Counted from the whole stretch's first letter, positions 1 through 55,691 are shown. The stretch: 55,691 bases of DNA, filler included, from Sphacelaria rigidula (GCA_964200075.2; 6 parts of 6 records of this genome joined end to end with filler, not necessarily neighbours in it), one strand, 5' to 3'. The notes: generated from the sequence alone by a model not told the origin. A program made the numbers and translations.

Positions 1-1252
1 CTCTCATGTGGGCGAAATTGCTGAAAACAAGCCCAATAGTGGGATCGCAGCCGGTTCGTTGAATGGTGCCGGTGCACGTTTTGTGGGGGGGCTATCTCGG
101 CATTAGTCGGGGGTGAGTAAGAAAACGTCTCCTGCTGTATCACATGCTTGCTCCATTCCCCGTGCTCTGAACTTCCGTGCAAGCCGTATGCATGTCGCGT
201 TTGTTTTATGTTGTTTGAGCTACTCGCTGTCTGTGTCAAGTTGTGCTCTCCACTCGTTCTTTGTGCAAAATATATGCTGCTGTGCTGACTCCAGGAGAAC
301 ACCACTGTCACCCCAACCGTTCCCGGCGTTTGGCCTCGAGTGCGCCCTACGCGTGATGATGGAGCTGGTGTCGTATGCGCCGGGGGAACGGAAACCCTTC
401 GGGCCTTTCGCCAATAGCATGTATATCTAAAAGACCAAACCGAGGGAACACCAGAATGGTCTTTTGGCTGCGGACTTTGGGGACAAGTATGTCCCCCGAA
501 CCAGAGTAATCCTAACCGTAATCCGGACTTGGGATCGTTGACAACTATGAAAGCCCGAGCGCAAGACCAAAGTTTGATCTTCACATCATCAAAGTCGGTA
601 GGGTCTTAGAAACCTAGTTGTTGAACCGAAATCGGGTGACATTCCGGTCTTGCTCTGTACTTCAAGACCGGATCCGATTTTGGCCCTGGCAAACACCCTA
701 TTCAAACAGCGCGTGGTTTCTCGTGATAATGAAGTTGTTAACAGTCACTTCACCATCAGTATCACGAAATGATTATCATTTTCCTTGTTTCCTTAAAACA
801 CCGCCATACCCTTTGGATGTAGAGCCGATACCGTGTATCGGCCGCGGCGTGACGCCTGCGGCGGTACGACCTGTTCACCGCACAGCGGCAGGGTTTAGGG
901 TGACAGAGCACACCGCAGAACGTCGCATCCTTTAGTCTATCCCTGTCCTGCATTGATTTCGCGTTGTCCTATGCAGTTCGCCACATCATGAGAGCAGCCG
1001 TTGTATCGCAGCCAAGGTGTACGTAGAGCAACATGAACCTCCTCGCGAATCGCTATGTTGCTACATCACATTTGTTTCAAGATGTCCTTGTTGCAGCTAC
1101 AGCGTGCGTTTGTCCCAAGTGGCGCACCCAGGAGTGGAAGGCCGCCTCCGCCGCTGTAATGGCTGCCTGTATCGTGGCCGAAGCTGTATGGTAACACAGC
1201 CGCGGCTGGCGCGCCCACACATACCGAAAGGTAGAGACCGGCGTCCAGATTC

Positions 1253-1374
1253 ATGGGACGACAACACCCACACAATACACTCGACGTTGCGCAGTACACT
1301 TTCCTCATACATCATGTTCGTACTGTCTGTAGGAATCTTTTGTCCACGGTTGTGTACATTTTCCATATATAATG
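1253..1374 (+). repeat. Diverged ~120-bp direct repeat, copy 1 (copy 2 at 8930-9043)
   Basis: ATGGGACG..CAACAC...TTGCGCAGTACACTTTC...TGTTCGTACTG.CTGT...TTTTGTCCACGGTTG.GTACATTT...TATATAATG is shared by both copies. Confidence 0.85.
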
Positions 1375-2874
1375 CAAAGGCAACATCTGGGCGAATTGCA
1401 GGGGAGGCAATCGCCGAAATATTCGCCTGCAAGCTCTGCTCCAGTGTACTGTCAGTTGATATCGCTAGAAGGACACTACCATAACCACCTTGCCGGCTGC
1501 CAGACTGTCACAGACTGTCAGGACGTAGGATCCGCTAGCATTGCTACTGTCTGTAGGGGGGTGTTGCCCACTTGTCAGGGACGTTTTGGAGCGTGATACT
1601 CGATGTAGATCATCCTTGTACATGGGCACCAAATGCTGGGGGTTCTTACTCAAGACTTCGATTTGGAGGATCATACCAGGTAGGCAGCGGCAACTACTGT
1701 GTGTCCAAGTGCCCCTTAGAGCAGGATGCGTTTGGCGTCCGTTTGACGAAGTTATTCCCAAAAAACCAAAATTGATGAGGGTTACAGACTGGAAAAATTT
1801 AGCAAAAACAATATCGCACGAACCACGACGCAAGAACCACGACGCAAAAAAACCCCAAGTCGAGGTTTTACCTGCAGCAGAAACCTACTTGACTTTGTGA
1901 AATTGGAAAATGCTTTGTCTTGTGTATAGTTCGAGTCACGTGTTTCATGTTAATGATAAAACTGCCTGTGCTGCAGTATGGTTGCGTCCTTGCATTCCTT
2001 GCCAAAAACTACGCTTCCCGCGCCTCGTACACAGTTTACGATAACCAGAGCATGTCGGTGGCGTTTGTATAATGCATATCCGTTTTGGAACTGGTACGCC
2101 ATACTATATGGAACAGCACGGAGCATGCGACAGTACCAGACCGAAAAAAAGCTGGTTCACCACACCTCCAAGTGCAACAACGACGGACTTGCTGGCATCT
2201 CTTCTGCGTGTTCACGAATCACGCGTGATAAAACATGATAAGCAATATCGTGACGGGCCGCCACAGGGGAGTGCTGTAGTGCATAAGCGCGCTGGCACGA
2301 TATTGGCAACACGGTAAATCGCGCACGCGCTAGCGCGCGTGCTGCTCGAAAATATCGCGCTTCGCGCGTTTAATTCAATTCAGTGCGTTTACTAAATCCA
2401 ATACAGAGGTTACTCTGTTGTGGGTGGGACTGGGGCCCGATTTTGGGTACTACATTTCGGGAAAATGGATCACGAACGCTACATACGTAAGAACTGGACC
2501 GTAATCGGGCGGATCATCTCTATCACAAATACACGCGTCACCTAAAAACAACGACCTGGCTCATATGAAATGTACTATATTTATAGTACATTTATTGAAG
2601 CCTGTGAGTGGTCGGTGTTGACATGATGCTGTTCCTGCGGTAAAATTGCCCCACATCAGTTAGTGGTGTCTCTTATTGCAAAATCAATACTGTTTGTCCA
2701 GCTGCTGCTGCTGTTCCACAACGGAAGCACACGCCCTCGAGGTGCCACCCCACGCCTACCGTCATTGCGAACATAACAAGATAAGAACACGAACTGCAGC
2801 AGTCGTGGCCGCCACACACAAACGTTACTGCAGTGAAACGTGCGCCTGACATATTGATATTTTGAACGACGAAG

Positions 2875-4890
2875 GTCGGAAATTGGAGACGATGAGCAGC
2901 AGCGTCGCATATATCGAAAGTACCATCACGATGATGGCGATGATGTTGACGAACAAGAGGTTCACGCCGTGCGGGTTGGCTGCGCGCTGCATGCCCTCCA
3001 CATTGCTGTGACTACGGGACTCGGGAACGAGCATTTCATGTGCCCCATGGGGTCAGGGTCTTGGCATGAGTGGGATGAATCCCATCTCGTCAGCCTTTTG
3101 GGCACCGTCTGGTACACCATGTCGAGGCCAGGTTCTTCTGCGTCAAATTTCGCCCAATTCCAAAATCTCGTAAGTGACAAATTTGGCATGAAGTGGAAAA
3201 ACGTTTCGTGCGCCCGGCCGAGACGAGATGGATGGTCGTATGGGAGGGAGCGACGCTACTCGACGAGCGCTGGGATCAGGTGCAGCGGGTATTGACCGAC
3301 TGGGCTCCTTCCTGTCTGTACAGTACCCACTTCAAACGGTATTGGCTGCAAGGCGCATTCATGATGGAGGAACCTGTGTTCAGACTCCACGCCAAGTTTG
3401 CCAAGGCACTCGGAGGAAAAGTGTTGAACTGGGCATACAACTGGTTGAGGAGCAAGGGTGGTTCTTTCCTCAAGCATGGTGAAGTGATGGAAGCAGCTGC
3501 CTCCTGGGATGCGTTTGGCGGAGGTGGCGGACTTCTCCCTCGAGTTCGTGCGGCGGTTGAGGGAATTGCGCAATAATCCCGACGTCCACTTCAAGGAGGA
3601 ACTGAACTTCGCTGACCAGCATCTCAACGCAGCAGAGGTGAGGTATGTTTTCGCGTTATGCGTTTCGACAAGTGTTTGGGTGATGAGCCATTCTTCGGCG
3701 TTGATACTTGTTGCTGCTTTGTTCAAGTCAGGACTCATTGGTGATGTATCGGCCAAACTGCTGTTGCCCGACTCACCATGCGGGTGCCTCCATCGAAAAC
3801 GTTTTTAAGGCATGGCTGTTTGCCCTGATGTCTGTCGCCACGACATAGCAACACCGCTGTCCTATCCGCGTGCCCACGAAAGGGATTCTATAGTAGTGGC
3901 TGCTCCACACGTATCACCGCGAAGCGCTTCATGCAAGGAGAGCAGTCTCAAAAGTGTAACGAAGCGCCTTGAAAATTTTGGGGTTATGATCTTTTGTGCC
4001 ATTCGTGTGGGCAGGCTGCGCTCTCTCGGGAGAACTTCGGAGAACGAGGGTTCTTTGCCGTTGTTGAGGGGAAATGGGAGAAATGGATGGGACCTCACCA
4101 GCATCTGCCCCTTAGTATGGCGCGGCTGGGCTGTCCGACTTTCTTCGTTGGATCGTGGGCGGGCTGTAAGCAATCGTACGAATATGCGGTAGGGCAAGAG
4201 TTTGCGGGTGCTTTTGGATCTGTGCTGTGGCCCGAAGAGTTCACAGAACCCTCACGGACATTGTACGAAGAGCAGTGTCGGGTTCTCCTGAAAAAGGACC
4301 TCGCCGATGCCAGCTCCACGAGAGAGAGGGATGAGCTGACACTTGGCTTGTTTTCAGCGTTCAACGAGAGTATCAACGAGAGTAAGGAGTTGAGGAGTGA
4401 GCTCAGGATGCATACGTCATCCGCGAAGGGAAGAGTTGAGCGGAGTAAGCATGCCGTGAAGGGTGTTTCGAGCTTCCGTACCCTTCCAGAGTTTCCTCTG
4501 ATTCATCGAGAGGTGTGTGTGCGGATTTACGTAGGGGTCGCGGAGCAACAACTCGTGGAGTCATTTTTCTCGAAATTTGACCCGTGTACGCTCAAGTCAG
4601 ATTCTAACGAGATGGGTCGTGTTCGCACGGGGCAGTACAAGTCTCCCGCGTCGGCCGACATGGGGAAGCGGCAAGCCCAGCCCCAACAAATCCGTGAGGC
4701 TGGGAAGACGGCGATACAGAAGGCGCAAGCTGCAAGTAGAATGACGCATGCTACGGTGCCATTCGAGCGGTCGCAACGCAAACGCCGTGTTGATGGGCGG
4801 GCCGTTTTGAGATCGTTGGAAAATTTGAAAAAGCCCAGGCACACGCCGGGAGTAAACAAATCATCGGGCGGAGGCTCGAGCAGCAACTGA
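2875..4890 (+). pseudogene. hAT-like transposase, C-terminal half (frameshifted, one intron)
   Basis: Exon ~2875-3637 encodes VRVGCALHALHIAV (CxxH, C at 2981), then after an A-run frameshift KRFVRPAETRW (TRW 3223-3231), with a second shift near 3495. Phase-0 GT-AG intron 3638-4014. Exon 4015-4890 contains QQLVESFFS (E at 4558-4560), matching the hAT ERxFS catalytic-Glu motif. Confidence 0.8.
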
Positions 4891-6635
4891 GATATTCGTC
4901 ACGGTATCCGGGGGGGAAAGGGGGAACAGCAGGATGAGTTTGCAATAGGAGATGCGTGTTGTAATGCGTTTCGCCCGTGTTGGGTGTTGTCGCAATCTTC
5001 AGTTGCCCCCGACTTTGGTTGAACTCTTCCTCTGCTGGTGGCCCACAGGTTGCCACGGCAATCACTCGAACAGCATTTAATATGAGATATTTCCCGTGAG
5101 TTTTACATCACGATATGATGTTCACACATTTTTCTTTATCTACAGGCAATCACGGTTCATATGTCAAAGCCGTGTCCACCTCGTGTTTCATCAGAAAAAA
5201 TGGCGACGCTGTCTGCGCTCTCGAGTTGTTTGCGCTTGGATCTTGGACGTGCAACATTCGCCGACAAACGGCAAAGTCACCCTCTGCGACACAACAGGCA
5301 CGGAGCTATCCGTGTTGAAGCGTGGTGTTGGTTGCAGTGCGCTCTTGCACGCAAGATCAACACATTGCGAGCCGTAACGTTATGAACGCTGTGCTAAGCT
5401 CTCTTCACTTCGAAGAACACGTGCTCAAAACTGCAGTGTAACGAAGAAAAGCATGGCATATATATTCTTTACCGTATAGATAGCCAGTGCGACCACATAT
5501 CTCAATGTCTTGATACGCATAGACTTCTGCGCTAGAGCGATTTTCAGAAATCAGCACCTGTCGTTTACGAACTCGCCCTCCGCAGCTCAAGGGTAAAAGA
5601 TACTCGTTCATGAATTGCGAAGCTGTTCTTTCTTTGCCGGCCGGTTATGGTTAGACCCGCGGTGCACATAGCAGACCACGGAGAAAACAATCAGGATGGG
5701 GGATTGATTGGCAGCAAAATATAGCACTTCGCAAGGAGTTGGTGAAAATTGACAAGTGGATAGTTGGTCCAAGTTGAACACTTTACATAGTGTACGCACG
5801 AAAATAAAAAAAGCTTAGCACACCCGCGCTTCTGTGCTGAAATTGTATACTGCAGGGCAACCCCGTATCGTTTGTGAACTAGCCCTTTGTTTTGCGTTTA
5901 AAGGGGTGAAGGATACTGGCTGTCGAAAGGCGACTTCGCCCTGTGTGAAAGGCCGCGCAGAACGAAGCGGCACCTCCTGTGACGCCCCGGCGTGACCTGC
6001 CGTCACAGGTTGGTCGTCGCAGAAAATTATCACGCCATGGAACACGAAGCTTGCTGACCTTGGAGTATTTTGCATATTTTTGTCATGTTTTATAGTATAC
6101 ACCGACGTCAGTTGTTCTAGAACCGATTACGGATGTCACCACCCAAAATGAGGCGGTACAAATACAAACATTCGCTTTCGATGCCTTGGCTCCAGCGCTG
6201 GAACCCTTGCACGCGAAACGGCCGCGGGCTTTCTCTTTCATCCGACGAATATCCCCTTGTGAGCAGCCACTGAAAATGATCACCAGCAATTGAAGGGCGG
6301 AATTGCGCACAGAAGAAAGGTGCGCCTACGGGTGCCGTCACAACCTTTTGCGGCAACCAAAAAACATGCACTTCAGACAAAAAGCAAATATGCGAGAGAA
6401 AAGCCAGGTGAAAACCAGCCACATGTACGGGCTGCAATCCCATCCGAACGACGAAAGCACGCCACATAATCAACACCACAGACTAGGCCTATGCTGCGCG
6501 CCGCTCACCCCGACTGTTGGTACGCAGCCGATCGTCTTTGCCTTTAACCCCATCCCTACCCCCGATCAACGATGTCTTCCTCCTTCTCCTTCGGCTTCGG
6601 GCCGTCAGTCGTGTGCGCTCCGTTTCCGGCACTTG

Positions 6636-8499
6636 TCAGCCATCTCCACGTTGAGTCGCTACTGTTGCGGGCATCTGCCTCCTTCTTTTCTTCTTGGTTT
6701 TGATGGTGGTGTCCTCGCCCCGAAGCTTCCGCCGCAATAGAGCAACGCCCCCCCCCACATCGGCAGAAACGGGTGCTGTGTTATCGCTTGGGACGAAAAG
6801 TACTTTTTCACGAGGGTATTTCAGGTCATTAACAACAGTGTCGTAGAAGAGGGAGGCTTGCGTCTCGGCTGTCTTGTCTTTCATGCTGCAGACACGAAAG
6901 AGCCCCCACCAAGGGGAGTCCGTTTCCTCGTGCCAAAAAGACACAAAAATGGGAAAATATTTATCCCCGTTCCGCAGATACTCGTCCGCTGCGATGAGCA
7001 AAAACGGCGCCGCCAAAATAGCGGCTCGGAGCTCTCCTGCATTGAGCTCCGGCATGCCGAGGGCAAGTATCTTGACCGTTTTTTGTCCAGCTTGATGCCC
7101 AACTCCTTCGCGTCCACGCCCGTCGCGAAGTCCAAGACACCATGTACCAAAGGTCCGGTGGAATTCAGCGATAAGCCGTGTTGTATCAAATGTTGACACA
7201 TCCGAGCACACCTCTCACCATACACCCCATCTGGTTTCAGATTTTGGAGCACCCCCTCTCGCATCACGCGGGCCTTCTCCTCTTCGGAGTCAACTTTTTC
7301 GTCGCCATTGGGCGGGGGGGGCCGTACAGGTGGCCTGGGTTCTTCATCGTGATTACGTCGTGCGCGGTCGATCTTGGCGTCGCGCCGGGCCACCTGCCGC
7401 AGAGTCAACAGCGACATCACGTCGTGTGTCAGGAGATATCGGCACCGTGAACAACATACAAAATATGAGCAAGCAATACACTGAATTCTGTTGTCTACTA
7501 CTGTAAATTTATATATGTAATAGAGCAGACGGTGAACAACATACAATCAGTAAAGACAGTCAATTTTGAAAAAAGTGGGATATCCGATACTGCAGCTGCA
7601 GCTCTGGGCTACTGAACAGACAGCTGTCGACTACTGCCTGTACTGTTGTTGTCCTGTGTACTTGTACTGACTGTCTGTAACAGCGGTAGTTCGCGTGTCT
7701 CACCAGCTTTTGAAGCTTCTTCTTCGCCACCCTTCCCTTCTTCGCCGACTCTCGCGCCACGTCTATGCTCCGCTCCAGCATACGTATCTTTCTCTTCTGC
7801 AGCACGACCTGACTATGAAGAGAATAACGAGATTGATCCAACTTGGCTTGCGGAGCGGGCGACTTCCTCAAAATGTCCATCTCCTCGAGAATATCTGCTC
7901 TGATCTTTTCCAACCTGATCACCTCATGTTGCAAGGTCATCAACTCCGTCTCAGCCGCCGTCGCTCTCGCCTCCGCCTGACAGCACCGCCCCCTCTCTTT
8001 TGACGACGCCAATTCTGCTGCGTGCCTTCGCTCTTTTTCTGACAAAAAGGCTACTTCAGCTTCACGCGCGACCGTCTCCGCCAACTTCAATTTTTCTTCA
8101 TCCTCGGCATTCCTCCTTTCCGCCAACATCAGCGATGCTTTCGCCGAGGCACACGCAGCCTGGCTTCCCTCCAACTCTTTCTTGGCCGCCTTAACCTCTT
8201 CGGCGGTGGACCTGACCTTTGCTGCAGCTTCCTCTACCCATCGACGCGACGCCTGTCGGCGGCCGGTCAACACAGCAGCGGCCACGTCTTGACCATTTTT
8301 TCCCTTGTATGTCGCTCAACTCCAGCTTGAATTCTCCTTCTTTTTCTTTGTCGAAACTCATATCTTTAAGAATTTGCCATGTCGGACCTCGAATAGCGCT
8401 ACTACTCCTCGATCCAAAAGTGCTGATCGCGCAACGCGTAGAACTAGGCGACGAAGCAGAGGATTGAACTGCAGTTTCTTGCGTGCGCTTCCCTCACAT
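6636..8499 (-). pseudogene. hAT-like transposase, N-terminal half with long coiled-coil leader (frameshifted, one intron)
   Basis: Possible ATG at 8499 followed by TGA; A-run shift near 8300; coiled coil to 7704; phase-0 intron 7703-7394 (CTG|GTGAGA...GCAG|GTG); A6 shift at 7079-7084; then FLLIAADE (D 6986-6984)...KDKTAETQASLF...LFVPSDNT (D 6785-6783)...GGVALLRRKL, the hAT RNase-H-fold pattern. Confidence 0.8.
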
Positions 8500-8929
8500 C
8501 CAAGCTAGGTCAACCCAATTCACCTTTTCGTTTGAGCCCGATACTGAGCCGCAACAAACGCGAAAATACAAAAATGAGGTGTTTTGCGCTCTGGGAGGGG
8601 ACTTTCTCGCCGCTGGCGCGACGCCAGGAAAATGTGAATTGGAATCCCGTAGATCTTGTGTGTATGCGGGGGGGTGTGAAGTGCCGTGGGCTGGCTTGCT
8701 TACTGTGTCGAGAACTGCGCGATCTCCCGTGCTATAGCTGTCCCATGGTCAACCAAGTTTATAAGTGATGAAGCGTGTGTTCTGCTCAAGAGGGCCTCGG
8801 CACAGGTACGACCACCTACTGACGTGTTCAGAATTCTTCCGTACTTCTGTTTTTTTTAGTTTGACGCTGATTTTTGGTCGTTAGGCCCTCCAGTCCCACC
8901 CATAACTGTGGGTGTGGAGCCAACAATAG

Positions 8930-9043
8930 ATGGGACGGCAACACACACAACACACTGACTTTGCGCAGTACACTTTCAACAACTTGTTCGTACTGACTGT
9001 GAAAGTATTTTGTCCACGGTTGGGTACATTTCCGTATATAATG
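8930..9043 (+). repeat. Diverged direct repeat, copy 2
   Basis: Aligns by eye with 1253-1374; lies 20 bp outside the right TIR. Confidence 0.85.
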
Positions 9044-9199
9044 GAGTGATGCTACGGTAGGGGTACAGAAATAATTTCTGAGGTTGGAATTGTTAGGAGC
9101 CCCCTATCTCATTCAAGACTTATGAAAATATGCGAGAGTACGCCAGGATTACTATTCCGATGTGCTGGGGATATCCCGAATAAATCTGCAAACGGGGAT

Positions 9200-9299
9200 N
9201 NNNNNNNNNNNNNNNNNNNNNNNNNNNNNNNNNNNNNNNNNNNTTAATTAATTAANNNNNNNNNNNNNNNNNNNNNNNNNNNNNNNNNNNNNNNNNNNN
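9200..9299. other. Artificial contig linker (N44-TTAATTAATTAA-N44)
   Basis: 100-nt spacer with stops in all six frames, identical at five positions. Confidence 0.98.
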
Positions 9300-10346
9300 A
9301 ATCAGGCCGAAGAAATTGTGGATTTGGTGATTCGAACCCGTGATGATTCGTCCTAACCGTGGATAGATCCATCTTGGATGTCACTCGTGGGCCAACAATT
9401 TCTTTGAAGAGGGCATCGGTGCACCTATTTCCGAAACTGCGGTACGAACAGCTGGGTGCGGGCAGCAAGCAAGAACACACCCGTCCGTGACAGCTCTCGA
9501 TTTTGTCTTTCCCTTCCAACGCTACACATCATCCTCTCAAATGAAGCAACGAAAACGTAGCCCATCCAGAGCTTGCCAGCGGTCTGTGTTGCATCTTCTA
9601 CTTCTGGCTATATACAGTGGACCTAAGAAGGTATAGGGCGAGCGTTGATGACGCCACAAACGAAACACGCCGAGGGGGTATGCGTGGGTCATGTCGATGT
9701 CCATGTGCTGTTGTTGACTTGGCATGAAATGGCACACCCTTGTGTGACGATGCCAACACGTCTCACCAAGCGCTCTCGTCTTATGCAGGCGGAGGTATCC
9801 CTGCTCACACGACATAACTGTACCTGTAAATTTATGGTGCAGTGTAGCTGGAACCCTGATCGATCGATCGATAGGTTGATTGGTGGATCAATTCACTATC
9901 GCACGACTGATCCCCACAGACGTACCCAAGGCAAGCAACACGAGAACAGCCCTAGCCCTGAAATTTGAGTTTGGCACCAGAGTAGTGACACGTGGTGTGC
10001 GGCAGCGAATTTTACACCCCAACCAAACAAACTTGAAGGTTTTCCCCTTTTGGGATCTGAACCTGCGAAAATTTGCCCGTCAAGTCTAGAATTCTCGTGC
10101 TCGCATGGTGCGGATCTTGAGATTGGCGATTTCCCTATGTAGAACCTGTTGCAAGAATATCGCAAAACAAACGTGTACCTGGAGACAGGGCGTGGGGTGA
10201 GGTGCAGTTCTGGGGAATATTACCTCCCCTCATTAAGGACATTTTGTTTCTGTGCTGCTGAACTGCACCCATCTATGTTCGCTACTTTCGATTCACGCTT
10301 TCTACTCGATAAAACTGCGACCTTGAAGTGCAAGTAACCCCTTTAT

Positions 10347-10384
<38 letters not shown>

Positions 10385-10475
10385 ACTCCTCACGCCCCCC
10401 CACCGCCNNNNNNNNNNGTTTTCCTTCTTTTTTTGCACTCTTCTCATTCAAAAACACATTCCATCTCAGATACAA

Positions 10476-10512
<37 letters not shown>

Positions 10513-10683
10513 CATCCCACACTCATGATTCCCCCACGCCACCGAAATATTTCGGCCGTGACACGCAAAATCCCACCCACAACCACAACAGTACACTCCT
10601 CCTGTTCCTCGTGAGTAGCCCTCCCGCCCCCGTCCTCTTCTCTGACGCCGACGAACACCGATTTTTCCGCGCCGTCACTCAAG

Positions 10684-12785
10684 GCGTACGGATCGCTTCC
10701 TGCCACTCAAGAGGTGTGGAGGAGTACGGTGAAGGTGGAGCGCTGTCGATACCTCGAGGCCAGCAAGTGTAAGGGAACCTGCATGAACCTTTGCAAGCTC
10801 CCTACCGAGGCGTTTTTCCGAGAAGATTTAGGTGAGACCCCATGTCTCAAGTTGACGAGCAGAGGCAACACTGGAGGATGCTGCGGACAGGCATTGGTGG
10901 GGGACGCGATGGTACGGAGGGGTGGGAGTGGGCAAAGTAGAATGCCGAACCGTCAGCTTTGGTAACGCCTCCACCCTCGCAGAGAACAAGCACGAGTAAG
11001 GTACTGCATTAATAATATGAAGTACGCCTAACCGGTGTTATGATACCCATGGCATATACGTGCAGGTTATCGTTCCAAGTACAAATACCGCATACCCAAC
11101 GCGAAAACCCGGCGAAATAATGAGTGGAAATCCTCTAAACCCGCAAGCTCACCCGTTCTACCCAGCTGGATCAGCTCAACAGTTTCAACAGCCTCCAGTG
11201 CAAGCCGCACCGCAGCAGCAACCTGTCGTCCCTGTTCAATAACAACAGGACGACGAGAACAATGTCACCGTCAAATATTATAGAGAAACGACGGAATATG
11301 TAGCGGTAGGCCTTGCTTGCACGCTGCACAGTACATTTTGAGAGAAGATGCAATGCCCGATGTTCGTTTCTCCCAGGACGAGTGGGCCGTGGCTTGAGCG
11401 GTTCCCGGCCGTAGGTAGCTCCACGTGTGTGCAAACGTGACATGCGTGAGTTTTAGTGCGGTTCGGCTACCTACTCACGTCTGCAAGGTCGGTCTGTGCA
11501 ACGATACAGTAAGTGAATATCAGAGCGTCGTTTTCACCACGTGTCATGCGCAAACGATCTGGGTCGTTTGCGTAACACCTGGTACGCCATCGTTCCCAAA
11601 CACTGTTTTTCCTAAGCCTTCTCTGTCTTGTGATGCCCGTGGTTACAACAGTACGCCCCGTTGCTGCCGGTCGCTGTTTTTTTGCAATGTGTCTCACCAG
11701 GAATGCCGTTGCGCATGACGCCCAACTTCGAGGACTTGTCATGCGAGTTTGCCTTTGGCCAAGCGGCGGCACCAGTGGAAAATGACCCGCTAATGCAGGA
11801 AGTGAGATACACCGTTTGAAAGCAGCGCCGCACTTCTTCAAAACAGCTACGGATCGAGTTGATGGCGGTTTCACCTGAATAATACACACGCTTTTGCTTG
11901 CCGTAGTTGCAACAATTCGTTGCGCTAGGGCCGCAGGAAGGAATTGCGGTATTTAGACTATTTCCGATCGATTTTGAAGCTATTTTCTAGGAGCTGTGTT
12001 GCAAGGTTTCGAACACGGCGTGCGAGCAGCAACGAAGTATGATTTGCAACCTTCGAAAAGGATTTCTAGATGCATGATGCAGCACATGTTCAGAAAATAA
12101 AATCGCTCCGGATCAATTAGCCACAGGTGTAAGGGTACTGTTCTGGCTCTATTTTCTTCCTGGATTTCGGCTCTTTACAAGCCTCGATGGTGCAAACCGA
12201 TCACCATTGTATTTTCAGATTCAACCTGTGGTCGGAATGTTTGAGTCGCAGGGAATTGTGTTGCCAAAGGTAAATAACATTTTCGAGGGGATGTAATTCG
12301 ACGCTCACGGTGGTGGCAAGGATGGTTTTCTCACGAATCCCACGGCAAAGGCAAGTTTTGACATGTTACCAATCGTGACCTGGTCCACCACGCCAAGTTC
12401 CCCCGATACTGGAGACAGGGGGAAGTTTCGCCTGACGTTCTGGTCTCGTGACCAAAAACCAAATAAATGCTCGAAAGGTACGCCCAGGAATACCGTACAT
12501 ATTGGACCATGTAGCATCCATCATCCCCTCGCATCTCATTTCACTCTCGAAAATAAGTCCAAACACTCCGAACCCGATCCTTGTGAACCGCTCACCACCC
12601 CTCCTGCCCGTTGTGTCTCACTTCCCCCCCCCTAACAGTGATACTATTCCATACCCTCTTGTATCTGTTGTGTCGTGCATCAGCCTTGCTGGACAGAGTG
12701 CCTGAATTCTGGAAAGCAGCCCAAAAAGAAGGCGTCACAACGGGCGTGCCACACCATGCCGGAGACTCCACTGAGAGGAACCTAA
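10684..12785 (+). CDS. D27: Beta-carotene isomerase D27-like (DUF4033) protein, 3' exons
   Basis: Exons 10684-10831, 11701-11801 and 12684-12785 splice in frame at GT-AG: ..VKVERCRYLEASKCKGTCMNLCKLPTEAFFREDLG|MPLRMTPNFEDLSCEFAFGQAAAPVENDPLMQE|PCWTECLN..*. This matches the Cys-rich D27 C-terminal domain. 5' exons not identified. Confidence 0.88.
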
Positions 12786-14122
12786 GCTCAACATCGTCCA
12801 TTTTGTATTCGAGCACCATGCGGGAGACTTCATTGAGGGGAAACTGAGCTGAACATCGTCTGTTCTTGATTCGGAGATGGCTGACTAGAGGCTGGGCTTG
12901 GCGTTCAGCTCGTTGCCTGTAAGATATCGAACAGGTATTCATGTCCCTGCGGGTCCGAGCGGGGAGGGAAGGGGAGCGGGCGGTGGGAAGCTGAGAAGAA
13001 GATTGAACTCAACGAAGGTCTCTCTCCTTCTTCGCTCTCATGCATTTGGCCACCAGGCAGCGTATGGAGAAGATGGACTGACAGGTATACGGGGACCCAC
13101 GCCGCTGTGTACCCGCGCTTTCAAGAGCTGTGTATGTAGGAGTATATTGTCATCTTATGGTTAGTAATGGAGAAGGTAGATTAACGGTTTGGTGGTCCAG
13201 GTGTGCCCATCTGTTGAGTTGGTCTCGATTTCACTAGGCGAGTGACTGTCAGACTCGGGTGTCCATTCGCGGGGGCTTCGGCGGGTTAACGCTACGGCGG
13301 CAAAGGAAAGTAACGAGTAGTCAGGGGGATTATGGGGAAGAATAAGTGGTCGGGAGGACCAAGGTGTACATAAGTTTAGAATTCAACGGAAACTACGACA
13401 GTATTTCAACGGCATGTCACTACCGTACGCGGGCAGCTGTCCGGTCTACAGCAGATCGGAGGTGCATCGGAGCTTTGAGCTATGCATTGGGACCAGTACG
13501 TACTGTTCAATACCGATATGTAGACATCAGTCCGCGACGGCTCCAGCATGCCCATGGTATGATTTCCAATGACGGAGGGTAAACACAATAGTCCCCACAC
13601 AGTCAAGAGGTGATGGTCATCAGATAGCTATACTACGGCCTGCTGGGAAATACTCTACCCTTGACGGCATCAGCTCACCAGAAGCGAAATACCATGTACA
13701 TTTCAGGTAACGATACGCATGTATTGCTGAATACGAGTATCTCTCAGCAACCGGCTTTGATGGAACTTCCGTTTTCACTCCCGTGTTCCAGCATTGTTCT
13801 CGCCACAATCAAACGGCATTATGCGCAGAATATGCGGCTTTTTAAGCGGTGAGTTCCTCACTGTTCTCAGTGGACGCTGATTGGACCGGCTATTTTTGAA
13901 GTTTGCGAGTTGTTCTTCACGGTGGACGGTAGAGAGAAAACGACTGCGTGGGAACGGGGGAGATTGGGCATCACAGGATCGTGCATCATGGCCAGTCAGA
14001 TCTGCCATGGCGCGTGAAGATTGTAGTGGGTGGTGATCGCGCCAGCAGTACAGGTGGACGGAATGTACGAAGATGTAACAGCCCGTGGCACGACTGAGTA
14101 GTGCTTGGAGGAGGAAAACGTG

Positions 14123-14505
14123 CGAGGTGGTGTTCTGTAGGGTACGGGTCTACGGGTATCCCCTGCAGGGTATGGTATTCCGCACAGAACTCACGGAAAT
14201 ATTGGGTACCGGTGTAATGCGTGAGCGGACCGCGTGCTTTTGAGGCCACATCGGTGTTCCAAACACCCCGAGACAGACGTTTTTCAAGACTGCTCAGGCC
14301 AGTCCCTGCAGGGACCGCGCCCCTGACCGTAACCCTTACCAAAAGCATACCTGTGCCCCGGTGACGGTACGGGAGGCTTACAGAGCTGACAGAACTATCG
14401 GGTGAGCGTATGTGTCACAGAGGTTACAGGACTGTCGGGTACAGTAAATACCCGGGAAAATACCCCAGGTATGGAACAAACCAAACCCTACAGAACATGA
14501 CCTCG
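14123..14505 (-). mobile_element. Non-autonomous TIR element (C(A/G)AGGT..TCTGTAGGGT ends) with nested MITE fragment
   Basis: Ends CGAGGTGGTGTTCTGTAGGGT / ACCCTACAGAACATGACCTCG. The internal TACCCGGGAAAATACCCCAGGTAT block is the reverse complement of the one in 19744-20102. 14214-14345 matches the 15183 MITE. Confidence 0.65.
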
Positions 14506-15182
14506 GAACTGTTCACCCTGCTGGTTCCCTCAGCCATGACAAAAGGCCTTCTGCATATACCTTCCACGTTTATTTTTAAGTTCCCTCCCATTTTGACCAA
14601 CTTTATTGTAACCACACACTTGTGCTTCTTGATGTACCTCATTTCAAGTGTCAGGACGAAAGTGAAGTCAGCGAGGAATAGCGCGTTGTGCTGTTATAAA
14701 ATAACTCCATGATCGCTTCTTGTTACCGGTAACTCGAGGCACAGCAGAAGGTCGCGAGTACAGTCGACGCTCGTTCACCACGCCAAATTGGTGGCGTACC
14801 TCACTCCTTACTCACCCACTTTCTCTAACCCCGAGAAGTTCAACTTCGCCAAGTTGCTTCCTGACCATGAGTCCTTGTGATATATTACCTCGTCATATCT
14901 TGCGGCGGTTCTAGACGGATGGGTGATGTCCCGATTTGATTTTGCCGCCGCGAGCAATTCAGAGGAAATCCGTGTCACGAAAAATGTGAAAAGGGGTTAG
15001 TGCTCCGAACATACGCATTCTTCCCGCAGCTGTTGGGGCACTCGTGCTGCCTAGATTTGCTCACCCTGTTCAAGCCCGACACGTGTCATGTTTCACACGT
15101 GGAAATTATGCCGATTCAACTTGATGTCGCTGATGGGCACCAGGAGGCTAAGTAGCGCTTGAGGGTGTTCCTGTCAGTGACT

Positions 15183-15366
15183 GTAATGCGTGAGAGGACC
15201 GCGCGCTTAGGGGCCCGCATCGTGGGTCGGAACACCTCAGGATCGACGTTTTACAAACTCAATTTGGCCAGTCCCTGCAGGGACCATGCCCCTGATCCTA
15301 ACCCTGATCATACGGACGTTCAAATTCCGATGCGTCCTCTAAGCACGCGGTCCTCTCACGCATAGC
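15183..15366. mobile_element. MITE with ~40-bp TIRs
   Basis: GTAATGCGTGAGAGGACCGCGCGCTTAGGGGCCCGCATCG versus CGATGCGTCCTCTAAGCACGCGGTCCTCTCACGCATAGC; AGTGAC present on both flanks (15176-15181, 15367-15372). Confidence 0.8.
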
Positions 15367-15447
15367 AGTGACAGTGCTGAGCTTTGCGTTACAAGAAAGC
15401 GCTTCTGGCAATATCTTTGGCAATAGCTACCCGCTTGCTTCCGAGGA

Positions 15448-15830
15448 CGGCATGAAGTTTGAAGGTGCTGCAGTCGCCGTTCCTAGTCGTCTACGGCCCT
15501 GTACTGTACTGTATGGCGTTGTCGACTACCGAGGCGGAGTATGTAACGATGGCCGAAGAGTCGAAGACGGCGTGTATGGTTGCTGCGGTAGTTTTCTCAT
15601 CTTTGCACCGGAGTGACACCGGAGGGGGTCGAAGAGTACGGGATCAAGATCTTCGAGGACAACGGGGGAGAGTCACAGCTATGATCAATAATCTTTGAAG
15701 TTTGGGCGCACTACGCACATCGTCGTGAGGTGGCACGATATTTTCCATGGACGGGTTCAGGAGGTTGAAGTCAAGGTTGGTCACTTAGAAACGGGATGGG
15801 GGCACCATGATGTCCTGGCAAAACTTTCAG
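15448..15830 (+). pseudogene. Ty1/Copia LTR retrotransposon RNase H relic
   Basis: Frameshifted pieces FEGAAVAVPSRL, ALSTTEAEYVTM, KIFEDN, HIVVRWH..RVQEVEVKVGHLETG..DVLAK follow the Copia RNase H motif order. Confidence 0.8.
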
Positions 15831-16462
15831 CTGTTGCATCGCGTGTTTAGCACCGTGCGATACGGACGAACCTGACGAGTGATACATAGGCGTAGTCTGG
15901 GCCTTCGTGATTCATGACCGTATTTGACGGCTCGTGAAAGCGGATATGCACCTCGGAGTGTTCCTGATTTAGTCGGTAAAGCACAAGCCTACTCCATGGG
16001 AAGAATCGCCAAACATGCACTGTACGGGTAGGGCAAAGGTTTTCGCTCGATCAGGGCCGATTTTCCCCCCTTCATCGTTAGAGAGCTTTTGGCCCCTATA
16101 GCTCAAATGAGCGAAGGTGTTCGTGCTCTAGGGGAAATCAGTGTCATTGATCTCGGCTGCATATCGTCGGGATAAGTGGATATTTGGATTTGACGCTTAC
16201 ATGCGGAGAAATTTCCTCGGTTGCGAGGTTGGCTTGAGTAGCTGGGGGTCGAGAAACTTGAAATCTCGACTCGTTGGCCTCACTGTTTGCTCTTTGCTTG
16301 CATTTTTCTTTCATCCGTGCTCTAAAAGCAAGAAACGTAAGAAGCAATTTGTCCGCGCAACAGCGGTGCAGGGAAGCACCGAACAGAAAAAACGGGCAAC
16401 GCTCCACCGTGGTCTGTTTGATCGAGCCTTCATCTCATCATTTAGTTCCTCCTGGCGAATTC

Positions 16463-18241
16463 TCACGTAGACCACGGATCAACACTGCGAGGGGTATACC
16501 CAGCCGGTAAACGACTTCGTAGCGTGCCGATGTCACGCAGGAGAACAGTTCCTAAAGATGCCGGCACCGCGATCTCGGCCTGCACGCTCTCTCTCGCACA
16601 CAGCTGTCGTTCGGAAGGCAGCGCGTACAGGCACAAAACGTCAACAAAGGCAATTGATGGTTAAGGAGGCACGCGGAAGATAAATAGGGCTAGACGTAGT
16701 TGGGCATTGGTAGGCTTTACCTCCGGCTACCGTCAACCGTTATTCCACTACCCATAATCAAGTCGAAATAACACTGACACTATAAGCAAATCTCAAATAC
16801 GCCAAACGTCAGGCTACGAAAAAAAACTGCCTTTTCCAACCCTGCTCCACTTTTCGACTTCTCCGGCGGCGCAAGGTTAGCACGTCATGGCCGGACGACT
16901 GAGTATGCGAATACCAAGGGCTAAAGGCTGTTCATTACTTGCTATTAAGATGGGCATTTGTAACATGCTACGCAGGACTTGACCTTGTACATACCTAGAT
17001 AATACACGGGCGGTTCACGGATAAGCGGGGAAGGCACATGCATCAGAGCAAAATAGTCCCAATCGACGCAAGCAGCACCCTTTCAAACCGAGAGTTTTGA
17101 TTTAAACAAACCTTTTTCATCTCATCAAAGTGCTATCGTATGATCAAAGAGGCGCTTGATTGTCTCCGACTCGAGCAAACCCCGCCCGAAATGTTCAAAT
17201 GTGCCAGGTTGATTCCACACCGACATATTTCCGTGTCTGCACACCGATGGCGAGCAAATAGTACTACTTCAGCCAAATCATTTCTCCACGGCGAACCTTC
17301 TGTTTTCAAAATCAACTCGTTGCCTTTCCTGAGATGAAGTCTGAGGATTACTCCTGCCCCCCTCCCCGCGCACCCTTTATATGTAGGATCGTAAGTAAGC
17401 AAAACGCTTTCGAAAACGATCACGTGTCTCTTTGATCATGCCACGGAACACTCGTGGGCCAGAGGAAGGACACAGAGTGAGATTTCTCTCGCCTGTCGAC
17501 GTCACTCAAGTATCGCGGTCGCAACCATCAAAGGAGAGGAGGCGGTCCACCGCAAACACCAACCAATACCGCTCCTCACCAGTCCCAACAAGACGCTCTC
17601 CTGCAGTTCCCAACCGAGTGAAATTGCCCCAACCATCCCCGCTACCAAGCAGTCCCCGGCTCCGGTGCAGTCCACCAATACCCCAGGTGTCCCTCCACTC
17701 TGCGGCGGCAACGGCAACGCCGGGTAGTGCTTCGCGGACAGCTCAAAAGACGACCCCGAGTGAGCGGGTATCTCTACCAAAGTGGGGTTGTTGCTGGACC
17801 GATTGCTCCTAGTCTTGTTGCGTTCGGGCACAGCAGAAACGCGCCGCGCGGAGGCGACGAGCACACCGGCGCTCCCCATGGTGACGACCACGTGTTTTGA
17901 GCCATCGTCCAGTGCCGGACAGGGGGCTGATGAAGCCGCGGAGGACAACGCGCCATTGAGTTCAGCGTCAGCATCCGAAGGGGGCGACCCGTCATGAATC
18001 ATGGCCATCAACACGGTTCTCAGCGAGTCGCCAAGCGGCCTGGCGTCGAGGAAGCACCCCTCCGCAGATAGCGCTGCCTGCGCCAGCTGATGACCCGCCC
18101 GCCTCGAAGCGGCGGGCTCTTGGGAAAGCTCCGCCACGGATGGAGAGTCGCGAAAATCCTTCCATGCTCGGGAACGGCCCGTCGCAGCGGCAGCAGCCAT
18201 GACTGCGAGCTCGTCCAGGTTCGGAGTCACCACGGTGATCC
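16463..18241 (-). CDS. PfkB/ribokinase-family kinase (pseudouridine-kinase-like), last two exons
   Basis: Exon 18241-17580 has VVTPNLDEL, VVVTMGSAGV and the PfkB signature VDCTGAGDCLVAG. Phase-0 intron 17579-16604. Terminal exon 16603-16463 LCARESVQAEIAVP..*. 5' part lies beyond the contig. Confidence 0.9.
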
Positions 18242-18498
18242 CTGCTGCAGTCTGTGCAAAATATTTTGAGCACACACATCATGATATTGGGCGTGAGAAT
18301 TCACGGCAGTGGAGAGGTCAACATCAAAAACCTTCATCTTACTTTCAGCGGTCGTATACTTGACCATGCATGCCAAGAGGCGATGAAACTTCGACAGGCA
18401 CTGGTGGGAATTTTTGCTCTTATGTGTGTGTGTGTGTTGTCGTCCCATCTATTCTGGGCGCCGGTCTACACCTTTCGGTATATCTGGGCGCACCAGCC

Positions 18499-18598
18499 NN
18501 NNNNNNNNNNNNNNNNNNNNNNNNNNNNNNNNNNNNNNNNNNTTAATTAATTAANNNNNNNNNNNNNNNNNNNNNNNNNNNNNNNNNNNNNNNNNNNN
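18499..18598. other. Artificial contig linker
   Basis: N44-TTAATTAATTAA-N44. Confidence 0.98.
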
Positions 18599-19402
18599 CA
18601 GAGACTTTTCTCTGTCTGGGAATTGTCGTTCCATCACACATTCCTCGCACACCGCACCCGCAATGGTACAGTCAGTGCAAAAGTAGTTGTCCATGTTGTA
18701 TGTACAGTACAGTGCCAACAGCATAGCTGCTGCAGCACTCCGTGCATCCTTTTCATGACCATAGAACCGCAGGGACAGACAGTACAGACAGTGCAGTGTT
18801 TTTTTGCCGGCAGCGTTACTACCGGAAAATAGGACAACGTCGCCCCTGCTGGCTGCGTTGACTATGCTCGTATCGTTTCACGCTCGTCGTGCCCGCCACC
18901 GATTGCGGACTCTGTAGTATTCTGCGTACTGAGACGGTTGCTACCCCACTGCCAACTGAACGTGAATTTTTTGTGTGCTGTATGGCACAACCGTCTGCTG
19001 CACACACTGCGCCGCTTGCGACACGACTACTGTATACCAAGCGGCGATCGGCTGAAGTAAGGGCTGATACGCCCATTATCTTGATCCTTATTGTACCAGT
19101 AGCTAATGTGCGTGTGCGTGTGCGTGTGTGTGTGTTGCCATCCCATCCATCCTGTACCTTGACAGGATCATTTACGTGTTGGTTTACCGTAGGTGGTACA
19201 AGCACAAAATGCAAACGATGGCCACTACCAGCGTCTGCACGCAGGCTAGATGATGGCCTCGGGTGTACAAGTCTCCAGGATTTTTTCATAGACTATACGG
19301 TGGGGTTCTGAAAACTGATTTCTTTGGAGAGAGTCTCTGAGAAAAGTCATTCAGGACGACTTTTCTCAGAGACTTTGTTCAGTCTATAGGAAGCGGCCTT
19401 AC

Positions 19403-19614
19403 CAGAGGTATCTCAAACTCGGCTCCCGGTGTCCTGGTTTGTTTTGTTCTATATTTTCGAATGAAAGTGATGGCGATTCATCAGATGATGATACGCTTTG
19501 ACCGCCAGGTCAGGTCCTTTTATGAATCGCGATCATTTTTACTTGAAAAATACAACACAACTCAGAGCCAGAGAATAAACGAGGATACCGGGAGCCGAGT
19601 TTGAGATACCTCTA
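19403..19614. mobile_element. MITE with ~35-bp TIRs (YAGAGGTATCTCAAACTCGGCTCCCGGT)
   Basis: Near-perfect terminal inverted repeats at both ends; non-coding interior. Confidence 0.85.
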
Positions 19615-19743
19615 CTACAACGATTGCTCGTGCCGTCGTTCTCTATCAACCCCGTCAAGCCGTCCAGAGTTTTCGTGAACTGTCATCTGTATTTTGCCAC
19701 TGTTGTAGTGACGTAGGTCCCACCACAGGGATGATGATAATAC

Positions 19744-20102
19744 CAAGGTCGTGCTGCGTAAGGTACGGTTTTCTGTATACCTGGGGTATTTTCCCGGGTT
19801 TTTAACGTACCCGACAAATCTGTGACTTCTGGAAGACTTTCATACCCTTACCCGATACTTCTGTAATCTCTGTAAGACTCCCGTAACGTTAACGGGGCGG
19901 CACGGGTATATTCTTGATGGGATACCCGGTTGCGGGTACGGTTTTCTGTGAAACCTCCGTACCCTACCCGACTGTTTCTATGAGTTCTGTCCAGAATGTT
20001 TACCCGTACCCGGAGCGCGGGTATGCTCTTGAAGAAATACCCGATTGCCGGTACGGTTCTTCTGTAAGCCTCCCATACCGTACCCTACAGAATACAACCT
20101 TG
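19744..20102 (+). mobile_element. Non-autonomous element with CAAGGT TIRs and GGTAC/TACCC-rich interior
   Basis: CAAGGTCGTGCTGCGTAAGGTACGG versus revcomp CAAGGTTGTATTCTGTAGGGTACGG; same family as 14123-14505. Confidence 0.7.
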
Positions 20103-20565
20103 AAAAAATGGGTATGTTGGGTATGATCTAGAATTCTCGACCCAAATTTCGATCGATTGGGTACGATTTCAATACTCTACCCAAATGTTTTGTACTATAA
20201 TAAGGGAATAATGACTTTGCAAAAATACCGAGTATTGGGTATCCTTTACCCGACCTGCCCTTGGAACCCACGTCCCAACCGTCAGAAGGATACCAACTGA
20301 GCCACCGGGACGGGACGGACCCGATATGTCGTCCTCCAAATTGACTTCGCCGTCCACCATCACCCCGAAGTCAGGTGGCATCAAAGTCGACCGGCGCCAG
20401 TACTTCACCACTGAGTACAGAGTGCCGTATGTACTGCGTACATGATACAGGTACTGTTCATGAGTGTCATGTTTTGAGTTAAATTCTTCTCAAATGCATG
20501 CGCTACACTATGCGCCTACCTTGGTCGTGGCTCTCCCTGTGCATGCAGAACAGGGTTCAACTCAC

Positions 20566-21006
20566 CCACACATGCGGAGTCAGGAGCGTCCGCACGCCCT
20601 CCTCGGCCGGTCCGACCCCATCTCGGGTCTGAGTGAGCATCTTCTCAAAGCTACCGAGCTTGCGACTGCTAAACGGCGGTGGCGCAACTCCAGACTGGTT
20701 CTTCATTTCACCAGCCACCTGCTGCTCAATCTCCTGAGCTACCATCCACATTGGCCTGCCTTTTCCTTTGCGGCACAAGGCACCACCCACGCTACTGTTA
20801 CAGCCCGATCTTGACTGCATTCCGTCATGCTTTGATACAGAGAGGCTGCAAGACGGGTTGGATGTGCGCGTTGTAGACGCTGAAGGAACGAAGGAAAATG
20901 CGACCTGATGATTCTGTTGAACCACCATAGCGCAGGATGCGACCAGCATGAAACAACGTAGATCTCGTTCCGTACCCCACGATCGAGGTCTTCGTGGCAT
21001 GGTCAA
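20566..21006 (-). CDS. First exon of a probable plastid-targeted protein, function uncertain
   Basis: ATG 21006, hydrophobic stretch, AFSFVP cleavage-type motif, Ser-rich transit peptide, donor TGG|GTGAGT at 20565. RKLGSFEKML weakly recalls acyltransferase/condensation-domain N-termini. Downstream exons not identified. Confidence 0.6.
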
Positions 21007-21618
21007 TAGGCAATTGTGGCTGAGCGGGAGAACGTGGATGTGGCGTAGGCGCTTTTTCGATGATCATGTTGGCGTGATGGAGTGCGAGTACGAGAAGGCA
21101 GAGTTCATGGGTGTTCAAAATAATTTAAAATGCGATGCTTGATGCTTTATACCTTTTCATGTCTACATGTGATTCCTGATCGTATCATTTTCACACGGCA
21201 GGATCATGCAGGTGTCAGTGAGATCGGAGAATCTATGAATGCATGTAGAACTTTGGAGTTATAAAATATACTCGATTTGCTCTGATAATCATGATCTCGG
21301 TTGGTTCACAAAGCAAAAGGAAGTTGAGGAAAGTTTCTACTTTCATTCGCTATACCCTATCTATACCGGAGGATGCGCTTATACCCTTGTTTGACCCACG
21401 AATCTTAGACTGCAATCCGTTTCGAGGTATGGAATTACTTGACCACAGTCTATGGTTAAATTACTTGACCACAGTATCGCCGGCCCAACGACCAAAGTGG
21501 CAAGCAAGCTGAGGTACCACAGTCTCAACAGTTCGACAAATCCCATCTCGCGCCCCCCTTCCCTCGTGTCATACCAGCCCTAGTGAAAAAGGAAAGCGAT
21601 AGAAAGAGTATACCAAGC

Positions 21619-24600
21619 ATGGCGCGAACAGGCTTAATCTCAGCGACCGCACTGCTGGTGCTGATACAGCACCTCGATGCCTTCACCGTAAACCAATTCG
21701 CGGGTGCGGGTTTGCGATCACAGATATCACGAGCAGCACGCTCGAACGCGCCGTCTATGGTGGCAATCTCGCCTGATGCTACGGCGAAGCCGGAAAAGCC
21801 GAAGACGCGCGAGCAGATGCGAAAGGAGGCCCGGCTGGCGCAGGAACGGATCAAGAAGTATGTGACGCCGCCAGAGCAGTACGCGGATATGCCCTTGTCG
21901 ACCCCCTACTCGGAGCATCTTATTGGGGAAGAGATGGTGTCAGACGACGAGTCGGCGAGCAAGCTCGCAGACAAGTGTATCTTGGAGGCAGAGCGGCTGT
22001 TTGCCTCCGATGACGGCTGGACCAAGGTACTCGAGGAAGACGGCATCTTTGTGGAGAGCAAGGACGTACACGGGCCTTACCTCAAGTCTGGCGTGCGCGT
22101 CGTGCGCGGGCTGGGCGCAATCGATGCGGACGCCGACACATTTTACGACTTCCAGGTGTGTATATATTAGTGCGTCCATTCTATCCAGTAGCACGTACCA
22201 ACGACAGATGATCTACGGCTGGGGCAGAGGAGGTTGCGAGCGTGATAGGGGGGCGTACTTTCGTACGAAGTAAGATGGAGCTGCTGTGAATGATATGTAC
22301 ATTGTCGGTAGGAGTGCTTAGCTATGTTGTGTTACACGTGTGCTGTTTCAAAGAGTTGCTTGATAGCTGCGATTGCGATTTCCTCGTATATTCCCTACAG
22401 GCAATGTATTTTGTTCTCGAGGTTGAACACGGTCTGACGTCAACACACATGGGTTGGGTCTCTTACAAGCAAGCGCATGTTTCTTTTGTTCATGTTCAAT
22501 ACACCCCGCTGGGCACCATTTCCAGAGACGATGCGCTGGGCACCGGCAAGATTTCCCCCCTGCTCGCGACGGTCAGCTATCAGCATCTGTGCTGTCGATA
22601 GCATGGATGTGACTCATGACAAACACATGTCGGTGATTTATCTTGCACGCAGTTACTACACAACAGTAGAGTACTATGATATGATGAGATGGAAATACCG
22701 TGGGGTACAGACAGTATACATCCCGAGGATGAGTAGACAAGGAGTCCCTGATATCATATTTGTAGTACAGACACGTTGACTTTTGGTGGGCTTACCGTTG
22801 AATACGGCCGCATATTTTACTCGTTTTTTTTGTAGGCCTGCTGCTTACGCGGAAGCGCTCAACGTGAGCGATGTCAGCTTCGGCAGTACATTTGTCAGCG
22901 TTAATGTTATAAGACGTCATGACTTTGAGAAGTGAACGATTGCTAGCAGCAGTCCGTCAAGGAGCGGTGGCAATCCAGAGCGATACGTTGTCAAGACCGA
23001 AAATATATGTAAAATGCCTATAATTCACTCATCACATTTTCTGTGTGTTGCAACTTTTGACCATACACATATTTTGTCCAGGGTGTGGAAGTTATCCAAG
23101 TATTTACCGCGAATGAGCGTGATCCCAAAACCTTGCCAAAGATTGGTCGTGGGGGCACGACCGATATGGTACAAGATAATGTTTCGAAGAACGTACCGTC
23201 AACGTGCCTGACGACGCATACCTCACCACAACACTACAATACCTGTTGTGTAGCGGTGCAGGGTGGTGGCGGGTGTCGGTTGCGCTCTACCGAACGAGGG
23301 GCACGCGCCGGCCGAGGGAGGTTCTCCCTGACCGGGAGGTTCTCTCCGATACGGGTTCTACATTTTCCCAAGTTCATATTGATTTTTTGCCTGTCGCACT
23401 TTCACGACGTCGTAATCCCTGAGAGATCCCGGCCGTGTTCACATGATGGATGTACCGGAGATGAAACAAGACGCAATCATTCGCTCGGGATGTGCTCCCT
23501 AGTTTCATCGTTGAACATGATGTGTTTTTTCGTCGAACCTCAAGCATACTACAACCCAAACCCCAATGCGAGATACATACAGGGTCCTAGGCAGATGGGG
23601 CGTTGTCAGAGCTCGACTGGCAGCATGTGACGCCTATTTAACGTCAACTTAAGGCCTAGCGTGTGCTGAGCACGCCGAGTATGTGCCGTTGGGACGGTGA
23701 GCCCTGTAAAGATCCTACGGTAGTATGATGGTTCAAAGTAGAACCCAAGAATTGGTTCGGGCAACCGGGTTGAGCAGGGTTTCACTGCGCCCGCCATGCC
23801 TGCAGAAAATGATCTGAAAATCGATTTCAACTGCCCACTGGCTATTGCGATGTCCAGAAGCAGCGGAGTTTCGCCATTTGCACAGAAAAAAAACGGAGAA
23901 GAGGAAATCTCATGGGCCGAAACATGACATTTTTGCGGAAGGAAGTGAAATCGGACGGCTCCAAGCGGAAAGGCGTCGGAGTGAAAATGATGACACGTGC
24001 ACTACAGAACTCGAGAGTGGGTTTGAGAAAAAGAAAAGAAAAGAATTGGATACTGTGCTCCCCGAGCACCGAAAACGAAATGGTGCGGTTTGAGCGTCAA
24101 ACGTACCGAAATGCCCATGTCTGAAGGATCATGTTCGGAGGACGGCGAAGATGTCACCGAGTGTCTAGTACCGTGCATATATCTTCAGAGTTTGCATTCT
24201 ATAGTCATGAGACCATGGGCCTCGCATCCCTACAAAGCCAGGACGGGGCACGCCAGGGGTTCGCCGACCAGGCTCGCGGTCGCAAGAAGAAAAACTTGCT
24301 TCGCGGGTGGATGGGAGGGGGGATACACGCATATTTCCACGAGGACGGGGCGGGACGACGTTGTCATCTGCGCTTGATATTGCTAAGCATGAATCTCCTT
24401 TCACTGCAGTTCGTAGATAATTGTTCGTCTGTGGACATGCCGAACTCGTTCTGAGATGTGTGGTCCATATTCTGGACGGAACGTCCATCACACGTCCCAT
24501 CACGCCCCAGTGATCGACAAGCTATTCCCCGAGCACTCACATTTGTGGGTAAGGTGGACAATTCCCCTTGTCGATGGGCCCCTTTCACTTTTTCGAATAT

Positions 24601-26613
24601 TTTGCTCACAGTCATTTTCAAGCCAGAGATGGATGAGCTTGAAGTATCAGCATGTAGGTGATCAGAATCTTTGATTTCAAAGTCATCGACATCACAGGCC
24701 AACCCATTAAGCATCACCCGGGTTTCCCCCCGCGTCCTCGAAGAGCTTGATACGAGTTAATGGCCACGAACAAACTAGCTTTCACCATAAGAGATGTTGT
24801 GTCCGTGAGATCTGTGAGTAATTGTTTAAATTCGACCTCGAATGCGAACCCAGGGCATATTCCTGGGTCTTGTACGAGCGTTTTTTCATTTTATTTTTTT
24901 GATTGTTGTTAGTTTAAGGGCCGGAAGACGATCAATCGTTTCAAGACTGCACGTCCCTGTCCTGTCGCAGCTCCTATGGGTGGCAATCAACTACGCGAGC
25001 CTTATTTCCCCCGCCTCTGGCTATACTAAAATAAAGAAGCATTGTTCATAGGATGGCTCCCACGTGAGAGGGATTCCCCGCCCTCTCGGAAGCGATCGGT
25101 TGCGCGGCGAAGACAAAACACACCCATGCCGGTCGTTCTTGACTGTGCTGCCCAAAGTGTAATTTCTGACGATGTCCGAAGATTATCACGATCTCACGAA
25201 ATCTCGCGCCTTGATCACAAGTGATGATGACCAATCCTCACCACCCGGAAACAACACTTCAACGTCGGTACAGGTTTCGCGAGAGGGATTCCAAAGCATC
25301 GACGAGTACCTTGAGAACCACCGCAACGTGGACAGGCACAAGTGGGTGACCCAGCCCCACCTGGAGAACATGAAAGACTACGAGCTCATGACTAACCGCG
25401 TGGAGTGGGCTTACCCTACCCAGACGCGAGAGTTCGTTGCTCTCGACATCATCGACCGCAAGAGGAAGATCCTGATTTCCAAGAGCTCGCTCCACCCCGA
25501 CCGCCCGGGAGGCAGCCGGTACCAAACTGCAACGGAATTGGATGAGTCTGAATACGTGCGCGCGGTGCAGTACTACGCGTCTAAGGTGGAGCCTCTGCCC
25601 AACGGACAATGCCTGCTGCGCATGGTGACGTGGGGAGAGATGTGCGACAGTTACACGGCGTTCTGGGTGAACAAGTTTAACGCACACGTGTTCATCACCC
25701 CCAAGTTCCAGCGTTTCAGGTGTGTTTTCATCACGATGTCGTGTGTTACGCCCTCACGCCTTTGGTGTGGAGGTATGCTTTTGATGTGGGAGGGGCGGCG
25801 CCGGAGGGTGTGTACTTGGATTTCATGGGCGACAAGCCTTCATTGGAAACAATCTTGTGAGCCTTGCTCCAACGCCTCATCTCTCCGCCGGTATTTACTG
25901 ACCAGCTTTATTCAGTGTGCAAGCTCAACCCCCAATAGCAACATCCTTGTTCCGTCTGTTCTAATCCCCTGAGTCACTTATAGTGTTCACCCGAAGCAAT
26001 TTTTCGTTGTTGTCGCATTTTTCTAAGTGACAACCAACGGGGTACCTGTGGCGTCTGGTGCCAAAGTGACGGGTGTTTCGGCGTGTGTGGCGAGGACGGT
26101 TGGCTTTTGGCCAGTGTTTGTTTGTGTGTGCTTGCGCTATTATATTTCATCACCGTATGTAAAAGAAGAAAAGATCCCCGAATGTGTACATTGGAACATT
26201 CCTGCAGCTCATCAACAGGACGCAACAGCCTTCCATGCTCTGCTTTGATGGTGGTTTCTGGACAAAATAATCTGAGTGAGATGGGAAAATGGCGGGAGTA
26301 GAGGGGAGGGTATGGTGCTAGAAATGAGAGATACGGCACCCCTTGCGTGCATGCATGAACGCGCGTTTTCTCCTCTGCTTTTGCGTATGTGTGGACGGCT
26401 CTTTTTTCCCTCAGGCGTGTGATGGGCGGGGAGAAGGTGTTCGAGCTCAGCAACATTGTCAACGAGGCGTGGAAATTACCCAAGCTCCTCATGATCAAGC
26501 CTGACCACGCCGTGGCTAAGGGATCGAACTTCGTCGACAACTTGCGCAACCAGGGCATCGACGCTGCCGCCGCCAAGAAGGCGGCGAAGCAGGCCGAGAA
26601 GCAGGATGCGTAA
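21619..26613 (+). CDS. START/SRPBCC-like lipid-binding domain protein with bipartite plastid-targeting peptide (complete, 393 aa)
   Basis: Exons 21619-22155, 25274-25719 and 26415-26613 splice in frame (1182 nt). Signal peptide + DAF motif. START-type motifs DGWTKVLEEDGIFV, PTQTREFV, HPDRP..YVRA, VEPLPNGQCLL. Confidence 0.88.
24205..24280 (-). repeat. Fragment of the 47265-48940 repeat family in the START gene intron
   Basis: CGCATCCCTACAAAGCC.GGACGG.GCACGCC.GGG is the reverse complement of the unit core. Confidence 0.7.
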
Positions 26614-27797
26614 AAAACATCAAGTCTCAATGATTTCTCGCCGAAATTATCTGGGCTTGATCATTCTCGCCTACTTGACACGTGAACGGTACCCGGCGGT
26701 AATGGTAGGGGTGCTGCCCTGCACAAGCTCCACGACGTTGACTTTTATCAACGTTCTTCGTCACGAGACTGTGATTTGAACCCTGGTTCGTTCCTCCATC
26801 TTTTATCTGCCCCTTGTCCTGTAGGGGGTACTGCGGTGCCTGTTGTGTGCATCCGATCCACCAGCCTGAGCAACGTCCCGGCGGCGTGCGTGCGCTCGTT
26901 GTTGCATTGCTCCTCTTTAGTTGAAGAAGGTCATTGGGGCGGCATGGATGACGAATCACAACCTGAAAATCTGGATGCTTTTTTTCTTGTTCCTCGCCTG
27001 TTGTTAATCTGGTGGGTTTGCAATAATTGTTGGAGTGTTTACTCTCAACCCACCACCCCCCTAGGATCTCAACTTCATCCACTTGTTGTAACGGTTGCAT
27101 CTAGACGTTTTGTCATCGTTTTTATTATACCCTCGTGAAATGAAGAGGGTTGGTTGCTGTGGGTTGGAGGTGAAGGTTTCTAGATTCGTGCTTGACTTGG
27201 GGGGCGATGGTGTGTCAACGTGAGAGATGCCAGCCTGCAGTGCTGGTCCCGACAGACATGCAATAAGTGTAAATTGGCAGGGATGGTTGGGATTTTTTTC
27301 AAACGGGGACCGATGGTACCCGTGGTTTTCAAAAATAAATTGAGCGATTTTGAGAAGAATATGTGAAGCGTTCGTGTTCCTTGAGCTTGCTTGGGCTAGC
27401 ATTGTGGGTATTCAATATTCTTCATTTTCTCAAACGTGATGGAATGTGCTCTGCTGAAAAAAAAATCCATTCTCATCTGACTGGAGGATTAGTGAGTACC
27501 ATTGCTGCAGGGCACGGTTCCTCCCGTCTGGCCCCGTTCCTGTCACGTGCGTTTTTTTTTCTCGTCTCCTTCAACCGTCGACAACGGCCCCAACTCACAA
27601 TGTCCAACATCGCCCCCCCCCCATGGCCAACTTGGCTTGTTGGGAATTGCCCTGTTTCAAGTGACAGCACGCGGACGTCAGAATATTGTATGAAATCTAG
27701 GCCAGCAGGAACCCCTCACGAAAATCAAGTCAAGTCGAGTGTGTGTATGTCGTCGCTGATCCGTTTGCAAAGTGACGCCGCGATAGCCCCCCCCCCC

Positions 27798-27897
27798 NNN
27801 NNNNNNNNNNNNNNNNNNNNNNNNNNNNNNNNNNNNNNNNNTTAATTAATTAANNNNNNNNNNNNNNNNNNNNNNNNNNNNNNNNNNNNNNNNNNNN
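27798..27897. other. Artificial contig linker
   Basis: N44-TTAATTAATTAA-N44. Confidence 0.98.
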
Positions 27898-27913
27898 GGG
27901 GGGGGGGGGGGGG

Positions 27914-28185
27914 TGTACTCATTTGCTGCTTGCCTCAGTCGTTTGACCATTGACCACGCATCCCTTTCGAAGCGGAGCACCGTTCCTACTCCTAATAGAG
28001 ACACCTCCAACATTCCGGTGCTCATTACGTTTCTTCCATACATTGCACAAAAACATTCTACATATTTTATCCCCGTCCTGTTTCGCCGTCTATGGCCACC
28101 ATCTATCTCCCAGTATAGCAATCGTTCTCTCCATATCGTCTAACGCATCAAACGATTTCACGCCAGCTTGTGAGTGTTTTACTGC
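27914..28185 (-). mobile_element. 3' end of a non-LTR retrotransposon (LINE), 5'-truncated
   Basis: Reads VKSFDALDDMERTIAILGDRWWP*TAKQDGDKICRMFLCNVWKKRN..GCVVNGQTTEASSK* then a homopolymer. The same terminus recurs at 55547-55691. Confidence 0.7.
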
Positions 28186-28241
28186 CATCACATCGGATGC
28201 TTGCTTGCTCCGCAGTGTGAAATATGATAATGACAACTTAC

Positions 28242-31200
28242 AACGTTAGTGGCCATCTCCATCTGGATGATGTGCGTCACTGAAGGAACGTCGATGCCCC
28301 TGAAAACAATCGGAGTACCAGCACAAGGCAGCAGCCAAATAACCGCGACGGCAGGCATACACGCGCGCGCGCATACACACCGAGAAACGAACACACAAAA
28401 AAAGGCACAGGTGAAGGGGAAAGGAGGAAGATCCTGAGCAAGTGGAACTGGACTGATACATAATGCCACCACTTCATTTCATTCACCGATAGGACGCATC
28501 AGAGTTCACACGAGTTGACTCCCCATGAAATGGCAGGATCATACCTGTAAAAATTGTTGGTCCCGCTGAGTCAAGAGTGGATGACACATATGCAGTGCAG
28601 GCATCTTGCGCGCATTACAGATGGGAGAAAAGTACACGTGATTCAGGGCCCATGAAATGACACCATTCAACCTCATGAAGTTGTTGTCCCTACATTAACC
28701 CGGAGGTGGGAAAAATATGCGGGTGCTCACCTCGAACGGCTCGGTCGAGCAAGGTGTACGTGACGTTCCCATCTCATGATGGTAAGAAGTGTGTGGCATG
28801 TACAATCGATTCATCCAAATTGCAGTGCGGGGGATGAATATGTACCCATTATTTACCCCGTGTTCACGGAAGGTAGGAAACAGGTACCTTTGACATGTAC
28901 TGTACGACTCACGAGCTGAGAAGCTGTATAAATTCCAAGTCATGTACGAATAGTATGATTCATTCGTTGGAATGATGAACATGAGTTGGATCACGATTAT
29001 ATTCGTCCTAACCGTGATTTCATTGTTCATTCTGTAGTCATCATCGACACAGCACCAAGGTAAACAGCCACCACCACCACAACAGCAACGGCAACGACAA
29101 TAACAATAACAATAACCAAATAAAAAACATGACAATACGACAAAAATGACATGAAAAAAATGACAAAATAAAAATGACAAAAAAAAGTGAAAGCACAAGA
29201 AATAACGTAACGACGAAAACGAAAAACTGACGAAAGAATAAACATGGAACGTGTGTAAGCACGTATATCAAACAGACGAACAAACAAACAAAACTAGAGG
29301 AAAGACGAGGAGGGACGGTGATGATGAATGAGACGCGAGGAGATGGAAAATCCCTGCCGTAACCTTGAGTCACGTCATCCCACAATTCCAAGCCATGCTC
29401 TGAAATATCTCGGCACTACGACCACACCAAAACGAGACAAATAGATAAAAAAGACGAGCATACAAATAAAAGAAATGGGGATCATCGATACAAGAAGCGC
29501 TGAGCAGAAAAATATGACCAGCACATCCTACTGCACACAATCAATACCTTACTCGTCTACAGCTACCGTTCACCCCGCGGGCCACATGTACGCAATGGTG
29601 GATAAAGACACGGTAGCATGCGTAGTACTCCCGCCCCTCCCCGCCGCCTGTTTTTGGCCAGTTTTGGGACTTCTGAAGAATGACGCATGACAGACCTGAT
29701 ACGAGCCCCCCTTTGCTTGCTTTCCTATTTCTCACCCCGCGGTATTTGCCATTGTAATCTCTTCTGCAGTGTGTGGAATTTTTCGGGCTATGAAAACTGG
29801 GAAACCTGATACGAGTGGAGTACCCTTGCTATCATCTGTCACTCCTACCCTCACCTCGCGGCCAGATCGGTGCACACTAATATCTTGGCCCTGCCGCTCC
29901 TGAGGGCCTGTAGGTTCTGCATGCGCTCGAGCGGCACGATGTCCTTATGATAGGGCACTACCTCGAATCCCTCCTCCTCCAGCGCATCGCACGCACGCTT
30001 CAAAAACATAAAATATAAACATTCAGGCAGGCAGCATGCATGCAAAACAGGGATGTAGGGAAGAAAAAATGCAAGAAAAACGAGCAAAAACACACCCACG
30101 CAAAACAAACAGCTGAACCGCTGAACACCCGGTACCCGCAAAAACAAAAACGCGGGGTGCGATACATGATATCGTATCGAGATGCCGCGCATTTGGGGGG
30201 GGGTATCGATGTGATATACCCCGAATATATCGGGGTAGATATATCGATATTTGGGATATGATATCCATCACTAATGTGAGCGCGGTAATGGCGAGGGCGT
30301 GCTGATGATAGCCATGATCCAATCCTCGACAACGAAATGTCGGGAAGGTACCGCATCGGGGGGGGGGGGGAGAGATGGGTTGCCCGATTCCTTGAGACCT
30401 ACAAGCTCGTCCCGAGGACTGGGAACGGAGGTCAAAAATGATGGCGACAAAAACAAAAATGATAGTCCGTCCATAATGTGCAATACAGCAAGCAACGCAC
30501 CTGACAGGAGGCGGCCGTGTTGGCGAACAGCATGGTCCTCGTCATATCCGCTCCGCTCTCTGCCAGCCATCGACAAACGGCAATTTCAAACATTATCATC
30601 ACAGCGATGGCAACAAAATGGGAGCGAAGTACAGGCTGGTTCACGCTCATCACCCAAATTTGTGTCATCAGCAAATGTTTTTCGCAATACCTACCCAATA
30701 ATCGCATGCATGATATCGTACTGACCGCCATGGACAGCTGTAGAGCGTGACATAGCCGAATCTGTGTGTAAGGCCATAGTGGTAGCGCTGAGGGCGAACA
30801 GGTATATCGACCAATCAGCGTCCGTCAAGTTCTTCCGAGATCGAAATTTCGAATTCCAAGCCCAACTTTCACCCAATCTCCATGTGTTTCAAATCGTAGT
30901 GACCGCCTTCGGCTCAGGAATCTAACGGAAAAAAAATACAATTTGAAAACGGTTAGGGCCCTTCTTAACCAAGGGGATAATCTCCTTTTTCCAAATCCCC
31001 TTTCGGAAAAACGACCGCTGATTGGTCGCTGCGATACCACCCTCCGAAAAAAATCCTCTCAACGTGCACAGAAATCCCCTTTTGGAAAGGGGTTTTATGT
31101 GCACCTCAAGGGGGAACATACATGTCCCGTTGACAGGGACACATGCAAAGACTTACCACACAATCCAACACAATCAAAGCTGAACCTGAGGAACTTGGTG

Positions 31201-33849
31201 GCCCCGCAAACCAAGAACACACTGCTCGAGCCCTAGCTGATCATCAGCTGTGCACGTTGTGCGNNNNNNNNNNCTGTGTAGAACCCATTGAGAAATGATG
31301 AATTGTGTGAGACGCGCGCACTGCACACGCTTACAAAACGGTCAGCAACGACACGTTTTCGGTTGTTTTTGACACGCACGCGGCCGCCATTCGTCCAATA
31401 CAGAACGGATTTCCGTAAAACATAGACTGCCGTGTCAATTTTAGCAAGGCCTACCACTGAAACTAGTGCGCGTGAGTGGTGCGTGTCTGTGCGTGTTTTT
31501 TCAGGGCTGGGGCTGGGTGTGTAGGTGTTGTGTTGCCTTGTTGCTTCTTGCCTGCGGCATTACACAGACCTTGAACCTGCTTGGACTAACGACAACTTCT
31601 AGACCCGCCGCATGTCTCAACCTGCGTGCAGATCTGGGTTCCAATCTGTACAAGACTGCTTGTCAATAGGACTCGGGACTGGTCGTTATGGGGCCAATCC
31701 CCTGTCAAAAGGGAATTGTGAAAAAGGGGATAATCCCCTTCATTAAAAAGGGCCCGTACTACGGGGGTCGGATAATACCCGAAAACGTGATGTTTCGGCG
31801 ATGTCGGGTGTTGGCGTCGTCTAATTTCCACCTATGATACGCACGAAAGACCCAGGGAGCCTCGTGACGGTTTCCCCTATATATGTCGTAGAAAAGCTCA
31901 GATCGCCGTCAAACTTGGCAGTTCCGTAGGTATTGATAATCTAGACGGAAACATTGTATTCTTCACAACATTTCAAACCCTCTCCGTTCTCTGCCTGCTT
32001 CCGGGTATCTCAGTGTGAAGACCCCCGGAAGCCAGTACAGGATACATCGAAAGAATAAAAATAAGAATGATACAGTCCAAGGGACATATGTACAAAGTTT
32101 GGTCGAGGAAGACGGAAACTTCATACAGCTTTCCTTGCCGTTACGTTAAATTCGCCCCGACAGACGTTTTATTCTAGAACCAAGTAGTTAGGAGTTGCAC
32201 GTGTTAAGCTCACGTGATTGCACAAATGCGCGAAACTTGACGCCGTTTTTAGAAGTTAAACTCTGAAACTTTGCGCAAATACGCTACGGCTCCTTAAGCA
32301 ACTATCGGTGGACGAGGTTTTTTATTCTTCGACTATTTTACCGTTTTTCGGGGGTCCGACGGGATCCAAGTTTCCCCAAGAAATCTGGGACCCCCGGAAA
32401 CGGTAAAAAGAAAATTAGGGTATGAAAACCTCGACCTTCGAAAGTTGCGTAGTGATCCATAGCCAACTTCTGCAAAATTTCAGGATTCAACTCCTAGAAA
32501 CGGCGTGAAGTTTTGCGGATGAATGTTTTTAGGTTGACAAGCGTGAACCAGCCTGTAGTGTCTATTTGTCCTCTGCCTTTTTTCATTTCTGTCTCCGCTT
32601 TTCTTGAGGTTTCTTCAACGGCGTCTGTTTCAATCAAAATGGCAGTACCTTCCTTCCGATACCTACAGTACGTCCATCCTGTGAGTGGCTAGACTACGGC
32701 TGGGTTCGTAGCGGAGCCGCTGATAGTAATGTGCGAAAATGGATAAGATCAAATCGAATCAAATCACATCAAATCAAATCAAATCAAATCAAATCAAACT
32801 AAGTAAATAAAATGAATAAAATCAGTCAAACTAATCGAACCAATCGAACCAATCGAACCAATCGAACCAATCAAATCAATCAAATCAAACGAATCAAATC
32901 AATCAAATCAATCAAATCCATCACAGAAATCGAACAAACCAAGCCTTATCATATCACATCACATCAAATCAAATCAAATCATTCCGGGAGCCTCTAGCCT
33001 TAAGATGCCGTTGCATGAAACAACTTCAAGTTCGGTTGATCTTATCTCTCATCCGCCTGGTTCCCGCATCTTCATACGATAAACTCGAGTCTTGATCGAC
33101 TTATTCTATTGCAGCTTCCATCCGATAGATTCTGTAATAGCCACCCAGGCCGAATTTTCCCTCCCTCACCTCTGAGCAGGTCTATCACAGCGTTAATTTT
33201 TTCGTAAACCTTCTCTCCGATCTCGATAAACTCCTAGACAAACGAAAAAAAGGGAAAGAGGGTCAAAACCGAGACAAAAAAGGGAGGAAAAGCGCGCAAA
33301 CTTATTGACACAGCAAAATCCATTCCGACGCGGGCATGAAATCAAGTTGCCTAGTTTGAACAAAACCATGAAACTACGCGAAAAAAACGCAGGCCAGCAT
33401 GCAGAAGAATCGTAGAAAACATAAAGCTAATTTGATATGAAATAAATCAGATCACACGAATAGTCGGAAGTCTGCGCAACTTAGGCGTGAGGGTGCCGCG
33501 GACGCGAGAAAACATGGCTTACGCACGAAACGCGGAGCAGCCTACTGTATGTGCAAAAGAGAGGTCCACAGCGGCAGGCAAGGAACAAGCTGCGGTACTG
33601 TGGCACAGAACACCACTGGCGCATGTCATGCTGCAAAACCTTCAACGCTACTAGTACTGCTGCTGCTGCTGCTGCAGCAGCAGCTTTTGTTCAAATCATA
33701 TCAAACAAGGAAAAATCTTGCCTGCTGTATGGCCGGGTGGTGCTTGTGCATCAAATCCCGCTCTATTTTGCGCGCATCCGGGAATGCTCGCTTGATGTAC
33801 TGGTCCACGGACTTCAACCCGTAGGTGGGAAGTGTAGCCGCCGCCAGCA
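28242..33849 (-). CDS. DEAD-box RNA helicase (plant RH22-like motif variants), internal exons
   Basis: Exons 33849-33722, 33233-33170, 30559-30501, 29997-29855 and 28299-28242 join in frame: VLAAATLP (motif III), TMLFANT (IV), YHKD..ER, LVCTDLAAR|GIDVPSVTHIIQ (V). Motifs I/II and VI not found in the contig. Confidence 0.9.
28484..29016 (+). mobile_element. ~530-bp non-autonomous element with CACGGTTAGGACGAAT-type TIRs (CMC/Chapaev-like ends)
   Basis: CACCGATAGGACGCATC..ATTCGTCCTAACCGTG; ATT on both flanks; colinear with 39962-40502. Confidence 0.8.
32210..32546. repeat. Long imperfect palindrome (foldback/MITE-like)
   Basis: Arms pair throughout, e.g. AAACTTGACGCCGTTTTTAG / CTAGAAACGGCGTGAAGTTT and TTTTACCGTTTTTCGGGGGTCC / GGACCCCCGGAAACGGTAAAA. 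Confidence 0.8.
32748..32980. repeat. (AAATC)n / AATCGAACC microsatellite
   Basis: Direct inspection. Confidence 0.95.
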
Positions 33850-35046
33850 CTGTGGAAGATGACACGCACACATGAGCCAAGTTGTGCGGGATGAGTACCA
33901 TTTCTCTCTCTCCACACACACCCGACAAGAGTATCATCGTGCGAGTAAATGGGGGCACTTCTCAGTTGAATCACGCAGGTAATGCTTGCCCAGGTTTATC
34001 TATGCCCAAAGCTCGCAACAGCAGAACGGCGCATGCAATGCGCCAAGTGGACCAGGGGTTTTATAATAGTGGGCTCATCTCCCACACTACCTTGAGAAGA
34101 GCTTTCCGAGTGCTCGAGACGCCTACCCCACATGACAGCTCCGAGGCGGTGTAGCCGAGCCTCCGGGGAATCGGCGCACGAACCCACCCGCGGGGTAAGT
34201 GTTGGGTGAGTTTGCCTCCTTCCTTTAAGGAAAAAAAAGGGCGGGGGCTCATCTGACAGTGACGCTGTTCCTCCTTTGGTCGCTGACGGAAACCGAACGG
34301 TATATATGTGTTACTGTACTTAGAGGCATTATTAACGGGACTTGTTTTTTCAGACAAAGTCTCAAACATTTTCGGACAATTTCTACATATTTTCGCGATA
34401 AATGGGAAAGCAGGTTTCTTGTCCGGGTCAGGCAATAGATGAATTGAAGACTGATTACAGCTTGCCCCGAAGATCCAGCGTCAGATTTTACTTCCAGAAT
34501 TTCTTCGTCGAGAAGTCGGCAGAAAAAAGTCCGATTTCCTCCAAAAAAACAATAAAAAGTTGGGAAAAAAAAAAAAAAAACTCGTCAACAACAACCCCTT
34601 GCAAAAAAAAAAAGAAAAACAATCTATCTCAAATATTAATTTTTTTTCTATCACTTTNNNNNNNNNNCTTCAACAAAAAAGCGAAAAAAAAAAGTACAAA
34701 TACATCAAAAAAAAAAAAAAAAAAATAGAAAAAAAAAAAAAAAAACTCGTCAACAACAACCCCTTGCAAAACAGGGTAGGGTTACTTGCTTGCTAAAACG
34801 AAGCGATGTTCTTCATCTGTTTCTAACAAGTCCCGTAGAAAATAAAAATGTACAACATCATTCCAGTTACTGTATTCTTTCCGAGCAAAGCCTTTGTTTT
34901 CTTCTTTTGTCAACAGAACGCAGTAGAAAGTGCAACTTTTCTATTTCCGTGTCCACTTGTTGGAGGGAAGACGTTGCACACTTTTCATGCGAGGGAGGCT
35001 TTCGTAATATTAATGAGGAAATCGGTCCGTTGAGAGCGGTCCTTAA

Positions 35047-35149
35047 CCCCTCTCGATCGCGATAGTACATCATCTGCGCGATGCATTCACTTTTCAAGCT
35101 AATTTTCATGCCGATTCCACGTATATGACCTGTGCTGGCAGTCAAAGCG
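35047..35149 (-). mobile_element. piggyBac-type ~100-bp MITE, diverged copy
   Basis: TTAA on both flanks; interior is the reverse complement of 51788-51887 (ATGCCGATTC, TGACCT, GTCAAAG). Confidence 0.65.
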
Positions 35150-35632
35150 TTAAAGTTAAATCCCCTTGATCGCCAATTATTTACGGATCTTTTCATCACT
35201 TCATACTTCTTATTAGCGTATTGATCCGGATCATGACCTATACTAGCTCATGTGGCCCCTTTTCCCATGTTTGCTCCCTACAGCGCTGGACGCCGAAAAC
35301 GCCGAAAAAGGCAGCGGTCTGGCTTCTCTGACCCCGCTGTCATATTTTCTGTGTTCCTCGACGAGGGATCTCATAAGTAGAGCCCTCTTCGGTTAGTTAC
35401 TATAGGTAGCTCATGAGCTGTCCGTAATGTGCAATCTTTACTAGTACGAGAGGAGCAGCAGTAGTGCAGCAGCACGCGAAAATCAAGACACACGGAGCGA
35501 TGGAATTGACGTTGGCGTACACTCACTGCTTCGTTGCCAGTAACAGCTCAAAAAAGAGAACCTAGAAGGTAGATACCGCGAGCATATATGCTCTCAGTAC
35601 AACCGAAAAATGATACGCAGATGGAGCCGGTT

Positions 35633-35843
35633 GCCCCGGTGGCTCCGTTGGTAACCTCGACACCTTCTGACGGTTGGGTCGTGGGTTCGAACCTCGGTGC
35701 AATCACACGATCTGGGTTTTTTTCCCACACCATGCCCAACAACAGTGGAGAGCGACCATGTCGTGGGTACCCAAAACCTCGTCTTCAACTTCACGATTGA
35801 CGAGGGGAAGGGGGCTCTCAACCCCTCTCGCGATGAAAAAAAA
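35633..35843 (+). mobile_element. tRNA-derived SINE-like element
   Basis: A-box TGGCTCCGTTGG (35640-35651), B-box GGTTCGAACC (35684-35693), no full cloverleaf, ends in an A-run. Confidence 0.65.
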
Positions 35844-36409
35844 GGCAAGCACCGCAGAAGGAACGTTGAGTACTAACACAAAAGAAAAAAAGAAAAAGCT
35901 CCTGTGTTGGCCTTCCTCCTGTGTGACCCCGGCTGATGCGCCCACATATACCGGAAGGTGTAGACTGGTGTCCAGAATAAATGAGATGACAACACACGCA
36001 GACAAATGAATGATTCGCAGAGGTTTTATCTCGAATGTTTTTAGGAGTTCTACGGTGAACTCGGCGGAATGAACCCCTCTCGAGCATAAGACATTCCAGT
36101 TGAGCCCACGCCTCCCAATGAACAACGACTATACGAGGGTGTGTTGAAAATCACATACGGTTGATCCTACAGCAGTAAAATGGATCAATTTCAAATAAAA
36201 TGCCTTCTTCATGACCAAAGTGTCAAATGGGCAAAGGGGGGTCGTCATTTTCCATCATCCTCTCATGCTCAATAATAGAGAAAAACATGACGATGCCGTG
36301 TGCACTACTATTTTTGCCGATCACCATCCACCCCCACCCCTCAAACGTGAAAAAGTGTAGTTTATTCATCATCACCTAGCATTCAATGATGGAGAATGAC
36401 ATGAAGTCC

Positions 36410-36647
36410 GAATGGCCACCTGCGGTACCGGATCTTCTGAGGCTAGCCGTATTTACTACTGATGTATTTTTTTTCATTATTTGTTCCTGTTTCGCTTGTA
36501 TCGCGTTTGTGAGGTTTCTTTCTGCTTTGTTTTATCTTTTCCTCATACCTTACTATAGGTAGCTAGCCTGTGACCACGGAAGGCGTCCGCATCAGATACC
36601 CGGTACTAATGTACCGCGCAGATATCGGAACGGTTTTTATGGTGAAG

Positions 36648-36680
<33 letters not shown>
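36410..36680 (+). mobile_element. Probable retroposon 3' UTR ending in a (CAA)n tail
   Basis: T-rich tract followed by (CAA)n at 36648-36680; shares TTACTATAGGTAGCT with the 35397 region. Confidence 0.5.
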
Positions 36681-36683
<3 letters not shown>

Positions 36684-36726
36684 GCCATGCCGAGTGCACT
36701 TTGTGTCGTTTAGCCGCTTATACACC

Positions 36727-37095
36727 CCCCCCCCCGATGGGGCTGGCGTCGGTTGGCGATGACGCTATAAAACACGCCACACACCGCGTGAGCTAGGCAA
36801 CCAGGTTACCGGTTTTGTTTTGCGCGCTTGCGTTTTATTTGCGATAACCATGATGGTAGTCGAGCTAGATCATATTGCGCGGCGTGGGAGAACCTCAACT
36901 CCGCACAATTGGGGTTATCGTACTACGTAGTCTTTATATGATGAGACGTCCATGAGGCAGTGTGTAAGCCGTTGCTGTCTCTGGAACTGGCGATACCAGA
37001 AACTGAAGCAACTCATTGTAGGTTGTCATCCTGATGCAAGATCATCAATAGGCTTCGAACCGAACAATCTTAGCAGGATGCAGCTCACCCTTCAT
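36727..37095 (+). repeat. Diverged copy of the 47265-48940 repeat unit
   Basis: Shares CATGATGGTAGTCGAGCTAG, TCAACTCCGCACAA and GGATGCAGCTCACCCTTCAT; the contig ends inside it. Confidence 0.85.
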
Positions 37096-37195
37096 NNNNN
37101 NNNNNNNNNNNNNNNNNNNNNNNNNNNNNNNNNNNNNNNTTAATTAATTAANNNNNNNNNNNNNNNNNNNNNNNNNNNNNNNNNNNNNNNNNNNN
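37096..37195. other. Artificial contig linker
   Basis: N44-TTAATTAATTAA-N44. Confidence 0.98.
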
Positions 37196-37775
37196 GCGGG
37201 GTGTGCGCCGGACCAGGTGCGCAGTCAAGCGCCAGGCGGCAGGCGCCGTGGTGTGTTCGGCGAGTCGCATGAAGGGGGAGGGGGGTGTAGGAATGATCTT
37301 GCATGTCGTAGTCATCAGACCATTAAACTCGCATTCCTACGAAGCCGCGACGGAGCACACCGGGGTTTCGCCGGATCGGGCTCGCAATCAATCACCAAGC
37401 GCGAAGCGCCGTGATGTGTCTGGTGAGTCAGTCGCATGAAGGCTGAGCTGTATCCCGCTAAGAATGTTCGGCCTCACGCGTACTGGTTGACTTGCATAGG
37501 GATGGCAGCCCACAAGGAGTTGCTTCATTTTGTGGTATCACCACTTCGAGAGACAGCTGCGGGGTACGGATCGCCTCATGGATGTCTCACCATATTCACA
37601 CGACGTAGCATGATTATCCACTTTACGCGGAGTTCAGGTTTTTCGACCACCGTCATAGTTACCGCAAAAAAAAAAGCATACGAAAAAAACTCCGGTGACC
37701 TGGTTGCCTAGTTTACGCAGTGAGTGACGTGTTTAAGGGCGTCGTTGCCAACCGACGCCAACCCCGATGGGGAGA
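37196..37775 (-). repeat. Reverse-strand diverged copy of the same repeat family
   Basis: GAGTCGCATGAAGG, ATCACCAAGCGCGAAGCGCCGTG and ACCTGGTTGCCTAG are reverse complements of unit motifs. Confidence 0.75.
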
Positions 37776-39582
37776 AGGAGCGGGGGGGGACGGGGCAGCA
37801 GCACGTCCGTCTCGGCTCCGTTACCGCCCGTTTCCCCGCTTTTTTATTTTTTTGGCCGCGTACAGATAGATATGTTATACACTGGACAAAAAACACCATG
37901 AAGACGGCAACATTTGAAGGCCTTTGCAAGCAGCTGAATCGGCCGAAGGAGTGGTATAGTAGTGTGTATCCTCTCTAGTTTTTTGAGCTGATTTTTTCAT
38001 TCTACACCCTTTCTATACAGAGAGAGCCTGGAGGTAGTCTCCAGGCAAGTAAAAAAATCAGTCGTGTCGCTGTTTTTTTTCACCACATAAGCCTTTGTGT
38101 TCCCGACTCGCGGTCAATGCTCACCGATCGCTGAATGATGTGCATGGATGCTGTAATTCCAGAAACGTACAATTGTTCGACACGCGAATCGACTTCAGCT
38201 TTAGAGGTCTTACTACGCCTGACAGGCAAAATCGATCACTTTGATCTAGGCTGCCTCCTAACCTCCTACCCCCCCCCAATTTGGGTCAATAGAAGAGTGA
38301 GGTTGCGCCATCTTTTAGACATGCACCTCCCCTTGGAAGGGCTAAACGGATAGTATAGAACATGTTATGTTTACCCAGTGAAGCATACTTGAATATTTTC
38401 CTGGTTGCACCACCGCCAACATAGGAAAAAAGCGTGGCTCTGGGTACGCACGTGAGAGTGAAGGTTCACATTTTTACAGAAACCTATTAAACGTGGTGAT
38501 CATGCAAAATTCTGAAGCACTTGCTTTTTTTCACCCTGTCCATACGAGGACCATAGTATTATTTGAATTGTTGAATAAATTCAACAATTAAGTTGGTTGG
38601 TTGGGAATGGATGGTTGGATGGTTTGTTAACTTTGTTTTTTGGACAAGGGAAAGACAATAATATATCGTTTAATTAATTAATCGGTTGGTTGAGAATGAA
38701 TGGTTGGGTGGCTTGCTGATTTTTGTTTTTTGGACAAGGGAAAGAAAATCAGGCTTCATCTTGCATATTTGGAATACAAAAAGACAATTTGTTACTTCGG
38801 CAGTAGAATCCAGATCAATCTCCCCAAGTGGATCATGGTGAGGGGTCACAAGCCAATGGAACGGCTGGCCAGTTGTTGGGATCAAACTGTAAAGAACCGA
38901 CACCGACGTCGAATAGTCGTCTAAACGCAGTGTCAAGGCATATTTTTGAGATCATGCGCCATCATTGCATCCTCATATATATGCTGCTGACGGTATGCTG
39001 ATGGTATGTTGCCACTGCTGCCGCCGTTGCTGCTGTTGCTGCTGTTGCTGGAGGTCTTCGTTGCTGCTTGACGATAGCCGATACCGCGCATGGAGACGCA
39101 ACGATAAAATATGTGTCCGCGATCATGTCGCATCGTGTCCTCACGTCGCTGTTGTTGATATGTTTTCTTATTTTCCTGCTTGGTGTTGCTGCTGTATGTG
39201 CTGGTGCTGGTGCTGGTGTTGGTGTTACCAATGTCTCGGTAAGATTGAGAGTAGACCGTTGGTTGAGGATGATTTTTATCGTTCCCCTTAACTTGACCAA
39301 TCTTACATTCTGTGTGTGCCCTCCTTTATCTGTCACACTGGTGCGTGCTTACAGCTACACGTCGATATCCTACTTAGGGATATCAGGGTTTTCAGCAACA
39401 AGCTACTACAGGAAGCATATCGGGCCTCGTGGAGAGGCATTTCGGAACTGAAACGGTTCGTTCATTTTTTTACCGCTCCTCACTCTCAATCGTATCCTCT
39501 ACTCTCGATCTCAAGAAAATATTGCTTGCTGCTGCTCTTGATGTTGTTGATGCTGCTGCTGCTGCTACTGCTGCTGGAACAG

Positions 39583-41050
39583 AGGAAAGGTAACCTCCCC
39601 CACCGTGCATCTTACGTGTTCATCCAAGCCCCCGGGGGCGAAAGCGTCACTAACCCCGATCTGTGGGTGCAAAAGCGAACCATGGTCAAGGACTACTGCC
39701 CAGGATACTTAGATCCTTCTACGGGTGAGAGGGTATGCGTGTGACATTGTGGGGCTGATCCATGGCCAACCGTACGTACGGTAGGTCGACTAGGTCATAA
39801 TCTGCTGATGCTGATTCTAGTGTTCACTAGACGAAATGATCTGTCAGGCATCGCATCAAGAATTCATCTATTGACGGTGACCGCGGGTCCGAAAGGTTGG
39901 GCGAATGTCGAGAAACTATGATACTGTAGTAAAAACAAGAATACGAATGATAATATGAATTCACGGTTAGGACAAATCAGAGTTCATACGAGTTGACTCC
40001 CCATGAAATGACAGGATTTCAACCTGCATAAGTTGTTTGTCCCGCTGAGTCGAGGGTGGATAACAAATATGCAGTGCGGGCATCTTGCGCGCATTATAGA
40101 TGGGAGAAAAGTACGCATGATTCAGGGTCCCATGATTTGAGAGGATTCAACCTGTTTAAGTTGTTGGTTCCGCATTAACCCGAAGGTGGGAAACATATAC
40201 GGGCGCTCACCTCGAACGACTCGGTCAAGCAAGTTGTACATGCCGTTCACGCCTCATGATGGTAAGAAGTGCGTGGCATGTACAATCGATCCATTCAAAC
40301 CGTAGTACAGGGGATGGATATGTGCCCATGATAAACCCCGTAATCATGGAAGGTGGGAAACAGGTTCCTTTGACATTGACATGTACTGCACGACTCACGA
40401 GCTGAAAAGCTGTATAAATTACACATGATGTATGAATCGTATGATTTATTCGTTGGAATGGTGAAGATGAATTGAATCACGATTTGATTCGTCCCAACCG
40501 TGTAAGAATTATAGCAGAAGGTGGGGAGAGAGAGTTGGGCTACAGACCCATCCCGAGGGAGAGGGGTCCGGCAATCGAATGCGACAACTTTTCTGTAATG
40601 GATACGAATGTATAAATATAGGAGAGCACCACGAGCTCATCCGGTCTGAAACCTAAATAATCTTTCACCGAGCATACCTCAAGAACCGCGGCGGCATATT
40701 GCCAAGTGAATATAACATATCCCTGTGATCGGAAGATCGCCACGGGTGTGCTCTGACAGCTGTCAATGTATTACTTGGGGGTGTTCATACAACAAAAAAG
40801 GTCGCGTGCCGAAAATATGCTGGATTAAGTACAGGGCGAGACCACGGTGTGATGACATCACACTGTCACCATTACGGTGGAGAGAAGGTGGCTTCGACGA
40901 TTCTCGTAAGATACTTTTTTTTATTTTCCCTTCGAACGAAATATATTATTGCCACCGTCGAAAGCGTGAGTATCTAGGAGGAGAGATGAGTTGGTCTCTT
41001 GAGGCGACGGACTTGTTCAGGGGAAGGGGAGGCGTTTCGAGTGTAGCACG

Positions 41051-41120
<70 letters not shown>

Positions 41121-44100
41121 AGTCCTGTTGGGAGTAGCCAAACACCGATTCTGCTGAGCCCACACGATGCCATGTGCAAGGAACAAGGCACGCAAGGGGG
41201 TGGGACTAGTCGGCATGGGTATCATTCGCCATTGCGGGATAATTTCGGGGTAATTTTGGCCCAAAATGTTGATTTTTTTCCAAGGAAACTCCGCGGACAC
41301 CGACGTAGCTCGACGTGGCCGTCACGACTGCTGTGGGTTCACTTTTCAACTCGTGTTTATGTCCGAAGTTATGGCCAAAAAACAGAGTGGAAAAATTGTG
41401 TCACACGGGCCGGCCATATATCTGCAAACGCTCTGGCCACTGCGGCTGTATGCAGGACGTCAATGATTCTCGTATTTGTACAGCACCTGCACAACCTTCT
41501 CTGTACGATATTCGTATACCCCGTTCGAGAATCGCCGCCGCGTGAAGGCCATGAACACGAATTAGTAGGCGTGAAAATCGACGAGGCGAAAGACAGCTGG
41601 ATTCTTCAGGTGAACCAACCACTGGTGTACCGGATTACAGCAGCCACGATACTGTAACAATTTCCCAGTTACGCGCAGGTATTTTTTGTCAAGGGTTACC
41701 CGCTTTTTATTACCCCAACAGAAAGAATGGCCCGTATGAAAACATTATATTTTGCAAGGGTAGGTCGAGTAGAGTATTTGAGACCATGCTCAACCTACTC
41801 AAAAATTGAGTAGAGTATTTGAGGCCGCACTCGACCTAATCGAAATTTGAGTATTGAGGTCATAATTAAGTAATACTCTATACTCAAGTATTACCGAGAG
41901 TGCTTACTCAAAATTTGAGTAGAGTATTTGAGGTCGTACTCAACGTACTCAAAATTTGAGTAGAGTATTTAAGGCCATACTGGACCTACTCAAAAATTGA
42001 GTATTGAGGTCATACCCAAGTGATACTCTATACTCAAGTATTACTGAGAATGCTTACTCAAAACTTGAGTAGAGTATTTGAGGTCGTACTCGACCTACTC
42101 AAAATTTGGGTGGAGTATTTGAGGCCGTACTCGACCTTGTCAAACGTCGAGTAGAGTATTTGAGGCCGTACCCGGCCTACTCAAACGTCGAGTAGAGTAT
42201 TGGAGGCCGTACTCGACCTTCTCAAATTTTGAGTAGAGTATCTGAGGCCGGATCCGATGTACCAAAAACCTATAACTTCAACTTCAATATTCAAGTTCGT
42301 ACGCAAGATACTCAAACTCAGGTAGAGGAAATACCGAGGTATTCCTAAAGTTGCCCACCCATGATGAGTGTTGATTCATGGTTAAACTTGAGCAAGTATT
42401 CGGACCAGAACGAAATGGTACAAAACTAGGGTAGAATGAGTGTTGGGGTATTGTCGAAGGGCGTTCGGATCGTACCGTGTAAATTGGCGGGAGTACTGCA
42501 CGTCGTCCAAATCGTATCGAAGGATTGGCAGTCGAAGTCTTGTGTATAGTCCATACCCGGGCATCCGGACACGTCACTGGGTGTGTGACGCGTTTCACCC
42601 GCCTGCAAGTAGGGAAAAGGGGAAACAGCTGATGACGAAAGGGGTCATGAGGCACATGATAACAGCGCCACAGAACAAAATTCAGGATTCACAATCTGTC
42701 GAGCACACACAAGAGACGAAATACTCATTTTGATCATATTTACTCGACTACTCGTCTACTCGATTACTCGATGATGATGAGTAGCGCTCTGTACTGAAAG
42801 TGATATCGAAGGCATTGCGAGGTATCGAGTATGAACTGCTGTGGGTGGGGGCTTGTCAGATGGAGCGCTGGGGCAGGTACGTTCATTCACCTGCACGCTT
42901 TATTTTTGTTTTATGGCCATCATTCGCTCATACTCCTTGTTGGCTGTGATTTAACGCCGCCCATCTAATTGATGGCCATCATTCGCCCATGTATTCGACA
43001 TAGTCTATGGAGTGACGTCGCAGACTGTCAGGGATATTCACCATACCCAAGTGATGCTCTATACTCAAGTATTGCTGAGAATGCTTACTCAATATTTGAG
43101 TAGAGTATTTGAGGTCGTACTTGATCTACTCAAACTTTGAGTAGAGTATTTTAGGTCGTACTCAACCTACTCAAAAATTAAGTAGAGTATTTGAGGCCGT
43201 ACTCGACGTACTCGAAGAGTGAAAAGAGTATTGAGGTCGTGCTCAAGTGATACTCTATAATCGAGTATTAGTGAGAATGCTTACTCAAAATTTGAGTAGA
43301 GTATTTGAGGTCGTACTCGACCCACTCAAAATTTGAGTAGAGTATTGGAGATCGTACTCAACCTACTCAAAATTTGAGTGGAGTATTGAGGTCATACTTA
43401 AGTGATACTCTATACTCAAGAATAACTGAGAGTGCCGACTCAAAATTTGAGTAGTGTATTTGAGGTTCCATTCGACCTACTCAAAATTTGAGGAAAGTAT
43501 TAGAGGCCGTAGTCGACCCACTAAAACGTCGAGTAGAGTGAATACTTGAGTATTTTACTCGAGTACTCAAGAGCACATACTCTATTCGACCTACCCTTGA
43601 TATTATGTGAAGACTACAATACATACATTGCATATGTATCCCCAAAACCGTTGACGCCTGGCGCATGCTGCACTCCAAATCCCATCTCTCTGAGTGCCGC
43701 TTATTGTCCTGGCCGGCCTTCGAAATCTTTCGAATTCCGTCGTCGCCTTTTGCCGTGCCCTTTTCTGCACATGTCGTGTAGTTCCAGTCATTCGTGTGAT
43801 ATGCGGCGGCTGAACCGTGATAAGGAGTCACTACAACACATCAGAAGCACATCGAAGGAAGAGGGGAAGTGATCGCGTTCGGGTACATCTGAGTATTTTT
43901 TAGACTATTTCAGGTACACAACTTCAGAAGCACTGTAAGTTGCCCCGGATGCGGGCATCTAATTCACTGGGCGATATGGCAAATCAGCCATTCACGACTG
44001 ACTACAACCCCATCAAGGATGTACTCAAGTTTGTCTGTATTTTCCTTCCCTGACTGTACCTGCACCTCGAAGAGCACCTGACAGTGGCGAGCGACTAGTA

Positions 44101-46096
44101 TGGGAGTTTGCGCTTGACAGCTATCTGTGTCAACCAATTCCGCAGGCGTATCGCGGAGATGCGACAGCTGCAGACTTCACCTTAGCCGAACACAGCACAG
44201 CTACAGACAGACGTTATCAAATGATTTCACCCTGTCACTTGGCATCAGTATAGTGGGATCCGAGACGGGGAACCACTGATAAACTATGCAAGAGAAATGC
44301 AGGTTTGACAAAAAACATTTTACTATCTCGCGAAACAGTCTAGATGATGACCTGCGAGTAGCGTTGCCTATCCGGTATTATTACAGACGAAGGCGCGGCG
44401 CACCCGCCTTATCAGTGGGTTGGTTACTACAGCTGCGACTCTTGTTCCGGTGCTTGCAAGGTTTAGGCTAAGTCCTTTCGTTAAGATGGAAACTTGTTGG
44501 ATATTTTATTTTCATCGTTATGTTTCCATGTGTGTCACTCTGAACCCCTCCCCCTCCTCGGGACGAGTCCGGGGTCTCAAGGGATCATCCCATCTCTCCC
44601 CCGTACACGCCTTGCATTTTGCTCTCGCTGATTGGATCATGACCAGCACTCCCGCACCGCGTCAACTCTCGTCGAACAAACTCAGTCAACTACTTTGCTT
44701 ACTCACGTTCTCACGCTTTCCACGGTGGAAACCAGATACTACGAAGAAAAAACCCGACGCATGGGGGATCGAACCCTCGTTTTCTCCACCCTAGTGGCGA
44801 CACTCGGGCCGTTATGGGGTTTCGTACTGTCGATGTTAGGGGCAAGCATTTAGGCTAAAAGCGTTCGCTGGGTAGACTTTCGGGATCAGGCGTAGGGTAA
44901 GGTAGGGATGAGAGTCACACGTTTCCTGCACTGGTGAATGCTACACCATTGTAGCAGTCAATGGTTCAGGGGTGTAGCTGACGGTCTGCATCTGTGTTGA
45001 GGTGTGCGGGGGAAAACTCGGGGGCTGCCGCACGTACGAGACTCGACATCTGAGCGGCAAGGCAGAAGATAATCCTCTCTGAATCTACGAAAATCGGCGT
45101 CATAGCCCGCCCATTGTGGTTGCCAAGCGAAATTCCGCTACTTCTCGCTCGCCGCTCTCGGGTAGTTAAGGTTGAGGTACAGACAAAGGGTCAACGTCGG
45201 CAATAGCAGGTGCTTGTTTTTTAGTCGTGGACCAGGTATTACGCCGCGTCCGCCGATCAAAACGGCCATGTTTGGGACATGCTATACATGTGGTACTGAG
45301 TCTATACCTTAAGTTTGTCTGAAGCGTTCTCAGTCAGGTGTGTCCTTGATTGTGACCCTCTATTAATTCCACGTGTGATTTTTTTATTTTTTGCAGTATG
45401 AATTTATCACTTCGTTATTTGCTTGTATTGCTATTGAGTGCTCGTCGACTTTTTTCCACTTTTTTTATTTCGTAGTCGTTTCCGTCTACCCTTTTGGAAC
45501 CCCCTGACGACTCTGGTTGTTCTGAATCGGCATAAGTTTGCCTTGAAAATGACTGAAAATGATGCCAATTCACAAAAATAAAAATCGTCGATGGCTTTCA
45601 AAAGGGTTAAACCTGAGTGAAAGGAAAAAGAAAGGAAAGGAAGGGGAAACAGATTAGTAGAATAAAAAGGAAAAAATAAAGGTTCGTGGAAAAGAAACAA
45701 AACAAGTGAAAGGAGAGGGTTAAAAAAACGAAAACCACTAGCTCCCTGAAACAAACCTCGACTATTAGAAAGATGGCCAAGCTAATACTTTGCTACTCAT
45801 ACATCATACGTGGCAGGGCAGCATATCCCCCAAATAATTATTCAAAACACTGCGGTGCAGGCGGCGTGGTTGGCCACGGCGAGACCTACGAACAAAATGT
45901 GAAGAGGGAGCTGGAAGAAGAAATGGGCATCAAGCCAAGCCCTGACGCTACGGGCGGGGGTGGAGCAGGGGCTGAGGGCGACAGGGTGGAGGGCGAAGTG
46001 CGCCGGTGTTTTTCGTTCCACTACAAGGATGAGCGGACCAACGTGTGGGGGGATGTGTGGGACTGTGTTTGGGGTGGAGAAATTGTTCCGCAGCCG
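39583..46096 (+). CDS. Nudix hydrolase (YfcD/IDI-like subfamily), two internal exons
   Basis: Exon 39583-39724 LPHRASYVFI..WVQKRTMVKDYCPGYLDPST joins in phase 1 across a 6.1-kb intron to exon 45861-46096, which carries the Nudix box GGVVGHGETYEQNVKRELEEEMGI. Confidence 0.9.
39962..40502 (+). mobile_element. Second copy of the CACGGTTAGGAC-TIR element
   Basis: CACGGTTAGGACAAATC..GATTCGTCCCAACCGTG; colinear with 28484-29016. Confidence 0.85.
41051..41119. repeat. (CA)n microsatellite
   Basis: Direct inspection. Confidence 0.97.
41755..43599. mobile_element. 1845-bp non-autonomous TIR element (CAAGG ends, 8-bp TSD; P- or hAT-like) with ~41-bp tandem arrays
   Basis: TIR CAAGGGTAGGTCGA(G/A)TAGAGTAT, 22/23 identical; flanks ATATTTTG / ATATTATG; arrays of TACTCAAAATTTGAGTAGAGTATTTGAGGTCGTACTCGACC at ~41755-42330 and ~43040-43599. 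Confidence 0.85.
44545..44810 (-). mobile_element. tRNA-derived SINE-like element, family 2 (head partly lost)
   Basis: B-box-like GGTTCGATCCCC on the minus strand near 44764-44774; body colinear with 53947-54499 (TCGGGACGAGTCCG, CCGCACCGCGTC, CCACCCTAG). Confidence 0.65.
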
Positions 46097-46185
46097 GTGA
46101 GTATGCCTCCTTCGATCTTTTACGTTTTCCTCTTCCTCTTCTTTCCCTCTTTTTTTCACACGTTAGTTTCCATTTCGTCCCTTCA

Positions 46186-46393
<208 letters not shown>

Positions 46394-46493
46394 NNNNNNN
46401 NNNNNNNNNNNNNNNNNNNNNNNNNNNNNNNNNNNNNTTAATTAATTAANNNNNNNNNNNNNNNNNNNNNNNNNNNNNNNNNNNNNNNNNNNN
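46394..46493. other. Artificial contig linker
   Basis: N44-TTAATTAATTAA-N44. Confidence 0.98.
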
Positions 46494-46563
46494 CCACCTT
46501 TGTTCACGTCCCGCGTTTCCCCCTCTAGCACGTCCCGTTCCTCCGTGTATAGTTCACATTCTG
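46494..46563 (-). mobile_element. LINE fragment, probably the same family as 27914-28185
   Basis: ECELYTEERDVLEGETRDVNKG, which I recall as the segment just upstream of the KSFDALD motif; not verifiable within the window. Confidence 0.5.
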
Positions 46564-47264
46564 ACCGGGGGGAGGGCTGTTTGGTGTATCGCCAAGCAAC
46601 ATGATTACAGGCGTGGTGGAGCATTCTTGAGCGCTCAGTGTTGTACGTTCTAATCGCTCGTAGGTTTCCGATCTCCGCTGTTTGTTCTTTTTCCTTACTA
46701 GTTTCGACAGATTTCTAAGGCCGGGTAGGGAATTCTCAATGCCTCTCGGGTTTCGTGCGATGCGCAGCATACTCCGAAATTCACCTGTTGCCTCTTGCCT
46801 TTCGCACCTGCACGAAGCTCAAGAAAGATCAAGAGGACCTCCGTGACAGTTTGTTCTTCCACATCTACGGCTATATGGCGGTATTCGATACCGCAGAAAA
46901 CGGCAGGAAGTACCAGCGGCGTGCAGGACGCAATGGATTAATACGTCGACCGGTTCTGGTGAAGCAAGGCGGCGCGCTGCTGGTGAGAAAACCTTGGAGA
47001 AAATTGTGCAGAGAACGGTTGACGGATTCCCAGTCTATGATCCGTTCTATCTGGTTGTCTGAGTCCACAGGCTCGTGACGCATAGCAAGTGGTCCTGCAG
47101 CGCCATCGTATCCTGTTGAAATACACGCCTTGCTCGCGGCACGCCCGCTCCATACTGCAGCAGACCAGCTACTGCATACCCGTACGACGGAGCTGTTGTC
47201 GGCACGTGTGAGAGTGATACACTGGTCGATTTCATCTGTACTCGTCTTCATCTACCCTCCCTCC

Positions 47265-48940
47265 CCCATAGCCTGATCCGGCGAGAACCAGGTGTGCTCC
47301 GCCCGGCTTTGTAGGGGCGGGCTTCGTATACGGTTGGCATCGGTTGGCAACGACGCTGTCAAACACACCACTCACTGCGTAAGCTAGGCAACCAGGTTAT
47401 CGGTCTTTTTCGCGCGCTCACGTCTTATTTCGCGGTAAGCATGATGGTAGTCGAGCTAAATTATATTGTACGGCGTGGGAAGATATCAACTCCGCACAAA
47501 GCGGATGATCACACTACGTAGTGTTTCAATGGTGAGACACCCCCATGAGGCACTGCATAAGCCGTGGCTGTCTCTGGAAGTGGAAGTGGCGATAGCAGAA
47601 AAAGAAGTAGCTCATTGGAGGCTGTCATCCTAATGAAAGATAATCAGTGGGCTTCGCGCCAAGCAATCTGCACGGGATGCAGCTCACCCTTCATGCGACT
47701 CGGTGAACACACCACGGCGCTTCGCGCTTGGTGATTGAGCGCGAGCCTGGTCCGGCAAAACCCCGGCGTGCTCCGTCCCGGCTTTGTAGGGATGCGAGGT
47801 CAGTGGTCTTTTGACTACGGCATGCATGATCAATACTACATCCCCCCTCCCTCGCCCCCCCCCATAGCCTGGTCCGGCGAGAACCCGGCGTGCTCTGTCC
47901 CGGCTTTGTAGGGACGGATCCCCGATGAGATTGGCGTCGGTTGGCGATGACGATGTAAAACACGTCACTCACCGGGAAGCTGGGCAACCATTAGTTACCG
48001 GTTTGTTTTTGCGCGTCTGCGTTTTCATTTTCGGTGTCCATGATGGTAGTCGAGCTAGATCATATTGTGCGGCGTGGGAAGACATCAACTCCGCACAAAG
48101 CGGATGATCACACTACGTAGTGTTTCAATGGTGAGACACCCCCATGAGGCACTGCATAAGCCGTGGCTGTCTCTGGAAGTGGAAGTGGCGACAGCAGGGA
48201 AAGAAGTAACACATTGGAGGCTGTCATCCTAATGAAAGATAATCAGTGGGCTTCGCGCCAAGCAATCTGCACGGGATGCAGCTCACCCTTCATGCGACTC
48301 GGCGAACACACCACGGCGCTTCGCGCTTGGTGATGGAGCGCGAGCCTGGTCCGGCAAAACCCCGGCGTGCTCCGTCCCGGCTTTGTAGGGGCGGACCCCC
48401 GATGAGGTTGGCGTCGGTTGGCGTCGGTTGGCGATCACGATGTAAAACACACCACTCACTGCGTAAGCTAGGCAACCATTAGTTACCGATTGTTTTTTGC
48501 GCGTCTGCGTTTTCATTTTCGGTGTCCATGATGGTAGTCGAGCTAGATCATATTGTACGGCGTGGGAAGACATCAACTCCGCACAAAGCGGATGAGCACA
48601 CTACGTAGTGTTTCAATGGTGAGACACCCCCATGAGGCACTGCATAAGCCGTGGCTGTCTCTGGAAGTGGAAGTGACGATAGCAGAAAAATAAGTAACTC
48701 ATTGGAGGCTGTCATCCTAATGCAAGATAATCAGTGGGCTTCGCGCCAAGCAATCTGCACGGGATGCAGCTCACCCCTCATGCGACTCGGCGAACACACC
48801 ACGGCGCTTCGCGCTTGGTGATGGAGTGCGAGCCTGGTCCGGCGAAAACCCGGCGTGCTCCGTCCCGGCTTTGTAGGGATGCGAGGCCGATAATCTTCTG
48901 ACTATGACATGCAAGATCATGAGTACCCCCCCTCCCCCCA
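47265..48940 (+). repeat. Tandem array of ~3 units of a 490-600-bp dispersed repeat
   Basis: Anchor CATGATGGTAGTCGAGCTA at ~47440, ~48039 and ~48527; internal sub-repeat CCGGCGTGCTCCGTCCCGGCTTTGTAGGG. Confidence 0.92.
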
Positions 48941-49306
48941 CCTTTGAGTACACCCCCCCTATCTCAGGATGACTCTTTCGCCCGTACTGGTTGTCGGTGT
49001 GTCACAATCACCGGGGCGAGGCGGTTATTGTAGTATAGTTTTAATATACACAGCACGAATGGCCCATGACGTACATCTTTTGTTACACCACTTTATTTTT
49101 CTTCTCCCGAGGAGTCGGCTTACTGATCGAATTCTTTCCCGCGATCCATGAAGCGGTCCGCGCATCTATTCACTTGAGGTTCTTACATGCTGACATGGTC
49201 ACTTACTGACGTTCACAGCCCCGGTCACAGAAAATCAAATCGAAGAATTTGCCCCGCTACCGTCGGATCGAGCAGGAAAACACATGAATCAGCGAAGAAG
49301 GCGACG

Positions 49307-52300
49307 ATGCAATTAGCCTCCATGTATGGCCCACCAGCAGCCTTCGGGGGGAGCCCGATGATGGGATACGGGCCGGGGTTCATGGACCCGCACATGCTTG
49401 GTCATGCACCATATGCGGTAAGAAGGAGGTCATTATTCGGCACGAAATGAACGCGCTCTTTTCTGTTCTCGACGCTTCTCTGCTGTGCTGTGCTGTGCTG
49501 TGCTGTGCTGTACGGTAGGTGTATGATTTTCGTTGGAGGGCTTTGTCTTTACGCTGGTTAATTGCTGAATGCAAATAGCTGTGTGTATGTGAATTGGTGA
49601 CTTCTGGTGGCACTCATGTCTCTGTAGAACATTGATTTTTTCTAGTACTGTGTCGTCACTGTGCTGTTGGATGGTTGAGTGGACGGGTGGCGAGCTGTTG
49701 CGGACGAGTATCCTTTGTCCTCCGCATCCGTCAATCTTTGCTCGGTGTTTTGTTCGCTGAGCCTGTATAGTGCGGAGCATGTATCCCGGGGATGGAAAAA
49801 GAGGTACATGCGGAAATGGCGTGCAAGTGTTGGGTCATAACTATTAGGAAGAGCGTGCGACTTCGTTTGGACACGTTACAGCAGTGTCACAGTGGCTGCC
49901 AGCGTACACCACGTGCAAAACATGAAAGCATATACCCCCATGAAAATGGTTCACCGAGTAGATATATACATATATGTATATATTGGTAATGCACTTGACT
50001 TGTGAATCACAAGCGGTCAGGGGTTCTGCAGCGCTGATTTTTTTTACAGAAGATCAATATCCACGCGTTTATGTAAATACGAGGAGGCGTTTTGCCTTTT
50101 GAAACAAAACTATTCTGAACGCAAGATGTCTCGTAGTTAGTCTGGCGCGATCTGTGGAGGGTTCGCAGGGCAAGGGTTAATGAATTGAACAGTGCTTCTC
50201 GCGATTCGCCGACCCCTTATTCCACTTCTTTTGTTTTGGCAGGACTTTTACGGGAGCGGAGCGTACGGTCACCATCCTCATCATCCCCACCCGCATCATC
50301 CAGCGTACAACGCTTACGGCCACCCCTTACCGATGCCGCATTACCTAGCACATATGCCCATGTATGGTCATCACAGCAAAGATACGCTCGCCCCCAGCGT
50401 GCAGTATCGATTAGATCGGCTGTGCGCGACGGGCTTTTGCAAGGCGAGCGAGATAGACGAGCGCTGTCGAAAGTTCATGAGGGAGGTGCCCGAGCCCGTG
50501 GCGCTCGGCGCGATCGAAGAATTCAGCATGGTCGACCGGACAAATATCCGAAAAGTATCGGCGTACTTCATGGTGAGCTCGAGGGAGAGAGTTTAGCACG
50601 GTTGATAGGTATTGGGGCGCGGCGGAAGAATTTTTCAAGGGTCCGTCGAGTAGGGTATCTATCCCCTGTGCCCGGGTATTTAGAAAAGGCGTACTAATAG
50701 TGATGAAAAAACTGAGTGGAGTGTTGAGATCGTACCGAATCTACCCAAAACTTGGGTAGAGTAAATACCCGAGTATAGTGAATACCCGAGTATTCTACCT
50801 CGGTACTCAAAAGTGCAGATCCTAGCCGACCTGCCCTTGAAATCTTCGTCTTGTTTCAGATTGATTGGGAGTACCGTCCCATCATAGTGCTGTTTCGTAT
50901 CAGCCGGGCATGAACGCACTATAGCGGGACCCTCTGTGACATACGGGTATGATGATTACTTGGACATAGTATAGTGGGTCGGGCTAATGACAAGGGATCT
51001 TGAACGTGTCATGGAGGGGTGCCGCAATCTGAAGGGATCGCACTATGATTTGATCCCTGCTCTACGTCGCTCTAGTGCGGATTACCCTGAGGGGGGGCGT
51101 TGGTCCCTGGCCCGATACCGCCGTTGGTTGGTCTCTTCTGCTTTGCTATCCTTTGAAAGCAAAGCTTTATCCATTGTGAAAATATTGCAACATTTATTGT
51201 GTCGTACCTGTGCGTGGGAATTTTGCTTCGACCGGTCTTTCGGTTCCTTCGAAATTCGCGGTCCCTTTGTAGCCGCGTCGGTGGTGACCTATGCTGTGGC
51301 ATTACACTATAGGGCAATGTATATGTTTTGATGACAACTGGTGTGTGATATATATCACTGCCGACCAAGTCTCTATCTCTCAAGAACCCCCGACCTGCGA
51401 ACGAATCGCTTGACTTGCGCGACATTCTTGTACCGCACTGTACTGTACTGTACGGTATGTATCGTATAACATTATATTAAATGAGATAAGAAACACATGT
51501 GTGCTATGATACATGACATCTCCTTTTATCCGACACGCCTACTTACAAGCAAGCCCAGTCTGCTCGTCTTTAACTGTCGGTATTGTCCACCTCTGCTCGG
51601 GTCGTCATATTTCGTGGGTTACTGAGTAGACGGGGCAGTGTGCGTCCCCACCATTACCAGTCTACTTTAGAAGCCAATACTGTGTCCCAGCAAGAAATAC
51701 CCAGTTCCTCTCCATGGCACGTAATACACGTCCCGTGACTCTCATTGAGTAAGAAGCTACTGCTCGAACACCCGCATTCTGGGTTAACCCTTTGACCGCG
51801 AGGGTAGGTCACCTGCTGAATCGGCATCGATTTCACTGGGAACAGTATGCGTGATCCAGATGAACTACCTGCATCGCGGTCTAAGGGTTAAGGTGCAACG
51901 TACCCGCTGTCCTTGAGTACCTCGCACACATGTATACATAAATGTTAGTTGTGGGGTAATAGACGCAATCGGGTACACCTGGGATACTGTTGGATCAAAA
52001 GTAGGCACAGGGTCTCAAGATCTGAGTCGGCATACGGTGGTGTTTCTACATCGTTAGGCCTGATGCGCGCTCTCTACGAACCAAAATGCACCAGTTCTTC
52101 TGCCTATATAGGGAGGGTAGGTGCTGTGCCCCAACGCGGAGAGCCCAGACTGCGCCCTGCCAACGCACATCGGGATCTTCTGGTTAAAGTTCGCGTACAT
52201 GCTAGTGTACCGGTTTGGGTTTGGTCGCAGAAATGAGGGCGGTGGGATCTTCCGCTCGTGCGCTTCGCCAGAGTCACGTACACTTTGTTCATTAACAGGT

Positions 52301-54765
52301 GCACTTCCTGGCACAAAGAGGTACACTTTCAGCCTCAAACAGGTACACTCTCCGCGTCAAACTGGTACGCTTTCTGACACAAACGGACACACTTTCCGTC
52401 TCAAACAGGTACACTTTCTGCAACAAACAGGCACACTTTTCGCGCACACAGTGAAAGTTCAGCATTGAGGTACATGTCTGTGAAAAGATAGCTCTGAAAC
52501 AGGTATATACTTGATGCTTTGGTACAGATCGAAGCAGTTGACTGCTTAGCGATCAGAGACGATGAAAATATTGATTGAAATATAGCGTGCTTGAGGTTGA
52601 ACCTCTTTTGGGTCGAACAAAATTGTCCAGGTACATATTTATTTATACATGTGGCGTGCGACAGCGGTGTCATCACCGGTAGGAGGTGAACCATGCACAC
52701 CCTGGACAAAAGAATACGCAGTAAAAAAATGTACTGCGTACAGTATCGACTATTACGCCTATTGCAATAGACAATATATTCCATACTGTACGCGGTACAT
52801 TTTTTCACAATATCATCTATTGTCCAGTGTGTGGAACCATGTGTATGTATCACTACGGGGAGAAACGGAGATAAAAAGGGGAGGGGGGTGGGGACCCGGG
52901 TAAGATTGACGATCCGTGGGTTACGATGTTTTAATATCACACGTTCACCGACTGATTTGCCTGGCGCTTAACCCTTACACCGCGAGGGCAGGTCACCTGT
53001 TGCATCGACATGACTTTCACCTGAAAAAAGTATGCGTGATACAGGTGGACTAACCACCCTCCCGGTCCAAGATTTTAAGTACAGTCGGATTCTTGTTTCT
53101 TTGTCGGAACAGGGCGTCATTCGCAAGCACGCCGACAATTTCAAGGGGGCTGAGGCGGGCGCAGGGTCGCAGATGAGCATGGGGATGGGCGCCATGGCCG
53201 CGATGAGCGCGATGAGCATGATGCCCCCAGGGATGATGCCTATGCCGGGATACGGGGCAGGCATGAAACGCGGACGAGAAAGCGAGGGCCCCTACATCGC
53301 CAACAAGATGCAGCATCGGCCCAGGTCTATGGGGGGAGCGGCTACTGGTGACGCAATGGAGGTCGGTACCTTTTTTTTCTTCTCTTACTCCCGCCGCCGC
53401 GTCCCGCATCCCGTATCCATTCTGTAATCTCGGTTGTGCGTGCCACGTTGTTAAACTCCATCTATTTTGCGGTCTATACTTTCTTGTGGTTGGCCTTGAC
53501 GTATGCCGAATTATTGTTTCTGGGGGTGACGGGTCGCGAAAAAAAGAGAAGACATGTTTGGGGGGGGGGATTCTACACGTAGTTTCCTTTAGACGATGGA
53601 AGTGGCCACGTTACAAATGTTGTTGAATCGGTAGTACCTGTACCGAGCTATCGAATTATGAAAAATGTGGGCCATGAACAAATTGGTGTGCTGGCTCGCG
53701 GACACGCAAGGCTGTTGAAGCGGTGTTTCTGTTCGACCAGGAGAGTCATCCCGTTCACGAAACAGTTTGTTTCCTGTAGTCGACAATACAGCACTTGTCT
53801 TGATTTTCTTGCCTCACTTCTCCCTGGATGGTAGTTGGATGCTAGTGCAGTGTACTGCGAAGAAATACCCCATTTTTGGTCCTATGCACGATGCTAAAAT
53901 GGCTGTGTTCTCTTCCTTGTGTCATTTTGCTTTCCCCTACCTTCTAACCCCTTCCTTTCCTCTTCGGGACGAGTCCGTGGTCTGAAGAGATCAATCCCTG
54001 CTTCCCTCGGTATACGCCTCCTTATATTTTGATACGGCGGGTTGAATAAGGACCATTAATGTTTTCTTTCTTTCTTTTCTTCTTTTTTCTCCCCGTTGAA
54101 CTCGGGGGAGCTACTTCACACATCTTTTCGTGGCGTCTCTCTTTTTTGGGGGGGGGTGGGGGTGGGGTAATATTTTCTGTAAGGAAAAGCAGGGGCAGTG
54201 TTGGAAAGGCGAGCCTACGTCTGTGACCACGGGTTCGCGAGATCGGACTGATGTGCGGAAATAATAATAATAATAAATCAGTGCTTCCGCACCGCGTCGA
54301 CTGTCGTCTGAAAAGTTGAGCCATCGTGCAGTTTCTTTTTCCTAGTCACGTCCTCACACCTTCAGGCTTTCAACGGCGGAAATGAAATACTTGTACGTGA
54401 AGAAGGAAAAAATGAAACTAGAGGCCTCCGGGGGAATCGAACTCGCGTTTTCCCCACCCTAGCGGTTTGTTTCAATTGCACCATTGCATCACCCGGGCGC
54501 GGCACTAATTACACCGCACGATGATCCGTGCATCACATGACAAAGATACGATGTGATGCGATGTGTGTGTGCGTGCGTGTTTGCATGATGACCCTACAAT
54601 AATTGATTACAGAGTTTACTTTTTTCTTGTGTGTAAATGCTTTGGGTGGTGCAGCGATTGGCAACGGCGCCCGCCGGGGTGCAGAGCGCAGTACGAGACT
54701 TGATCTCGTCGGGAGTGGTGAGCGACATCGACCTCGACGACCGTGTGACCAGTGCCATCTTACAG
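49307..54765 (+). CDS. Protein with tandem hnRNP-Q/R acidic (NURR)-like domains, 5' exons
   Basis: Phase-0 exons 49307-49417, 50243-50572, 53113-53361 and 54655-54765. Domain 1 VQYRLDRL..EIDERC..ALGAIEEFSMVDRTNIRKVSAYFM|GVIRKH; domain 2 begins VQSAVRDLISSGVVSDIDLDDRVTSAILQ. 3' end lies beyond the window. Confidence 0.82.
50636..50839. mobile_element. Short CAAGGG-TIR MITE related to the ends of 41755-43599
   Basis: CAAGGGTCCGTCGAGTAGG..CCTAGCCGACCTGCCCTTG. Confidence 0.7.
51788..51887 (+). mobile_element. piggyBac-type 100-bp MITE
   Basis: TTAA|CCCTTTGACCGCGA..TCGCGGTCTAAGGG|TTAA. Confidence 0.85.
52293..52447. repeat. ~22-bp minisatellite (AAACAGGTACACTTTC core, ~7 copies)
   Basis: Direct inspection. 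Confidence 0.85.
52696..52832. repeat. Palindromic MITE-like element
   Basis: AAAAAATGTACTGCGTACAGTAT / ATACTGTACGCGGTACATTTTTT, with outer CTGGACAA / TTGTCCAG. Confidence 0.75.
52972..53073 (+). mobile_element. piggyBac-type MITE, second copy in the same intron
   Basis: TTAA|CCCTTACACCGCGAGGGCAGGTCACCTG.. colinear with 51788-51887. Confidence 0.75.
53947..54499 (-). mobile_element. tRNA-derived SINE-like element, family 2, with ~230-bp internal insertion
   Basis: Minus-strand head with A-box-like TGATGCAATGG and B-box-like AGTTCGATTCC; homologous to 44545-44810. Confidence 0.65.
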
Positions 54766-55546
54766 GTGAAGTAGAACACCAGGGAGTCATGCCACGGTAG
54801 AGGTTGCACATCTGCACATTTGCAAGGGTCGGAGGAATTGATGATTCGTCTGGAATTTACTTGATTTTAGTGTAATTGATTCGTATCGTACGAATCAAAT
54901 CCCTAGGCTTTGTTTTCAGCGTTGCAACCCAGGTACGCGGAGCCCAGGCACGTGGAATGGCGCAAAAATTGCGTGTAGACCTGTTTGACCAGCGACAATT
55001 TTTTTCTTTTCTTTTTAGAACAACCTGGCCTGAAACGTCTGGGGTATGGTGATTTGAACCGGCGATGCTTCGTCCCAACCGTGAACATCTGGACCTAGAT
55101 GTTCATCATTGACAGACTGTTGAATTTGGAAGCTACAGAACAAGATGGGTTAGGACATTCCCGTTTTGAAAATCATTCGAGGCATCCGTAGCCCATTGGA
55201 GTGAGTGCTAATCTTGGTGTGCTTTTACATCTTTCATGACGGTCGTTTTTTGAATGATGGGATGACGGGCTTCTAACTGTTGAAGCCGGAGACATCTTTC
55301 GTGCACCTCGACTGTGGCACTACTCGACGATAGCCTGTTTGTTTTTGACCTTTCTGATGCCTACGCGAGTACCAGGATATATCAGCATTAACATTTCCAA
55401 ACACGCAGGCCCACACCCACACACATGCCTCGGGATATCGTCTTGTCTGAGACGAATGCTCATGTTCCGTTACCTTGGGTCATTGTCCATTACTATGGTA
55501 CTACTGATATTTGAGTGGGAGTGGTGGGCGGTGGGGGGAGGGGGGA

Positions 55547-55691
55547 GGGTACTCAGTTGTTGCCTGCCTTGGTCGTTTGACCATTGAACCATTGACCACG
55601 CATTTCTTCCCAGGCGGAGCACCGTGGGGGGGCGGAGGGGGGGGGGGGGCGTACTCATTTTTTGCTTGCCTTAGTCGTTTGACCATTGACC
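55547..55691 (-). mobile_element. Two tandem LINE 3' termini
   Basis: GTACTCA..TGC.TGCCT..GTCGTTTGACCATTGA occurs twice, each preceded by a G-run, as at 27914. Confidence 0.75.

Follow-up and report, generated by a model that had tools for sequence, protein, structure and literature searches.

The window, by which we mean the whole 55,691-base stretch of Sphacelaria rigidula DNA that was analysed, contains at 2413-8910 an element of ~6.5 kb in which two convergent genes lie, without overlap, between terminal inverted repeats. We call the left gene, on the plus strand, the C-half and the right gene, on the minus strand, the N-half. Each has one GT-AG intron, both are frameshifted, and their stop codons are 1745 bp apart. 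The features are as follows.

2413-2433, plus strand: left terminal inverted repeat, 21 nt, with an exact 13-nt core at 2421-2433
2434-2891, plus strand: left subterminal region, presumably holding the C-half promoter and 5' UTR; high-copy in sequencing runs
2892-3637, plus strand: C-half exon 1, likely ATG at 2892, acidic head, core strand with CALH, then ETRW
3638-4014, plus strand: C-half intron, GT-AG, 377 nt, donor GTGAGG at 3638, acceptor CAG at 4012-4014
4015-4890, plus strand: C-half exon 2, remaining helical domain, candidate catalytic Glu (VESFFS), tail, TGA stop at 4888-4890
4891-6635, no strand: spacer between the stop codons, including a high-copy repeat at ~5072-5460 and from 6422 on
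6636-7393, minus strand: N-half exon 2, RNase-H-like strands, D1 (AADE), D2 (SDNT), helix (GGVALL), stop at 6638-6636
7394-7703, minus strand: N-half intron, GT-AG, 310 nt, donor GTGAGA at 7703-7698, acceptor CAG at 7396-7394
7704-8361, minus strand: N-half exon 1, probable ATG at 8361-8359, long coiled-coil-like helical region
8362-8889, minus strand: right subterminal region, presumably holding the N-half promoter and 5' UTR; high-copy in sequencing runs
8890-8910, minus strand: right terminal inverted repeat, 21 nt, its inward reading starting CACAG

What the minus strand encodes between the repeats is confined to the two-Asp portion of an RNase-H-like core (AADE at 6992-6981, SDNT at 6788-6777, GGVALL at 6752-6735); the plus strand is confined to the CxxH, RW and E motifs (CALH at 2981-2992, ETRW at 3220-3231, VESFFS at 4555-4572). 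The N-half core is followed by a tail rich in Lys and Arg, and in the C-half a stretch rich in Asp and Glu lies upstream of the CxxH strand. These positions agree with an earlier sequence-only reading, which described complementary, non-overlapping motif sets, tail to tail on the two strands, with charged low-complexity extensions at the break. That reading had placed the gene starts ~400-460 bp inside the repeats; the likely start codons lie at distances of 479 bp (left) and 549 bp (right) from the ends. The AlphaFold model of the N-half has strands at 72-76, 79-81, 84-86, 89-95, 100-106 and 138-142 and helices at 116-130 and 156-164, so that the elements follow in the order strand-strand-strand-helix-strand-helix and the Asp residues sit at strand ends.

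The frame that opens at ATG 2892 matches the first residues of P0073 of Sphacelaria rigidula. C-half exon 1 carries three frameshifts, at ~2920-2932, 3196-3200 (an A run) and 3491-3493 (three-frame read), and the C-half pieces of the window are colinear with P0045 at 59-71% identity, further pieces being found by tblastn. The spliced Ectocarpus models P0061 and P0092 continue across a junction matching the C-half intron, and exon 2 is based on the ORF 3973-4890, which is 42% identical to residues 215-467 of P0092. N-half exon 1 is based on the ORFs 8191-8493 and 7560-8315 and weakly resembles P0009 in the coiled-coil N-terminus of the latter; its start codon at 8361 is probable, as is a frameshift in the A6 run at 8301-8296. 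A frameshift also lies in the A6 run at 7084-7079 of exon 2. The match of contig X6 record 19 starts at 7701, leaves 85 letters unplaced and has the appearance of spliced RNA; since X6 is only guessed to be RNA, the hint is weak. The three C-half frameshifts, together with the one or two in the N-half, leave the window copy dead. The sequence-only reading had not foreseen this decay.

An inverted-repeat search returned arms of 17 nt at 2417-2433 and 8890-8906 with 94% complementarity. Compared by eye, the 21-nt ends 2413-2433 and 8910-8890 are identical at 18 of 21 positions, so the 21-bp inverted repeats that had been proposed are present. Their 13-nt core, TGGGTGGGACTGG, stands inverted at 2421-2433 and 8890-8902 and occurs twice in the whole 55,691-base window, once per strand (0.08 occurrences expected; two were reached in 1 of 100 shuffles). 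The termini read CACAG on the right and CTCTG on the left. Matches of diverged contigs to the window stop near the same places: that of a 1766-nt contig (X1 record 1) starts at 2421, and that of X7 record 29 stops at 8906, leaving another 228 letters unplaced. Inspection of the flanks of the window copy revealed no target-site duplication of 2, 3 or 8 bp. The flanking bases are TA / GG and TTA / GGT, and no 8-bp repeat lies around 2413/8910 or 2415/8908, this being a single old copy whose right flank is another repeat. Beyond the repeat core, no subterminal motifs common to both ends were found, and blastn and tblastn detected no second copy of the element within the 55.7-kb window. Both the flanks and the centre of the region are patchworks of other repeats.

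Contig depth shows that ~0.65 kb at either end is high-copy and that the coding bodies are low-copy. X1 depth is 26,000-32,000 across 2388-2875 versus 90-430 in the coding body, and 23,000-61,000 across 8244-8975 versus 150-230 across 6780-8243. Such a pattern fits an autonomous element that has left many deletion derivatives; the flank outside the left repeat is high-copy too, so the left end cannot be placed by depth alone. Within the spacer, the repeat is interrupted by ~960 bp (5461-6421) relative to its other copies, and joints from 5461 to 6421 were observed in X1, X3, X6 and X7. X1 record 6 (1879 nt, ~96% identical) covers 4990-6870 as a single piece.

We examined whether the halves are also separate in relatives. 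When the N-half ORF was run with HMMER against 1.84 billion representatives, 44 hits of 45-507 aa came back, and a C-half profile search gave 37. When 95 brown-algal relatives were assigned by blastp (E <= 1e-4), 47 carried the N-half only, 48 the C-half only and none both. Halves colinear in other copies, which the sequence-only reading had named as evidence against itself, were absent among these 95 proteins, and the break point falls at one common place across the relatives. Together, the lack of mixed proteins (0/47 and 0/48), the shared break point and the retention of candidate catalytic residues in both halves indicate that the split is a trait of the family, not a one-off inversion or misassembly. 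Compared with the window copy, the relatives are 34-84% identical overall in the N core and 33-74% in C-half pieces. Likewise, none of 19 annotated gene models (5 N-half, 14 C-half; from Ectocarpus siliculosus, Ectocarpus sp. CCAP 1310/34, Ectocarpus sp. 8, Pylaiella littoralis and Sphacelaria rigidula) joins the halves, and no intact colinear relative that might represent an ancestor appeared among the 1.84 billion representatives. The convergent layout bounded by inverted repeats was seen complete only in the window copy, part of it being repeated by the diverged contig over 4990-6870.

Sixteen of the 47 N-half proteins extend at least 40 residues beyond the conserved core, in Arg/Gly-rich tails, and a CxxH-like motif occurs in none of these 16 tails. 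The strand-plus-CxxH pattern was found in 24 of the 48 C-half proteins, each of which begins with a Met 7-94 residues upstream; the stretch from the Met to the pattern is not conserved, and among the 20 distinct clusters that these 24 form, 5 begin MAD and 6 begin MS. Method partly determines where the relatives start and end: ORF callers always choose a Met, and short contigs are the source of most of these sequences. Candidate catalytic columns of the N-half are kept in 14 of 16 (D1) and 20 of 22 sequences (D2), and the conserved C-half columns in 15 of 15 (Cys), 16 of 17 (His) and 20 of 20 (Trp); the candidate catalytic Glu is kept in all four sequences on which its column was built.

The transposase of the family looks most like hAT. 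Features described for hATs are a DDE motif, an insertion domain that separates the Asp pair from the Glu, a CXXH (H268 in Hermes) and W319 (PMC4763223). The window family resembles them in its motif order (D, D, CxxH, conserved Trp, and candidate Glu behind a predicted helical insertion domain) and in its short terminal inverted repeats. The C-half model is helical and confidently predicted over residues 1-220, and against 48,161 PDB representatives the model ranked the Hermes transposase first (rmsd 4.0 over 142 residues); residues 1-220 aligned with Hermes 275-421 at Z 6.8, a score under the level that the tool regards as safe when a model is helical. A Foldseek search with the C-half found nothing. 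Fold matches of the N-half were generic, with Hermes at rank 35 (Z 3.7). The closest named language-model clusters belong to hAT-type Pfam families: FAM200-ZBED5_RNase-like and DUF4371 for the N-half and ZBED1_RNase-like_helical, DUF659 and hAT-like_RNase-H for the C-half, leads only at scores of 0.77-0.86.

At E <= 1, Pfam gave no family beyond chance-level rows for 8 window ORFs and 8 relatives, and profile searches of PDB sequences gave no relevant match; neither source revealed a hAT C-terminal dimerisation domain or any hAT family by sequence. The long N-half models P0005 and P0009 have basic, coiled-coil-like N-termini and no Pfam match to a BED zinc finger at E <= 1. Motif order, the Hermes fold match and the language-model neighbours weakly suggest the hAT-like assignment made earlier; no Pfam or PDB sequence match backs it. 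The family also departs from hATs. The hAT core is one polypeptide, whereas here it is divided over two genes on opposite strands, with the CxxH in the other gene instead of shortly after the second Asp (0 of 95 relatives have both). Further differences are the coiled-coil N-terminus, the charged low-complexity extensions at the break, the lack of a BED finger, dimerisation domain or sequence match by Pfam, and the lack of a visible 8-bp duplication in the single old copy of the window.

We consider it somewhat more probable than all else (roughly 55%) that the window holds a decayed copy of a brown-algal family with terminal inverted repeats and a naturally split, convergent-gene, probably two-subunit DDE transposase. 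The right gene would encode ~470 aa comprising the coiled-coil N-terminus, the first core strands and helices with both Asp residues, and a basic Arg/Gly/Lys tail. The left gene would encode ~540 aa that open with a separate Met and a short head, acidic or rich in Ala and Pro; the next core strand, bearing the CxxH, would come after it, then a helical insertion domain that contains the conserved RW, and then the helix with the catalytic Glu. Each gene may be driven by its own subterminal region, acting as promoter. The two proteins would associate, the missing strand completing the sheet, perhaps assisted by the basic tail and the acidic head, and the complex could rebuild a single D-D-E site and cut and paste elements bounded by the 21-nt repeats. 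Such a family may have arisen when an internal inversion broke within the loop that leads from the second Asp to the CxxH.

The split could also be real without a two-subunit enzyme: after an old inversion that broke the transposase, the elements would be non-autonomous passengers moved in trans by an intact relative not yet seen, or one or both halves would have another role (DNA binding, regulation or inhibition of transposition, a host function). We regard this as unlikely, yet as the most serious competitor. The window copy is decayed, an N-half of Ectocarpus siliculosus is annotated as 'expressed unknown protein', and the curated Ectocarpus library reports many DNA transposons whose transposase genes have become pseudogenes and which presumably move in trans (PMC12477816). 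However, the D1, D2, Cys, His and Trp columns are kept, and residues of a candidate DDE site retained in both halves are hard to account for in the absence of catalysis. The scan also returned no intact colinear relative, and the break lies within the core sheet of the predicted fold, so neither half should form a complete domain alone. Less probable still is a chance meeting, tail to tail, of fragments of two truncated elements or genes for which the 21-nt repeats are not true ends. The missing target-site duplication, the mosaic of other repeats in the flanks and middle, and the absence of common subterminal motifs past the core would fit it, but the halves are exact complements of a single fold broken at one loop, the 13-mer is limited to these two inverted sites, both ends share the ~0.65-kb high-copy pattern, and diverged-contig matches terminate at both repeats.

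The alternatives named in the sequence-only reading, a misassembly or a single internal inversion affecting one dead copy of an ordinary single-gene hAT-like element, now appear very improbable. The copy is dead, and among the contigs listed (a few of ~22,700 pieces) none bridges 4800-4990; against this, colinear relatives number 0 of 95 across several genera, C-half relatives have conserved starts of their own and N-half relatives tails of their own, and contigs of other runs agree with the window over 2792-3413, 3044-3446, 4990-6870 and 6445-6862. That the two convergent transcripts are trans-spliced to form a single mRNA is equally improbable. Both genes have GT-AG introns, but nothing speaks for it directly; each half carries a Met and a stop of its own, a long and variable stretch of low complexity separates the conserved parts, and annotated models contain no joined form. 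Of the earlier proposal of a two-subunit or trans-spliced family, the family-level split is supported and trans-splicing is not.

Other two-gene systems offer partial parallels to the proposed split transposase. In ProtoRAG/Transib-like elements, a RAG1-like and a RAG2-like gene converge between terminal inverted repeats, and their products are required jointly; there, the whole DDE core is in one protein and the other is an accessory subunit, whereas the core here is cut in two. The likeness to RAG1L/RAG2L elements drawn earlier is therefore one of gene orientation only. The bacterial Tn7 transposase likewise consists of two different polypeptides, TnsA and TnsB, but these are complete, unrelated nuclease folds that cut one strand each, not two pieces of one fold.

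Pfam CACTA transposase families gave no match at E <= 1 to either half. In the curated Ectocarpus TE library, EnSpm-1_Ec32 and EnSpm-2_Ec32 share a two-gene layout and 21-bp CAC.. termini and are described as 12-15 kb long with a 2-bp duplication (PMC12477816), where classical EnSpm/CACTA elements have 3 bp. Compared with that description, the window copy differs in its length of 6.5 kb and in having no visible duplication. It agrees in its two convergent genes with one GT-AG intron each, the C-half lacking both Asp residues. Its 21-nt repeats, matching at 18 of 21 positions, begin CAC at the right end and CTC at the left. N-half relatives occur in Ectocarpus, and identity of the window family with these EnSpm families is a lead.

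A repeat search of the window recovered a pair of inverted arms, and both transposase halves lie between them: the N-half, a minus-strand gene with two Asp residues (D1 and D2), and the C-half, a plus-strand gene with the CxxH, Trp (RW) and Glu positions.

Features of the element in the window
2417-2433 and 8890-8906: inverted repeat arms, 17 nt, 94% complementary (repeat search)
2892-4890, plus: C-half gene; ATG 2892, exon 1 to 3637, GT-AG intron 3638-4014, exon 2 4015-4890
2981, 3220 and 4555, plus: C-half motifs CALH, ETRW and VESFFS
8361-6636, minus: N-half gene; ATG 8361, exon 1 to 7704, GT-AG intron 7703-7394, exon 2 7393-6636
6636-7214, minus: N-half ORF; AADE 6992-6981, SDNT 6788-6777, GGVALL 6752-6735

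Read by eye, the ends 2413-2433 and 8910-8890 share 18 of 21 positions. Their 13-nt core occurs only twice in the 55,691-base window, once on each strand (0.08 expected; two occurrences were reached in 1 of 100 shuffles), and the motif sets of the two halves converge, with stop codons 1745 bp apart. The sequence-only reading, which placed inverted repeats around both halves and set the Asp motifs of the minus strand tail-to-tail with the CxxH, RW and E motifs of the plus strand, is thus borne out. No target-site duplication of 2, 3 or 8 bp was seen at the repeat flanks of this copy, blastn and tblastn found no second copy of the element within the window, the ends share no subterminal motif besides the repeat core, and 1-9199 had no Rfam match.

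An HMMER search of 1.84 billion representatives for matches to the N-half ORF returned 44 proteins (45-507 aa), and 37 came from a profile built on the first exon of the C-half. With cluster members included the relatives number 95, many of them from contigs of 1-3 kb; by blastp, 47 match the N-half only, 48 the C-half only and none both, indicating that the split belongs to a family, as had been proposed. Judging by the named relatives, this family is brown-algal. N-half conservation ends a few residues past the helix that follows D2 and is succeeded by low-complexity Arg/Gly/Lys tails; none of the 16 proteins (of 47) running at least 40 residues past the conserved core has a CxxH-like motif there. 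On the other side of the break, the strand-plus-CxxH pattern is present in 24 of 48 C-half proteins, and all 24 start at a Met 7-94 residues upstream, a regularity that is partly procedural since ORF callers begin at Met by rule. The stretch between this Met and the CxxH strand is unconserved and acidic or Ala/Pro-rich, and among the 20 distinct clusters of these proteins five start with MAD and six with MS. The candidate catalytic columns are kept (D1 14/16, D2 20/22, Cys 15/15, His 16/17, Trp 20/20 and, in a column of few rows, Glu 4/4). Relatives share 34-84% identity with the window copy in the N core and 33-74% in the C-half pieces.

We also inspected 19 annotated gene models (5 N-half, 14 C-half) from Ectocarpus siliculosus, Ectocarpus sp. 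CCAP 1310/34, Ectocarpus sp. 8, Pylaiella littoralis and Sphacelaria rigidula, none of which joins the halves. In Pylaiella the family is multi-copy, as at least eight near-identical C-half models sit on separate contigs. In one Ectocarpus sp. CCAP 1310/34 relative, P0010 (CAB1107038.1), the first part of an N-half is fused to ~200 unrelated residues; a nested insertion has probably led to a chimeric gene model here. Scanning metagenomes with the N-half profile yielded a single 5.1-kb contig (L001), which has a 19-residue match only and no C-half; neither viral-contig scans with each half nor a word-index search for the 305-aa C-terminal ORF gave a match.

The window copy itself has decayed. 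Its C-half pieces are colinear with the relative P0045 (59-71% identity) only given frame changes at ~3197 and ~3492. The frame of ATG 2892 differs from that of CALH, and its first residues match the start of a Sphacelaria rigidula relative, P0073, which argues for a third C-half frameshift at ~2920-2932. In the N-half, comparison with all relatives requires a frameshift in the A6 run 7084-7079, and a second in the A6 run 8301-8296 is probable. Long-read homopolymer errors were ruled out as the source, since contigs of other runs (X3 record 8, X1 record 4 and X7 record 28) match the window gap-free across ~2925, ~3197 and ~7080, three of these sites; the frameshifts are therefore real and the copy, on its sequence, is dead. 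The N-half frame continues past its stop at 6638-6636 (6504-6635, minus strand) as Arg-rich low-complexity sequence aligning with the longer tails of relatives, so this stop may be premature in this copy. Over 6815-7330, X6 record 17 has no other letters and two gaps (514 letters for 516 bases), and X7 record 28 has neither over 6920-7390; if both missing letters fall in the A6 run 7084-7079, the N-half frame of the X6 sample would be intact.

The sequencing runs all consist of contigs. Single-contig depth in run X1 is 59-84, and summed depth over the coding bodies is 90-430 (3120-4827) and 150-230 (6780-8243), suggesting that the bodies exist in a few copies at ≥80% identity. Over ~0.65 kb at each element end the sum is 8,600-61,000; high-copy ends around low-copy bodies are typical of an autonomous element accompanied by many deletion derivatives. 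Because the left flank is high-copy too, depth alone does not mark the left end. In other copies similarity stops at the repeats: the match of a diverged 1766-nt contig starts at 2421, and that of another diverged contig ends at 8906, leaving 228 letters unplaced. Another contig, with 96% identity to the window, covers 4990-6870, indicating a second copy or allele with the same spacer-to-N-half junction; among the pieces listed, none bridges 4800-4990. A separate high-copy repeat lies between the genes (5072-5460 and 6422-6779). Contigs of all four runs (X1, X3, X6 and X7) join 5461 directly to 6421, so the intervening ~960 bp are an insertion here or a deletion elsewhere. Contigs of X6 and X7, whose RNA label is in both cases a guess, match exactly over 6445-7390 and 7701-8301 and cover hardly any of the C-half body. 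The match of X6 record 19 begins at 7701, which fits spliced RNA over the intron 7703-7394 because intron and next exon both start with GTG; with X6 labelled as RNA by that guess, this is a weak hint of N-half splicing.

Pfam searches with eight window ORFs and eight relatives returned chance-level rows only, with neither a BED finger nor a hAT dimerisation domain, and PDB sequence searches with single ORFs and profiles returned nothing relevant. The AlphaFold model of the N-half (pLDDT 71) has strands at 72-76, 79-81, 84-86, 89-95 and 100-106, a helix at 116-130, a strand at 138-142 and a helix at 156-164, and the Asp residues follow directly on the first and last strands; only generic folds, RNase-H-like or actin-like, resemble this model. 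At E ≤ 0.001 Foldseek matched neither model to a PDB entry, and its weaker rows for the N-half consist entirely of RNase-H-fold proteins, with Hermes (8sjd_B) ninth. The C-half model, that of the relative P0092 (pLDDT 60), is confident over 1-210 and all helical there. Its best match among 48,161 PDB representatives is the Hermes transposase (Z 6.8, below the tool's caution level; rmsd 4.0 over 142 residues), with model residues 1-220 aligned to Hermes 275-421. According to PMC4763223, this Hermes segment comes after the CXXH motif (H268) and contains W319. Language-model neighbours of both halves are hAT-type families (scores 0.77-0.86, leads only). PMC12477816 presents a curated Ectocarpus TE library that includes EnSpm-1_Ec32 and EnSpm-2_Ec32; going by their description, these may belong to the same group as the window element. 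Given fold, language-model and Ectocarpus library evidence without a Pfam or PDB sequence match, we call the enzyme hAT-like and leave its superfamily open. The earlier hAT-like label is thus weakly supported, by motif order, the Hermes fold match and the language-model neighbours, but not by sequence matches or by the two domains sought.

The boldest reading, to which we give a probability of about 0.45, is an old, still selected brown-algal cut-and-paste family in which a natural break in the loop between D2 and the CxxH strand divides the RNase-H-fold DDE core between two convergent genes, and the sole active site requires that their products come together by strand complementation. In the most likely mechanism, an internal inversion in an ancestral single-gene element would have broken the transposase between the second Asp and CxxH, setting each half beside one element end. 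Both halves would now be expressed as separate proteins, and one D-D-E site would form once a strand of the C-half fills the open place in the N-half sheet, perhaps with help from the basic tail and the acidic head that flank the break. Layout, break point across the family and residue conservation are observed directly; we infer binding and catalysis by the two proteins and mobility of the element. Modelling the N-half core in complex with the first C-half exon of P0045, using ESMFold2 without alignments and with an uncertain partner fold, gave no verdict (score 0.00) and weighs neither for nor against such a complex.

The dead window copy would also suit a split family mobilised in trans or retained for another role, which we consider rather unlikely beside the conservation of candidate catalytic columns in both halves. 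That the halves are chance neighbours is improbable: the missing target-site duplication would allow it, and the inverted repeats enclosing complementary motif sets point the other way. The decay of this copy, with none of the listed contig pieces across 4800-4990, might recall the one-off inversion or misassembly that the sequence-only reading had listed as alternatives, explanations made very improbable by 95 relatives among which the halves never occur together. Joining at the RNA level, as in the trans-spliced transposase once suggested, has an equally slim chance; both genes have predicted introns, and every annotated model keeps the halves apart.

To our knowledge, in all eukaryotic cut-and-paste transposases described so far a single polypeptide carries the DDE core; where elements have two genes, the second supplies an accessory protein and the core stays undivided. 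In the open-access literature and bioRxiv we found no report of a eukaryotic DDE transposase with its core shared out between two genes. If the boldest reading is true, the element would be a natural protein-fragment-complementation transposase with a built-in two-input switch on transposition, and a natural model for split-transposase tools whose activity requires two inputs. Likewise, a single inversion within a transposon could yield a new gene architecture that still spreads, and a group of brown-algal proteins annotated as 'expressed unknown proteins' would receive names. A core split maintained in several brown-algal genera would mean that an RNase-H-fold recombinase can function as a fragment heterodimer.

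The window consists of six ~9.2 kb stretches separated by linkers of 44 N, the 12-base all-frame stop word TTAATTAATTAA and 44 N, spaced ~9,299 bases apart; neighbouring stretches may therefore not adjoin in the genome. The element lies wholly inside the first stretch (1-9199).

Linkers in the window
9200-9299
18499-18598
27798-27897
37096-37195
46394-46493

Three gaps of 10 N are present at 10408, 31264 and 34658. The right flank of the element, 8916-9043, is another repeat, which recurs at 1253-1374, with 82% identity on the same strand, and at 18462-18423. In X1 the summed contig depth over the final 224 bases of the first stretch (8976-9199) reaches ~1.4 million, far above all else compared. 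At 1815-1847 there is a short tandem repeat with a period of 14 and 2.4 copies. Long open frames at 17502-18278 (minus; PfkB carbohydrate kinase, E 7e-10) and 45710-46393 (plus; NUDIX hydrolase, E 5e-7) look like ordinary host gene exons.
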